The notes under the pieces are model-generated. The model searched no databases. It saw nothing but the letters and a program-made list of their open reading frames with translations, and had not been told where the DNA came from. A stretch of DNA of 50,329 nucleotides, from positions 1-50,329 of the forward strand of contig CAITLA010000065.1 in assembly GCA_903893135.1 (NCBI GenBank). Reading direction: 5' to 3'. Shown piece after piece: positions 1-50,329 of this stretch (the stretch's first letter is position 1; every line of letters starts with the position of its first letter). The translations under genes and the position numbers were made by a program. This DNA is from an uncultured Syntrophaceae bacterium (GTDB taxonomy: Bacteria; Desulfobacterota; Syntrophia; Syntrophales; UBA2185).

Positions 1-702
1 GGCGTGTAAGACTGCCATCGTTACAAATGGCGGATACAGCACAACGACCATCTGAGCAATATACAGGACCGCCAGAAGATGTACATGACTTTCGAAAATG
101 CTGAAAATGCCATAAAAGCCAAATACAATGGGCAAGAGGAATCCGATGTACTTTCCGATCATCTTAATTTCTCCCGTCTTCCTGTTGAAATAACGAATCC
201 CCAGATCATCCAGCGTCCAAAGAAAAGAAAGCAGCAATGAAGTTATCACGGCAATGATCGTGACACCCAGGAATCGTCCAGGATTAAATTGACCCGGGGG
301 AAGGATCGCGGATGTGTTGAGCGCGGCACTCGTGTATATCTGCAATAGCGTGATAAGCTTAGTCGCCACCAGCATTGCCAGGCCGATACCCTGAAACGGA
401 CGGACCAACCAGTTTTTTAGGGTGGTGATTTTGTCATCTCCATCTTCCTTTACATGGATGAGATGCCAGTTCCTCTTGTTTGAAAGACGAGGAATGATCG
501 AACAGATGTAAGGAAGCAGAAGAAGGGGAAGTGTTAAGACAAGAGAAAGACGAAAAAAGCGAAGGAATATCTTCCAAAAAGATTCTAACCCGGTGATGAA
601 AGTAAATTCTGTGAAAAATGCAGAGATGAGTAAGGTCAGCAGAAGAACAACTATGGCCGGCCACATCAACTTGAAGCATTTAATCAGGATATTTTTATTC
701 AT
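1..702 (-). CDS. multi-pass membrane protein, uncharacterised; 3' end cut by the window edge
   Basis: This ORF is absent from the ORF track because it has no stop inside the window. Manual minus-strand translation from ATG 702-700 (MNKNILIKCFKLMWPAIVVLLLTLLISAFF...GLAMLVATKLITLLQIY...GVTIIAVITSLLLSFLW...IGFLLPIVFGFYGIF...) stays open in one frame down to base 1. The product has several hydrophobic helices. Its ATG overlaps the stop of the upstream trmO-like gene (ATGAATAA). Confidence 0.65.
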   Translation of the reverse strand, partial: MNKNILIKCFKLMWPAIVVLLLTLLISAFFTEFTFITGLESFWKIFLRFFRLSLVLTLPLLLLPYICSIIPRLSNKRNWHLIHVKEDGDDKITTLKNWLVRPFQGIGLAMLVATKLITLLQIYTSAALNTSAILPPGQFNPGRFLGVTIIAVITSLLLSFLWTLDDLGIRYFNRKTGEIKMIGKYIGFLLPIVFGFYGIFSIFESHVHLLAVLYIAQMVVVLYPPFVTMAVLHA

Positions 703-1117
703 TCCTTATGCAATCAATCTCTGGAGAGTAAGGCTTGATGTCGAGTACCGGCGTTCCTTCAAAGGCATCGAGGCCTCTCACGATGAGCCTATCGCCGTTA
801 ATGCCGAGAAGATCTATTACTGCAAGTCCAATCGGGTTCGGGCGGTTGGGCGAGCGGGTGGCAAATACTCCATGTTCCTTTCTTGAATGGGGCGGGATGG
901 CGGTGAGCGTGTGACGGTCCGCCCTATCAAGCCAGTAAAGTATGATCAAATGCGGTCGCTGTGCGATATCTTTTACCCCATCGGCGTAATCTGGAAAGAT
1001 TTCAATCTCACTTGTAGCGGTAGAAAGCCTTCCCTGGTGTGGTGCGTCGCCCTTCTTTTGGTAAGATGCGTGTATCATTCCGATGGGCACCAGTTCGAAT
1101 TTTTTCGTGGTTTTCAT
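695..1117 (-). CDS. trmO: tRNA m6t6A37 methyltransferase TrmO / TsaA (YaeB, UPF0066) family protein
   Basis: The 140-aa ORF carries the family hallmarks RSPNRPNPIGL and GTPVLDIKPY and has the typical size. Confidence 0.85.
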   Translation of the reverse strand: MKTTKKFELVPIGMIHASYQKKGDAPHQGRLSTATSEIEIFPDYADGVKDIAQRPHLIILYWLDRADRHTLTAIPPHSRKEHGVFATRSPNRPNPIGLAVIDLLGINGDRLIVRGLDAFEGTPVLDIKPYSPEIDCIRNE

Positions 1118-1332
1118 ATTCGTCCGTTCGCCTGCACAATAAGGACGTCCATGTTATGATTAAGCTTGACCTTACTCATTATGGCTATCGCCAGATTTTG
1201 CGCCGGTTTAACTCGTCCGGGCTTCAATCATAGGATTCAGCTTCCTTGTCAAAATCTCTCTTTTCCATATCATTTCTTATTTTCCCAAGGTTAGATTTTC
1301 CGTTGCGCGTTTCTTTACAGTTATTGCCGCCA

Positions 1333-3024
1333 TTATTTTAACGTCTTCACTTCAAACGGCCATCCCACAATGCCCCCCTCAATGAATTGTACTCTGTCAA
1401 ATCCGGCAGCATTCAGAATCCGTTGCGCCTCATAGCCGCGTAAACTGATCTTGCAAAAAGCCATGATATCTTTGTCTCTGGGCAGTTCAGCGGCCTTGCC
1501 TCTAAGTGCTCCCAGCGGAATGTGGAGAACATCGTAAGGCAACTGATTAGTTTGGAATTCATCGGGAGTTCGCACATCAAGCAAAAGGACATCGCCTTTT
1601 TCGATCCGCACTTTAGCTTCGAAAGCAGAAATACCCTTGGCAATACCGTCAAGTTTATTGGTTAACATGTGGGCACAAGTGGCCAGAGGATCAAGCGCCG
1701 TGCTGTAGGGCGGCGCATAACCAAAATCCACATCGGCAAGCTGGTCCAGGGTGCCTCCCATTAATATCATGCTTGCCGCCACATCCAGGCGCTTTGCACC
1801 ATTGCCGGGCCCCGCCACCTGCACGCCAACGAGTTTTCGATCCCGTCTGGAGGCAATCATCTTTATTACCAGGGGTTTGTTCTCCCGCATATAGTGAGGC
1901 AAATCGGGACCTGCCAGAGTGAATGTCTCTATGTCCATATTCAATTCCCGGGACTGTTTTTCTGTCAGACCGGTTCGTCCAATCGTAAAATCAAAAGCCC
2001 GCACGATGGATGTGCAGGTGATGCCCTTGAAAGGCGTAGGAACGCCTGCGATATGGTTAGCGATGATCCTGCCGTGTTTGTTTGCCGTCGATCCCAGGGG
2101 CACATAAAGAAAAGCGCCAACTCTGCCATTCACATAACTGTTCACCGCGCAATCGCCGCCAGCGTAGATATCTTTATTGCTCGTCTGGCAATATTCGTTA
2201 ATGACAACTCCACCCTTCTGCGCACACAGAAGCCCGACCTCCCTCGCCAGTTTATCATTGGGGCGTGTTCCCACCGCAACGACCACAATGTCCGCCTGGA
2301 TGGTCTGTTTATCGGTTCTGACGGCAGTTGCCTTTTCCTTGCCTTCAATACCAGTTACACATTCCCCCAAAACAAGATTTACGCCCTTCTGACGCAAGTG
2401 TTTAGCGGCAAACGTGGCGACATCCCTATCCAGAACGCCTGGCATGATCTGATCGATCATTTCGACGACCGTCACACCGAGACCCTGTTGAACCAGAGCC
2501 TCCGCCATTTCGATACCGATAAATCCGGCCCCTACCAGGACAGCCTTCTTCAGACCCTGTGACGCAATCTCTTTTTTCAGGCTGACCACGTGATCGGGGT
2601 GCGCAATAAACCACACATTCTTAAGATCGAGTCCGGGGATGTTCGGACGGAAGGGAGACCCTCCGGTGGCCAGAACAAGCTTGTCATAGGCCATATCTTC
2701 TTCGGCGCCGGTTTCCAGGTTTTTTACGCGGACAGCCTTTTTCGCTGGATCGATTTTCAGCGCCTCCATTTGTGTCAACACCTTCACGCCTTTAACCTTC
2801 TCAAAAAAGGCGGGTGTTCTGGGAACACCAACAGGCGTCTTGATCAGTTCATCAACATCGGAAAACAAACCCTCCACATAATAGGGAAGACCGCAGGCGC
2901 CATAAGAAACGACTTTGCCCTTTTCAATTATGGTAATTTCCGCGTCAGGACGCAGACGCTTCAGCCTCGATGCAGTTTTTGGCCCACAGGCCACTCCGCC
3001 GATAATAAGTATCTTAAACGACAT
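1333..3024 (-). CDS. CoA-disulfide reductase / NADH oxidase family flavoprotein with C-terminal rhodanese domain
   Basis: The 563-aa ORF has a GxGxxG FAD fold (IIGGVACGP) and the redox Cys in SYGACGLPYY. It also has a second Rossmann fold (VLVGAGFIGIE) and the YAGGDC motif. The C-terminal ~100 aa form a rhodanese-like domain with a Cys loop (FCKISLRG). Confidence 0.9.
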   Translation of the reverse strand: MSFKILIIGGVACGPKTASRLKRLRPDAEITIIEKGKVVSYGACGLPYYVEGLFSDVDELIKTPVGVPRTPAFFEKVKGVKVLTQMEALKIDPAKKAVRVKNLETGAEEDMAYDKLVLATGGSPFRPNIPGLDLKNVWFIAHPDHVVSLKKEIASQGLKKAVLVGAGFIGIEMAEALVQQGLGVTVVEMIDQIMPGVLDRDVATFAAKHLRQKGVNLVLGECVTGIEGKEKATAVRTDKQTIQADIVVVAVGTRPNDKLAREVGLLCAQKGGVVINEYCQTSNKDIYAGGDCAVNSYVNGRVGAFLYVPLGSTANKHGRIIANHIAGVPTPFKGITCTSIVRAFDFTIGRTGLTEKQSRELNMDIETFTLAGPDLPHYMRENKPLVIKMIASRRDRKLVGVQVAGPGNGAKRLDVAASMILMGGTLDQLADVDFGYAPPYSTALDPLATCAHMLTNKLDGIAKGISAFEAKVRIEKGDVLLLDVRTPDEFQTNQLPYDVLHIPLGALRGKAAELPRDKDIMAFCKISLRGYEAQRILNAAGFDRVQFIEGGIVGWPFEVKTLK

Positions 3025-3060
3025 AATCTGATTTCTCCTTTAATCTATAGATCATCCCGA

Positions 3061-3438
3061 TCAGTGCGCGCACCTGCCGCCCGAATGGCCTGCACAGGTA
3101 TTTTCTTCCAAAAATTGCGGCAATTTGCCGTCTTGAATGAGATCAATATTCTGTTGGACGGTGCCCTCAGCACCGCGGTAAACCTTGATCCCCTGGGCTT
3201 GCAGCTTCATCAGGGCGCCCATGCCGATACCTGCAACAACCACGGCATCAACCTTAAATCCTCCCAGAGCTTTGAGAGGCTGACACATGCCATGGGCATG
3301 ATGCAGATCGTTATTGTTGATTTCTTCCACGCTCATCTTTCCCGTATCCACAATGACAAAGCCGGGCGCAGACCCGAAATGTCCATAAACTCTGCTATCC
3401 AGTCCTTGCAATGTTTCAGTTGGAAAACAAACCTTCAT
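3061..3438 (-). CDS. NifB-C/NifX/NafY-like (dinitrogenase FeMo-cofactor biosynthesis domain) protein
   Basis: The 125-aa ORF shows HFGSAPGFVIVD and VVVAGIGMGA stretches typical of this small domain family. It lies next to a DUF134 gene, which is the usual pairing. Confidence 0.75.
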   Translation of the reverse strand: MKVCFPTETLQGLDSRVYGHFGSAPGFVIVDTGKMSVEEINNNDLHHAHGMCQPLKALGGFKVDAVVVAGIGMGALMKLQAQGIKVYRGAEGTVQQNIDLIQDGKLPQFLEENTCAGHSGGRCAH

Positions 3439-3551
3439 ACTATTATCTCCTCTTTATTTTTCATTAATACGAAAATTGACGTCATTTCCTTCCTCACCCC
3501 CTTTGCAAAAGGAGGCTGGAGGGATTTGCTCTGTAATGACGAGTGTTTTGC

Positions 3552-4022
3552 TTAAGACCTGCTGAATCCGCTCTTGCGCTGGCACTCTCCACCGAGCCTT
3601 CTTCGTCCTCGCTGCACTTCAGATCGGCATATGGTCGCATCCTTGCAAGCCTGGCATTCTGTGGGTCTGCCCGTACCAAAAGGCACATCCCACGTATGCT
3701 GACATTTCAGACATTTAAAAGTTCGCTTCTGGACCATTTTGATTTCACCTCCTTCAATGCGAAGGGCAAGACCTTTGACCAGCACCTGAGACACCTTGTG
3801 CCTTGCCGCTTGAATAATCCTTCCGAAAGTCTGCCGTGAGACTTTCATCTGTTCTGCCGCCTTATCATGGTAAAGCCCATCAAAATCGGCCAGCCGGATA
3901 GCCTCAAACTCATCCATGGATAAAACCACTTCATCAATGGCGGATACAGGCACTCCAACGGGCTTGAATATCTCGCAGCCCGGCTCTCCCGCCACTCTCC
4001 GGCAACATTTGGGTCTGGCCAT
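3552..4022 (-). CDS. DUF134 (UPF0251) family putative DNA-binding protein with C-terminal zinc ribbon
   Basis: The 156-aa ORF begins MARPKCCRRV...FKPVG, followed by an HTH-like segment (MKVSRQTFGRII). It ends with a CxxC...CxxC ribbon (CLKC...CQAC). Confidence 0.75.
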   Translation of the reverse strand: MARPKCCRRVAGEPGCEIFKPVGVPVSAIDEVVLSMDEFEAIRLADFDGLYHDKAAEQMKVSRQTFGRIIQAARHKVSQVLVKGLALRIEGGEIKMVQKRTFKCLKCQHTWDVPFGTGRPTECQACKDATICRSEVQRGRRRLGGECQRKSGFSRS

Positions 4023-4137
4023 TATTTTTTCTCCTTGACATTATTATAAGCATATGCTCATAACTTGTCAAGTAAAAAAGTGACCATTTGTGAGTAGTGT
4101 GTTATCCTGATAAAAAGAAGAAGGGGCTTTATGGAAT

Positions 4138-4386
4138 ATGCCGATCTATGAATATGAATGCGCCATATGCGGAAGAATTTCTGAATTCCTTGAGGGGATG
4201 ACGCAGGAAAAATCCGCCAGGGGGTGCAGTTCCTGCGGGAGCGAAGATTTAACAAGAATCCTGTCAAAGGGTGTCCAATCTAGAATGGGTCAGTTAATGG
4301 GCTCTCAAGGAGGTAAGACCTGTTGCGGGAGAGAGGAGCGCTGCGACACAGCGCCGTGCGCGCAGGGAGCAGCATGTCACAAATGA
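4138..4386 (+). CDS. FmdB-family zinc-ribbon protein (CxxC_CxxC_SSSS) with Cys-rich tail
   Basis: The 82-aa ORF starts MPIYEYECAICG and contains CSSCGS. Its tail is GGKTCCGREERCDTAPCAQGAACHK. Confidence 0.8.
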   Translation: MPIYEYECAICGRISEFLEGMTQEKSARGCSSCGSEDLTRILSKGVQSRMGQLMGSQGGKTCCGREERCDTAPCAQGAACHK

Positions 4387-4459
4387 AATTCCCCATCGCA
4401 AGGTTGTACAGAATGCGTACAATAGAAAATATATAGCAAGGTTACGCAGGAGTTAAAAA

Positions 4460-4885
4460 ATGGAAGAAGAAAAAATAACAAAAGAAATGATGGAATTGCT
4501 TTTTGAAAAAACTAAGGGGCTTTTTTCAGAAAAAGTCATCGATTATGGAACGAACCCGAGGAATTACGGGGCGATTGAGAATCCTGAAGGATATGCAAAG
4601 ATCACCGGACCATGCGGTGATACTGTGGAAATATTTCTACGGGTGAAAAAAGGTAAAATTGAAGACATTCGATACACCACCAATGGCTGCATGACATCCC
4701 ATGCTGCGGTCTCTGCAGCTACCGTGATGGCGAAGGGAAAAGCCCCGAAGGACTGTATCAGAATTAACCAGAGTTCCATCCTGGACCATTTGGGAGGGAT
4801 GCCGGAAGACGCCAAGCATTGTGCTCTCCTTGCCGCCACAACACTGCACAGAGCACTTAGAAATTTTGCCGTCGGGAAAAAATAA
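4460..4885 (+). CDS. IscU/NifU N-domain-like Fe-S cluster scaffold protein
   Basis: The 141-aa ORF has three ligand-Cys contexts: GPCGD, NGCMTS and AKHCALLA. Confidence 0.85.
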   Translation: MEEEKITKEMMELLFEKTKGLFSEKVIDYGTNPRNYGAIENPEGYAKITGPCGDTVEIFLRVKKGKIEDIRYTTNGCMTSHAAVSAATVMAKGKAPKDCIRINQSSILDHLGGMPEDAKHCALLAATTLHRALRNFAVGKK

Positions 4886-5020
4886 AGGATGCAATATAAA
4901 ACGCTGATCAGTCTGGAGTGTATGGATGCCGGTTGCATAGGCATTCTCGTCGTCTTGACAGCCTACAAAATATAACGGCTCTTTCAATAGTAAAATTTCT
5001 TTGAGGAAGTGATGTAGCAG

Positions 5021-6070
5021 ATGACCATGGCTGTACTGCAAAAATCCCTTGCCAATCATTTTGCTCGGTGGTGGGAATTCGAGCGGATGCCATGGCTCGA
5101 CTGGGTACAGGTTGAAGTCACATCGCGGTGCAACGCGGCCTGCACCTACTGCCCGAGAACAGTATACCGATCCAACTGGCTCGACACAGACCTTTCACTT
5201 GACAAGTTCGAGAGAATGCTTCCCCTTTTCGCCACGGCAAGGATGATTCATCTACAGGGATGGGGTGAGCCATTTCTGCACACTGGCTTCTTCGAAATGG
5301 TCGCACGTCTGAAGAAGATCGGTTGCAAGATAAGTACGACAACAAACGGTATGTTGCTCAACCGCCGGGAGATCGGCAGGCTCGTCGAGAGCGGTATAGA
5401 CCATATTGCGTTCTCTTTAGCAGGCATAGGCGAGAAGAACGACACTGTGCGCAAAAAGACAGAATACAGAACGATCCTTCAGGCCATTACCGACCTTGCT
5501 GCCGAGAAAAGGGCTCGTCGTGTCGATACGCCAACGGTCAACATTGCCTTCTTGCTCCTCCGCTCATATCTTCGAGACATCCACAGGATAATCCCGGCAT
5601 TCAAGGACCACGGGATAGAGCAGGTGATCATCAGTACCCTTGACTTCGTTCCGAGTAAAGACCTGCGGGAGGAGATCCTTGCGCCGGCAGATGAAAACAT
5701 GCACGACGAGTTGAAAACCCTGCTTGATGGACTGGTAAGGGAGGGTGACCGGGCAGGACTGAATATCTACTATCGACTGGTCTCGCCGGGAAAGAGAAGC
5801 CGCATCTGCACAGAAAACATCGAGAGAGCACTTTTTGTGTCTGCAGACGGCACCATCTCTCCATGCGCTTTCGCAAACATTTCTGCCTCAGGAATTTCCC
5901 ACATGGCAGGTGAGCGTGAAAAAGTATATCAGCGTCTTACCTTCGGCAATGCCACGGACGAGTCGATTCTTGCCATCTGGCAAAGTGAGGGCTACGCTTC
6001 GTTCCGAACTTCCTTCGATTCGAAGCTCCATCCAATCTGCCAGGGATGTCCGAAGCTGTATGAGGTGTAA
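5021..6070 (+). CDS. radical SAM protein with SPASM/twitch-like C-terminal Cys domain
   Basis: The 349-aa ORF has the CxxxCxxC motif (CNAACTYC) and GWGEPF. Its C-terminal Cys cluster is C...DGTISPC...CQGC. The start is uncertain; an internal Met at 5087 (MPWLDW) is also possible. Confidence 0.8.
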   Translation: MTMAVLQKSLANHFARWWEFERMPWLDWVQVEVTSRCNAACTYCPRTVYRSNWLDTDLSLDKFERMLPLFATARMIHLQGWGEPFLHTGFFEMVARLKKIGCKISTTTNGMLLNRREIGRLVESGIDHIAFSLAGIGEKNDTVRKKTEYRTILQAITDLAAEKRARRVDTPTVNIAFLLLRSYLRDIHRIIPAFKDHGIEQVIISTLDFVPSKDLREEILAPADENMHDELKTLLDGLVREGDRAGLNIYYRLVSPGKRSRICTENIERALFVSADGTISPCAFANISASGISHMAGEREKVYQRLTFGNATDESILAIWQSEGYASFRTSFDSKLHPICQGCPKLYEV

Positions 6071-6094
6071 TTTATTAAACAAGGCTCCATTTAA

Positions 6095-6565
6095 CTATGA
6101 TTCCTCGAGCACATATCGCACCTTCATTTTCAAATCCTTGCGGAGGGAGTTATAAACAGAACAATACTTATCATGAGACAAGGATACGGCACGATCGACC
6201 TTCTGGGCATTAAGGTTCTTCCCTCCTATATACAAGACGATCTCAATGGCCTTGAAATACTGCGGTGGTGTCGGGTTTCGCTCTCCCATGAGTTCCATCT
6301 TGAAACTTGTCAGTGGGACCCTCATCTTCTGCAAAAACATTACAATGTCGATCCCCATGCAACCGGCGAGGCTCAGAAGCAGGGCCTCTGTCGGTTTGCA
6401 ACCCCATTGGGCATGGGCATCGAATTCTATCTCATATCCCTGTTGGGTCGTGCCCACAAAGATAAGATCCTTATCCCACGTCAGTGTCGTCTTTGTGATT
6501 GGTACGATTTTTTCCTTGTAGCCCGTGAGAGACTCTTCCAGTAAGTCTTTCTCTTCGCTTGGCAT
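6095..6565 (-). CDS. OsmC/Ohr family peroxiredoxin-like protein
   Basis: The 156-aa ORF has the two conserved Cys contexts LAGCMG and DKYCSV. Confidence 0.8.
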   Translation of the reverse strand: MPSEEKDLLEESLTGYKEKIVPITKTTLTWDKDLIFVGTTQQGYEIEFDAHAQWGCKPTEALLLSLAGCMGIDIVMFLQKMRVPLTSFKMELMGERNPTPPQYFKAIEIVLYIGGKNLNAQKVDRAVSLSHDKYCSVYNSLRKDLKMKVRYVLEES

Positions 6566-6656
6566 CTTTCTTTCTCCTTATTCGGCGAAACGATCAAAAG
6601 ACCCTGCCGAACCAGTTCCGACCGACGGATGCATGATTTTCATTTTACATCCCGGG

Positions 6657-8108
6657 TCAATCCTTGATCCCGGCAATTTCTTTGGCCAGCTTCTTTTTAT
6701 GATCGAGATTTCCCTGGCGTGAGATCATGATGCGTTGCGCCTGCGGTGAGCCTGCGCCATGCATGGATTCGGTCCGGTATCCCACTGCCGCCGTCCCCAG
6801 CGTGATATTTTCAATCAACCGCAAAACGCGGCAGCGATGTTCAGTCGGAACCGACGCAACCCCTTTGAAATATTTTTCCACTATCTTACCGATCTCAGGG
6901 TGGCGCAGATCCTGTTCGGAGGCCATCGTTACCATCAAGCCCCCCGCGATATCCTCCGCAAGTCTCGCGATTTCGTAGGGGAGACGCGTAACATTCTGTT
7001 TGCAGACATTAGCGAGCAGCAGATCAATCAGGTAGTTCCCGGATGAGGTCTGGTGCCCTTCCGCCGAACAGGCAATCCCGCAGGCGTAAAGGGTCTCATT
7101 GAGGTGCATCATTTCGATCAGTTTGTCCTTGATGTGGGATGCCTTGGCTGCACCGTTGTAATCGGCAGCCAGAGCCGCCGCGCCGATGAGCACGTCGCCG
7201 ACACCGACCTTGCAGCCGCCATAACTCTGGCGGTGATACCCGGCAAACCTTTCCACCAGGGCGCCGCTGTATTCGTATTCGCCGCACATGAATACGTTTT
7301 CCCAGGGGACAAATAGATTGTCAAAGACCATCAGTGCCTCGTGGCCCCCGAATTGTTTATTACCCACGTCGATTTCACCGCCTTCGAGTTTCCGCGTGTC
7401 GCAGGACTGGCGGCCGTAGATGTACAATATACCCTCGGCGTCCGCAGGCGCCACGAAGGAAAGGGCATAATCGCTGTCCTCCTTCGTCATGGTCATCGTC
7501 GGCATTACAAGAATCCAGTGGGAATTGAGGGCCCCTGTCTGGTGGGCCTTCGCGCCCCGGACGACAATGCCGTCTTTTCTTTTATCGACCACGCGCGTGT
7601 AGAGGTCAGGATCGGCCTGCTTGCCGGGCGAGAGGCTGCGGTCGCCCTTAGGGTCCGTCATGGCGCCATCCACCGTGAGGTCTTCTTCCTGCATCATCAG
7701 CAGGAACTTGATGAATCGCTCATGGTATTTGGTGCCAAGTTTCTTATCCATCTCGAAGGCGACGCTGTCCACGGCATTGATGGCATCCATTCCAACGCAG
7801 CGCTGAAAACATGCCCCCGTTTTCTGCCCCATGAGCCTCTGCATCTTCACCTTCTTTATCAAATCTTCAGTGTTCCGGTGTATGTGACAGAAGCGGTTGA
7901 TCTTTTTTCCTGTCAGGTGCGATGTCGCAGTCATCAGATCCTCATGCTGGGGATTCTGGGCCAGGGCGTATGTCATCTTTACCGAATTCATTGAGGGCCT
8001 GATGATCGGATGGTCGACGGGATTTTCCACCCGCTCACCCATCAAGTAGATTTTAAAATTCATTTTACGCAGGCTCTCTTCATATTGTTCAGGTGTTTTT
8101 AGTGCCAT
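6657..8108 (-). CDS. abfD: 4-hydroxybutyryl-CoA dehydratase / vinylacetyl-CoA isomerase family protein (copy 1)
   Basis: The 483-aa ORF has the N-terminus MALKTPEQYEESLRK, a Cys pair in CFQRCVG consistent with the [4Fe-4S] site, and the family-typical length. A paralog lies at 19409-20860. Confidence 0.8.
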   Translation of the reverse strand: MALKTPEQYEESLRKMNFKIYLMGERVENPVDHPIIRPSMNSVKMTYALAQNPQHEDLMTATSHLTGKKINRFCHIHRNTEDLIKKVKMQRLMGQKTGACFQRCVGMDAINAVDSVAFEMDKKLGTKYHERFIKFLLMMQEEDLTVDGAMTDPKGDRSLSPGKQADPDLYTRVVDKRKDGIVVRGAKAHQTGALNSHWILVMPTMTMTKEDSDYALSFVAPADAEGILYIYGRQSCDTRKLEGGEIDVGNKQFGGHEALMVFDNLFVPWENVFMCGEYEYSGALVERFAGYHRQSYGGCKVGVGDVLIGAAALAADYNGAAKASHIKDKLIEMMHLNETLYACGIACSAEGHQTSSGNYLIDLLLANVCKQNVTRLPYEIARLAEDIAGGLMVTMASEQDLRHPEIGKIVEKYFKGVASVPTEHRCRVLRLIENITLGTAAVGYRTESMHGAGSPQAQRIMISRQGNLDHKKKLAKEIAGIKD

Positions 8109-8134
8109 ATCAGTTGCTCCTCATATAAGATTTG

Positions 8135-9355
8135 TTACTTATGATTCTCGACGTAAGGGTAGTAGCTCTGGACCACGTCCAGTCTTCCCAATTGTCCGCC
8201 GCCCAGCCAGATCTGGATAATCTTGCTGTCCCTGAGATATTTTTCCACGTGGTAATCGCGGGCATACCCGTATGAACCCATGAGTTCCATAGCCCTGTTA
8301 CAGACAGTCTCGGTGACATCACAGGCGTACACCTTTGCTGCACTGGCGCGAGCCATCAGATAATCCTCACCGGGATTTCCGTATTTCTTTCGGTTGTTGA
8401 ACATGGCTGCCACGGAGAGGTAAAAGGCGCGCGCTGATTCGATGCCGATCGCCATATCTGCGATCATGGCGGCCTGCAGGGAATGGTTGCGAACGGGCTT
8501 CCCTCCATAGAATCTATTCTTGGTATACTCTATAACAATCTCCAAAACGGCCTGGGCGTTTCCCAGCGTCATGGGAGCGCTCGTCAGTCGTCCCCAGCCA
8601 ATGTTGGCCCTGAAAAGCTGCCAGTCAATGCCGGGTCCCCCGGCTCTATATTCTTTGGGTACCCTCACGTTATCGAAGTAGATGGCCGTATTCACGTCCG
8701 TCACCTTCATGCCCATTTTTTCTTCCGCTTTGCCAAAGGAAAGCCCGGGGGTATCTTTGGGGACATAGATGAGCGCCATAGCATCTTCCTTCTGGTTGGG
8801 ATCGGTTGTGCAGACGACACAGTAGATGTCCGCAATGCTGGCGCCGCTGGGCCACATCTTTTCACCGTTAATCACCCATTCGTTCCCGTCCAGTTTGGCC
8901 CTGGTTCTAATGGTAAGGCCGTGTTCTGCCGCATCTTCGATATTGCAGCCCCCGGCCGGTTCGGTAATAGCCAGACAGCCGCAGCGCGGCGTGTCTCCAC
9001 AGAACATGGGAATGAACTTATCCATGAGGACTTTGTTGCGCGCGCCCATCGCTCCCGCCAGACACCAGGGTATGATAAGCGAATGAAGGGATACGCCGCT
9101 GTCCCCTCGGGATAATTCTTCAGTGATGGCACAGACCGTGGTTGCGGACCGGATTCCCAGACCTCCATATTCGGGAGAAAACCCCCGCTTCTGGATACCT
9201 AGCTTAACCAGGTCCTCATAGACTTTCTCAAAGACGGAATAATCTTCGTCCAACTTGAGACGAACCGGCATCATTTCATTGTCAACATATTTCCGGATTA
9301 CCGTCAGGAAAGCGAGATCTTCCTCGGATGTGATAAAATCTCCATACCGCTTCAT
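8135..9355 (-). CDS. acyl-CoA dehydrogenase family protein
   Basis: The 406-aa ORF has an ACAD-type middle-domain motif (GCLAITEPAGGCN) and a three-domain length. It lies 26 nt downstream of the Fe-ADH gene and upstream of abfD on the same strand. Confidence 0.85.
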   Translation of the reverse strand: MKRYGDFITSEEDLAFLTVIRKYVDNEMMPVRLKLDEDYSVFEKVYEDLVKLGIQKRGFSPEYGGLGIRSATTVCAITEELSRGDSGVSLHSLIIPWCLAGAMGARNKVLMDKFIPMFCGDTPRCGCLAITEPAGGCNIEDAAEHGLTIRTRAKLDGNEWVINGEKMWPSGASIADIYCVVCTTDPNQKEDAMALIYVPKDTPGLSFGKAEEKMGMKVTDVNTAIYFDNVRVPKEYRAGGPGIDWQLFRANIGWGRLTSAPMTLGNAQAVLEIVIEYTKNRFYGGKPVRNHSLQAAMIADMAIGIESARAFYLSVAAMFNNRKKYGNPGEDYLMARASAAKVYACDVTETVCNRAMELMGSYGYARDYHVEKYLRDSKIIQIWLGGGQLGRLDVVQSYYPYVENHK

Positions 9356-9401
9356 ACAGATTCCCTCCTCATGTAAAAAAATCTACTGCCCCGGCGGTTA
9401 C

Positions 9402-10574
9402 TTATGCCTTGCAGAGACGCAATACTTCTACGATGACCTCCCGGGTGTAATCTTTCAATCCCCACAGCTTTGCCAGCGCCGCTGAGTTTTCCGCTATTCT
9501 GTCTATATCAGAGTCTGGTATGCCGGCCTCTTTCAAGGATGTGGGGCTGCCGATGGATGCAAACCAGTGTTTTAAACAATAGATCCCTTGAACAGCCGCA
9601 TTCATGTCGTCGGCTTCAGTGATGCCAAAAATTTTTCTCCCCAGTCGCGCAAATTTTGCGGGGTTGTTCTTTACGGCATAGCCCATCCAGCCTGGGAGGA
9701 TGACACTTAGCCCGGCGCCATGCGCGATATCGTAAAGAGCGCTCAGCGAATGTTCCATCATGTGCGCAGGATAACCGATTAATCCCATGCCTGCCGTTGT
9801 CAGTCCGTTGAAGGCCAGCGTCGCCGACCACATGATGTTGGCCCTGGCGTTGTAATTTTGAGGGTCTTTGAGGATAACCTCCGTACTTTCCATAACCGTT
9901 TTCATGATGCCTTCGACCAGCCTGTCCTGAAGCGGGCTTGCCGGTTCCCTGTTGTTGAAGTATCCTTCCAGCAAATGTGCGACGATGTCCACGGCGCCGA
10001 AGGCGCTGCAGTCTGCAGTCAATGAATATAGGACCGTCGGATCAAGGACAGATGCCCTGGGCTGGATAAAAGGAGAACTTATCGTGTATTTCTGAGCCCC
10101 CTCTTCCTTTGTAATTACTGCTGTGGGATTCATCTCCGAGGCGCTGGCGGAAACAGTGACCACCGTCAAGACGGGAAGGGCGCTCCGTATCTTTTTCCTG
10201 AAGGTGAAAAACTCCCAGATTTCGTCCCCCGGATCTGCCTTTACGCCCACGGCGATCGTCTTTGCCGTATCCATCACACTGCCTCCCCCCACGGCAAGAA
10301 CAACATCGACGCCTTCGTTTCTGGCAAGCTCTATTCCTTTAAGGGCATAGGAGAGCACAGGATTCGATTTGACGCCGGGAAACTCCAGGATATGCAGGCC
10401 CGCCTCCTTTAGAGACGAGATCACCTGATCATAAATTCCGTGTTTCTTGATGCTTCCCTGACCGTAGACAAGCAGTGCTTTCGTACCGAAACGTCTGACC
10501 TCGTTGCCTATGCGGGCAATCGTTCCCTTCCCGAAGATGATTCTGGTGGGATTGTCGAATATGAAATTTTGCAT
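9402..10574 (-). CDS. iron-containing (group III) alcohol dehydrogenase
   Basis: The ORF has the GGGSxxD motif (VGGGSVMDTAK) and a His cluster (HMMEHSLSALYDIAHG). An AGGAG sequence lies 7 nt before the second Met (MQNFIFDNP), so I prefer a start at 10574 over the track start at 10604. Confidence 0.85.
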   Translation of the reverse strand: MQNFIFDNPTRIIFGKGTIARIGNEVRRFGTKALLVYGQGSIKKHGIYDQVISSLKEAGLHILEFPGVKSNPVLSYALKGIELARNEGVDVVLAVGGGSVMDTAKTIAVGVKADPGDEIWEFFTFRKKIRSALPVLTVVTVSASASEMNPTAVITKEEGAQKYTISSPFIQPRASVLDPTVLYSLTADCSAFGAVDIVAHLLEGYFNNREPASPLQDRLVEGIMKTVMESTEVILKDPQNYNARANIMWSATLAFNGLTTAGMGLIGYPAHMMEHSLSALYDIAHGAGLSVILPGWMGYAVKNNPAKFARLGRKIFGITEADDMNAAVQGIYCLKHWFASIGSPTSLKEAGIPDSDIDRIAENSAALAKLWGLKDYTREVIVEVLRLCKA

Positions 10575-10947
10575 CGCGTCACTCCTCTTGAAAAATAGAT
10601 TCACCCGCGATATTTATGAAAGCGGGGTTCCTTTACCAATCCATGGCAACCTTAATGCGGGTCATTTGCGATGAGAACAAAGGAACACAAAAAGAAAAAT
10701 GAAACGGTAAATGGATGTTGCAGCTTGAGACTGGCATGGTTACAAAGCGCAGGTTCTTTCAGACTTTTAACTGACCATAGAAAAAAGAATAATGCAAGTG
10801 CAATCTGCCGATGACGGTACGTGAACTAAATTCAATTCAAATATTGCACTCATTTCGGATAGTGGTCTTCTTTAGTCATCTGATTTATTTCAGATGATGA
10901 GCGGAAAACGAATGTGAAGGTCGACTCACACGGCACAATATTAATCC

Positions 10948-10976
10948 TTGACAGAGACTTTTGCAAGGAGTAAATG
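10948..10976 (+). promoter_or_regulatory. candidate sigma70-type promoter of the fur-family gene
   Basis: TTGACA (10948-10953) is followed by a 17-nt spacer and TAAATG (10971-10976). A tandem AATGAAA AATGAAA follows directly at 10972-10988, which could be an AT-rich operator. Confidence 0.3.
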
Positions 10977-11010
10977 AAAATGAAATCCATTAACAATTAG
11001 GGGACTATTA

Positions 11011-11487
11011 ATGAAGAAAAAACAAGGATCGCCGTTGTTACATGGGAGATTTAAGGGATACGGCTACCGGATGACCCAGGGCCGTGAGGCCATCATGAAT
11101 GCTCTGGCAGGTGCGAAGGATCATCTGAGCGCGGAAGACATCTATATGAAAGTTCATCCCGCCTATCCAGCTATTGGTTTGACATCCGTTTACAGAACTC
11201 TGGAGGTTCTTGTAAGCACCGGTCTGGTCTATAAGTTTGATTTTGGCGACGGGCGGGCCCGATACGAGATATCAGAAGGTCCCCGGGGAGAGGGGCACCA
11301 CCATCATCTGGTGTGCACGGGCTGTGGCCGTATCATTGACTATGCGGACTTTATTGATGAAGAATTGGCGCTCTTGAAAAAGACAGAAGCGGGGCTATCC
11401 AGGAAGTATAATTTCACAATCATTAACCATCTCATCCAATTTTACGGGTTCTGCCATAAGTGCAAGAATAGGAAAAATGATAAGTAG
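11011..11487 (+). CDS. Fur family transcriptional regulator (Fur/Zur/PerR type not resolved)
   Basis: The 158-aa ORF has a winged-helix segment (LTSVYRTLEVL), a metal site HHHHLVCTGCG, and a C-terminal CHKC. Confidence 0.85.
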   Translation: MKKKQGSPLLHGRFKGYGYRMTQGREAIMNALAGAKDHLSAEDIYMKVHPAYPAIGLTSVYRTLEVLVSTGLVYKFDFGDGRARYEISEGPRGEGHHHHLVCTGCGRIIDYADFIDEELALLKKTEAGLSRKYNFTIINHLIQFYGFCHKCKNRKNDK

Positions 11488-12361
11488 CCGTGCAGACAGG
11501 ACCATGCAAGTTTCAGGATTGATGAACCATTTTTGGCTTGTCCTTTTTTCGGAGGATGCTCTCAGGCAAGCAGCAGGGCTGAAATTTATCAGCCACATGA
11601 TAGATGACAGGCCATACTGGTATCTTTGGCATGCGGCGCACACCGGGGTATATGAACTCGATCTTCTCGGGGCGCAATCTATCAATGGCTACGACTGGCT
11701 GGCAGAATTTGTAATCAAGTATTACCCCCACAAAGACGAGCCGTGGCACGAGGGATTGTCCTTTCTGGAAAAGCGCTGCCGCGCAAGTGATGTCTTTCAA
11801 ACCCCGCCCTCGGCCGGAGGCGGCTGTCCCTGCCACAGCCTTTCTCACAGACATGAACAAGATCGATTCGCCGATCTTGCAGAAAGCACAGGCGCGCCCT
11901 CCTACGCCTGCAGGGATAGCATACCCCCGGATTTTTTCTATGCCGGCCATCTCTACATCGCTTTCAAAGACACTGTAGGCAGCATTATACGACTTAAAAC
12001 ACAGACGAGCTGGCAGGTGGCAATTACGAAGAACCACAGCATCAGAAATGGAGATGGTCAAGCTTTGACGTTTTTTAAAAAAGGCACCGTCGACCGAAAT
12101 TACCCCGGCTTCGCCATCAGTAATTTTATCTATCAGGGACTCGTAAAAAGTTGGTCTTCTTTTCATCAATACGAGGCCAATCGTGAACAGATTTGGAGGG
12201 GAGAAGGAGTAAGATTCTTAAACGACGGGAGGGACATCAAGACTGAGCCTTTCCGTAATATAAAGAGGATCATCGCCCAGACGGAATTGGTCTGCCGGGA
12301 GGAAGATGTTCTGGCCTTAGTGCCGGACGCTGATCTGGAAGGGATGCATTTGGAAAACTAA
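11477..12361 (+). CDS. hypothetical protein (first gene after fur, no family recognised)
   Basis: The 294-aa ORF overlaps the fur stop by 11 nt. I prefer it to the antisense 218-aa ORF because it is longer and continues the operon. The start is ambiguous; Met codons at 11504 and 11522 are also possible. Confidence 0.5.
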   Translation: MISSRADRTMQVSGLMNHFWLVLFSEDALRQAAGLKFISHMIDDRPYWYLWHAAHTGVYELDLLGAQSINGYDWLAEFVIKYYPHKDEPWHEGLSFLEKRCRASDVFQTPPSAGGGCPCHSLSHRHEQDRFADLAESTGAPSYACRDSIPPDFFYAGHLYIAFKDTVGSIIRLKTQTSWQVAITKNHSIRNGDGQALTFFKKGTVDRNYPGFAISNFIYQGLVKSWSSFHQYEANREQIWRGEGVRFLNDGRDIKTEPFRNIKRIIAQTELVCREEDVLALVPDADLEGMHLEN

Positions 12362-12378
12362 ATAAGGAGGTTTGATCA

Positions 12379-12501
12379 ATGGAAGAAGATGTTAAGAATG
12401 TTAAAAAAGAAAAGGGCTGGGGAGGCGGTATCCTGGTGGGACTCCTGGTCGGCATCGTTCTTTTCATGCTGACCTACCAATTGCTTCTTATGGCTAAATA
12501 G
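12379..12501 (+). CDS. 40-aa single-pass membrane miniprotein
   Basis: This ORF is too short for the ORF track. AAGGAGG lies 7 nt before the ATG. The product is MEEDVKNVKKEKGWGGGILVGLLVGIVLFMLTYQLLLMAK, a charged head followed by one hydrophobic helix. It sits 17 nt after the preceding gene and 17 nt before the next. Confidence 0.55.
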   Translation: MEEDVKNVKKEKGWGGGILVGLLVGIVLFMLTYQLLLMAK

Positions 12502-12518
12502 CAAAGGAGGTTGCTAAA

Positions 12519-13610
12519 ATGGAAAAAGATTTTTCACGGCGTTCTTTTATCAAGGGGATGGCCGTAGGCACCATGGCGGGATATTTCGGCGCTGCGGGAT
12601 TGTCATCCACCGTTTTCAAGAGCCAGCTTCTGCCAAAAGAAAAACTCAACCCCGTAGACATCGGCCAGGTTAAGAGTTTGAAGATCAAGGTCATCTCGGA
12701 GACAAGCTGGTATGACAACAATGTCTTTCTGAATGACGTCAAGAAGGCCGGAGGGCTTCTGGTGAATCAATACGAGATACCCTGGACCCGGGAAGGCGTG
12801 AAGGCCGGTTACCTGGGAGACAATCTGGGAGGTTTCTCCACCTATATCGAGGCGGAGCTCATGGATGGGAAGGTCATAAAGATCCTCCAGGATACGGGCT
12901 GGAATCCCCATTGGATGGACAAGAGATTCAAGGAAGAGGGAATAGCCGAAAAACTCGCCAGAAAGGAGATAGATTTCCAGGTGATCACCCATGAGCACAT
13001 CGATCACTTTTTCGGTATCGAATCTACGACCCGGCATTACCCCGATATCCCCATGTATGTACCTAAGGGATTCTATCAGGATGGCTTTGATCTTTTGAAG
13101 GGGAAGAGCTTTCCTAAAGCAAATGTAAAGAACGACCATCCCCATAAAGGAAAAGTCACCGTTCTCGATTCCAAGCAGGTCAATGTCCTCTATCCGGGTA
13201 TTGCCCTTATGACCTTCGACGTACCCATCATCCTTCGGGTCTTCGGCGAACAGGCCTTTGTCTTTAATGTGAAAGACAAGGGGATTGTCTTGGTGACCGG
13301 CTGCTGTCACCAGGGTATAATCAGCTACATGGAGGAAGTGAGAAAGAAAATACTTGGAGGTCAAAAGATATACGCCGTGCAGGGCGGTCTTCACATTTCG
13401 CCTTTCGAGGACTGGGACCCACAATACGACGATCTTATTATGGCCTTCAACAAGTATGGCGTACAGAAAATCGGGTGCAATCACTGTACCGGCTTTATCA
13501 CAGCCGAAAAAATGATCAAAGCCGGCCTCCCTGTCGTCAAGGGTACTGCCCGTCACATGAGCAAGCGGGACATTTACCTGGGTAACGGGGACGAACTGGT
13601 CATCGCTTAA
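12519..13610 (+). CDS. Tat-exported MBL-fold metallo-hydrolase
   Basis: The 363-aa ORF has a twin-arginine signal (SRRSFIKGMAVGTMAG), the HxHxDH motif (THEHIDH), and a C-terminal NHCTG like COG1237-type MBL proteins. Confidence 0.8.
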   Translation: MEKDFSRRSFIKGMAVGTMAGYFGAAGLSSTVFKSQLLPKEKLNPVDIGQVKSLKIKVISETSWYDNNVFLNDVKKAGGLLVNQYEIPWTREGVKAGYLGDNLGGFSTYIEAELMDGKVIKILQDTGWNPHWMDKRFKEEGIAEKLARKEIDFQVITHEHIDHFFGIESTTRHYPDIPMYVPKGFYQDGFDLLKGKSFPKANVKNDHPHKGKVTVLDSKQVNVLYPGIALMTFDVPIILRVFGEQAFVFNVKDKGIVLVTGCCHQGIISYMEEVRKKILGGQKIYAVQGGLHISPFEDWDPQYDDLIMAFNKYGVQKIGCNHCTGFITAEKMIKAGLPVVKGTARHMSKRDIYLGNGDELVIA

Positions 13611-13631
13611 TTATATCAGGGAGGTGATAAA

Positions 13632-14885
13632 ATGAGTGCAAATGCTCTGGATACATTGTGGCTCGAGGAAAGATCGTTAACAAATCTGATTAAGCAACCT
13701 GCCATAAGAGGCATTCTCGATACGCTACTGGCCTTTGCCGTTTTCATGGGCCTCTGGTGGGTTTTCATGGATCCCCGTGGAGTCCTCCGCTGGTATACGC
13801 CCCAGTATGGTTATATGTACATTCGCTGGCTTCTCATCGTCGCCATCTGGCAGGCCTATATCTTCAACTTCTGGCCCTTCAAACTGACATGGATGGAAAA
13901 AACACACCCGCTTAAGAAGGGTCTAATCCTGATCGCGATCAATTTTGTGGTGACGGGTCTTCTCGTCTGGGTATTCTACTACAACATTTTCGGGAGACTG
14001 GCGATCCCGTACTTTAGCTGGCCGGAGCTGAAAAAGACGGGGCTTTCCGATTTCTTCTCCCGTGAATACTCATCTCTTGCCATTTTGATGATGGCGGCGA
14101 TTGCTTCCTGGTTAAGCCCTATCTGGCCCGCGGCATTCGAGAACTACCCTTGGCACAATCTGAAACAACCGGCTAAAGGATTCACAGTCTTTGCCGTAAC
14201 ATTTCTTCTCACTACCTATGCGTATCTCATCTTCATGCATCCACACTACCGTGTTCTCTTCTACCCCTGGCAGGAGTATACGGCGGCTTTCCCCTGGTGG
14301 TACGATTCCTTCCATACGCTGAGCGGCAATTTCAACGTCGGCTGGATTATGTGCGCCACAGTGTCCGTGTGGCTGCTGGAGACGATCATGGAACGTTATC
14401 CCTTCCGGCTGGTCAAGTCCCAGCCATGGCGGGGGCTGACAGGGTTCGCCTTCATTCTGCTGCTGGCCTGGATACTCTTTTTCACCTTCACCTTCATGCA
14501 GGACATGGTCTGGGGACCCTCCGTTGAGGGGGCGAAACGCCTCATGGCCCCCGACTGGCGTTATCTCCACAACGGGGAACTCGCCGTTATCCTCCTTACG
14601 GTAGCATTGGCTCTTTATTTCTACTTTGACAACTGGCCACGAAAGTTCAGCACGGAGGTGAACCTGCTCATCCGTGTGGCCATTACCATCATCGGAGCAT
14701 GGGGCATCCATTGGCTCTATTACAAGTACAGCCCCCAGCTCCTCGGCACGCAGGCGGGCTACTCCCATCCACAGCAATTTCCTATGGCGCCGGTAATCCT
14801 CTTCATCAACGTCATGTTGTACCATAACTGGTTCATGGACGGCTGGCCGGGTAAGCGCATAAAACAGGATTTGAAGGTTGCGTAA
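13632..14885 (+). CDS. polytopic membrane protein, Trp/aromatic-rich, uncharacterised
   Basis: The 417-aa ORF has GGGAGG 7 nt upstream of its start and many hydrophobic helices. It lies 21 nt downstream of the MBL gene. Confidence 0.75.
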   Translation: MSANALDTLWLEERSLTNLIKQPAIRGILDTLLAFAVFMGLWWVFMDPRGVLRWYTPQYGYMYIRWLLIVAIWQAYIFNFWPFKLTWMEKTHPLKKGLILIAINFVVTGLLVWVFYYNIFGRLAIPYFSWPELKKTGLSDFFSREYSSLAILMMAAIASWLSPIWPAAFENYPWHNLKQPAKGFTVFAVTFLLTTYAYLIFMHPHYRVLFYPWQEYTAAFPWWYDSFHTLSGNFNVGWIMCATVSVWLLETIMERYPFRLVKSQPWRGLTGFAFILLLAWILFFTFTFMQDMVWGPSVEGAKRLMAPDWRYLHNGELAVILLTVALALYFYFDNWPRKFSTEVNLLIRVAITIIGAWGIHWLYYKYSPQLLGTQAGYSHPQQFPMAPVILFINVMLYHNWFMDGWPGKRIKQDLKVA

Positions 14886-14918
14886 AAAGTGTTATTTTTC
14901 CCATATACATGACGTATT

Positions 14919-14949
14919 CCCCGGCCCCGCTTTTGACGCGGGGTTGGGG
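14919..14949 (+). terminator. GC-rich hairpin, probable operon terminator
   Basis: CCCCGGCCCCGC (14919-14930) pairs with GCGGGGTTGGGG (14938-14949), using two G-U pairs and a 7-nt loop. The hairpin starts 34 nt after the stop. The T-tract is weak. Confidence 0.5.
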
Positions 14950-15022
14950 ATATTCATTTCTATGTTGAAAGTCTTCTCCCTGTATGGGATATACGTTGTG
15001 ACCAGGTTATCGAGGTAATGTT

Positions 15023-15301
15023 ATGTCTTACAGAATTAGTCGTCGCGGTATGTTTACAAGAGAAATTCTGAAATTATTTTTCAATCTTGCTTCAACTAAA
15101 ACACTTAACGAAGAAGAGCTGCACCGTGAAAGTCTCGAGCAGTATTTCAAGTCGCCGATTCATAGCTATCCACTCCTTCAAGAAATGCCCTGGGACCTTC
15201 TCGTTACCGAGGCAGAGATGCGCGGCATACCCATTGAAGGAAGGGACAAGAATGATATCGCCAGAGATCTTTTTCTAAAAGATAATAATTCAATAACTTA
15301 G
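15023..15301 (+). CDS. hypothetical 92-aa protein
   Basis: An ORF with GAGG about 8 nt upstream of its start, lying just before the HdrD-like gene. No family recognised. Confidence 0.4.
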   Translation: MSYRISRRGMFTREILKLFFNLASTKTLNEEELHRESLEQYFKSPIHSYPLLQEMPWDLLVTEAEMRGIPIEGRDKNDIARDLFLKDNNSIT

Positions 15302-15356
15302 AATAGTAACACGGTCTGCCAATTTGGCGTCCAAGTCAGATTAATAAGGAGAATTT

Positions 15357-16382
15357 ATGTTTCACGCAGATGCATGCGATTATTGCGGCGAGTGTCTCAA
15401 TCTTTGCCACTACCTGGATTTCGACCGGGAAAGCGGGGGTAGGGAATTTAAGAAACTTGTGCAGGGTGAAAAGGTTGCCTGGCTGAAGGACTGCGTGACA
15501 TGTATCGCCTGTAATGAATACTGCCCAAAGGGTGCCCGTCCTTTCGATTTGATCCTGAAGCGGCTGGAAGAAGAGGGAGATTTCACGGAGAAAGCCCTGC
15601 GGGATCAGATGGCCGAGAGATTCAAACCGGAAGGCGAACCGAGGCCGGTGGAGTCCAAAGACCGGGTGATGTCCATCTGCGTTATGCAGGGTAACATGCC
15701 CTGGGCCATCCAGGGACAGCTCTTCGAGACGATGCCACTGCTCAAAGGTAAACACTATTTCTGCAATGTCCTCTTCGCCCACATGGGAGACGAGTCGGTC
15801 ATGTTGAATCGTCTGCAGGCCATGGTGGACAACCTGGCCAAATCCGGGGCAAAGGAGATCGTCTTCGTGCACGACGACTGCTACGCCGCCCTTAAAGGTA
15901 TTGCACCGGAATGCGGCATCAATGTCCCCTTCCGGCCAGTCCACGTATTTGAGTATCTCAGGGACTATCTGAAAGAAAACAAGAGCAAAGTCAGGAAACT
16001 TAACATGAAGGTTGCCTACCAGCGTCCCTGCGCCTCCCGGTATACGCCTGAGAAGGATTACCTGGTGGACGAAATCTTCGACGCCATCGGAGTGGAGCGG
16101 GTAAAACGACAGTACGACGGTATCAATGCCGTATGCTGCGGCGTGGAGGTGGCGGGCCCGGGGTTGAAGCTCTTCCCGAGAGGAAAGAACTTCGAGCCTT
16201 TTCAGGAGAAGAACATCAAGGACGCGAAGGATCACGGCGCCGAGGCGATGGTCTATCTTTGCCCCATGTGTTTCGCTACACTCAACAAGAAGGTGCGCGA
16301 CGCGGGAATGAAAAATTATATGATCACTGATATCTGCCGGCTTGCCCTGGGTGAGAAACTGCCGGAAGAAAAACCGCTGTAA
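15357..16382 (+). CDS. Fe-S oxidoreductase with two 4Fe-4S motifs and CCG domains (HdrD/GlcF/LutA-like)
   Basis: The 341-aa ORF has two CxxCxxCxxxC motifs (CDYCGECLNLCH, CVTCIACNEYCP) and CCG-type Cys motifs (AVCCGVE, YLCPMCF). AAGGAG lies upstream of the start. Confidence 0.85.
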   Translation: MFHADACDYCGECLNLCHYLDFDRESGGREFKKLVQGEKVAWLKDCVTCIACNEYCPKGARPFDLILKRLEEEGDFTEKALRDQMAERFKPEGEPRPVESKDRVMSICVMQGNMPWAIQGQLFETMPLLKGKHYFCNVLFAHMGDESVMLNRLQAMVDNLAKSGAKEIVFVHDDCYAALKGIAPECGINVPFRPVHVFEYLRDYLKENKSKVRKLNMKVAYQRPCASRYTPEKDYLVDEIFDAIGVERVKRQYDGINAVCCGVEVAGPGLKLFPRGKNFEPFQEKNIKDAKDHGAEAMVYLCPMCFATLNKKVRDAGMKNYMITDICRLALGEKLPEEKPL

Positions 16383-16424
16383 TCAAAATGTAAAAAAGAC
16401 ACTGGATCGTTCTTAAAGGTATGT

Positions 16425-16845
16425 ATGAAAAAAATAACCGGGTCTAACATTACGAATCCACAGAGCCGTCAGATCGAAAAAAAATATCTCCGTCTGTTTG
16501 AAAAGCTGAGCAAATCAGAGCAGGAGAAATCAGTCATTCTCGATGCCATGACCGAACTCGTCTTGTATCTCGACACGGATTTGAAAGTTATCTGGGCTAA
16601 TAAGGCCATGCAGGATGCATTTAATCTGGCACACGGCCAATTGAACGGGAAGCACTGCTATTAAGCGCTTCATAATGGAAATCAAGGTCATCAATTTTAT
16701 AAAAGAAGGACGCACGACAAAAGAAATAGCAAGGCTGTTGAATGCGTCAGCAAGGACAGTCGAAGTGCACCGTGATCATATTAGAAGAAAGTTGAACCTG
16801 AACAAGAGGAAGGCAAATCTGAGATCTTATCTTTTGTCTTTGTAG
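16425..16845 (+). pseudogene. decayed PAS-LuxR one-component regulator (PAS N-fragment plus out-of-frame LuxR-type HTH)
   Basis: The 79-aa ORF (16425-16664) stops inside a PAS fold (...VIWANKAMQDAFNLAHGQLNGKHCY*). A 56-aa ORF follows 10 nt later in another frame (16675-16845). Its product, MEIKVINFIKEGRTTKEIARLLNASARTVEVHRDHIRRKLNL..., is a near-complete LuxR/FixJ C-terminal HTH. Confidence 0.55.
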
Positions 16846-16866
16846 TTTTAGCTACTCCCGATTTTG

Positions 16867-16894
16867 TTGACTACTTATAAAAAGTACGTATACT
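16867..16894 (+). promoter_or_regulatory. candidate sigma70-type promoter
   Basis: TTGACT (16867-16872) is followed by a 16-nt spacer and TATACT (16889-16894). The site lies about 165 nt upstream of the C_GCAxxG_C_C gene. Confidence 0.35.
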
Positions 16895-17059
16895 GTGCGT
16901 AGTTTTTCAGTATTGATATTTCAATGAATAAAGGATGCTATTTTTTGACGTTCCATGAGCATATGGGACGCGTAGACAGTTTCTTCTGGGAAACGACTAG
17001 TGGAAATGTGCTGAGAGAAGTATCTTAAAAAAGATTTCTTAAAAAAGGAGGATAAATCA

Positions 17060-17602
17060 ATGACAAAAGAGGAAAAAATCGAGGAAATCCGTCAGCGTGC
17101 CCGCAAGAATTTTTCTTTAGGGTATAATTGTGCGGAATGCGTCACCGAAGCGGTTCTCAGTCTGGTGGATACGGGACTGCCTCCGGCAGTCAAAAAAGTC
17201 GCAACTGGGTTTGGCGGCGGCATAGGGCTTTTCGGAGACACCTGCGGCGCCCTGGCAGGGGCGGTAATGGCCGTGAGCGCCGTCCACGGCAGGGATTCAC
17301 TCCCTGAAGGAGCGGATCAAAAGGACGTGGCGATGAAGTCGAAGGCCCAGTTCTACGGCAAGCCCGGTGTTTACAGGATATTCAATCTGGTGCCCAACCG
17401 CTTCAAGGCGAAATATGGAAAGACCCTGTGCAGGGAATTGACCGTGCCGTGGCAGAGCACCTGGCTGTGCAAAGAACATGCGCTGTACTGTCGTGAGATT
17501 ATCACCGAGGTGGCCGGGATTGCGGCGGACCTTGTCCTGTCCGATAAAGATGAACTGGCAGCAAAGCCCTTCGGTGAAAACGTGGAAAACCTCAAGGATT
17601 GA
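17060..17602 (+). CDS. C_GCAxxG_C_C family (putative redox-active) protein
   Basis: The 180-aa ORF has the family Cys pattern (GYNCAECV, GDTCGALAG, LCRE, LCKEHALYC). AAGGAGG lies upstream of the start. Confidence 0.8.
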   Translation: MTKEEKIEEIRQRARKNFSLGYNCAECVTEAVLSLVDTGLPPAVKKVATGFGGGIGLFGDTCGALAGAVMAVSAVHGRDSLPEGADQKDVAMKSKAQFYGKPGVYRIFNLVPNRFKAKYGKTLCRELTVPWQSTWLCKEHALYCREIITEVAGIAADLVLSDKDELAAKPFGENVENLKD

Positions 17603-17665
17603 TGTACCCCAGATAGAAATGAACATTCATGATGCGATTGAAATGATAACCGGGGAGGTTATTCA

Positions 17666-19000
17666 ATGAGTCAAAAACTGGTTATTGTAGGAGGAGGCGC
17701 GGCAGGCCCGTCTACGGCTGCCGAGGCCAAAAGACGGAACCCTTCTCTTGAAGTGACGATGATTGAGAAGGGTGACTTCGTATCTTATGCGGCCTGACCG
17801 ATGCCTTATTACATCGGTGATGTAATCAAAGAGTCAAAGAAGCTCGTTATCCGCACGCCGGAAGATTTCAAGAAGACGGGCATCGACGTAAAGATCAAGA
17901 CGCGCGTGGATGGTATCGATCCAAAAAAAGGTTCTCTTTCTTTATCCGACGGCACGCTTCTTCCTTACGATGTCCTGGTCATGGCGACAGGGGCCGAAGC
18001 GATCCGCCTGGATATTACGGGCGGAGACCTGGAAGGCGTCTACGTCTTGAGGAATCTAACCGATGCCTTGAAGATGAAAGCCTACCTGAACGAAAAAGGC
18101 TGCAAGAAGGCAGTTCTGATCGGGGCAGGCTATATCGGCATGGAGATGTGCGAGGCCCTGAGAAACCTGGGAATCGAAGTGAAGGTCATGGACATCCTGC
18201 CCCGGCCGGCCATTCGATGGGACTCAGAATTCACGAAGATGATAGTGGAAGAGCTGGCCAAGACCCAGGTGGAGTTCCGTCCGGAGACGAAACCTCAGGC
18301 CATCGAAAAGGGAAAGGATTACCGCTTGAAACTGCAAACCAGCGGCGGCGAACTGGATGCCGATCTCGTGCTGATGGGGGTGGGCACAAAGCGGAGCGCC
18401 GTGCTTGCCGAATCCATGGGACTTGCATTAGGGGAAAGCGGCGCCATCAAGGTGGATTTCCGGCAAAAGACATCCCGGGAAGGGGTCTATGCGGTGGGAG
18501 ACTGCTGTGAGGTCTTCCACAAGGTCGCCGGAAGATGGGTCTATTTTCCTCTCGGCGATGTCGCCAACAAGCAGGGCCGTGTAGCCGGTCAGAATATCGG
18601 CGGTTATCCGGCGGAATTTCCGGGCATCGTGGGCGCCCAGGCCTTCAAGGTCTTCAACTTGGAGGTGGCCGCCACGGGACTGACGGAAGAGGAAGCCGCA
18701 AAATACGGGTTCCAGCCTGTGAGTGCCATGATCTGGGGTCTTCCCGTAGGCCGTCCCATGGCTAAGGGGGAAAAGCTGGGCGTAAAACTTGTAGGAGACA
18801 AGACGACGGGGAAACTTCTCGGCGGCCAGTGCATCGGTGAGAAAGGAGCCGTTCAGAGGGTCAGCAGCCTTTCTGTCGCCCTGTGGGCGGGACTCTCCGT
18901 GGATGAGGTCGGCTACCTTGATCTCCCATACGCTCCGCCCTTCGGAGGCGCCTGGGACGCCATCCATATCGCGGCCCAGTCTCTCAAGGGCAAGATGTAA
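17666..19000 (+). CDS. NADH oxidase / CoA-disulfide reductase-like flavoprotein with UGA (probable selenocysteine) at the redox-Cys position
   Basis: The ATG at 17666 has GGGGAGG 7 nt upstream. The product begins MSQKLVIVGGGAAGPS...FVSYAA-[TGA 17795-17797]-PMPYYIG and continues in frame into the track ORF 17801-19000. The TGA aligns with the Cys of SYGACGLPYY in the paralog at 1333-3024. The FAD-binding GxGxxG exists only if the TGA is decoded. The total length is 444 aa. Confidence 0.8.
17808..17826 (+). promoter_or_regulatory. SECIS-like hairpin downstream of UGA 17795
   Basis: ATTACAT (17808-17814) pairs with ATGTAAT (17820-17826) around a CGGUG loop. This 7-bp stem starts 10 nt after the UGA. 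Confidence 0.6.
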
Positions 19001-19066
19001 ATCGGGTAAGCATTGAAAGAATTTTTCCGAGCGTATTAGGCTCGATACTAATGAGAGGGATCGAAG

Positions 19067-19390
19067 TTGGCATTAGAGAACGATCCGGGATTGGAGACAA
19101 TAGCCGTCAAGATCGGACGTGAGGCGCGGAGAAGCTACAGGGGTCTGGGCGGCACATTCGCGAGTTTTGTGTATTGCTGTCTTGACAAAAAAATCGTGCC
19201 GGGTTTTCACGAAAAAGGTCTCATTGCTGAAGCTAAACTGAAGGAAGGAGACCTGCTGCTTGTATTATCCGGAAAGATGACCGAGACCGAATTGATGGAA
19301 TTCATGGACATTGCCTTAGAGAATATCGGGGCATTTACCAGCTTAGAGGCCGAGGCAAAATATATAATAGACGTCAAGTCTAAAGAATAA
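19067..19390 (+). CDS. hypothetical 107-aa protein (TTG start)
   Basis: An ORF lying between the Sec-flavoprotein gene and abfD copy 2, with GAGAGGGA upstream of the TTG. No family recognised. Confidence 0.4.
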   Translation: MALENDPGLETIAVKIGREARRSYRGLGGTFASFVYCCLDKKIVPGFHEKGLIAEAKLKEGDLLLVLSGKMTETELMEFMDIALENIGAFTSLEAEAKYIIDVKSKE

Positions 19391-19408
19391 ACTAATTCGG
19401 AGGATATT

Positions 19409-20860
19409 ATGGCATTAAAAACTTCAAAGGAGTATCTGGAGAGCGTAAAGAAGCTTGCGCCCCGTGTCTATTGCGGGGGGAAATGGGTGAAGGGTCTGCT
19501 CAACAATAAAATTACGCGTTCCATGGTCATGGCGAACGCGGCGATTTACGAGCTCGCTGAAGACCCGAAAAACACGGAAATCATGGTCGGTACCTCCCAC
19601 CTCACGGGAGAGCCCATCAACCGCAACCTTAACGTAGCACGCAACATCCACGACCTTGATATGCGGCAGGAGATGGCCCTCTTGACGAGCCAGACAGTGG
19701 GGACCTGCAACTACCGCTGCGTAGGTTGCGATGCCCTCAACAGCCTTGCCTCCACGACGTGGGAGATGGACCGGGATCTGAAAACGAAATATAATGAAAG
19801 ATTCAACAAGTGGCTTGCATTTGCACAGGCCAACGACCTGGCAGTATCCGGGGCAATAACAGATGCAAAAGGAGATAGGAAAAAGAGGCCTTCCCAGCAG
19901 GACGAGCCCGATACATTCGTTCACCTCGTCGAAAAACGGGAGGACGGGATCGTAGTCCGGGGGATCAAGGTGAGCCAGAGCGGCGCCATAGGGTCGCATG
20001 AAACTCTCGTTCTTCCAGGCGGCGCCTTGAGAGAAGGCGAAGAAGCCTTCGCCCTGGCCTTCGCCGTTCAGAACGGTGCACCGGGGCTTACTTACATCTG
20101 CCAGTACAATGCCTACTCGGCAGAGCGGGAATTTTGTGAAGAGGAAGCCGAGATTGGAAATCCCGTCTTCGGACAGAGGGAAACTTCGACGATGGTTTTT
20201 GACAACGTCTTCATTCCCTGGGAGCGGGTTTTCCTCTGCGGCGAGACGAAGTTCTGCGGGAAAATGGTCACCCGGTTCGCCAAGGCCCACCGCATGAACT
20301 GCGGCGGGGCCTGCAAGGTGGGATTCGCCGACCTGATTATCGGAGGCACCGTGCTTGCCGCCGAATACACCGGTGTGGACAAAGTCCCTCACATCCAGGA
20401 GAAGATCATTGATATGGTCCGCCTGAGCGAGACCTCCCACGCCTGCGCCATCGCGGCGGCCATGCGGGGAAGGGAAGAACCCAAGGGATCTGGCGTCTTT
20501 CTGCCGGATGATCTCTTCGGCAACGCCGCCAAGCTGAACATCGCCCACGGATTCTGGGAAATCATCAAGAACGCCGGAGATATCGGCGGCGGCTTGGTGG
20601 TGACCATGCCGAGGTTGAAGGATCTGGAAGACCCGGAGGTCGGTCCCATGCTGAAAAAGGCTTTCGCGGCTGCAGCCCCGGCGGACAAGCGCCTCAAGGT
20701 CGCCAAGTTCCTGCAGCACTGGGCAGCTGGTCTGCATGGCACGGGTACCTGGCACGGCGCTGGCGCTCCCCAGACACAGCGGTTCATGATCTCTGTGCTT
20801 ACGGACTTTGAAGCCAAGAAGAAGATGGCTAAAAAGATCATGGGCATGAAGGAAGAATAA
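19409..20860 (+). CDS. abfD: 4-hydroxybutyryl-CoA dehydratase / vinylacetyl-CoA isomerase family protein (copy 2)
   Basis: The 483-aa ORF begins MALKTSKEYLESVKK and has a Cys cluster CNYRCVGC. It is colinear with copy 1 and the same length. GGAGG lies upstream of the start. Confidence 0.8.
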   Translation: MALKTSKEYLESVKKLAPRVYCGGKWVKGLLNNKITRSMVMANAAIYELAEDPKNTEIMVGTSHLTGEPINRNLNVARNIHDLDMRQEMALLTSQTVGTCNYRCVGCDALNSLASTTWEMDRDLKTKYNERFNKWLAFAQANDLAVSGAITDAKGDRKKRPSQQDEPDTFVHLVEKREDGIVVRGIKVSQSGAIGSHETLVLPGGALREGEEAFALAFAVQNGAPGLTYICQYNAYSAEREFCEEEAEIGNPVFGQRETSTMVFDNVFIPWERVFLCGETKFCGKMVTRFAKAHRMNCGGACKVGFADLIIGGTVLAAEYTGVDKVPHIQEKIIDMVRLSETSHACAIAAAMRGREEPKGSGVFLPDDLFGNAAKLNIAHGFWEIIKNAGDIGGGLVVTMPRLKDLEDPEVGPMLKKAFAAAAPADKRLKVAKFLQHWAAGLHGTGTWHGAGAPQTQRFMISVLTDFEAKKKMAKKIMGMKEE

Positions 20861-20880
20861 TCAAGGAGAGCAAACGAAGA

Positions 20881-20914
20881 AGAAAGAGGCGAGGCGACAA
20901 CCTTGCCTCTTTCT
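20881..20914 (+). terminator. rho-independent terminator-like hairpin
   Basis: AGAAAGAGGCGAGG (20881-20894) pairs with CCTTGCCTCTTTCT (20901-20914) around a 6-nt loop. T-rich sequence follows. Confidence 0.65.
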
Positions 20915-21045
20915 TATCTTGTCGGACTGAAATGCGGGATGTTTGTGTCAGGATGAATAAGCTACTAAGGGCTGAACTACTTCCTTGCACTTTTTCTGTT
21001 TCAGCCCCGTGCATGCGACATTATTTTAGTTTGACGGAGATATGA

Positions 21046-21609
21046 ATGAAACCCGCCATTGTTATCGTCGACATGCTTAAGGACTCATTGGAAGCTGAAC
21101 CGGGCTTTCCGATTACCCCTCTTGCCTGTGACATATGCCCGAATATCAACCGTCTCACGGAATTCGCCCGGGGCAGGTCCATGCCGGTGATTTTTTCCAT
21201 GGACAGTTTTTTGAAAGGCGACTTCATCTTCGGCGGAAAGATGAAAGAGCGTTCCATTCGCGGGACAAGGGACGCGGAGGTAACGGAGCTGCTGATTCAA
21301 GCTCCGACGGATATTTACAGCCCCAAGCGCAGGTTCAGCGCCTTCTACAAAACGGACATGGATCAGATTCTCAGACTGCACGGAGTGGACACGGTTGTGA
21401 TCTGCGGCATAAGCACCCACTGGTGCGTCCTCATTACCGCCCTTGACGCCCTGTCTAATGACTTCCAGGCTTATATCCTCGAAGACTGCTGCGCCGCCTT
21501 CACCAGGGAAATTCATGAAACGACATTGAACCTATACCGCAACAACCCGCTTTATCCCCTTTTCAAAATTATGACGTCGGTTGAGTTTATGAAGAAAGTG
21601 CATACATAA
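21046..21609 (+). CDS. isochorismatase-family cysteine hydrolase
   Basis: The 187-aa ORF has an N-terminal AIVIVDMLKD stretch and the catalytic Cys context VVICGISTHWCV. Confidence 0.85.
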   Translation: MKPAIVIVDMLKDSLEAEPGFPITPLACDICPNINRLTEFARGRSMPVIFSMDSFLKGDFIFGGKMKERSIRGTRDAEVTELLIQAPTDIYSPKRRFSAFYKTDMDQILRLHGVDTVVICGISTHWCVLITALDALSNDFQAYILEDCCAAFTREIHETTLNLYRNNPLYPLFKIMTSVEFMKKVHT

Positions 21610-21662
21610 TCTTTCATCTGAACAGGGAATTTGAAAACCGGAATTATAAAGGAGGAAATACC

Positions 21663-22367
21663 ATGAGCACACCCACAATGCTGGAGAAGGCGTTTCACGT
21701 CATCATGAAACGTATGGTAGAAACCGGGCAGGCGCCCTATTACACGGAACTTGCCGCTGAACTCGGGCTTCCCGTTGAGGAAGGCCGGAAGGTCACGCAC
21801 GATCTGTTCTCCTCGGGAATCCCCGCGTGGCTGTATCCCCGCACCGACCACATCGTCTCCTTCGCTCCCTTCAACAACCTTCCGACCCAATATCGAATCA
21901 CCATCGACGGTCAGCAGAAATGGTTCGGCCAGTGAGCATTCGAATCGCTGGCGGTCTGCTGGCTATTCCCTGGCAAGGCAGTGACGGTGGATTTCCCCTG
22001 TCTGGACTGCGGTGAACCTCTCAGTGTGGTCATCCGGGACGGGACGGTTCTGAACGACGAAGCCTCAGGGTACACGGCCTATGTAGCCGTACCCTTCTGG
22101 AAATGGTTTGAAGACCCGGGTTATGCTTGAAGCACCATGAATCTCTTCCGGTCGGAAGAGCACGCCCGCAACTGGAAGTCCTTTGTCCAAGGCACCGACG
22201 ATGGCATCCTGTCCTTGGCCGATCTGCGCAAACTATTCTCCGGGCCTTTCTTCAGGCGGCGGATGGATAAGGACTATTTGTCACACATGCATGAATATGC
22301 CCGCGAGATGGTCCAGGGCATGAAAGAAATTGGCAAGACCGGTCCGTTCTGGAAAAAGCCAAAGTAA
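21663..22367 (+). CDS. organomercurial lyase (MerB)-like protein with two in-frame UGA codons (probable double selenoprotein)
   Basis: Track ORFs 21663-21935 and 22137-22367 are in the same frame. The stretch between them has no other stop. The only interruptions are TGA 21933-21935 and TGA 22128-22130. The first context, KWFGQ-U-AFESL, aligns with MerB YAW-C96-ALD99-TL. The second, GYA-U-STMNLFRSEEHARNW, aligns with SF-C159-CHVHFFASVPTAEDW. The total is 234 aa against about 212 for MerB. Confidence 0.75.
21947..21963 (+). promoter_or_regulatory. SECIS-like hairpin after first UGA of merB-like gene
   Basis: GCUGGC (21947-21952) pairs with GCUGGC (21958-21963), using two G-U pairs, around a GGUCU loop. 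The stem starts 11 nt after the UGA. Confidence 0.5.
22143..22160 (+). promoter_or_regulatory. SECIS-like hairpin after second UGA of merB-like gene
   Basis: CUCUUCC (22143-22149) pairs perfectly with GGAAGAG (22154-22160) around a GGUC loop. The stem starts 12 nt after the UGA. As I recall it, the E. coli fdhF SECIS has the same apical loop sequence. Confidence 0.7.
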
Positions 22368-22402
22368 TGCGGCCTTGCGCCGTGACAGGAAGTGACTTTT
22401 GC

Positions 22403-22440
22403 AACCCCGCCCGCCGCAGTGAGCGGGGTTTTGTTTCTTT
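22403..22440 (+). terminator. rho-independent terminator
   Basis: AACCCCGC (22403-22410) pairs with GCGGGGTT (22423-22430), followed by TTGTTTCTTT. Confidence 0.7.
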
Positions 22441-22571
22441 CACCTACAACTCCTCAACATTTGACAGTCGTCTTAATTGAAGATTACGAATAGAAAGAGG
22501 GTAACGACGCGGCTATGGGGAGCACGGCCTTATTGCGCTTCCCTACCAGCAGCATGTTATGTGCCGAGTAT

Positions 22572-22955
22572 TTATTTCGCCTCATCAACCATCTTGATGG
22601 TTATTTCCTCAACCTCTTTAGCAACCTGCGCCAAGGCTGCATCCTGAGATAGGGCCGAAAGTATTTGCGTCGGTTTAATAAGGCCGATCATCGTCTTGCC
22701 CTTCTCCGTAAACACCGAGATACGACACGGCAGCGCCAAATTGAGGCGCATGTCATTTGCCAGAACTTTTGCAGCATGCCCCGGATTGCAGATTTCAAAA
22801 ATCTTGCACTGCTCTTCAAATGTAATGCCCTTACTGCGCAGCGTACTCCCCAAGTCATGAACATGCAGCACTCCGAAACCATTACGTTTGACTGCTGTTT
22901 CAAGGTCTGCCGATGCTTGATCGAATGATTTGCCGGTTTCGACTATGTAATACAT
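22572..22955 (-). CDS. DUF302 domain-containing protein
   Basis: The 127-aa ORF has the typical DUF302 layout (FGVLHVHDLGSTL...CNPGHA...LALPCRISV). Confidence 0.75.
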   Translation of the reverse strand: MYYIVETGKSFDQASADLETAVKRNGFGVLHVHDLGSTLRSKGITFEEQCKIFEICNPGHAAKVLANDMRLNLALPCRISVFTEKGKTMIGLIKPTQILSALSQDAALAQVAKEVEEITIKMVDEAK

Positions 22956-23438
22956 GCAACACCTCCATTAACTGTATTCGCCACATAACATTTAATATAC
23001 TTGGTTGGTTTTTTCCGATATTCGCTACTTTCATACGCTGTTTAAGTAAAAATGAAAAGAGAAAAGTGCCTAAAAATCAAACGAAATGAACTTTTGCTAC
23101 TTGGCATTTGGTCTTTATTACCACGAAATACCAACTTGGCAATTTATAGGAAATTTGTCCAACAGCCATCAGAATTCCTATAGCGGTGAATTATCACCGT
23201 CATAATTATTATGAAAAACATGGTCAATGATTATCGCTTGTAATTGTGTATTTTAATCGATGTTGATGATCTGTGAATTACAGGAAGAACCAGGGATATT
23301 TTCCCTTAAGGGATAATCGAACTGCCGATACCTTGCATATTTCACGCGGCATTCAGTAAATCCGCCTTTTGCGACAGGATAATACCGTGATTACTAAACC
23401 TGATATCGGTACCCACTGCGGTCTGTAGCCAAATTGTC

Positions 23439-23468
23439 TTGACATATAAGAATACGTTCAAATATACT
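23439..23468 (+). promoter_or_regulatory. candidate sigma70-type promoter of the RND operon
   Basis: TTGACA (23439-23444) is followed by an 18-nt spacer and TATACT (23463-23468). The site lies about 130 nt upstream of the adaptor gene. A 16-bp palindrome, CGGTGA-ATTA-TCACCG, at 23184-23199 could be an operator. Confidence 0.35.
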
Positions 23469-23596
23469 CCCCAGACTCAAAAGGCGGCTCTTAACAATCA
23501 TGCTGATCAATTAGATAATATGCCTATAGGAACCCGCGCAATCAATTCTGAAATTACATCTTTCCAGTCCGGGAGAGAGGCATTGAGGGATTTTTT

Positions 23597-24808
23597 ATGT
23601 CAATAAAAGATAAAAAAACAAAATTACGCCATGCTTGTATTCTTGTCGTTATAGCCGTGAGCTCGATCTCTTTCTTTATTTCAGGTTGCAATAGAGAGCA
23701 GAAAAGCAACAATCCAACCCCACCCACCGTGCAAGTTGCAGACGTCGTCCAGAAAGATGTCCCCATGTATTCTGAATGGATCGGCACTACTGACGGCATG
23801 GTAAATGCCGTGATCCGTGCCCAGGTTCAGGGCTACCTCATCAAGCAGAACTATCATGAAGGCGATTTCGTCAGGAAGGGGCAGATCCTCTTCGAGATTG
23901 ATCAGCGCACTTTTCAGGCTGCCCTTGATCAGGTTAAAGGGCAACTGGGCGAGCAGAAGGCGCGGTGGTCTACGGCCAAAGCAAATCTGACCAGAATTAT
24001 ACCGCTCGCGGAACAAAATGCCGTCAGCAAAAAAGACCTGGATGATGCTACAGGGCAAGAACAGGCAGCTCATGCCGCAGTGATTTCTGCAGAGGCAGTG
24101 GTTGAGAAAGCCAGGCTGGACATTGACTTCACAAAGATCGTTTCCCCTATTGGCGGCATCGCCGGCATCGCCAAGACACAGATCGGGAACCTTGTCGGCC
24201 CTGGAGTGATAGAGGAACTGACAACGGTCTCCACAGTGGACCCTATCAAGGTCTATATTTCCGTTGGCGAGCAGGAATATCTCATAGCTACGGGCAAAGG
24301 CCGGAACGGTTTTAAAGACAACCCTCTGGAGATGATCCTCTCCGATGGAAGTGTTTATCCTCATAAGGGGAAGTTCACCCTTGCCGACCGCCAGGTGGAC
24401 GTGAAGACAGGAACCATCAGGGTGGCAGCCATCTTCAAGAATCCCGGTAATAATCTGCGCCCCGGGCAATTTGCCAAGATTCGCGCCAGGATCAAGATCA
24501 AAAACGCACTGCTGGTACCCCAGCGGGCGGTCATGGAGCTTCAGGGCAGTTATCGGATTGCAGTGGTGGATGCGAATAACAAAGTGGAGATACGGCCCGT
24601 CAAGGTGGCTGAACGTGTTGATGACATGTGGGTAATTGATGAAGGGCTGAAGGCCGGAGAACGGGTCGTGGCGGAAGGCGTCCAGAAGGTCAGGGAGGGC
24701 ATAATCGTAAATCCAATTCCCTATGGATCCGTACCCCAGTCAGCGACCGATCAGGCGAAAAAGGCCGAGGCAACGCCGCCGGCTCAACCCCAGGCGGAGA
24801 AGAGGTAG
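23597..24808 (+). CDS. RND efflux periplasmic adaptor (membrane fusion) lipoprotein
   Basis: The 403-aa ORF has a lipobox (FFISGC) and AcrA/MexA-like coiled-coil and barrel segments. It lies directly upstream of the RND pump gene. Confidence 0.9.
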   Translation: MSIKDKKTKLRHACILVVIAVSSISFFISGCNREQKSNNPTPPTVQVADVVQKDVPMYSEWIGTTDGMVNAVIRAQVQGYLIKQNYHEGDFVRKGQILFEIDQRTFQAALDQVKGQLGEQKARWSTAKANLTRIIPLAEQNAVSKKDLDDATGQEQAAHAAVISAEAVVEKARLDIDFTKIVSPIGGIAGIAKTQIGNLVGPGVIEELTTVSTVDPIKVYISVGEQEYLIATGKGRNGFKDNPLEMILSDGSVYPHKGKFTLADRQVDVKTGTIRVAAIFKNPGNNLRPGQFAKIRARIKIKNALLVPQRAVMELQGSYRIAVVDANNKVEIRPVKVAERVDDMWVIDEGLKAGERVVAEGVQKVREGIIVNPIPYGSVPQSATDQAKKAEATPPAQPQAEKR

Positions 24809-24814
24809 ACCGGC

Positions 24815-27800
24815 GTGGCGAAGTTTTTTATTAACCGTCCTATCGTTGCCATGGTCATATCGATCATGTTTGTCATTCTCGGAACCGTCGCGCTCGTGCA
24901 ATTGCCCGTCTCGCAATTTCCTGAAATAGTCCCGCCGGAGATCCAGATCAACACCATGTATGTAGGCGCCGACGCGTTGACGGTGGAGCAGTCTGTTGCC
25001 ACCCCCATCGAGCAGCAGCTGAGCGGTGTGGACAACATGAATTACATGTTCTCCCTGAACTCCAACATCGGCATAATGAGGCTCATCATATCCTTTGACG
25101 TCTCGACCAATCCGAATACAGACCAGGTTCTCACTCAGATACGGCAGAATCAGGCCGAGCCGATGCTTCCGATGGACGTGCGCAATTACGGAGTCACGGT
25201 CCAGAAATCCAGGTTTGCACCGTTGATGATGTTCTCCCTGTATTCACCGAATGAAACACACGATGCCGCTTTTCTTGCAAATTACGCATACATCAATCTC
25301 AGCGACCAGTTGCTCCGCGTCCCAGGCATCGCCATGGTTTCGATCTTCGGGGCAGGCCAGTACTCCATACGCATCTGGGTCAAACCCGATACCCTGGCAA
25401 AACTCAGCATCACAGTCCCTCAGATCATCGATGCCATCCAGAAGCAGAATACGGTAAATCCGGCCGGGCAGATCGGCGCTGAGCCTTCGCCTCCCGGGCA
25501 GGAATTTACTTATGCGGTCCGCGCCCAGGGACGCCTCATCTCCGAGCAGGAATTCGGCGAGATCATTATCCGGGCAAACCCGGACGGATCTATTGTCCGC
25601 CTGAAAGACGTAGCCCGCATTGATCTTGGGACGCAGGTTTATAACATCAGGGGCAGGCTGAACGGCAAGCCTGCCGCCAATATCGCCCTATACCAGTTGC
25701 CCGGGACGAATGCGATAGCGGCTGCCAAAGGCGCCAGAAAGGTAATGGAGGAGGCCAGGGATCGCTTTCCCGCCGATTTGGACTATGCGCTCGGTCTCGA
25801 CACGACAAGGGCAATCACCGAAGGAATAAATGAGATTGTCAAGACGCTCTTCATCGCCATAATCCTCGTCATCATCGTCGTTTTCATATTTCTGCAGGGC
25901 TGGAGGCCGACCCTCATTCCAACAGTTGCAGTTCCGGTCTCCCTCGTAGGCACATTTGCCTTCTTCCCCTTTCTCGGCTTCTCAATTAATACCCTGTCCA
26001 TCTTCGGCCTGGTTCTCGCCATAGGACTGGTTGTGGATAACGCCATCATCGTGGTGGAGGCAGTGGAACGGCACATGGATGAAGGGATGGCTCCGAAAGA
26101 GGCGGCGCTCAAGACAATGGAAGAAGTATCAGGGCCGATGATAGCCATCGCGCTGGTCCTGTCCGCTGTTTTCATCCCCACAGTGTTTATACCGGGGATT
26201 ACGGGCCGGCTCTACCAGCAGTTTGCTGCGACAATCGCCATCTCGGTTCTCATCTCGACATTCAATGCGCTGTCCTTAAGCCCGGCCTTGTGCGCACTCT
26301 TGCTCAAGCCGAAGTCGGATTCGCAGGGACCGCTGGGAAAATTCTACAGCCTCTTCAACCGCGCCTTTGGCCGTGCCACCAACGGCTATGTCTCCTTATC
26401 GGGCACACTCATCCGAAAGAGCGTCCTCAGCCTTGTATTCCTTGCCGGGATCACGGTCGTTTCCGGCGGTATAAGCAAGGCGATTCCCGCAGGCTTCCTG
26501 CCGGAAGAAGATCAGGGATACATGTTCATTAATCTGGCCCTGCCCGATGCAGCCTCTCTGCAGCGTACCGACGCGGCATGCAAAAAGATTGAGGAGATCC
26601 TTGCAAACACGCCCGGAGTGAAATACTACACGACTGTCGTCGGCGTGAGCCTGCTGAGCATCGTGCAGAACACCTACAGCGGGTTCTTTTTTGTGAATCT
26701 GAAAGAGTGGAAATACCGGGAAAAGCCTGAGGAGCAGTACGAGGCAATCATGGCCCATCTCAATCGGGAACTTGGCAAATTGCCGGAAGGGGTTGCCTTT
26801 GCCTTTTCACCCCCGGCCATCCCGGGGATCGGCACCGCAGGCGGTGTAACTCTTGTTCTTGAAGACAGGGCCGGCAAGGATATACCCTACCTAGCTGAGA
26901 ACGTGAATAAATTTCTCGAGGCTGCGCGCCAGAGGCCGGAGCTGGAGCGCGTGACGACGACCTTCCTGCCCGGTGTTCCTCAGATATTCATCAATGTGGA
27001 CAGGGACAAAGTGCTCAAGCAGGGCGTCGATTTGAGACAGGTGTACCAGACTCTTCAGACCTTCATGGGGGGATACTTCGTAAATTACTTCAACCGATTC
27101 GGCCGCCAGTGGCAAGTGTATGTCCAGGCGGAGGGAGAATATCGCAACAAGGCCGAAAAGGTAGGGCAGTTCTTCGTACAAAACGAAAGAGGGGATCCCG
27201 TGCCGCTCTCGGCGGTAACGACTATTGAATCGCGCACCGGGCCCGAATTTACGATGAGGTATAACCTTTATCGCTCGGCACAGATCAACGCTACGGCCAA
27301 TCCCGGTTATAGCTCCGCTCAGGCGATGAAGGCCCTCGAAGAAGTCTTTGCCCAGACAATGCCGAGCGAAATGGGCCTCGATTATATGGGCATGAGCTTC
27401 CAGGAAAAGAAGGCGCAGGAAGGAATACCGACATACGTCATCTTCGGGTTTTCGCTCTTGTGCGTCTTTCTAATCCTTGCGGCGCTGTATGAAAGCTGGT
27501 CGCTGCCTGTCAGCGTTCTTCTGAGCACGCCCGTAGCTGTTTTCGGCGCGTTCGTGGCGATATGGCTTCGCGGCCAGGTGAACAATATCTATGCCCAGAT
27601 CGCCCTCATTGTGCTTATCGGTCTCACTGCCAAGAATGCCATCCTTATCGTTGAGTTCGCGAAAGCGAAATATGAAGAGGGGATGTCCATTACAGACGCC
27701 GCCCTCGAGGGCGCCCGGCTGAGGCTCAGGCCGATTCTTATGACATCCTTCGCGTTCCTGTTCGGCGTATTGCCCCTTGCCGTATCCACGGGAGCGGGCG

Positions 27801-27964
27801 CTACTGCACGGCAGATCATGGGAACCGCCGTCATGGGAGGGACACTGGCTGCATCGCTGATCGCCGTCTTTCTCATTCCCGTGACATTCTATGTTGTCAT
27901 GGTTCTCTCCCACAGGAAGAAAAAAGATGACCGGCGGGAGAGCGAGGAAAAAAACGATGCGTAA
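24815..27964 (+). CDS. RND (HAE1, AcrB/MexB-type) multidrug efflux permease
   Basis: The 1049-aa ORF has a GTG start, the N-terminus [14 protein letters not shown], and 12-TM architecture with two large loops. Confidence 0.95.
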
Positions 27965-29423
27965 CATCATCATCTGCTCACTTCTGGCAATTGTCCTTTC
28001 CGGCTGCATGATGGGCCCGGACTACCGGAGACCGGCTGTGGAGACGCCTGCATCCTGGCGCTTTGAAGAAAAAGAGGCAAGAGAGATCGGCAATGCCGCA
28101 TGGTGGGAGCAATTCAACGATCCCGTCCTGAACTCACTGATTCAAACGGCATTGAAGGAGAATAAGGATGTCATGATTGCCACGGCGCGCGTGGAAGAAT
28201 TTGTAGGCCGATATGGCATTACTCGCGCCGCCATCTTCCCCCAGGCAGGCGCAGGAGCAGCTGTGGGCAGAAGCAGGGCCACGGACAACGGCCAAACTCC
28301 CCTCACAGACGCCACTATAAACCCTGCGGACAACTATTCCGCCACCCTGTATGCGGGCTGGGAAATTGACCTGTGGGGCAAGCTAAGGAGGGCGAAAGAG
28401 GCATCCCGTGCCGATCTCCTGAGTCAGGAAGAGGCACGAAGGGGCGTTATCCTTATTCTTGTAACCTCTGTGGCAGGCTCCTACGTGAACCTTCGCGACC
28501 TTGACAAACAGCTCGAGATTGCCAAGCGCACCGCACAGAGTCGTAAGGAGTCTCATGATCTTTTCCAGTTGCGCTTCCGGGGCGGCGTCATCTCCGAACT
28601 CGAACTGAGCCAGGTTAAATCAATGTATGAGCAGGCCCTCGCAATCATCCCGTTTCTCGAAAAGGCCGTTGCCCAGCAGGAAAACGCCCTCTCCGTCCTC
28701 CTCGGACGAAATCCCGGTCCTATTCCCCGGGGAAAGCGAATCGATGACCTTGTCCTTCCCGCCGTACCGGCGGGCCTGCCTTCAGAGCTCCTGGCCAAAC
28801 GTCCGGACATACGTCAGGCGGAACAGACCCTGATTGCGGCCAATGCGAGAATCGGCGTGGCGCGGTCACTCTACTTTCCGACTATTTCTCTCACCGGCAC
28901 GTATGGATTTGCGAGCAATGACCTCTCAACACTCTTCCAGGGTCCATCCAGAGCGTGGAGCTGGAACGTTCCTCTGAATGTGCCGATCTTCACAGCAGGA
29001 GCCATTGGTGGACAGGTCGAAGCAGCCGAGGCGATACAGCGGCAGGCCCTCATTCAGTATCAGCAATCCATCCAGAGGGCCTTTCGTGAAGTCGAAGACG
29101 CCCTTATTGACCAGAGGAGATCACGGGAAGAACTTGATATCCAGACGCGGCAGGTTGAATCTTTGCGCACCTACACTCGCTTCGCGCGTCTGAGATTTGA
29201 AAACGGCTACACGAGCTACATCGAGGTGCTCGACGCTGAGCGCAGCCTTTTCGACGCGGAACTTGCACGGGCTCGGACGGCAGGGGTTCTCTTCCAGGCT
29301 CTCGTGAACCTCTACAAGGCAATAGGCGGCGGCTGGGTCATAGAGGCGGATAGTAGGATTGCCTCGGACCAAGACAAGAAACCAACCTCTGATTTCAACA
29401 GAGAAACCGGCGCCATACACTGA
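27957..29423 (+). CDS. NodT/OprM-family outer membrane factor lipoprotein
   Basis: The ATG at 27957 overlaps the pump stop (ATGCGTAA) and gives [17 protein letters not shown], a lipobox, followed by MMGPDYRRP. The track start at 27891 would add an implausible 22-aa leader. Confidence 0.9.
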
Positions 29424-29466
29424 AAAGAGTATGGAGCGTTTCAATTCTCTGAAACCCATCAGAAGC

Positions 29467-29799
29467 TTATGGCAGGGTTCCTATGAGAAAGGGTCGGTGA
29501 AGTTCACAGGGGATACCCATTATCAGCCAGGAATTGCGGGCGTCCAGTTCCTCGTTGATGCGCGCTTTGGCAGTTTTAACGGTTCCGTCGTCACAGCATA
29601 CTTCGATTAAATAAGGCAGTTCTTCAATCACATCGGGCGGGGCACCGCCTATTTCCTCGCGATAAAAAGCAGAGGCTTCTTCTTCAGTATCGGCGGCAAT
29701 GACTATCTTGTGAATTCTGTATGCCTGCATGTCGAATATAAATATCCCTTCCTTCTTTGTAGCACCATTCACCGGTAATGCACAAACATTATCAAGCAA
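29467..29799 (-). CDS. hypothetical protein (110 aa from TTG; 87 aa if ATG 29730 is used)
   Basis: An ORF convergent with the RND operon. No family recognised. The start is ambiguous: MQAYRIHKIVIAADTEEEA begins at 29730. Confidence 0.4.
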   Translation of the reverse strand: MLDNVCALPVNGATKKEGIFIFDMQAYRIHKIVIAADTEEEASAFYREEIGGAPPDVIEELPYLIEVCCDDGTVKTAKARINEELDARNSWLIMGIPCELHRPFLIGTLP

Positions 29800-29940
29800 A
29801 AATTCTAACGATGATGAAAATTGTTAACATCTACGAGGCCTCGCGGCATAATTCGTGCGCGAATGTATGATTGCCGGATGAATTCAACAACGACCAAGCT
29901 TTGTGGTCGCGTTATTCGCCATCCGGTGGAGTCATTTTAG

Positions 29941-30474
29941 TTATTTCTTTTCATACGGCAATTCTTGTATAAAATTACGAAGACGCTTTTCTGCAAGTTT
30001 TGCCTTTTCCGGACTGGTGAATAGATCAATTAGAAAATCATCGATGCCTTGAAAAAATGCCTCTTTTAGAGCTGGAACAGAGACCAAGACTAACTCTTTT
30101 GATATAGTTGGGGCGTAACGCACTTCTGGCAGTGCTTTGTCCATATAACCCACCATTCGGCAAATTCCTTTTCTGCTCAAATTGGATATTACGCCGTATG
30201 AATGAAGCATCGCACAACGTGCTCCGTAAAGATCAAGTCCTGTTAACTGTTCTTGGCACGGGAAGTTTATATAACGTTCTGCCCAATCAACAAAATCATC
30301 TCTTGTTACGTCTTCTTGCTCAGCGGGCATGTTCAAATATGCCATCGAGTCTATACCAGAAAGAATCAGGATGACTGCCGCAGAAAGACAATTATTCTCG
30401 ATGCTGACTTGTATCCCTTTTTTGATTCCACCGTAAATTGCATTTATGATGGGATCCCTTAAGATGTCTTTCAT
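29941..30474 (-). CDS. hypothetical 177-aa protein, third gene of the AT-rich cassette
   Basis: The ORF lies 34 nt downstream of the 964-aa gene. The product looks soluble and helical. No family recognised. It contains one Rx4H string (GARCAMLHSYG). Confidence 0.6.
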   Translation of the reverse strand: MKDILRDPIINAIYGGIKKGIQVSIENNCLSAAVILILSGIDSMAYLNMPAEQEDVTRDDFVDWAERYINFPCQEQLTGLDLYGARCAMLHSYGVISNLSRKGICRMVGYMDKALPEVRYAPTISKELVLVSVPALKEAFFQGIDDFLIDLFTSPEKAKLAEKRLRNFIQELPYEKK

Positions 30475-30508
30475 ATCATTTCTTGCTTAAGTAAAGACTT
30501 GACCCTAT

Positions 30509-33403
30509 TTATATATCATAACGTGAGAGCAGATCTTGATATTCATAATATCTTCGACTCAACAAATAATTAACAAGATGTTTGACCACTTCTCTAATCT
30601 TAGGATCAGAGCTTTGAAAAGCCTTTGTCAATATCGTTCTTGTGTAATCACGCCATCCTAAAATACTCCAACCCTCTCTATCATGACGCGCAATCAATTC
30701 CAAACATTGGATAGCTTCTTTTGGCATCTTGTCAACAAGTACAGCAAGTCTTTCCATGATGAGATTATCTGACTGGGTCTTTCCGGATATCTCTAATGCC
30801 CTCATCATTTGATTGATAGCCCATTTATCATCGAATTTTTCAGAATAGAACCACCAACTAAAAGATCCCATTTCCTCACTATGCTTACCAGGTTCCTTTT
30901 CCGCTTCACCGTGCCTTGTTTCCCAGAGATTTCTTAATCGTAATAGAACTTCAGGTGGCACTTTTCCCACAGTATTTTTAAGACTCCGCCCTATGAACTC
31001 TATAGCGTGGCCCCTAACTGTTGCAGGAGCTTCATTCCAAAAACGGTTGAAAAGACCTTCAGGTTCATCCATCTCAAGTTTTCCTCGCCAGTAGAACGTC
31101 ATTAAATGCTCAGCGAGTCTTTGATCAGGATCAGCAAGCCGTTTTTCACCTTCCCTGATTTCTCCGAGATGCTCAACGGCGTTTTTGTACTGGTTTCCTA
31201 AGATATCAAAGACATTATTATAAGGCGCGCAAAAGTATAAATAGGCTTCCCATGCTGCATCTTTATATGCCCGATCATGCGGGTCGGTAGGGAATATTTC
31301 GGTAATATGATTTTTCGACCATACTGGATCAAGAAGCACTAACCATGGGAACCAACGGCCATAGACCGAACGGATGGCCAGCGACGAGTCCTTTGAGGTG
31401 TCAAGATGCTCTTCAAGGACTTCACGAACTTCTGACATTGCTTCAAGACCGCGGTTTAAATTTATCTCTTTGTCCGGCAACCGTTGTAAATGCCGACGAA
31501 TCCATAAGGCATACAGAATAACTGCATTCATTGCTTCGCCTCGAACAGAGTTAATAGCTAGTGTGGCAGGATCCATACTCTTGGATTTTTTGTAGCCATC
31601 TTCTGTCTCAGGCGACGGATCAGGATCTTTCGATAAAATATAGAGAATTTTCCAAACTTCTTTACGTTTATTTATTCTGATTTGTCCAATGCCCTTTTGA
31701 ACGCCCATCTCAAGCAGATTGGCAATATGCCTCCGTGTCCAGCCCCAGTCAGGGTCTATATCACGAATCGAGATATCCCGATCTGGAATTTCACGAGGTT
31801 GCTTCACCACCCAAATACATAGCTTCAAAATAGCTGACCACTTGACCTTTTTTTTCTGTTTCAAAGATTCCTCAAGTCCTGAAATACAAGCACGTACATA
31901 TGTGGGGTCAAGACCAATGAATTTGTCAGCTTCGGTCGAGAAACGAACTGGATCTTTTGCAATGACAGAAGACAACATACGACCAAAGCCTTCAGGAGAT
32001 GATGTCATTGATTCACCTGACGGTTGCCATGACCCTAAGAAATCTATAATCAGGTCGACGGACATCTTTTCTATCTCGTCGGAACTCTTGGGACTCCTTG
32101 GACCGACCCATGTACCACTACTGTACCGGGCAAAATCTGTATGTGCCGGTTCGCCATATATTCGGATTAATAATTCGTAGCGTTCTTTCCATTTACCCGA
32201 AAGATGTTCCTTAAACCACACAAGATGATCCCTTTGCCATGTCTCACGATAGTCGACAAGTTCTTCTTTAGAAGGGCGATTACCTGACGTTTTTTCTCTA
32301 AATTCTGCATAATCAGTCAAATCAGGCCCTTCATCTATCCAGTTAAAAATGACATTCTCCTGTTCTTCACTAAGCTTACCAAAGTGCTTGCCGAGAAGGA
32401 GTGCATACTCATGGGTCATGCTAATGTCATCGAACAGTTCTCTGTCCATCATTTGGGCAGTCAAAATTTTATGTGAAGTATCTGGGAACAAGCGCAGAAT
32501 GTGAAGCGCGATACGGTGGAAAATTTTCCACGGCCGTTTTTCAAAAAGAAGTATAATTTCTGGAATCTTTGTTACATCAGTACGAGCAATAGTTTCTGCC
32601 GCATCCCGAACAGCCGGAACCAAGACATCCTTGATGCTGTAAGTATGATTTTGAGGGTTATCTTCAATCGCGGGACGCCAGATATAGGAATAATCTTCAT
32701 ACACTACTTCATTACGCCGTTGGGATAGATGCACAGCTGATTCAAGAATGTCACAAAGAAGGATTAATGCCCTCATGCCAGCAGCTTCGACAAGAACTGG
32801 AATATGGTTTTTCACTATTTGCTCGTATACCCATTTTTCAAATCGAGCTATCGGTTGAGGAGGAAGGAGGTAGAGATTATTCTTTTCATGTTCAATTTCT
32901 CGTTTTGGATCCGGAAGAACTTCCAAGAGTATAGTCGCAAGTTCGAGCGCTTCGTCAATTTGACCTCCTTTGGCAAGATGTGCCACCAGAGAGCCAAGTT
33001 TTTCTGGCAAAAGAAGATGATAGCGGGAGAGAGCCCATTTTTTGATCTTTTTAATCAAGCGGGCAGCAATTGGTGGGGGCATTTGAAGTGTTGCATCAGC
33101 AAGATCCTCATAAACACGGACATTATCGGTATCTGCCATTTCAAAAATGATTTTACAAACTAGATCAGGTTTTAAGGATGCGATTCTTGCTAAATATCGT
33201 GACTCCGGCCATACTAGAAATTGGATATACTCTCCTTCTCTTTTTAGGGGTGGTGGATCACTAAACATCTTAGCTTCCCATAAATGTTCTAGCCAATCGG
33301 CTGATTTCAAATTATTAAAGAAATACTCGTAATTTGCATAAATCTTGAATGTCTTTAATGCTTTTTGTACAAGCTCTTTCTTAGGTGTTGGCATCACCTT
33401 CAC
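30509..33403 (-). CDS. hypothetical 964-aa protein, probably an all-alpha repeat scaffold
   Basis: This is the longest ORF in the AT-rich segment, and no comparable ORF exists on the other strand. Its start overlaps the upstream 243-aa gene by 23 nt. The product is rich in W, Y, L, E and K. I see no TM segment, signal peptide or catalytic motif. Confidence 0.8.
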   Translation of the reverse strand: MKVMPTPKKELVQKALKTFKIYANYEYFFNNLKSADWLEHLWEAKMFSDPPPLKREGEYIQFLVWPESRYLARIASLKPDLVCKIIFEMADTDNVRVYEDLADATLQMPPPIAARLIKKIKKWALSRYHLLLPEKLGSLVAHLAKGGQIDEALELATILLEVLPDPKREIEHEKNNLYLLPPQPIARFEKWVYEQIVKNHIPVLVEAAGMRALILLCDILESAVHLSQRRNEVVYEDYSYIWRPAIEDNPQNHTYSIKDVLVPAVRDAAETIARTDVTKIPEIILLFEKRPWKIFHRIALHILRLFPDTSHKILTAQMMDRELFDDISMTHEYALLLGKHFGKLSEEQENVIFNWIDEGPDLTDYAEFREKTSGNRPSKEELVDYRETWQRDHLVWFKEHLSGKWKERYELLIRIYGEPAHTDFARYSSGTWVGPRSPKSSDEIEKMSVDLIIDFLGSWQPSGESMTSSPEGFGRMLSSVIAKDPVRFSTEADKFIGLDPTYVRACISGLEESLKQKKKVKWSAILKLCIWVVKQPREIPDRDISIRDIDPDWGWTRRHIANLLEMGVQKGIGQIRINKRKEVWKILYILSKDPDPSPETEDGYKKSKSMDPATLAINSVRGEAMNAVILYALWIRRHLQRLPDKEINLNRGLEAMSEVREVLEEHLDTSKDSSLAIRSVYGRWFPWLVLLDPVWSKNHITEIFPTDPHDRAYKDAAWEAYLYFCAPYNNVFDILGNQYKNAVEHLGEIREGEKRLADPDQRLAEHLMTFYWRGKLEMDEPEGLFNRFWNEAPATVRGHAIEFIGRSLKNTVGKVPPEVLLRLRNLWETRHGEAEKEPGKHSEEMGSFSWWFYSEKFDDKWAINQMMRALEISGKTQSDNLIMERLAVLVDKMPKEAIQCLELIARHDREGWSILGWRDYTRTILTKAFQSSDPKIREVVKHLVNYLLSRRYYEYQDLLSRYDI

Positions 33404-34112
33404 CCGCCCTGATTATAGATTTGATCAAATTTAAGTCGGCATAAGTATGAGGTTGCAATCGATCTAGGAAAAATCTTTCCATAGTATGCAACCAAGATTC
33501 GAATTCCACAATATTTGTTAGTTTATCGTGATGGCACACACGAAGAAAATAGTCTCTAATAAAACCCCATTCATCAACACGGAGTTCTTCAATGGGTGAG
33601 GGTAAAGAAAGACCTGTTGGATCGAGGGTTCGTATTAACTTTGCTACTCTAGTCTTAAACTTCGGCCTACTCTCTTTAAACCATTCAAAGAACTTACTGT
33701 ACGCTTTTAAGAATTTTTTTAAACGAACTTCATCCAGTTCGCTACAATCGTCAATCTTTTTTACACCTTTTATAAGCCTATTCCACTCTTTCCCAAGGTT
33801 ATCGACTTTATTGCTCATCTTCTCTGAGCTATAAGGGTCCTTCAGTTCCACATCCATATATGAAGGAGCTTTAGCCATGAGCTCACGCATATTATGGGCT
33901 GATAGAGAAAATCTATCTGGATTAGTTTCATCTTTCAACACCATTAAGGCACCAAGATACATATCAGCTAATAGTGAATTCTTACTTAACAAGGCATCGT
34001 ATAATGCTTTTTGTTGACCATCAAGCTGTGGTGGCTCAGCAATTGGAGGTTCTGGACCTCTAACCTTTTCTAACAAACTACTTTGAGGATTCGATTTGTC
34101 GTGTTTTTTCAC
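33381..34112 (-). CDS. hypothetical 243-aa protein, first gene of the AT-rich cassette (GTG start)
   Basis: An ORF translationally coupled to the 964-aa gene. No family recognised. It contains an Rx5H string (NPDRFSLSAHNMRELM). Confidence 0.6.
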   Translation of the reverse strand: MKKHDKSNPQSSLLEKVRGPEPPIAEPPQLDGQQKALYDALLSKNSLLADMYLGALMVLKDETNPDRFSLSAHNMRELMAKAPSYMDVELKDPYSSEKMSNKVDNLGKEWNRLIKGVKKIDDCSELDEVRLKKFLKAYSKFFEWFKESRPKFKTRVAKLIRTLDPTGLSLPSPIEELRVDEWGFIRDYFLRVCHHDKLTNIVEFESWLHTMERFFLDRLQPHTYADLNLIKSIIRAGEGDANT

Positions 34113-34235
34113 GCATCACCACAAAATTAATTTTTAAGTCTAATGACGACTTGGCAGCATCTTGAATAATAATTGTCAAATGGTCAAGGAATTTATAGAA
34201 ATATAGTTAGATTACCAAAATTGAAAATGCCATCT

Positions 34236-34300
34236 GCCAATGTTGACAAACGGTATGTGAGAAGAAGTGAAGATCAGGCTGAGATGAAGGGGATGCAGTG
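34236..34300 (+). repeat. 65-nt direct repeat, copy A
   Basis: GCCAATGTTGACAAACGGTATGTGAGAAGAAGTGAAGATCAGGCTGAGATGAAGGGGATGCAGTG matches 37078-37142 at 59 of 65 positions by hand alignment, in the same orientation. Weaker similarity extends upstream (ATTACCAAAATTGAAA at 34211 versus ATTACCAATTGAAA at 37005). Confidence 0.9.
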
Positions 34301-34406
34301 AGTATGGAGAAATCTTGAGAATAACAGGTTGACGGAAAGGCGGAAAAATACTATACGTTTCGATAACTGTATAAACATCTAAATATATTTGCCCGGGGGT
34401 AATGTC

Positions 34407-34679
34407 ATGTCCGGAAAATCAGGTAATGCAAAGTCAACGAAAGATGTAGAGCGTGTTGTTGCCGCCTTCAAGGCCCTATCCAACGAAACGCGCTTGGGCA
34501 TCTTTGAAAAGATTCGTCTTGGACGGGCAAAGGCATCACTGAATCAGGAAATACGTCCATCCGTCTGCAATGTGGCCAGCAATTTTGATATTTCCCTGTC
34601 CACGATCTCCCATCACATCAAGGAGCTCCGTAACGCCGACCTTGTCCGCTGCGAACGGCAGGGCCAGACGATCCTTTGA
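34407..34679 (+). CDS. ArsR/SmtB family metalloregulator, ORF ended by an in-frame TGA inside the wing
   Basis: The ORF has the HTH (ALSNETRLGIFEKI...LSTISHHIKELRNADLV) and then CERQGQTIL-TGA. The frame stays open for 19 more sense codons (QPVEETIRMMVDYLTGHRK) to a TAA at 34737-34739. I prefer the ATG at 34407 (GGGGG upstream) to the TTG at 34389. Confidence 0.75.
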   Translation: MSGKSGNAKSTKDVERVVAAFKALSNETRLGIFEKIRLGRAKASLNQEIRPSVCNVASNFDISLSTISHHIKELRNADLVRCERQGQTIL

Positions 34680-34790
34680 CAGCCTGTGGAAGAAACCATC
34701 AGGATGATGGTGGATTATCTAACTGGCCATCGTAAATAACCAATATATTCAAGTCATTATCATAATCATAAAAATATCTTAAATAATCCC

Positions 34791-34818
34791 TTGACAAACG
34801 GAATACTATCACTATTAT
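34791..34818 (+). promoter_or_regulatory. candidate sigma70-type promoter for the membrane / Met-Cys-rich gene pair
   Basis: TTGACA (34791-34796) is followed by a 16-nt spacer and TATTAT (34813-34818). The first 11 nt, TTGACAAACGG, are identical to 34243-34253 inside repeat copy A. Confidence 0.45.
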
Positions 34819-34910
34819 ATATTTCGACAGTCATACAAATATACAAAAGCAATAATTTAACTCCGTTGCTATTTCTCAAGCATGGAAGGGGGGAGGAAAG
34901 GAGAAGTGTC

Positions 34911-35189
34911 ATGTCAATTAATCAAGCGGCATCAAAAAATTTCGGCAATCTGTGTTGTAGGGCCTGGACCCATCAAGGGAATCCTGCTCGAAAAAAGAAA
35001 ATCGGCATTATGCTGGTTACAATCGGCCTGATCTGGTTTGGGGCAAGGATGGGACTGCTCGAATTCTCATGGCTGCAAGCGGTTTACTTCTGGCCCGCAG
35101 TATTGATTCTTCTGGGCGCTTGGATGGTCTATAAAGGGTCCATGCGGGGAATATCAAGGACAAGTGACAACAAAACCAAGGAGGTATGA
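34911..35189 (+). CDS. small two-helix membrane protein (92 aa)
   Basis: GGAAAGGAG lies 7 nt before the ATG at 34911. The product begins MSINQAASKNFGN and has two hydrophobic helices (IGIMLVTIGLIWFGA, VYFWPAVLILLGAWMVY). The track start at 34791 lies inside the promoter region. Confidence 0.65.
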   Translation: MSINQAASKNFGNLCCRAWTHQGNPARKKKIGIMLVTIGLIWFGARMGLLEFSWLQAVYFWPAVLILLGAWMVYKGSMRGISRTSDNKTKEV

Positions 35190-35190
35190 A

Positions 35191-35454
35191 ATGAAAGCAA
35201 TGTTTAGCAAGATGATGGAAGGATGCATGAAGGGGATGTCCGAGGAGGACAAGAAAAAAATGATGGCCTGCTGCGGCGAGAAGATGGCTGCGATGTTCTC
35301 ATCTACGGGAATGAAGGACATGACCGAAGAGGGAAAGAAGGAGATGCGGGAGAAGATGATGGCCTGCTGCGGGAGCAAGATGGAGATGATGTCGGCCTGT
35401 TTTAAGAAGGCAGGTTCAACATCCGATCAGGCGTGTTGCGCGGAAAAGGCGTAA
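35191..35454 (+). CDS. Met/Cys-rich 87-aa protein, putative soft-metal binding
   Basis: AAGGAGG lies 7 nt before the ATG at 35191, which sits 1 nt after the upstream stop. By my count the product has 18 Met and 8 Cys in 87 aa. It has an internal repeat, KKKMMACCGEKM and REKMMACCGSKM, and no signal peptide. Confidence 0.7.
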   Translation: MKAMFSKMMEGCMKGMSEEDKKKMMACCGEKMAAMFSSTGMKDMTEEGKKEMREKMMACCGSKMEMMSACFKKAGSTSDQACCAEKA

Positions 35455-35474
35455 GAGCAGGATATGCGTTTTTC

Positions 35475-35504
35475 AAGGGACCGGTTATGGCGACCGGTCC
35501 TTTT
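35475..35504 (+). terminator. rho-independent terminator
   Basis: AAGGGACCGGT (35475-35485) pairs with ACCGGTCCTTT (35493-35503) with one G-U pair and a 7-nt loop. The T run forms part of the 3' arm. Confidence 0.65.
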
Positions 35505-35651
35505 GGAAGGAAAAGCAAGGAAGTTTCGAACAAGAATGCGAGCGCTGATCTTTAAAAATCGGCCTGAGTGGCGGATTTGTTGGCTGCACCTACTTGTCAA
35601 CACCTGCCTCTGACATAAAGAATAACGATCACCATTTGAAAGAGAGTTATA

Positions 35652-36299
35652 TTACCGTTTGGCCTTCAAGTCTTCTATCTCACTGGCTTGAATTTGCAGA
35701 AGCTTATGGGCCTTCTCCAATTCAATCTCTTTGCTTTTGCGCTCGGTGATGTCAAAAAGGACACATAGAATAACGGTTTGTCCGTCGAAGGTTACGGGCA
35801 TGGGCGTGGCAACCACGGTGATGACCGCTCCATCCTCGCGGCGGATATTCACTTCCAATGGACGGACAGCAACCTCCGTTTCGGTCATCATCCGATTTGA
35901 CTTATCAATTTCATCATAGAGTTCCGGAGGGACAAATTTGAGCAAGTGACTGCCGATGATTCCATCCGTTGAAGTCAATTTGAACAACATCAAGAAGGCC
36001 GGATTGACATAGACGATTTTACCCTTGATATAAACCAATATGGCAACAGGCAACTTTTCGATCATGAGTCGATGCTGTTCTTCACTATCTCGCAGCAAAT
36101 CTTTTGCCGCCAGCTGTGCGTTGATCAGAAACTGGGTGGAGATCCCATAGACCAACAGGGAGATGGTGATCATGAGTCGGCTCACCATTCGACCCTCTGT
36201 AATAATATCAATAGCCCAATAGATCAGAATAATGGCGATGGAAATAAATATAAGTCCATTTTTTTCTATAAATACTCTAGTCTCCTTCCAACGAGTCAT
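35652..36299 (-). CDS. membrane-anchored PAS-domain sensor without recognisable output domain
   Basis: GGAGG lies 7 nt before the ATG at 36299 (MTRWKE). Two TM helices are followed by a PAS fold (MIEKLPVAILVY...VNPAFLMLF...FDITERK) and a short coiled coil. The ORF then stops where a HisKA domain would normally begin. Confidence 0.75.
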   Translation of the reverse strand: MTRWKETRVFIEKNGLIFISIAIILIYWAIDIITEGRMVSRLMITISLLVYGISTQFLINAQLAAKDLLRDSEEQHRLMIEKLPVAILVYIKGKIVYVNPAFLMLFKLTSTDGIIGSHLLKFVPPELYDEIDKSNRMMTETEVAVRPLEVNIRREDGAVITVVATPMPVTFDGQTVILCVLFDITERKSKEIELEKAHKLLQIQASEIEDLKAKR

Positions 36300-36570
36300 T
36301 TCATTTCCTCCAGGATAGATAATGCCTTTCCACTTTTCCCCCATACCATTCCCAAGCTGAAGGCTACAAATTCATCAATAGAGGCAGCATCAGCAATAAA
36401 GATAGATAGCTAGGCAGTCCAAATTACAAACATTAACGTTTGTACTCTTGCATAGTTTATAAAGTAACTCAATCAAAGAGTACAGGAAGTATGCAAGAGC
36501 CGGATCGACCTTATTTCTTTTATCCCGGATGATTAAGCAACTGGCAGGATTTATTGTTTTAAGGGGGCTA

Positions 36571-36903
36571 TTAAGTTGTGGCTAATGTTTTTTTATCTTG
36601 AGGGTCGACATCAATAAACTCTATTCCACAATCATAGGCTTTATAATCGTTAACAGAAAATTCCTCAGCCCAAACTACCTTACCTTTAACGATAATGAAA
36701 TTAGCCTCACCCTGAAGAGACAATTTAAGTCTCAGGAGGGCACCAATGTTAATTTTTTCACGGAGCACAAGACATATCCCTCCGGCACTTACATTCTTAG
36801 ATTGGTTTTCTTCTTCCCTGAGAGGAGAAACTTTTAATACCTCATATTTGACCTTTACGGTGAGTGGAAGGCGCGGGAATTTCCTTTTTTCCAGTATAGT
36901 CAT
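36571..36903 (-). CDS. PilZ domain (c-di-GMP binding) protein
   Basis: The 110-aa ORF has the RxxxR motif (RKFPR) and the D/NxSxxG motif (NVSAGG). Confidence 0.8.
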   Translation of the reverse strand: MTILEKRKFPRLPLTVKVKYEVLKVSPLREEENQSKNVSAGGICLVLREKINIGALLRLKLSLQGEANFIIVKGKVVWAEEFSVNDYKAYDCGIEFIDVDPQDKKTLATT

Positions 36904-37077
36904 AATAAATCGCTCCTGGAACCAGACCGACGATAAGACACTGCTTTTTCAAGATTTGATTATATGAAGGAAGAGCTTGCGTGTCAATGCAATAATTACC
37001 GACAATTACCAATTGAAAGGATGGCTATATATCAAAATTACCAGACGCTCTGTTACAGGAAGGATGTCTTCGATACC

Positions 37078-37142
37078 GCCAATGTTGACAAAGGGTATGT
37101 AACAAGAAGTGAAGATCAGGCTTTGATGAAGAGGATGCAGTG
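37078..37142 (+). repeat. 65-nt direct repeat, copy B
   Basis: This copy matches 34236-34300 at 59 of 65 positions. It ends exactly 1 nt before the stop codon (37143-37145) of the convergent pbpG-like gene. Confidence 0.9.
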
Positions 37143-38090
37143 TTAGATAGGACGCGTGGTATTGGTTTTGGTCACCCTCTGTTTTTGCCGCGCCGGCGGC
37201 GGTCTCTCCATCCACCGCTTGATGCGGTCGGCGTCTGCGAAGCGCGTCAGCTTGCCTTGAGCATCGAGCAGCACAATCAGCACGGGGCGCTGGGCCACCT
37301 GGGCTTGCATTACCAAGCATCGTCCTGCCTCATCGATGAAGCCTGTCTTGGAGAGGCCGATCTGCCAGCGAGGGCTCCGGACAAGGCGATTGCTGTTGCG
37401 GAACTTCAGTATGCGGTAGCCTGAATGGATCGTGGTATCTTCGCGGGTAGTGAATTCCCGGACAAGAGGATATTGGTAGGCTGCATCCACCATCCGCGCC
37501 AGTTCCCGAGCGGTGGACACGTTGCCGCTGGAAAGGCCGACTGGGTCCTCGAAGCGCGTCTCCGTTAGTCCCAGTAACTGGGCCTTGGCGTTCATGGCAG
37601 CAACAAAAGCGTCGATACCACCGGGGTAGGTCCGCCCGAGAGTGTGAGCACAGCGGTTCTCAGATGCCATTAAAGCCAGGAGCAGCGCATCTCCGCGCGT
37701 TATGAGGGTTCCCACCCGCAGGCGGGAGCGGGTGTGGCGAAGAGTATCCACGTCTTCGGGTTCAATGGTGATCAATTCCTGGAGGTCCAATTGAGCATCC
37801 AGCGTCACCATGGCTGTCATGAGCTTGGTGATGGAGGCGATGGGCAATACTGCCGTCGCTCGTTTCTGAACGAAGAGCTCGCCTGTCTGCTGGTCCTCCA
37901 CCCATGCGCAGGCTGAACGGATAACGAGCTTCTGGGGATCACGGACGACTTTAACGCGCTTTTTCTTTTTATGCGCAGTTTGGGATTTCGACGACTTTGA
38001 CGATTTTGAGGCTCCTGCGGCCCACTGGACCGACAGCAACCCCACACTCAGAATGATGACCAGGATCGCTATGCCATATCTACGCGCCAT
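37143..38090 (-). CDS. pbpG: D-alanyl-D-alanine endopeptidase/carboxypeptidase (peptidase S11, PBP7-like)
   Basis: The 315-aa ORF has a signal/anchor sequence and the SxxK (SITK), SxN (SEN) and KTG (SKTGF) motifs. Confidence 0.85.
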   Translation of the reverse strand: MARRYGIAILVIILSVGLLSVQWAAGASKSSKSSKSQTAHKKKKRVKVVRDPQKLVIRSACAWVEDQQTGELFVQKRATAVLPIASITKLMTAMVTLDAQLDLQELITIEPEDVDTLRHTRSRLRVGTLITRGDALLLALMASENRCAHTLGRTYPGGIDAFVAAMNAKAQLLGLTETRFEDPVGLSSGNVSTARELARMVDAAYQYPLVREFTTREDTTIHSGYRILKFRNSNRLVRSPRWQIGLSKTGFIDEAGRCLVMQAQVAQRPVLIVLLDAQGKLTRFADADRIKRWMERPPPARQKQRVTKTNTTRPI

Positions 38091-38383
38091 TCTCTCTCCG
38101 TGACTTCAAGATGTCGAAGGTGCTTTTTTTCGCACATCACCTTCGTTTGCTGCCATAGAATATAAGAGACAGCGTTTGACAAAATTTTTTTGGCAAGTTC
38201 ACTGTAAAGAAAAAGTGACCCGTATGTCAAGAAAAATAAGCACGAGGTCGTTGCTGATTATCATTTGCAACTTTGCATTTGCGTCTTCGTTATAAGAAAC
38301 GGCATTTCAGAAAGCGCTCCTTCAATTCTGCGCACTTGATTTTATGAGGAAGGATTATTATATTTGTATCGGAGGCCAAATAT

Positions 38384-38665
38384 ATGTTGACCATTACACC
38401 GGAAGCAAGGACATATGCACTCGATAAGGGTGGCACGTTATTTTTAGAATATATTACCTTGACGGGCGGCTGCTGCGTACCCTTCCAGCCGGAACCAACC
38501 GTCAGGCTTGGCAAGCCCCGTAATCATGATCGATACAGACAGAAAACCATAGACGGTTTGACAATCTTTGTCCCTCATGAACTGCCGGATGAAGAATTGG
38601 TTATCGCGATGGCTTCCGTCCTGGGGTTCAAGAAATTGGTAATTGAAGGCTGGCGCCATTTTTGA
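38384..38665 (+). CDS. small protein with GGCC motif (possibly the CC/Se-motif family; Cys-Cys form)
   Basis: The 93-aa ORF reads MLTITPEARTYALDKGGTLFLEYITLTGGCCVPFQPEPTVRLGKP. GGAGG lies upstream of the start. The family assignment is from memory only. Confidence 0.55.
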   Translation: MLTITPEARTYALDKGGTLFLEYITLTGGCCVPFQPEPTVRLGKPRNHDRYRQKTIDGLTIFVPHELPDEELVIAMASVLGFKKLVIEGWRHF

Positions 38666-38847
38666 TGGCGAATGGGTGATGTGTCAATTATTTTTTATGG
38701 ATTAATGTGCATCGATCCTGCCTGCACTTCCGATATCAAATATTAGAAGCAACAAATAACAGTTAAGGGGAGGAGTTCCCCCTTTTCCTGCCGGGATCAA
38801 GACTTGATGTTACACTGCAAGGCGGGTAATTATTAGATTCCCGCAAA

Positions 38848-39021
38848 TCACTTTGTTCTCACTGGAATGATCGACTGAACCCTGTTTCTGGCTCTGCTTT
38901 TCCTGGTCTCCGGTTTCCCGGCCTCCGAGCACTTCTCAAACAGCAGCAGAGGGACGGCCGCAATGGCAATGCCGACCAGGAACCATAAGATGTTCAACAA
39001 TATTTTCTTTTTGTTGATCAT
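38848..39021 (-). CDS. 57-aa single-pass membrane miniprotein
   Basis: This ORF is too short for the ORF track. Its ATG overlaps the TGA of the metallophosphoesterase gene (ATGA at 39018-39021). The product is MINKKKILLNILWFLVGIAIAAVPLLLFEKCSEAGKPETRKSRARNRVQSIIPVRTK. Confidence 0.5.
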   Translation of the reverse strand: MINKKKILLNILWFLVGIAIAAVPLLLFEKCSEAGKPETRKSRARNRVQSIIPVRTK

Positions 39022-40178
39022 TTCGTTTTCTCAGTTCTTCCGTGTATCAGGTCAATAACAGTGATTTCCGGGGGTGATAAAAAACGTATCGGCGGCCCCC
39101 ACGTGCCTGTTCCCCTGTTTACGTATAAATGCGCATCATTCGGCAGGCTGAAGTATCCGGTGATGAACGGATAAAAGCGCCGCACAACAAAGTTGAAAGG
39201 AAAAATCTGGCCATTGTGGGTGTGCCCGGAAAGCTGGAGATCAAAATACCCGACATTATTTTTTTCTATGACCGGCCGGTGCTTGAGAAGCACCGTGAAG
39301 TGCTGACGGGAAAGTCCTGACAGCAATTTCGTTTCAGTAGTTTCTTTGGCAAGACCGTAAGCATCTACTGTGGGATCGTCGACACCGGCGATATTGATCA
39401 CTCCCGCCACATTGATGCCTTCTTCCCTGAGAACTGTAAATCCCGCGGCCCGCGTGAAATCCATGGCCTGGTCCAGACCTGCGTAGAATTCATGATTGCC
39501 CGTGATGGCGAATTTGCCGTACCGCGGATGCACGTTCCGCAGAAACGTCGCGTGCTCCGCGAGGTTGTCTATCTGTCCGTCCACAAGGTCTCCCGTCGAT
39601 ACGAGGATGTCCGGTTCCGCTTTTTTTATTTCTTCGACGATGTGCTTCAGGCGTTCGCCTCTTACGATGATTCCGATATGGACATCGGATATCTGCACGA
39701 TCCTTATCCTTCCTGCCGCCTCAGGGATTTTGGGAGATGCTATTGTTATTTTTTCTGTCCTTATATTCTTTGCCTCAAAATAGCCGTACACATTGATGGC
39801 CGATGAAATTATGAGAGGCAACAGAAACGCGTATAAAGGTGAAAGGACCAGACGAGAGAAATCCCTGTGGGGAATAAGGGCGCCTGCACGGATGAGGAGA
39901 TGGTAGAGGTCAAGAAGGAGGGAAGAGACGAAAAATAAGAACACCACGCCCATCCATATATATCCCGTGTACGACATGATGCAGGCCAGGGTTTCGTAGC
40001 CATACCGCTCGCACAACCGCACGATGAAGGGGGCGAGGATCATGAACACAAGGAGAATAATCAGGACTGCACAGGCGGCGGCGCCTGGATGAAATGCCCC
40101 TTTGATCTTCGCGAAAAGATAAAGGTGCACCCCGCCGTAGATGAGAAAAAAGGTGAGTAGGAAAAGGCTCATTGACAT
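39018..40178 (-). CDS. membrane-anchored metallophosphoesterase (calcineurin-like)
   Basis: The 386-aa ORF has N-terminal TM helices followed by the DxH (SDVHIG), GDxxD (GDLVDG), GNHE and GHTH motifs. Confidence 0.9.
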   Translation of the reverse strand: MSMSLFLLTFFLIYGGVHLYLFAKIKGAFHPGAAACAVLIILLVFMILAPFIVRLCERYGYETLACIMSYTGYIWMGVVFLFFVSSLLLDLYHLLIRAGALIPHRDFSRLVLSPLYAFLLPLIISSAINVYGYFEAKNIRTEKITIASPKIPEAAGRIRIVQISDVHIGIIVRGERLKHIVEEIKKAEPDILVSTGDLVDGQIDNLAEHATFLRNVHPRYGKFAITGNHEFYAGLDQAMDFTRAAGFTVLREEGINVAGVINIAGVDDPTVDAYGLAKETTETKLLSGLSRQHFTVLLKHRPVIEKNNVGYFDLQLSGHTHNGQIFPFNFVVRRFYPFITGYFSLPNDAHLYVNRGTGTWGPPIRFLSPPEITVIDLIHGRTEKTK

Positions 40179-40458
40179 CTCGACAGATAAAACACGATTT
40201 ACCGTCCACTCTTTCTAATATTGCCGCGAGTTGGCCTTGCTCAAGGCGGCTTGTCTCCCGGCATGAACTTTAGCTGACAGCGTTTTTCTGCCGAGGTCAG
40301 AGGATTCTTAGGGCTTGCTATTGGCAAATCAACTAATAGCAAACGAAGCTTCATTATAAGAAGCTTTATATTGAAAATAATCAATAATTAAAATATATTT
40401 GTCAAGAAGAATGTCTTTTTAGAAGATAATACAAATTTACTTTTTGGAGGAATTGAAA

Positions 40459-41244
40459 ATGGATTGGGGAATGCAGAACCGTATGTCACAGCTTATCCAG
40501 GCTGATGGCCATTGTTTTTTTCTTCCCATAGACCACGGCTATTTCCAGGGCCCGACGTCATGCCTGGAAAAGCCCGGAGAAACCATAGCACCTCTCCTTC
40601 CCTATTGCGATGCCATCTTTGTAACCAGGGGTGTATTGCGGGCGGCAGTGGATCCCGCAGGGAGTAAACCGATCATCCTCAGGGTATCCGGAGGCACCAG
40701 CGTGGTTGGCAAGGACCTGGCAAATGAAAGCATTACCACATCCATAGAGGAGATTATCCGCCTCAATGCGGCTGCTGTGGGAATTTCCATCTTTGTAGGG
40801 AGCGACTACGAACGCGAGTCCTTGACTAACCTCTCGGGGCTTGTCAACGAATGTGAGAATTTCGGTATCCCCGTAATGGCTGTCACGGCGGTCGGCAAAG
40901 AATTGGAAAAGCGGGATGCCAGGTATCTGGGACTCAGCTCTCGCATCGCTGCGGAGCTCGGAGCTCGGGTAGTCAAAACCTACTGGTGTAAAGACTTCGA
41001 CAAGGTCGTATGCGGCTGCCCCGTCCCGGTAGTTATGGCGGGCGGCCCGAAATGTGAAACGGAGCTCGAAGTCATGGAGTTTGTATATGACGGCATGCAG
41101 AACGGGGCGATCGGCATCAATCTCGGAAGAAACGTATGGCAGAATCCCCACCCGGTAGCCATGATAAGGGCTTTGCGGTCCATCATTCATGAGAACTATA
41201 CGGCCAAGGAAGCGTGGGATTTGTTCAACAGTCTCAAAAAATGA
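40459..41244 (+). CDS. class I aldolase of the DhnA/LsrF/ADH-synthase family
   Basis: GGAGG lies 8 nt before the ATG at 40459. The ORF has the family-typical FLPIDHG motif and a Schiff-base Lys context (VVKTYW). Confidence 0.75.
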   Translation: MDWGMQNRMSQLIQADGHCFFLPIDHGYFQGPTSCLEKPGETIAPLLPYCDAIFVTRGVLRAAVDPAGSKPIILRVSGGTSVVGKDLANESITTSIEEIIRLNAAAVGISIFVGSDYERESLTNLSGLVNECENFGIPVMAVTAVGKELEKRDARYLGLSSRIAAELGARVVKTYWCKDFDKVVCGCPVPVVMAGGPKCETELEVMEFVYDGMQNGAIGINLGRNVWQNPHPVAMIRALRSIIHENYTAKEAWDLFNSLKK

Positions 41245-41281
41245 GTGACGAACGGCAATAATCTGATCAGGTCACAAAACT

Positions 41282-42313
41282 ATGCGCGTGGCAATGTACT
41301 ACAATAACAGGGACGTGAGGCTGGAAGAGATGCCGAGGCCCAAAATCGGCCCCGGCGAGATTCTGGTAAAGGTCATAGCGAGCGGCATATGCGGAAGCGA
41401 CGTTATGGAATGGTATCGTATTCGCAAGGCGCCTCTGGTCTTGGGCCATGAGATCGCGGGAGAGATCGCTGAGATAGGAGAAGGGGTAGGGCGTTATAAA
41501 ATCGGTGACAGGGTTTTTGTCTCCCACCATATTCCGTGCAATACCTGTCATTACTGCCTGATGGGGTATCACACAGCCTGTGAGACATTGCATACGACAA
41601 ACTATGACCCCGGCGGTTTTGCCGAATATATCAGAGTACCCGAACTCAATGTGGATCGAGGCGTGTTTATCCTGCCGGAGGAGCTTTCGTTTGAAGACGG
41701 AGTCTTTATCGAACCCCTGGCCTGTGTTGTCCGCGGGCAGCGGGTGGCAAATCTTCAGGCAAGCCAATCCGTACTAATTCTGGGAAGCGGCATCTCCGGC
41801 CTTCTCCATCTTCTTTTGGCCAGAACCCTCGGGGCGGGACGCATCATAGCGACGGACATGAGCGAATACCGGCTGCAGATGGCAAGGGCATTCGGGGCGG
41901 ACGCAGTTCTTCAGGCCGCAGAAGATATACCTGAGAGTGTCCGGCGGATTAATAAGGGCAGGCTTGCCGATCTTGTTATTGTCTGTACGGGGGCGCCGGC
42001 TGCCTTCCATCAGGCCCTGAAAGCTGTGGATCGCGGCGGAACGATCCTCTGCTTTGCCACAACGGAACCGGATGTGGAACTATCCATCCCTCTCAATGAG
42101 TTCTGGCGCAATGAAATAAAGTTGATGCCATCATATGGAAACAGCCCCCTGGATGCGACCGTTGCGACAGAGCTCATCAGATCGGGACGCGTGCCCGTAG
42201 GGAAGATGATTACACATAGACTGCCTCTGGATAAGGCCGGTTACGGGTTCCGGCTTGTTGCTGAAGGAGGAGAATCCCTTAAGGTGATAATTGAACCGCA
42301 AAGATCGGCTTGA
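41282..42313 (+). CDS. zinc-dependent (MDR family) alcohol/polyol dehydrogenase
   Basis: The 343-aa ORF has GICGSD, GHEIAGEI, a structural-Zn Cys cluster (CNTCHYCLMGYHTAC) and GSGISG. Confidence 0.9.
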   Translation: MRVAMYYNNRDVRLEEMPRPKIGPGEILVKVIASGICGSDVMEWYRIRKAPLVLGHEIAGEIAEIGEGVGRYKIGDRVFVSHHIPCNTCHYCLMGYHTACETLHTTNYDPGGFAEYIRVPELNVDRGVFILPEELSFEDGVFIEPLACVVRGQRVANLQASQSVLILGSGISGLLHLLLARTLGAGRIIATDMSEYRLQMARAFGADAVLQAAEDIPESVRRINKGRLADLVIVCTGAPAAFHQALKAVDRGGTILCFATTEPDVELSIPLNEFWRNEIKLMPSYGNSPLDATVATELIRSGRVPVGKMITHRLPLDKAGYGFRLVAEGGESLKVIIEPQRSA

Positions 42314-42322
42314 GGCCACCCT

Positions 42323-42778
42323 CTAATATATGCCCGCCTGGCATCCCGCTGCAAGAGTACTGCCCAATTCACGACACTTTGCAAGGTCGTCGTCGGTTAA
42401 CTTGCCCTTGGAGATCACAGGCTCATAAACCATTTTAAACTTGTAACCGAGGGCGATGCGCTCGACGGCTCTTAAGGCACCCGTACCGTCATTGCCGGCG
42501 CTGATGAATACTACATAGGGCTTCCTGAAGACATTGTCTCCGGCGGGGTAATAAGTTCGGTCAAAAAAATCCTTGACCATGCCTGACATATAGCCAAAGT
42601 TCTCCGGTGTGCCGATCGCTAACCCGGCTGATCCCAAGAGGTCATCGAGGGTGGCATCCTCTGCCCTCTTCAGAACCACTTCCGTATTTTCAATAATCCG
42701 GGCTCCATCCGCGACAGCCTGAGCCATCTTTTCCGTGTTTCCTGTCTGCGAATGATATACTATTAATATCCTAGCCAT
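42323..42778 (-). CDS. flavodoxin-family protein
   Basis: The 151-aa ORF has the FMN loop (ILIVYHSQTGNTEKMA). Confidence 0.85.
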   Translation of the reverse strand: MARILIVYHSQTGNTEKMAQAVADGARIIENTEVVLKRAEDATLDDLLGSAGLAIGTPENFGYMSGMVKDFFDRTYYPAGDNVFRKPYVVFISAGNDGTGALRAVERIALGYKFKMVYEPVISKGKLTDDDLAKCRELGSTLAAGCQAGIY

Positions 42779-42943
42779 GGAATTTTCTGAGCTCCTTTGC
42801 GACCATTTAATAGTAAAGGCGATTCACCACATGGAACATATTCTAGAAATTTTTATCTACTATACTTGACAATATATGGTATTTAACTAAAATACTAACA
42901 AGAAAATAGCAATATCAATAATCCTGATATGGAGGAAAGAACA

Positions 42944-43108
42944 TGCCAACGTATGAGTATCTCTGCGAAGCCTGCAGGAAAAAGTTTTCATTGATACAGA
43001 GTTTCAGAGAACATGAGAAGGCCAAAGCTGCATGTCCGAAATGCGCAAGCAAGAAGGTAAGACAGCTTATCTCCACATTCACGGCCAAGACCAGCAGGAA
43101 AAGTTGAC
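42944..43108 (+). CDS. FmdB-family zinc-ribbon protein (54 aa)
   Basis: This ORF is too short for the ORF track. GGAGGA lies 6 nt upstream of the start. The product is MPTYEYLCEACRKKFSLIQSFREHEKAKAACPKCASKKVRQLISTFTAKTSRKS. The overlapping 65-aa minus-strand ORF is spurious. Confidence 0.75.
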
Positions 43109-43241
43109 GCATTATTAACTCACGCTCTCTGAAGCCGAACTAAAGGCAACAGTGCGCCTTCTATACTATCCGGCCCCTTTCGTGAAATATGATGCCATTC
43201 GTAAATGGCCATGTAATCATAGATCTGGAGAGGAGATCGTC

Positions 43242-43628
43242 ATGATAAAAATAACTATTTCAGTATTAGTCGCTGCATTCTTCATCTTGTCGGGAAGTAT
43301 TGAAAGTAATGCCTTCAGATGCGGCGACGGGTATATCAGTGTCGGAGACTCTAAGACCAAAGTACTCCTTGAATGCGGCAAACCGACATCAAAGGAAAAG
43401 GTACGCGCAAAAAAAGGCCGGCACTACAGGACGGACGAAAGGGAGAAAGACAAGAGCGATAAGACCAAACGTACTTACTTGAAGGAAAAAAAGAAACCCG
43501 GTGAAAAGTGGTACTATAACTGCGGGGAAAACGATTTCATCTACATTCTTACTTTCGAGGGAAGCATTCTCAAAAGCGAAGATACAGGGAGCTACGGCAA
43601 GGGCAAGTCGGATTGCAAAGGCCGATAG
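43242..43628 (+). CDS. secreted DUF2845-like protein with Lys-rich insert
   Basis: GGAGAGGAG lies upstream of the ATG at 43242. The ORF has a signal peptide (MIKITISVLVAAFFILSGSIESNA), then FRCGD...LLECGKP...WYYNCGENDFIYILTFEG. Confidence 0.65.
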   Translation: MIKITISVLVAAFFILSGSIESNAFRCGDGYISVGDSKTKVLLECGKPTSKEKVRAKKGRHYRTDEREKDKSDKTKRTYLKEKKKPGEKWYYNCGENDFIYILTFEGSILKSEDTGSYGKGKSDCKGR

Positions 43629-43660
43629 GCGACCGTATAGAGATAACGGAGGTTACACTT

Positions 43661-44170
43661 ATGGATGCAATGGAAGCAATTCTTTCAAGAAGAAGTATTC
43701 GTAAATACACAAAAGAGGCGGTGCCGGACAGTATAGTGAAAGAAATATTAGAAGCAGCTATGAGCGCGCCTTCTGCAGGCAATGAACAGCCCTGGCATTT
43801 CGTTATTATCAATGATCGAAAAATCCTCGATGAAATTCCCAAGGTCCATCCATATTCTCAGTCCGTAAAGACGGCCTCCGTGGCAATTCTGGTTTGCGGA
43901 GACCTGAAATTAGAAGTGCATAAGGATTTCTGGGTGCAGGATTGTTCGGCAGCAACAGAAAATATCCTGATTGCCGTTCAGGCAAAAGGATTAGGCGCGG
44001 TCTGGCTCGGTATCCATCCGATAACAGAACGCGTTAAAGGCATGCAGAAGCTCCTAAAACTACCCGATCATGTGATACCGCTCGCAGTCATTCCTGTCGG
44101 GTATCCCGATGAGCATAAACCTCTGGCTAATCGATTTAACACCGCAAGGATTCATTTCAATAGTTGGTGA
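43661..44170 (+). CDS. nitroreductase family protein
   Basis: ACGGAGG lies 8 nt before the ATG at 43661. The ORF has RRSIRKY and SAPSAGNEQPW motifs. Confidence 0.85.
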   Translation: MDAMEAILSRRSIRKYTKEAVPDSIVKEILEAAMSAPSAGNEQPWHFVIINDRKILDEIPKVHPYSQSVKTASVAILVCGDLKLEVHKDFWVQDCSAATENILIAVQAKGLGAVWLGIHPITERVKGMQKLLKLPDHVIPLAVIPVGYPDEHKPLANRFNTARIHFNSW

Positions 44171-44478
44171 TAACTGACGACTGTCGTGCAAGGTTCCCCT
44201 GCCCGAGCTTGCCCCGGCATAGGCGGTGCAGTGCATGTCTCTGTATGCCTTTCGCGGAATTGCCATGGCCCGGAGCGGCGGATTTCTGATGCGATAACTT
44301 ATTTGTCCAGTTAGGGAATTATTCCCCAAAGGAAGGGGAATACTTCCTCAACAAAGGAGGCATATGCCAGCGTGGCATTTTGGCAACCTGTTATTATTGC
44401 TGCTCATTTTTATTTATTTTCATTGTGGTATAGTCCTTGCTAAATTAATGGAAAACTGAAAGAAAGGAGGTGAATCGA

Positions 44479-44712
44479 ATGAAGAAACTCATGACAGTAT
44501 TTATCGCTATTCTGTTTGCGCTTTCTATGACCGGCCTCTGCTTCGCTCAGGCTCCGGCTGCCCCACCGGCAGAGAAGAAGGTTGAAGAGAAGGGAGAAAA
44601 GAAGGCTGAGAAGAAGAAGGTAAAGAAAGCAAAGAAGGCAAAGAAGGAAAAGAAGGAAAAGAAGGAAGAAGTGAAGAAGGAAGAGCCAAAGCCAGCAGAT
44701 CCAAAGAAATAA
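44479..44712 (+). CDS. secreted Lys/Glu-rich low-complexity protein (77 aa)
   Basis: AAGGAGG lies 6 nt before the ATG at 44479. The ORF has a signal peptide (MKKLMTVFIAILFALSMTGLCFAQA), then AEKKVEEKGEKKAEKKKVKKAKKAKKEKKEKKEEVKKEE. Confidence 0.65.
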   Translation: MKKLMTVFIAILFALSMTGLCFAQAPAAPPAEKKVEEKGEKKAEKKKVKKAKKAKKEKKEKKEEVKKEEPKPADPKK

Positions 44713-44741
44713 CTTGCTTCAATCTTATCTTCGCAAAAATT

Positions 44742-44785
44742 ATTCAAAAGGGGTTCTGAGAAATCATGAGCCCCTTTTGAATTTC
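44742..44785 (+). terminator. rho-independent terminator-like hairpin
   Basis: ATTCAAAAGGGG (44742-44753) pairs perfectly with CCCCTTTTGAAT (44771-44782) around a 17-nt loop. TTTC follows. Confidence 0.6.
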
Positions 44786-44918
44786 TGGTACTGATCTCGC
44801 GGCATTTACCTTTTTCAATCATGCTGTCAGCGACCCATGAAGTCTTCAGCTCTCACATCCGCCAACGTCTTCAAATGAATCACAATTAACTTGTCATTTC
44901 GGTTATTATCTGTATTAA

Positions 44919-46634
44919 TTGATCGAACGATTCCTTGAATATTTGAAAATATTTCCAAGAGCGCTGAAGAATCGAACTGTTCGTGAGGTCAGTCAGATAA
45001 TGAGCCCAACGTCAGTGGAAAGAGGGAAGCCAGCCGGATCCGGCCCCAAAAGCGTCGCTAAAACACCTTCATCATCGGCCAGCTATCGAACGGTTACCTT
45101 CGACAAGAGCTGCGCCATTCCGACGAATCTGCTCAATACCCTGAAATACCAGTATCTTCGCCGTGAGCTATGGATACCCCTGGAAAATAGAGAGGGAAGA
45201 ATCACAGTCGTGCTGGATGATCCCGCAAATATACTGAAACGGGATATGATAGAAAACCTTTTGAAAACAAAGGAAGTAGATTATTGCGCGGCAACAAAAG
45301 CCGACATCCTGAAGTTCATCGATCACTTCTATGGTATTGAGGACGGCGGGCAATTTCTTTCTTCCAACCGGATGATGGACACTGCCGAAGAGGACGAAGG
45401 TTTTAAGGAAGAACAGCTTGCCGGTGATGCATCGGACAGCAACATTATCAATCTCGTCAATGATATGATTGACGAAGCTTTTGTCAGGCGTGCCTCGGAT
45501 ATCCATATAGAGCCGGACATAAAAGACCGGGTGGTCAATGTGCGCTTCAGGATAGATGGCGAATGTATACATTATAAGACGCTGCCTTATGATTACCGTT
45601 CGCCCATTGTATCCCGGATAAAGATTATGTCCTATCTGGATATCACCGAGCGCAGACTTCCGCAGGACGGGAAAATAAAATACACCAGGCTAGGGGGTGA
45701 CGAGATAGAACTGCGAGTTGCCACGCTTCCCACGCATGGATTCGTGGAGGATGTGGTTCTTCGGATTCTCACACGCGGGAAGATCATGAAACTGAACGAC
45801 TTGCAGATGGAGCCAGATACCCATGAACGCTTTAGAGCCCAGCTGAAAAAACCATATGGGCTAATCCTGATTGTAGGACCTACGGGATCCGGCAAGACCA
45901 CTACTGCCCATGCGGCGCTGCACCTGATCAACAGGCCAAATATGAAGATATGGACTGCGGAAGACCCTGTAGAAATTACCCAACAGGGGATACGCCAGGT
46001 CCAGGTACATCACAAGATCGGGCTGGATTTCAGCAGCGCCATGCGGGCGTTCCTGCGCGCCGACCCGGATGTGATTATGGTAGGGGAGATGCGGGATTAT
46101 GAAACTGCCAAAATGGGTATAGAGGCCTCCACTACGGGCCACCTCGTATTAAGCACACTCCATACCAATAACGCCCCGGAGACGATCGTCCGGCTTCTGG
46201 ACATGGGAATAGACCCGTTTGCCTTTGCCGATTCTCTCCTGTGCGTCCTGGCACAAAGGCTGGTGCGGAGTCTGTGCAGTACATGCAAGGAAGCCTACCA
46301 TCCGGAGAAAAAAGAGTTTGATGATTTAGTACACCACTACGGTGAAAAATCTTTTTCCGGCCTTAATGTCAACTATGGTGATGATTTTAAGTTATATCGG
46401 GCTAAAGGTTGTCCGGAATGTAACGGCATGGGCTACAGGGGAATGATGGGGCTTTATGAACTGCTGGTGGCTACAGACACCATCAAGCAGATGATTATCA
46501 GCCGGAAATCTATCGCTGCTATCCGCAAGAATGCGACAGCCGAGGGGATGCACACCCTCCTTCAGAGCGGTATTATGAAAGTGCTAAAAGGAGAGACTGA
46601 CCTCATCGAAGTTCTAAGCGTCTGTATTCGGTGA
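44919..46634 (+). CDS. GspE/PilB-family type II/IV secretion ATPase
   Basis: The 571-aa ORF has a T2SSE N-domain, Walker A (GPTGSGKTTT), the Asp/His boxes, and a tetracysteine motif (CSTC...CPEC). The start is uncertain: TTG at 44919 or ATG at 45000. Confidence 0.9.
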   Translation: MIERFLEYLKIFPRALKNRTVREVSQIMSPTSVERGKPAGSGPKSVAKTPSSSASYRTVTFDKSCAIPTNLLNTLKYQYLRRELWIPLENREGRITVVLDDPANILKRDMIENLLKTKEVDYCAATKADILKFIDHFYGIEDGGQFLSSNRMMDTAEEDEGFKEEQLAGDASDSNIINLVNDMIDEAFVRRASDIHIEPDIKDRVVNVRFRIDGECIHYKTLPYDYRSPIVSRIKIMSYLDITERRLPQDGKIKYTRLGGDEIELRVATLPTHGFVEDVVLRILTRGKIMKLNDLQMEPDTHERFRAQLKKPYGLILIVGPTGSGKTTTAHAALHLINRPNMKIWTAEDPVEITQQGIRQVQVHHKIGLDFSSAMRAFLRADPDVIMVGEMRDYETAKMGIEASTTGHLVLSTLHTNNAPETIVRLLDMGIDPFAFADSLLCVLAQRLVRSLCSTCKEAYHPEKKEFDDLVHHYGEKSFSGLNVNYGDDFKLYRAKGCPECNGMGYRGMMGLYELLVATDTIKQMIISRKSIAAIRKNATAEGMHTLLQSGIMKVLKGETDLIEVLSVCIR

Positions 46635-46741
46635 GACCTTGCAAACTCTTCTTCTGCCCGTGCATTACCTGGCTTGTTATTATTTCCCTATGATACCAGT
46701 TGTATTGTGATCACAGGAATACATCTAAACGGAGGTGTCTT

Positions 46742-47554
46742 ATGGCAGCAAGGAAAAGAGTATCTGCAATTAAAAAGAAGTTGGCCAAAAAAAGCGGCTA
46801 TGGCTGGGTGCCTGATTTGCCGGATCATCGCGACTTTATATATAGCGCGGTGCTCCGCGTGCCTGCGAGACTCCCTCGATCGATGGACTTGCGCTATCTC
46901 TGCTCCAGGGTCGAAGATCAGGGGCAATTGGGCAGTTGCACAGGGAACGCCCTTGCAGGAGCGCTGGAATTTCTGGAACGGAAAGATAAGGTCTCCTTTG
47001 TGGATTTCAGCAGGCTCTTCATTTACTATAACGAGCGCCTTATTGAACACACCGCTAAAGCCGACACGGGCGCCATGATCCGTGATGGCATCAAGACGCT
47101 TGCGAAACAGGGCGTGTGCTCTGAGAAGACATGGCCGTATATAATCTCGAAATTCGCAGTCAAACCCAATGCCGCATGTTATAAAGAGGCGCTGCAGCAC
47201 AGAATCACGTCCTATCACCGCATCATGACACTTGACGAGATGCGTGCATGCCTTGCCGGAGGATTTCCGTTTGTTTTCGGGTTTAGCGTTTATGAAAGCT
47301 TTGAGTCGCAGGCGGTGGCGCGGACAGGTATCGTGAACATGCCGAAGCCCAGAGAAGGTCAGGTTGGCGGGCATGCGGTGATGGCGGTCGGATACGATGA
47401 CTCCAAGAAGAGGTTCATCGTCCGCAATTCATGGGGAGATGATTGGGGGATGAAAGGGTATTTTACAATTCCCTATCAATACGTTGCTGACAGAAACCTC
47501 TCGGATGATTTTTGGACGATCCGCCGTGGCGGACAGATGGCAAGCAAAAAGTAG
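46742..47554 (+). CDS. papain-like (C1 family) cysteine peptidase
   Basis: ACGGAGG lies upstream of the ATG at 46742. The catalytic residues are in QGQLGSCTGNA (Cys), GGHAVMAVGYD (His) and VRNSWG (Asn). I see no obvious signal peptide. Confidence 0.85.
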   Translation: MAARKRVSAIKKKLAKKSGYGWVPDLPDHRDFIYSAVLRVPARLPRSMDLRYLCSRVEDQGQLGSCTGNALAGALEFLERKDKVSFVDFSRLFIYYNERLIEHTAKADTGAMIRDGIKTLAKQGVCSEKTWPYIISKFAVKPNAACYKEALQHRITSYHRIMTLDEMRACLAGGFPFVFGFSVYESFESQAVARTGIVNMPKPREGQVGGHAVMAVGYDDSKKRFIVRNSWGDDWGMKGYFTIPYQYVADRNLSDDFWTIRRGGQMASKK

Positions 47555-47842
47555 CGATAAAGCTCATAACCGATAATCTATCATGTCCGTATTCATATTT
47601 CGATGATGCTGGCGGCTGACTACCACCTGCTCCCCGTGCCGTTGCATTGCTACTTTAACGAGCCGGTGCCGCCCCTCGATAAAGGAATTTAAATTCACGC
47701 TTGCCCATAATCTTTAGACCTGCTGCATGATATTCTTCGTATATAGGAGAAAAAAGTGTACAAGCATCTTGGCCGGAGACAGGCTTGCTTGACAGACGCG
47801 TTACGACAAGCAAATATCTTGACGAGTGTATAAGAGTACAGA

Positions 47843-49150
47843 ATGATCGACTGGTTATTACATCTTCCCGCATATAGTAAGGTAGGCGTGTCCTTTTTGG
47901 GGATATTGTTGCTTAACTCGTCTGGTGTGCCGTTGGGTCTCGCTATCCTTCTCTTTTCTATTCTTCTGCCCTTGTGGGCAGGCACTGGCATGGGCGGCCT
48001 TTACTACCAGATCGCAAGCTTCGGCGAGCCGCAGAATTATATACTGCCGGTAATCATCCTCCTGCTTTTGTTCTTTACTGAATCCTTGAGCAAGACAGGT
48101 CGGATGGATCGCACGATTGCGGCCCTCAAAGAATGGCTGAAGAGCAAACATATCATCCTGGCGGGACTACCCGCGTTGGTGGGACTCCTTCCCATGCCCG
48201 CTGGCGCCCTCTTCTCCGCGCCTTTTGTAGCTGCTGTCGATGAAAGCGGGGAACTCGAATTGTCTCACAAGGTGGCAATCAATTACTGGTTCCGGCATAT
48301 CTGGGAATACTGGTGGCCCCTCTATCCCGGTGTCATCCTTGCGATGCAGTATTCCAGGCTTCCGGTAATTGCGTATTTTCTCATACAGATACCCTTTACC
48401 ATCGTCGCAGTGATCAGCGGGTATATATTTATTCTGCGGAGAATTAAGAAAGAAGACGACAAGGGCGTTGGTTATGGAAAGATAGACACCGGTGAAGTCC
48501 TCTCGGCAATGGGGCCCATCGGACTGCTTGTCATGATATCACTTGTGGGATCGGCGATTCTTCCCCTCATGGGCATTGAGGGCACGCTGGCAAATTTAAT
48601 AGCCATGCTGGTTGGCCTCATCGCTGCGCTTGCCGCTATCTTCTCCGGCCATGCTGCAGCGTTCCGTCCGTCGCTCCGCATGCTGATGCGCATAGACACC
48701 TGGTTTATGATAGCACTTGTCGTGGGAATTCAGGCCTTCTCTGTGGCCCTCGTGTGTCCTGTTGATGCAACCGGGGCGACATTGATAACCGGGATGCGGG
48801 ACGAATTTATCCGAACAGGCATCCCCCTGATCACGGTCATCATGCTGATTCCCTTTATCTCCGGCATGGTGACGGGAGTTGCTTTCGGCTTTGTCGGCGC
48901 CAGTTTTCCGATTGTGTTTGCCCTCATTGGATCGGAACCGACAACCGGTCTGCTGGCTGCTACTACTGTGTTTGCTTACTCCTTCGGATACATGGGAATG
49001 ATGCTTTCCCCCATGCACGCCTGCTTCGTGGTTACCGCAGAATATTTTTGTGTGACTGTATTCGGTGCTTACCGGTATATTATCTGGCCGGTGATCAGCA
49101 TTCTTATCACTTCGATTATACTGTCAGGCCTCTATTATGTTACATTCTGA
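47843..49150 (+). CDS. polytopic membrane protein (DUF401-like putative transporter)
   Basis: The 435-aa ORF has many TM helices and an MPAGALFSAP stretch that I associate with DUF401. The family assignment is from memory. Confidence 0.7.
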   Translation: MIDWLLHLPAYSKVGVSFLGILLLNSSGVPLGLAILLFSILLPLWAGTGMGGLYYQIASFGEPQNYILPVIILLLLFFTESLSKTGRMDRTIAALKEWLKSKHIILAGLPALVGLLPMPAGALFSAPFVAAVDESGELELSHKVAINYWFRHIWEYWWPLYPGVILAMQYSRLPVIAYFLIQIPFTIVAVISGYIFILRRIKKEDDKGVGYGKIDTGEVLSAMGPIGLLVMISLVGSAILPLMGIEGTLANLIAMLVGLIAALAAIFSGHAAAFRPSLRMLMRIDTWFMIALVVGIQAFSVALVCPVDATGATLITGMRDEFIRTGIPLITVIMLIPFISGMVTGVAFGFVGASFPIVFALIGSEPTTGLLAATTVFAYSFGYMGMMLSPMHACFVVTAEYFCVTVFGAYRYIIWPVISILITSIILSGLYYVTF

Positions 49151-49206
49151 CCGCAGATAAAGCAAGTATTGCCAAGAGACAGGGCGGCCTTGTGCTGATT
49201 AATCCA

Positions 49207-50329
49207 TTAGATGCTTGGTGTGGGCACATCTACCCAGGCAGTAGATCTCTTAACGGGAACCACGTTGACAATTGCGCCTGTCCGGGCATTTAAGTCAATG
49301 GCATAAAGTGGCGTTCTCGTCGCGCCGAATGATAATAATGCAGATCCCGACAGACGCTTCCCATTACCATCGTCTACCTCGTCGATAATGACCCGCCTAT
49401 ACGGACAAGCATTGCAATCCAAAGCCGGCTCATCTATGTTAATGGGGCAGTGGTGTCTTCTTGCGATTGTTGGGTCGACATTATGCATCTTAGCCATGTG
49501 AAAAGATGGAGAGCTTCTCAGATGTTCGAAAGGATGCAAGACCCATTCGCTTATCATGGCAAAGGTATTGTGCTGCTTGAAGAGATGAAATTCCCCTCCC
49601 GTATCCGCGATCATGCCCTGCATGATGTAATCCGCAGGCATCATGTACGCCAGGTAATTCTTGTTATCAGACAATTTTATCTTGCCGTCTCTCTCTCCTT
49701 GAAGAATAGTCTGTATTGCACCTGCATTCATAGCAGCGTCTTCCGGCAAAAGAGATAGGATGGTAAGATTTGTGTTTGCTTCAAAGGGAAGGGATCGCAA
49801 AGTTATCGCCCTCAAGATGAATCCCGACCCTATCACTGCAGTGATGATCAGTGTGGAAACAACGACATGTCTGAGAGGGCTCCTGGGGATGACATGGCTC
49901 ATAAAAGAAAAATATCTCTCAACCTTCTTAGGGAGAAACATGCCCGTACTGCTCAAATACTTTTCGTAGGACTCTCCATAAAGGTTCAGCATCCTTTTCT
50001 CTTCATCTTTCGCCAAGACATAGTAAAGGACGAACATCACGGAAAGGCTTGCCAGCACTATAAATCGGGGCCAGAGAATGCTCATCCCTATACCCCATAT
50101 GCCAAGCAAGAGATATTGAGGATGCCTGATATACTTGTAAAGTCCTTTATCCGCTATGCCCCACCTGAACAACTTACCCAGATAGACCTGTAAGGCACAA
50201 GCTATGAATGCGGCGGCGCCAATTATAAAAAAAGCGGAACCTGCGATGCGAATGGTCCTGAGGAAAAGGGTTGGCGGTAATATCATATGAGGCAGGAAGA
50301 AGGCAGTAAGCCATCTTGTTGCGGGAAAC
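49207..50329 (-). CDS. ICMT/PEMT-like methyltransferase membrane domain fused to an uncharacterised C-terminal domain; 5' end outside window
   Basis: The ORF has the GLYKYIRHPQYLLLG motif. The frame stays open upstream of the track Met (…FPATRWLTAFFLPH-MILPP…) to the window edge, and there is no RBS before 50286. The C-terminal ~220 aa carry HHCPINIDEPALDCNACPY. Confidence 0.7.
   Translation of the reverse strand, partial: FPATRWLTAFFLPHMILPPTLFLRTIRIAGSAFFIIGAAAFIACALQVYLGKLFRWGIADKGLYKYIRHPQYLLLGIWGIGMSILWPRFIVLASLSVMFVLYYVLAKDEEKRMLNLYGESYEKYLSSTGMFLPKKVERYFSFMSHVIPRSPLRHVVVSTLIITAVIGSGFILRAITLRSLPFEANTNLTILSLLPEDAAMNAGAIQTILQGERDGKIKLSDNKNYLAYMMPADYIMQGMIADTGGEFHLFKQHNTFAMISEWVLHPFEHLRSSPSFHMAKMHNVDPTIARRHHCPINIDEPALDCNACPYRRVIIDEVDDGNGKRLSGSALLSFGATRTPLYAIDLNARTGAIVNVVPVKRSTAWVDVPTPSI

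Follow-up and report, generated by a model that had tools for sequence, protein, structure and literature searches.

The window, a stretch of 50,329 nucleotides from an uncultured Syntrophaceae bacterium, carries at 21663-22367 on the forward strand one open frame, which is interrupted solely by the in-frame codons TGA 21933-21935 (codon 91) and TGA 22128-22130 (codon 156) and which ends at TAA 22365-22367. When the frame is read through both TGAs, which lie 195 nucleotides apart in this short gene, the joined product runs from Met1 to Lys234 and has 234 amino acids, with selenocysteine (Sec) predicted at residues 91 and 156, Glu at 94 and a Cys pair at 113 and 116 (in the sequence CLDC). This coding sequence, assigned to a MerB-fold selenoprotein from the frame itself, a Pfam match, an alignment to PDB chains and 150 homologs with the same two TGAs, is preceded on the same strand by a Shine-Dalgarno sequence, AGGAGG, at 21650-21655, which by direct reading of the sequence lies 7 nucleotides 5' of the ATG at 21663. 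No separate ribosome-binding site serves the middle piece, between the two TGAs. In a preliminary description two same-frame open reading frames, separated only by the two TGAs, had been joined into a product of 234 residues, and every statement made there about the sequence is correct. A G+C hairpin followed by a T-run at 22410-22437 (forward strand), 43 nucleotides past the stop codon, was found by a consensus scan and gives weak evidence of a terminator; such sites are no more numerous in the region than in shuffled sequences.

Gene callers split this gene in three, with products of about 90, 63 and 76 amino acids, and such fragments are abundant in databases. Consider, then, 165 related genes, which are 55-92% identical to each other. 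TGA occurs at both sites in 150 of them, 13 have Cys and then TGA, and two have Cys at both sites. Taken site by site, the codon at site 1 is TGA in 150 genes and TGC or TGT in 15, and the codon at site 2 is TGA in 163 of the 165, with enough flank to score in 161. The double TGA is found in 83 of the 84 genes that comprise the window gene, L001 and those from named genomes, and in 67 of the 80 genes from metagenomes. In the 150 double-TGA genes, which come from many orders, the two TGAs stand at the same two columns, and in every one of them the frame and the conserved motifs run on through both TGAs to a C-terminal PFW; none of these homologs, that is, stops at the first TGA. Switches between Cys and Sec have occurred independently at least four times at site 1 and two times at site 2, and the residue before Sec156 is Ala, Ser or Thr across the family.

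Among 120 clusters of database proteins, 63 have Cys and then a stop, 51 have Trp at both sites and three have Cys at both. About 97% of these clusters stop or are read through at site 2, while about half have Cys at site 1. The proteins recorded with Trp at both sites have TGA at both in their DNA, and the Trp calls come from short contigs. Since the Cys/Cys protein P0100 has no contig on record, just two Cys controls are available for site 2. Relatives occur at no fewer than 553 places in a species-representative genome set and are frequent in metagenomes from peat, wetland, aquifer and sediment; the host groups are Thermodesulfobacteriota and similar, which use the standard code.

Each UGA is followed by a hairpin, here taken from minimum free energy (MFE) folds of the forward strand. 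Hairpin 1 (21947-21963) starts 11 nucleotides past UGA1 and consists of the stem GCUGGC (21947-21952), the loop GGUCU (21953-21957) and the stem GCUGGC (21958-21963), with six pairs, two of them G.U; in the window sequence only, a lower stem lengthens it to 21942-21968. Hairpin 2 (22143-22160) starts 12 nucleotides past UGA2 and consists of the stem CUCUUCC (22143-22149), the loop GGUC (22150-22153) and the stem GGAAGAG (22154-22160), with seven Watson-Crick pairs. Both had been proposed in the preliminary description as SECIS-like from their spacing and their GGU loops, and they emerge confirmed from comparison of the homologs. Judged by thermodynamics alone the hairpins do not go beyond chance, since their folding energies in the single sequence are indistinguishable from those of shuffles (z = -0.58 and -0.47); judged by the comparative evidence they clearly do. 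A search of Rfam gave no match at gathering thresholds, and with E values allowed up to 10 it gave two chance-level matches on the terminator.

The comparative evidence is of three kinds. The first is pairing. For hairpin 1, 99.5-99.8% of cells are paired, as compared with 12-62% for slid registers; G-C is replaced by C-G in 13 sequences, the outer pair being so reversed in a second clade, a signal that none of 500 shuffles reaches, and in the closest genomes the hairpin is nearly invariant and shows no two-sided changes. For hairpin 2, 97.9-98.8% are paired against 43-62% for slid controls, and compensatory changes occur at five of the seven pairs, again with none of 500 shuffles as high. Pairing is kept even when two amino acids change together, from Leu/Trp to Pro/Arg in L067 and from Leu/Glu to Cys/Ala in L016, and it is kept also through a Phe(TTT)/Lys change in the Cys/UGA clade. 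The second kind is synonymous codon usage, the relative entropy of which is 0.29 in hairpin codons and 0.86 elsewhere (p = 7e-6). In hairpin 1 the frozen codons are TCG (117 of 120), CTG (121 of 135), GCG and GTC, and in hairpin 2, counted in distinct genes, they are CGG (134 of 134), TCG (131 of 132) and TTC (136 of 137).

The third kind is the association of hairpin and UGA. The full stem of hairpin 1 is present in 148 of the 150 genes with Sec at site 1 and in two of the 15 with Cys, and the GGUC-type loop is absent from all 15 of the latter. Positions 2-3 of loop 1 are invariably GU, and loop 2 is GGUC in 151 of the 161 genes. The Cys/Cys gene L164 (TGT/TGT) retains both hairpins whole and, as the Cys controls for site 2 are only two, the conserved peptide FRSEEH could hold part of hairpin 2. 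Taken together, the alignments indicate that both hairpins are selected at the level of RNA, beyond what coding constraint demands.

The protein itself belongs to the MerB superfamily, both by Pfam and by fold. The joined product matches the Pfam MerB model PF03243 over residues 72-188 with 63.5 bits, where the gathering score is 27 (E = 2.5e-17). When it is aligned by phmmer to PDB chains of MerB (3f2g, 1s6l, 5c17), codon 91 (UGA1, 21933-21935) falls on C96, E94 on D99 and codon 156 (UGA2, 22128-22130) on C159; the buried C117 of MerB corresponds to C113, and the best sequence match in PDB is MerB2 (5C17; E = 1.6e-6). The alignment given in the preliminary description, with Sec at C96, Glu at D99 and a UGA at C159, is thus reproduced, and both TGAs stand at catalytic Cys columns of MerB. 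For the fold, the stand-in was P0033, a homolog that naturally has Cys at both sites and shares 55% identity with the window protein. Its AF2 model has a pLDDT of 93.2, and a Foldseek search of PDB with this model returned as significant matches 11 MerB or MerB2 chains alone (E from 1e-9 to 2e-6), with TM values to MerB of up to 0.69, the next PDB match having E>0.2. At the D99 position an acid is present without exception, Glu in 115 and Asp in five of the 120 clusters. The alignment and the stand-in model place Sec91 and Sec156 at the metal-ligand and nucleophile positions of MerB, and Glu94 at that of its proton donor, D99.

The window protein is nevertheless not a canonical MerB. It scores far below the cut-offs of the NCBIfam MerB models, with 31.9 bits against 193 for NF009710 and 24.6 against 200 for NF033555, and where the MerB signature has Cys96, Asp99, Cys117 and Cys159 it has Sec, Glu, Cys and Sec, a set with analogous chemistry. 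No merA, merR, merT or merP was found among the window genes scanned. The earlier designation 'MerB-like' therefore stands as far as Pfam and fold are concerned, and does not extend to the equivalog models for true MerB or to a mer operon, for which reasons 'C-Hg lyase' is a putative label. The gene in fact stands alone, with neither a mer operon nor a conserved partner: clustering of the neighbourhoods of 163 loci gave no family that recurs at more than 12 of them, and the ten recurrent families that were scanned include no mer gene. Around the window gene there are many genes for thiol chemistry, redox reactions and metal homeostasis, and also an RND efflux pump; this neighbourhood is conserved within close relatives only, and therefore says little about function and offers no functional lead.

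As for the decoding of UGA in the same stretch, TGA is the normal stop in 11 of 35 Pfam-supported window genes. None of selA, selB, selC and selD turned up in the 50-kb window, where a Pfam scan of 41 ORFs gave no Sec machinery and no tRNA gene was detected. A second window gene, encoding an NADH-oxidase-like protein, has a UGA, at TGA 17795-17797, precisely where NADH oxidases have their catalytic Cys; together with the use of TGA as an ordinary stop it lends indirect support to Sec decoding in this genome. When the window was scanned automatically for more genes with in-frame TGA, only out-of-frame or antisense artefacts resulted.

The best overall explanation of these observations, which we consider highly probable, is that the locus encodes one MerB-fold protein of 234 amino acids that carries two selenocysteines; that it is a two-Sec selenoprotein of this fold with two functional SECIS elements is, from the homologs, very likely indeed. 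The claim that UGA-encoded Sec replaces both catalytic Cys residues of MerB draws its support from the alternation of Cys and UGA among homologs and from the conserved hairpins. By analogy with the established bacterial Sec pathway, SelB with Sec-tRNA(Sec) would bind each hairpin when the ribosome meets the corresponding UGA, and Sec would then be inserted there in place of termination. In the folded protein the two selenolates, deprotonated at neutral pH, could clamp the soft metal or metalloid atom of an organometallic compound, most likely an organomercurial such as methylmercury, whereupon Glu94 would protonate the leaving carbon, as in the protonolysis by MerB. The much higher metal affinity of selenolates would suit the trace levels in anoxic peat and sediment.

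Whether cleavage of an Hg-C bond is also the physiological reaction is a different matter, and by analogy with MerB we propose it tentatively, as somewhat less than an even chance. No enzyme other than MerB is known to break the Hg-C bond in methylmercury. The bis-selenolate Hg(II) product would, by chemical reasoning, be extremely stable, which argues against turnover unless some acceptor exists. Chemical plausibility comes from a selone mimic that breaks Hg-C bonds and from the demethylation of methylmercury by selenoamino acids (PMC10114901). A wider proposal, which we regard as improbable, is that the family is a diselenol organometal lyase, the enzyme with which guilds of Syntrophales, Desulfobacterales and Dehalococcoidia, themselves producers of methylmercury, degrade methylmercury or other organometal(loid)s anaerobically and independently of mer; its selenolates would allow both capture and cleavage at picomolar levels.

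The alternative that survives best retains both selenocysteines and the MerB fold, and gives up the lyase reaction. The protein would then bind a soft metal, such as Hg(II) or Cu(I), with very high affinity, as a trap or as a chaperone, or its two Sec residues would work as a redox-active diselenide/diselenol pair. This we take to be rather unlikely, although a good deal is in line with it: the gene has no mer operon and no conserved partner, its product scores far under the MerB equivalog cut-offs, tight binding between Hg and Se would hinder turnover, and the genes around it deal with thiols, redox reactions, metals and efflux, a weak guide given how narrowly that neighbourhood is conserved. 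In addition, MerB variants are capable of copper binding, and the one protein to which MerB is related in structure, NosL, is itself a Cu(I) protein (PMC8261052; PMC10114901). Against it, the whole MerB core fold is retained together with the substrate pocket, and the acid at the D99 position is kept in all 120 clusters, as would be needed by a proton donor and not by a pure chelator.

A second alternative, that UGA2 alone is decoded as Sec while UGA1 is a stop, or a leaky one, and hairpin 1 owes its conservation to the peptide SLAVCWL, takes its appeal from the contrast between the sites, with Sec at site 2 in some 97% of clusters and Cys at site 1 in about half, and from the near invariance of hairpin 1 in the closest genomes. 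It is very improbable, because a product of 90 residues would have none of the MerB catalytic domain, because the TGA at site 1 is kept in 150 genes with an intact frame beyond, and because hairpin 1 has its own marks of selection: synonymously frozen codons, the flipped outer pair in the second clade, and loss of the stem in 13 of 15 and of the GGUC-type loop in all 15 of the genes that have Cys at site 1. That the locus is a pseudogene or three small ORFs with true stops, as the split gene calls and the many database fragments might suggest, has a negligible probability and is rejected, being contradicted by the fixed TGA columns in 150 genes with conservation across and after them, by Cys at exactly these columns in other homologs and by the middle piece having no ribosome-binding site. 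The same negligible probability attaches to an alternative code with UGA read as Trp or Gly: the 51 clusters with Trp at both sites derive from short contigs whose DNA reads TGA, the homologs carry Cys and not Trp at the catalytic positions, the host groups use the standard code, and the reading is rejected by stop-codon usage in the window.

Selenoprotein biology gains here a large family from anaerobic bacteria, marked by a pair of Sec residues and a pair of SECIS elements. This family was not found among the 119 families of a 2026 selenoprotein review or in NCBIfam 20.0, nor in a second review, in deep-Sep, in the preprint by Haft and Gwadz or in Christakis 2021 (PMC8261052). Surveys of MerB distribution demand Cys96, Asp99 and Cys159 (PMC8261052), so that a two-Sec MerB-like family is invisible to them; it is hidden as well by gene callers, which cut the gene in pieces or translate it with Trp, and the lesson for annotation is that TGA-as-Trp calls on short contigs conceal selenoproteins. 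It is in peat, wetland, aquifer and sediment that net levels of methylmercury are decided, habitats in which the mechanism of anaerobic demethylation is unresolved (PMC10114901). If the protein is a true lyase, it provides a concrete candidate gene for this process and a natural test of Sec for Cys at both ligands in organometal chemistry.

It remains to place the protein among known systems. In bacterial SECIS elements of the type known from E. coli fdhF, a hairpin begins about 11 nucleotides past the UGA, within the coding sequence, and has a small apical loop with a conserved G and U. Both window hairpins resemble them in spacing, in their position inside the gene and in the small GGUC loop, and differ in that two separate elements occur in one gene and that no bulged U was identified.

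Canonical MerB (plasmid R831b; PDB 3F0O, 3F2F, 1S6L; NF009710, NF033555) has the same fold and the same three active-site columns, filled by Cys, Asp and Cys where the window protein has Sec, Glu and Sec. The window protein has, in addition, Cys116, which creates a CxxC motif, and about 35 more residues at the C-terminus; its gene is not in a mer operon and has no MerA partner nearby. The MerB2 or '99Ser' variants (5C17; PMC8261052) are likewise variants of the MerB active site, with a physiological role that is unclear; they have Ser99 with Cys96 and Cys159 and no Sec, and they occur in Firmicutes beside canonical MerB (PMC8261052).

The one MerB-like selenoprotein known before is SaoL (NF040728), named as an organometallic lyase and encoded in the SAO locus (Haft and Gwadz, bioRxiv 10.1101/2022.07.06.499078; J Bacteriol 2023). 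SaoL shares with the window protein the MerB-superfamily fold (PF03243) and Sec at the C159 position, and it likewise occurs in strict anaerobes, has database entries that end at the UGA and a function that is inferred. SaoL, of about 213 amino acids, has a single Sec in a Cys-Sec dipeptide, keeps Cys99 and Asp102 and marks a nine-gene SAO operon (the ABC transporter SaoB/P/X, SaoC, SaoT, SaoE). The window protein, in contrast, has Tyr-Ala-Sec-Ser at Sec156 and no Cys-Sec, a second Sec at C96 and Glu at D99; it scores 30.9 bits with the SaoL model, the cut-off of which is 140, no SAO locus is present in the window, and the neighbours of its family are not conserved. The window protein is therefore not SaoL and belongs to a different subfamily. 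A MerB-like selenoprotein with one Sec was already known in SaoL, and what is new here is a further Sec at the C96 position.

The reading frame at 21663-22367 (+) opens with ATG 21663, preceded by a strong ribosome-binding site (AGGAGG, 21650-21655, +), and closes with TAA 22365-22367. Its internal stops are exactly two, both TGA: UGA1 at codon 91 (21933-21935, +) and UGA2 at codon 156 (22128-22130, +). The preliminary description of a single frame, broken by two TGAs only and giving a joined product of 234 aa, is borne out by this reading. Borne out likewise are the positions of the two SECIS-like hairpins, 11 nt past UGA1 (hairpin 1, GCUGGC/GGUCU/GCUGGC, 21947-21963, +) and 12 nt past UGA2 (hairpin 2, CUCUUCC/GGUC/GGAAGAG, 22143-22160, +), each of which is the minimum-free-energy fold of the local RNA. 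In single-sequence folding their z-scores are -0.58 and -0.47, not better than shuffled sequence. Since the folds alone are unremarkable, the case rests on comparison with other genes.

TGA terminates 11 of the 35 Pfam-supported genes in the window, and a genome-wide reassignment of TGA is thereby ruled out; the organism very probably decodes UGA as selenocysteine (Sec) at specific sites. A second selenoprotein gene, of the NADH oxidase / CoA-disulfide-reductase family, lies at 17666-19000 (+). Its in-frame TGA (17795-17797, context GDFVSYAA-U-PMPYY) falls on the redox-active Cys when aligned to NADH oxidase 6RUZ (E 2.7e-92), and a hairpin with z = -1.93 follows directly. The listed ORF 17801-19000 is merely the C-terminal part of this gene. 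Within the 50-kb window, selA, selB, selD and tRNA-Sec were not found.

Among 281 relatives from a protein search, several that appear full-length have Trp at both sites. From the DNA of one such locus, L001, which has TGA at both, it follows that the Trp/Trp relatives are gene calls with TGA read as Trp. The best 120 database clusters comprise 63 with Cys at site 1 and a stop at site 2, 51 Trp/Trp clusters that are really TGA/TGA (P0001-P0051, with the DNA checked for one, P0017, at L001:402-1100), three Cys/Cys clusters and three others (Ser/stop, Gly/stop, Trp/Leu). Gene calling with a TGA=Trp code on short contigs disguises selenoproteins as Trp proteins. In an exhaustive profile search, dozens of representatives stop exactly at profile position 90, while further ones end near 155 and others begin at 159.

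Species-representative genomes hold at least 553 relatives. Of these, the top 80 come mainly from MAGs of Syntrophales, Smithella, Desulfobacterales, Desulfarculales and Desulfomonile, with a few from Poribacteria, Abyssobacteria, Dehalococcoidia and Adiutricales; the closest among the matches listed are Syntrophales MAGs at 91-92% identity, which makes this order the probable source of the window. When the window gene, L001 and the species-representative loci are taken together, 83 of 84 genes are TGA/TGA and the remaining one TGC/TGC. An independent metagenome scan, seeded with 155-aa forms, gave 67 TGA/TGA and 13 Cys/TGA genes. Parsimony on a neighbour-joining tree of 161 genes requires at least four Cys/Sec changes at site 1 and at least two at site 2. 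The two-Sec family is widespread yet hidden by annotation.

Several genomes carry two double-Sec paralogs (L033, and the MAG pairs L029+L050, L035+L065 and L024+L079), those of L033 being adjacent tandem copies with UGA1 sites at 5391 and 6271. At L163:310-312 (P0025), TCA (Ser) replaces UGA1, and all of hairpin 1 is still there, as is UGA2; this one G-to-C difference reflects either an error in base calling on the 1-kb contig or a mutation that has recently inactivated the gene. L122 and L125 have a one-base insertion in the hairpin-2 loop, about 22-28 nt after UGA2 and near position 4490 (CGGGTCGG in place of CGGTCGG), which shifts the frame past 'STMNLFR'; the two metagenome contigs share either a pseudogene or a misassembly here.

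Selection on the hairpins was assessed from synonymous variation in 137 distinct double-TGA genes, at codons with a conserved, degenerate amino acid. Mean relative synonymous entropy is 0.29 for the 10 hairpin codons versus 0.86 for the 54 others (Mann-Whitney p=7e-6). Within the hairpins, Arg is CGG in 134/134, Ser TCG in 131/132 and Phe TTC in 136/137 genes; the His, Asn, Thr and Arg codons flanking them vary freely.

Base pairing leads the same way. In the genome sets, 97.9% of hairpin-2 cells are paired versus 43-62% in slid registers, with 19 two-sided changed cells (0/500 shuffles), and hairpin 1, almost invariant and with no compensatory changes, is 99.8% paired versus 12-62%. The two mainly metagenome alignments, which include 4 and 2 genome sequences hand-picked as variant, give 98.8% versus 46-62% for hairpin 2, with compensatory changes in 5 of 7 pairs (0/500 on all measures), and 99.5% versus 15-60% for hairpin 1, where 13 sequences of a second clade have the outer G-C turned into C-G (0/500). 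Some stem compensations have two amino-acid changes as their price; Leu(CUG)/Trp(UGG) becomes Pro(CCG)/Arg(CGG) in L067, and Leu(CUC)/Glu(GAG) becomes Cys(UGC)/Ala(GCA) in L016. In the Cys/UGA clade, Phe UUC is replaced by UUU and Glu GAA by Lys AAA.

Site 1 provides an internal control, in that the full hairpin-1 stem is present in 148/150 UGA genes versus 2/15 Cys genes, the latter having a median of 3/6 stem pairs and a GGUC-type loop in 0/15. Site 2 has two Cys controls only, and in L002 the hairpin is lost (5/7 pairs, loop GAUC). In L164:1430-2146 (P0048), which is TGT/TGT, both hairpins are intact (6/6 and 7/7 pairs). This fits a recent Sec-to-Cys conversion by single-base changes, and from it follows that the peptide FRSEEH may hold part of hairpin 2. 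Judged from these alignments, both hairpins are selected as RNA.

When Cys stands in for U, the protein scores 63.5 bits on Pfam MerB (PF03243), for which the gathering score is 27; its only sequence relatives among solved structures are MerB2 (5C17, E 1.6e-6) and MerB (3F2G, 1S6L and others). Alignment to these PDB chains puts codon 91 at Cys96, Glu94 at Asp99 and codon 156 at Cys159, exactly as in the preliminary alignment. The residue equivalent to D99 is Glu in 115 and Asp in 5 of the best 120 database clusters. A structure model of the natural Cys/Cys homolog P0033, 55% identical to the window protein, was built from a 40-sequence alignment (pLDDT 93.2, pTM 0.88); Foldseek against the PDB returned 11 MerB or MerB2 chains (E 1e-9 to 2e-6, TM <=0.69) and nothing else under E 0.2. 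With the PF03243 match, the UGA/Cys alternation and the selected hairpins, the interpretation as a MerB-like two-Sec protein is supported, and 21663-22367 is, by its sequence, a real selenoprotein gene and a MerB superfamily member.

Upstream, across a 53-nt gap, lies an isochorismatase-family gene, and downstream a terminator-like hairpin; the Sec-containing NADH-oxidase-like gene, a C_GCAxxG_C_C protein (17060-17602, +) and two HpaB/AbfD-family genes are nearby. Genes for thiol, redox and metal-homeostasis functions abound in the window, among them a CoA-disulfide-reductase-rhodanese fusion (1333-3024, -), NifU (4460-4885, +), OsmC (6095-6565, -), Fur (11011-11487, +), DUF302 (22572-22955, -) and a three-gene RND efflux pump (23597-29423, +). 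The arrangement around the MerB-like gene is unconserved beyond close relatives, being common to only about six. Of 163 loci, at most 12 share any one neighbour family, and the ten recurrent families scanned contain no mer genes, all being redox or metabolic proteins. Pfam matches at E<=1e-4 are lacking for five sizeable window ORFs (29941-34112, -; 11477-12361, +; 13632-14885, +), one of them a 964-aa ORF (30509-33403, -) that lies between a 177-aa and a 243-aa ORF of the same strand.

Comparison establishes the two UGAs with a selected hairpin each, the alternation of Cys and Sec, the MerB fold and the columns of the active site. If Sec insertion follows the pathway known from bacteria, each hairpin would be bound by SelB carrying Sec-tRNA(Sec), and each UGA would be read as Sec. 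By analogy with MerB, the metal of an organometallic substrate would be gripped by the two selenolates, and the leaving carbon would take its proton from Glu94. Hg-C cleavage is chemically plausible, since a selone that mimics MerB breaks Hg-C bonds and methylmercury can be demethylated by selenoamino acids (PMC10114901). A non-lyase role, as metal trap, chaperone or in diselenide redox, is a serious if somewhat improbable rival, because there is no MerA or other partner and because a product in which two selenolates hold Hg(II) should come off only with great difficulty.

The main survey of MerB required Cys96, Asp99, Cys117 and Cys159, and the only variants it describes are 99Ser and 117alt (PMC8261052). 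The window protein scores below the cut-offs of the curated true-MerB models (31.9 bits vs 193; 24.6 vs 200) and of the SaoL model (30.9 vs 140). In the 2022 and 2026 selenoproteome reviews, the latter with a table that takes in the Haft & Tolstoy 2025 families, the sole MerB-like entry is SaoL, with one Sec; nothing that matches turns up in deep-Sep, NCBIfam 20.0 or the main text of BSepDB. SaoL, the closest known entity, is a MerB-like selenoprotein of a nine-gene operon whose Cys-Sec dipeptide puts Sec on C159, and which retains Cys99 and Asp102 (Haft & Gwadz). The window protein shares with it Sec at the C159 column, but it matches neither the SaoL model nor the SaoL motif and neighbourhood; its C96 column holds a further Sec, and its D99 column Glu. 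It represents a two-Sec variant that is new, has a putative enzymatic function and is distinct from canonical MerB and from SaoL.

Follow-up and report, generated by a model that had tools for sequence, protein, structure and literature searches.

Dsr1, or defence-associated sirtuin 1 (described by Gao et al. 2020 and by Garb et al. 2022), is a single polypeptide that carries a SIR2 NADase effector on its N-terminal side and a large sensor on its C-terminal side, with no NTPase domain. In Avs7, a related sensor is found in a STAND NTPase that recognizes the major capsid protein of phages in conjunction with EF-Tu, and the sensor common to Avs7 and Dsr1 detects this capsid protein (Lee et al., Nature 2026, PMC13581612). 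In SeAvs7 and EcDsr1, a bilobed helical-repeat sensor closes like a clamp around phage major capsid protein that has just been synthesized, and activation of SeAvs7 is described as an ADP/ATP-switch tetramerization (PMC13581612). Extended Data Fig. 2 of the same study also includes an NTPase-less "HEPN-like RNase-containing protein" with the Avs7 sensor, from Streptomyces sp. NBC_00271 (PMC13581612).

Here, a locus in a 50,329-nucleotide contig of an uncultured Syntrophaceae bacterium (CAITLA010000065.1; the whole stretch is called the window below) is compared with these systems. Its conserved unit is likely a split anti-phage system of two genes, in which a 243-aa effector and a 964-aa sensor of the Dsr1/Avs7 type would couple recognition of capsid protein to cleavage of RNA. 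The locus had been put forward as an undescribed system, a designation that no longer holds since Lee et al. (Nature 2026, PMC13581612) have catalogued this family of sensors together with its split forms and with NTPase-less relatives that carry a HEPN-like RNase. Because the sensor type they describe detects capsid protein and NTPase-less relatives with HEPN-like RNases are listed among its members, the locus is better regarded as an uncharacterized split member of a known family. Its features are collected in Table 1.

Table 1. Features of the locus, with positions in the window
Feature	Position	Strand	Basis
Putative effector-module gene, 243 aa, GTG start	33381..34112	-	ORF list and homology to upstream and fused modules
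Putative sensor/scaffold gene, 964 aa (GTG start at 33403) or 961 aa (ATG start at 33394)	30509..33403	-	PADLOC Dsr1 match
Overlap of the 243-aa and 964-aa genes	33381..33403	-	Read in the sequence
Match to a sigma-70-like promoter, upstream of the 243-aa gene	34200..34227	-	Consensus scan, weak
Neighbouring 177-aa gene, a separate orphan family and not a conserved system component	29941..30474	-	0/80 scaffold loci
110-aa ORF, not a system component; called in public contigs as 87 aa (ATG at 29730)	29467..29799	-	0/80 loci

The large protein and the Dsr1/Avs7 sensors

The proteins of the locus had been considered unrecognizable, a view that is refuted for the 964-aa protein by its match to the PADLOC Dsr1 model PDLC04166 (E 9e-52). 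Residues 140-896 of the query align with profile positions 466-1164 of 1227, so that the part of Dsr1 that is matched is the non-SIR2 sensor region, over approximately 700 positions. Two more PADLOC models of Dsr1 match at E 1e-11 and 1e-5. The match to the NCBIfam Dsr1 model (NF041818) is partial, and at 49.6 bits (E 1.3e-13) it falls far under the equivalog cut-off of 1400 bits, which sets the protein apart from Dsr1 as defined by that model. A Pfam scan of the 964-aa protein found no domain; with Pfam, PADLOC, and NCBIfam, no SIR2 was matched in either the 964-aa or the 243-aa protein, and no NTPase family was matched in the scaffold. The sole fit to the pattern [AG]x4GK[ST], ALEISGKT near residue 875 of the scaffold, is absent from the family consensus, and sequence searches revealed no solved structure. 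Among relatives with an NTPase, positions 13-968 of 971 in the HMM of the scaffold, for which 443 homologs were found, align to the C-terminal 925 residues of a P-loop "AAA family ATPase" of the haloarchaeon Halapricum (E 5e-73). As judged from these profile comparisons, the 964-aa protein is a predicted alpha-solenoid sensor of the Dsr1/Avs7 type that has neither a SIR2 nor an NTPase domain.

The likeness to Dsr1 extends beyond homology of the large C-terminal sensor and absence of the NTPase domain in both, as the effector lies on the N-terminal side in each case. In contrast to Dsr1, the SIR2 NADase is absent here and an unrelated helical, HEPN-like module appears in its slot; moreover, effector and sensor are not parts of one polypeptide but the products of two genes that overlap. 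With Avs7, the locus probably shares the type of sensor, as illustrated by the nearly end-to-end alignment of the scaffold HMM with the C terminus of a STAND ATPase (the sequence compared being one other than that of SeAvs7), and the modular, interchangeable nature of the N-terminal effectors. It differs from Avs7 in having no STAND NTPase, in an effector that is not Cap4, and in the split into two genes. Since there is no STAND NTPase, an ADP/ATP-switch tetramerization in the style of SeAvs7 cannot apply as such. Identity between the sensor and its STAND-linked relatives is, in addition, only about 20-25%, and for that reason its trigger could be something other than capsid protein.

A further parallel is offered by the class of Lee et al. 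(2026) that combines an Avs7/Dsr1 sensor with a HEPN-like effector and lacks an NTPase, whose defining features are all found in the window pair: the sensor is present, an NTPase is not, and the module is adjacent. The comparison was made through a sister strain of the Streptomyces in question, NBC_00212, in which a plasmid-encoded protein of 1090 aa (WP_331721222.1) consists of the module (E 2.7e-17) fused to the scaffold (E 9e-111); through this protein, the Streptomyces NBC HEPN-like RNase protein of Lee et al. and the window pair probably fall into the same subgroup. The two arrangements are not identical, as the NBC_00212 protein is a single chain with a compact module of approximately 170 aa, whereas the window has a separate gene of 243 aa whose product includes an insert of approximately 70 aa.

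Linkage of the module and the scaffold across genomes

The four minus-strand ORFs lie exactly where the original prediction had placed them (ORF list), and the spacings that it gave are likewise confirmed, with a 23-nt overlap of the 243-aa and 964-aa genes when the latter starts at GTG 33403, a gap of 34 nt before the 177-aa gene, and 141 nt ahead of the 110-aa ORF. The overlap shrinks to 14 nt with the start at ATG 33394 that is picked by public gene callers (961 aa), and it probably reflects translational coupling. Public gene callers often start the 243-aa gene at M51, giving a protein of 193 aa; the longer ORF is favored because residues 30-50 (Q34 and L41) are conserved in homologs. The arrangement of the genes is identical across all metagenomic contigs of this organism.

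How far this arrangement reaches was assessed in 80 scaffold loci from other genomes, 76 of them usable for the module. In 63 of the 76, the module either immediately precedes and overlaps the scaffold gene or is joined to the N terminus of the scaffold, in 40 cases as a separate gene and in 23 as an in-frame N-terminal fusion; when ORFs are read from their first start, 38 of these 40 separate genes run into the scaffold ORF. The association is also seen from the side of the module, with a scaffold directly after it in 136 of the best 149 matches of its profile to 1.84 billion proteins. Of the "tight unit" of three or four genes proposed at the outset, physical adjacency and conservation of the 243-aa and 964-aa pair elsewhere thus stand, but neither the 177-aa nor the 110-aa ORF accompanies the scaffold in any of the 80 loci. 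Genes downstream of the scaffold differ between loci, and no third gene is conserved.

In five loci (L001, L009, L026, L043, and L061), a stand-alone SIR2 replaces the module upstream of the scaffold. The upstream proteins of L001, L026, and L061 match Pfam SIR2_2 at E values from 1e-12 to 7e-16, and those of L001 and L026 match positions ~121-287 of the Dsr1 profile in a PADLOC scan, that is, its N-terminal region; for L009 and L043, the SIR2 call rests on GAGxS/TTNFDP/HG motifs and close likeness to L001. Of the scaffolds at the genome loci, that of L001 is closest to the one in the window (51% identity). By homology, loci that pair the scaffold with a stand-alone SIR2 amount to a split Dsr1, and the candidate effector of the window holds the slot of the Dsr1 SIR2 NADase.

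The scaffold family occurs in only 211 of approximately 185,000 species genomes, scattered over phyla and including both bacteria and archaea. Its relatives elsewhere are found among restriction-modification, pAgo, PARIS, and Shedu genes, and the 126 nearest ORFs in other genomes include type I and type III restriction-modification systems, pAgo with SIR2-APAZ, AriA, SduA, ATPase-Toprim, Schlafen, and integrases, while some relatives are carried on plasmids next to transposases. Inspection of homologs in other genomes for known defence genes, as had been recommended, therefore returned defence-rich neighbourhoods. With the sensor type, the effector slot open to exchange with SIR2, and the patchy spread, these neighbourhoods bear out the initial assignment of the locus to anti-phage or conflict systems.

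The 243-aa module and its candidate activity

The family of the 243-aa protein is divergent, with a mean column identity of 36%, and yet four polar residues are invariant or nearly so among 64 members: R76 and H194 (64/64 each), E77 (61/64), and H73 (59/64). W182 is also among the conserved residues. The R...H strings that had been noted in the two small proteins are both present. The HEPN-like string in the 243-aa protein, DRFSLSAHNMRE, does cover the most conserved motif of the family (H73, R76, and E77), but the arginine paired with the histidine in the R67-x5-H73 string of the window protein is only about 60% conserved, being R in 39 and K in 5 of the 64 members and T in the compact fused subtype; the family invariants are R76 and H194 instead.

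Structural models of the module (AF2) are all-helical, and the compact form is modeled with a pLDDT of 84 and a pTM of 0.78. In Foldseek searches with this form, HEPN toxins or domains account for about half of the 20 best PDB matches, with probabilities of 0.85-0.97 and E values of 0.3-0.8, which are not significant. Their target-normalized TM scores are 0.48-0.66; other helical bundles score just as well, and vinculin-tail bundles are interleaved with the HEPN matches. No functional class other than HEPN comes up repeatedly among the best fold matches; matches to the full-length 243-aa model are noise only. In comparison with HEPN toxins such as HepT/MNT, Csm6, Cas13, and the Agap-HEPN of pAgo systems, the module is likewise modeled as a small all-helical bundle with HEPN proteins as its best fold matches, a helix opens with an R-x5-H string in most members, and the module is, like these toxins, proposed to act as a defence effector. 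Two modules occur in tandem in P0244 and P0253, as would fit a domain that works in dimeric form and in parallel to the need of HEPN domains to dimerize. It departs from these toxins in that its invariants are H-x2-R-E and a distant H rather than the canonical R-x4-6-H, in that the structural similarity is not statistically significant, and in that no Pfam HEPN family is matched. The 243-aa protein is most likely a HEPN-like, metal-independent RNase effector, although the HEPN assignment is not statistically secure.

A mechanism consistent with these comparisons would proceed from the overlap of the two genes, which probably balances the output of the two proteins and lets them assemble into a complex that corresponds to the fused single chains of many relatives. 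In the resting complex, the effector would be kept inactive. On infection, capsid protein might be bound by the sensor with closure of its lobes, and the complex might then rearrange or oligomerize so that effector modules, released or dimerized, are brought together. Cleavage of RNA by these modules would lead to growth arrest or cell death ahead of phage release.

Alternative explanations and the surroundings of the locus

The pair and its sensor may be as proposed while the module is not an RNase, and instead is another enzyme, such as a DNA nuclease like those predicted among pAgo partners, or a non-catalytic adaptor (an effector-associated or oligomerization domain) that arrests the cell otherwise. 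The sole sequence hints point in this direction, as the best match to the Pfam family pP_pnuc_1, "predicted pPIWI-associating nuclease," reaches 23.9 bits (cut-off 26.3) over profile positions ~5-42 of 133, and PADLOC Aga_Nuclease matches at E 5e-4, also sub-threshold, over positions 10-44 of 267; both span only approximately 40 residues of the module. The H-x2-R-E motif with H194 in place of the canonical dyad, loss of R67 in one subtype, and non-significant HEPN matches could be read in the same way. An adaptor is, however, difficult to reconcile with the conserved polar residues, which argue for catalysis in so divergent a family, and it would have no third conserved gene to recruit, as the downstream genes vary between loci. 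Recurrence of HEPN alone as a functional class among fold matches and the label "HEPN-like RNase" given by Lee et al. to apparently the same architecture argue against a module of any other kind, which we consider unlikely. Comparably doubtful is the joint reading in which the module represents an undefined, non-HEPN catalytic fold-family (H-x2-R-E with a distal H) nearly exclusive to this sensor and, separately, the 177-aa protein represents a new solitary defence or toxin family. If the module were indeed non-HEPN, the split NTPase-less pair would be activated unlike Avs7, with its nucleotide-switch tetramer, and unlike Dsr1. The second half of that reading draws on an R86-x4-H91 string that is invariant in the 177-aa family, on identities of 60-74% across phyla among its 344 homologs, and on contexts that are variable, partly mobile, and unrelated to the scaffold.

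The same invariant string could also be taken to favor the original prediction of a single multi-component system of the 243-, 964-, 177-, and perhaps 110-aa proteins, with the 177-aa protein as a second HEPN-like subunit or a regulator. All of these genes share a strand and a similarly low G+C content, the 34-nt spacer between the 964-aa and 177-aa genes has no predicted terminator, one promoter-like site precedes the first gene and one terminator-like site follows the last, and the arrangement does not vary among the contigs of the organism. The 177-aa gene may be co-transcribed with the pair. The 177-aa family is nevertheless so well conserved that it would be easy to detect, and its absence from the scaffold loci is informative for that reason; conversely, no scaffold or module was found in its four distinct contexts (seven loci sampled). 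Profile comparison detects no relationship between this family and the 243-aa module, the 177-aa protein has no match in Pfam or the PDB, no counterpart of the 110-aa ORF lies beside other genes of the 177-aa family, and Pfam matches of the 110-aa ORF are all sub-threshold. A multi-component system of this kind is accordingly very improbable, and from gene context the two small ORFs are passengers, not components. Least probable is that the locus has no role in defence, with the 964-aa protein as a housekeeping helical-repeat scaffold served by a small chaperone-like partner. Alpha-solenoids can indeed give spurious profile matches, so that the Dsr1 match might reflect generic repeat similarity, and no defence or mobility genes adjoin the locus in this window. 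Such an origin is hard to square with the length and E value of the Dsr1 match, with close relatives that fill the partner slot with a SIR2 matching the Dsr1 N-terminal region, with the rarity and scatter of the family, or with its defence-rich, partly plasmid-borne settings elsewhere.

In the window itself, other defence genes, an integrase, a tRNA, and flanking repeats were looked for near the locus, and none was found. The promoter match upstream of the 243-aa gene agrees with the consensus at 9 of 12 positions, and such matches are barely commoner here than in shuffled sequence. The description of the segment as AT-rich is accurate, as the G+C content of positions 29941-34112 is 0.409, whereas the window averages 0.492 (sd 0.032) and the efflux genes 0.548, and fewer than 1% of windows of equal length within the 50 kb are as low. 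The low-GC stretch runs on to approximately 37 kb, across ArsR, LiaF-like, PAS, and PilZ genes.

A sensor region shared with Dsr1

The locus is a pair, composed of the 243-aa module gene and the 964-aa scaffold gene, and represents an uncharacterised split member of a sensor family described in 2026, equipped with a HEPN-like effector. Although the original prediction had judged the 964-aa protein unrecognisable, its residues 140-896 match the PADLOC model of Dsr1 (PDLC04166), a protein that combines an N-terminal SIR2 NADase with a C-terminal sensor, at E 9e-52 over positions 466-1164 of 1227, which is the part of the profile behind the SIR2 domain. The NCBIfam Dsr1 model gives a weak match (49.6 bits; cut-off 1400), a Pfam scan returns no domain, and SIR2 and NTPase domains are absent in the Pfam, PADLOC and NCBIfam scans. 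Near residue 875 the string ALEISGKT conforms to the pattern of a Walker A motif, [AG]x4GK[ST]; as it is unconserved in the family and falls in the C-terminal repeats, it was rejected as an NTPase site and is read as a chance match.

Homologs of the scaffold number 443, most of them close to 960 aa in length and a smaller set near 1130 aa, and all are unnamed; MAG proteins with locus tags NT096_04905 and L0191_06025 are examples from this clade. Relatives occur in at least 211 species genomes (211 stretches in one-genome-per-species data), scattered across Acidobacteriota, Actinomycetota, Chloroflexota, Planctomycetota, CPR bacteria, Thermoplasmata, Methanothrix and others; no homolog was found in the phage genomes searched, and sequence and profile searches of the PDB with the 243-, 964- and 177-aa proteins and family profiles A1, A2, A5 and A6 returned no relative. 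Haloarchaeal plasmids encode proteins, annotated AAA or ATP-binding ATPase, that align with 77-93% of the scaffold length. In one of these, from Halapricum, a Walker A motif (GEPGVGKT) lies within the N-terminal 430 residues, and the C-terminal 925 residues match the scaffold HMM over positions 13-968 of 971 at E 5e-73. Whereas this STAND ATPase relative joins Walker A to the same sensor, the window scaffold is without an NTPase; likewise, the sensor behind SIR2 in Dsr1 is homologous to the scaffold, whereas the window pair is without SIR2 and has a helical module instead.

The sensor of the STAND NTPase Avs7 is common to NTPase-less systems, Dsr1 among them, with 9,097 sensor-bearing proteins when split proteins are taken into account; its lobes clamp a capsid monomer of the HK97 fold, for which SeAvs7 uses EF-Tu as cofactor, and a HEPN-like subgroup is cited from Streptomyces strain NBC_00271 (Lee et al., Nature 2026, PMC13581612). 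A 1090-aa plasmid protein of Streptomyces sp. NBC_00212 (WP_331721222.1), in which the module (E 2.7e-17) is followed by the scaffold (E 9e-111), very probably belongs to the subgroup that Lee et al. labelled HEPN-like. The proposal of an undescribed system is thus superseded by the 2026 report of the sensor family (Lee et al., PMC13581612), and the locus does not represent a system of a new kind. A probable function can now be assigned to a large unannotated family, all members of which are labelled "hypothetical protein" and none of which has a Pfam domain.

Partners of the sensor gene

Which of the neighbouring genes belong with the scaffold has been read in different ways. The original prediction united the 243-, 964- and 177-aa genes, with the 110-aa ORF as a possible fourth, and an early hypothesis took the 964- and 177-aa genes as the conserved core, since a word-index search gave 344 relatives for the 177-aa protein and 3 for the 243-aa protein, a small number that reflects limited index sensitivity. 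Eighty scaffold-homolog loci with 6-kb flanks were queried with all four window proteins. The 243-aa protein found tblastn matches in 32 of the 80, each immediately upstream of the scaffold, and the 177-aa and 110-aa proteins matched none (0/80); the tblastn and HMM searches of these loci ruled out the 964+177 core. When ORFs were extracted from the loci and searched with an iterated HMM, the module count rose to 63 of 76 usable loci. The module is a separate upstream gene in 40 of the 76, overlapping the scaffold ORF in 38 of those 40; in 23 it is fused in frame to the scaffold N-terminus and adds about 170-320 aa. Every database protein of about 1130 aa is such a fusion. An exhaustive module-profile search, with E 0.001 as the upper limit, returned 2390 protein clusters, and the scaffold lies directly behind the module in 136 of the best 149, the remainder being short or truncated. 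Genes downstream of the scaffold differ from locus to locus. Of the proposed unit, the 243+964 pairing therefore stands and the inclusion of the 177-aa and 110-aa genes does not.

The 177-aa protein represents a strongly conserved orphan family (344 matches, 60-74% identity) that spans Nitrospirota, Omnitrophota, Desulfobacterota and other phyla, with no relative in Pfam or the PDB. R86 and H91 (R86-x4-H91), within GLDLYGARCAMLH, are invariant, as are several Cys. Both this family and the module carry R...H strings; a relationship between them was rejected at an hhalign probability of 0.2%. In the four distinct contexts sampled (seven loci) its neighbours are unrelated genes, none of them a conserved partner; one context places it next to an integrase fragment and a BrnT toxin. 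The 177-aa gene may act alone, in defence or as a HEPN-like toxin. The 110-aa ORF, which public contigs annotate with 87 aa, has no counterpart in any of the loci examined, and both ORFs are best treated as passengers of the same low-GC islet.

Several extensions were seen at individual loci. A 299-aa ORF (L014:4452-5351) lies 145 nt upstream of the fused module and scaffold gene, was noticed at no other locus and has no Pfam or PADLOC match. At three actinomycetotal loci (L041, L058, L075) a region of about 650 aa that is thioredoxin-like (Thioredox_DsbH/DUF255) stands in frame upstream of the scaffold and no module was detected; these "fusions" probably reflect ORFs that in high-GC DNA extend too far, across a neighbouring gene. 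Two further proteins, P0385 (1307 aa) and P0369 (838 aa), have additional N-terminal regions ahead of module and scaffold, and in P0385 the string LTQGELAELMGCSQQYIAGIEKGRE resembles an XRE-type helix-turn-helix.

The effector position and a proposed mechanism

Scored over 64 module sequences, R76 and H194 are conserved in all, E77 in 61, W182 in 60 and H73 in 59, counts from which the family motif reads as (R-x5-)H-x2-R-E with a distal A-H. The R...H string originally singled out in the 243-aa protein is therefore retained at its histidine, H73, and less so at its arginine, R67, which is R in only 39 of 64 and K in 5, with T in the compact fused subtype. AF2 models a confident helical core of the 243-aa protein (residues 30-80 and 180-220, pLDDT about 90) and a poor insert, because of which Foldseek with the full model gave only generic helical noise. 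For a compact fused module, AF2 gives six helices (pLDDT 84, pTM 0.78). Foldseek with this model against the PDB returned nothing with E of 0.001 or below; HEPN toxins or domains (7bxo, 8yuf, 2hsb, 4nqf, 7ae8, 1wwp, 6m6u, 6m6w; probability 0.85-0.97, E 0.3-0.8) account for about half of the 20 best matches, with vinculin-tail bundles interleaved, and a search of viral structures gave no match. Recurrent, sub-threshold matches to pP_pnuc_1 (best E 3.5e-5, 23.9 bits vs 26.3) and PADLOC Aga_Nuclease span only the 40 or so residues that surround the AH..RE motif. The module is a putative HEPN-like protein, probably a nuclease and most likely an RNase. Two metagenomic relatives, P0244 and P0253, carry tandem modules before the scaffold in one polypeptide, an arrangement that points to a module working as a dimer.

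In five loci (L001, L009, L026, L043, L061) the module is replaced by an upstream ORF of about 300 aa, in each case with GAGxS, TTNFDP and HG motifs. The three scanned (L001, L026, L061) are SIR2_2 at E 1e-12 to 7e-16, and the two compared with the PADLOC Dsr1 profile (L001, L026) match positions about 121-287; L009 and L043 were assigned to SIR2 by the motifs and by close likeness to L001, whose scaffold is the closest to that of the window among the genome loci (51% identity). These loci are in effect split Dsr1, a stand-alone SIR2_2 gene with a separate sensor gene, and the 243-aa family therefore occupies the position of the Dsr1 NADase. The effector slot of one sensor clade is thus filled by SIR2 or by a helical module, either fused or as a separate overlapping gene, which illustrates clearly how phage pattern-recognition receptors exchange their effectors as modules.

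Among the 126 nearest flanking ORFs of related loci, PADLOC matches at E up to 1e-5 include type I restriction-modification (four methyltransferases, three restriction endonucleases, two specificity subunits), type III methyltransferase (2), pAgo (3), SIR2-APAZ (4), and AriA, SduA, ATPase-Toprim and HEC candidates (3 each); Pfam adds Schlafen/AlbA_2, AbiEii-like AAA_21, SWI2/SNF2, NYN and phage integrases. As only a few percent of the genes in prokaryotes serve in defence, such genes look enriched near these loci. Sensor homology, the linkage and fusion of the two genes, the swap of effectors and the defence genes around related loci are thus observed, and bear out the suspicion of a defence-type system.

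The best-supported account is a split pattern-recognition system, for which we infer what triggers it, its enzyme activity, the association of the two proteins and the outcome. The sensor gene product would bind a phage structural protein, which homology to tested members makes most likely the major capsid protein; binding would alter the conformation or oligomeric state of the sensor. The modules associated with it would thereby come together in pairs as an active nuclease, and infection would abort. The HEPN-like NTPase-less subgroup would offer a simple two-gene case of effector activation by capsid sensing without a STAND ATPase.

Layout and composition of the locus

All four minus-strand ORFs originally listed are present, with exact coordinates.

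Features of the locus and its flank in the window
Feature	Position	Strand	Start
243-aa ORF (module gene)	33381-34112	-	GTG
964-aa ORF (scaffold gene)	30509-33403	-	GTG
177-aa ORF	29941-30474	-	
110-aa ORF	29467-29799	-	TTG
ArsR-family regulator	34389-34679		
LiaF-like membrane protein	34791-35189		
96-aa Met/Cys-rich ORF	35164-35454	+	

The 243/964 junction (...GGGCGGGTGAAGGTGATGCCAACACCTAA) gives an overlap of 23 nt from GTG 33403 or 14 nt from ATG 33394, the latter being the start in public gene calls (961 aa). Public callers also differ on the 243-aa gene, which in several contigs is given as 193 aa (from M51) or 169 aa; since homologs conserve positions within residues 30-50 (Q34, L41), the long form is favoured. 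Since the 34-nt 964/177 gap is without a predicted terminator, and consensus matches place a single promoter-like site 5' of the first gene and a single terminator-like site 3' of the last, co-transcription of all four ORFs is plausible.

G+C over 29941-34112 is 0.409, compared with a window mean of 0.492 (sd 0.032, equal-length windows) and 0.548 in the efflux genes, and is equally low in fewer than 1% of equal-length windows; the low-GC stretch runs on to about 37 kb, so that it is not specific to the cassette. Island-insertion marks (tRNA, integrase, flanking direct repeats) were sought in the window and none was found. The neighbours are ordinary genes: an RND efflux system, ArsR, a LiaF-like protein, PAS, PilZ and a DD-carboxypeptidase. 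Adjoining the ArsR-family regulator and the LiaF-like protein, the 96-aa ORF contains repeats KKMMACCG(E/S)KM, has no Pfam match, and may encode a small metal-binding protein under ArsR-type control.
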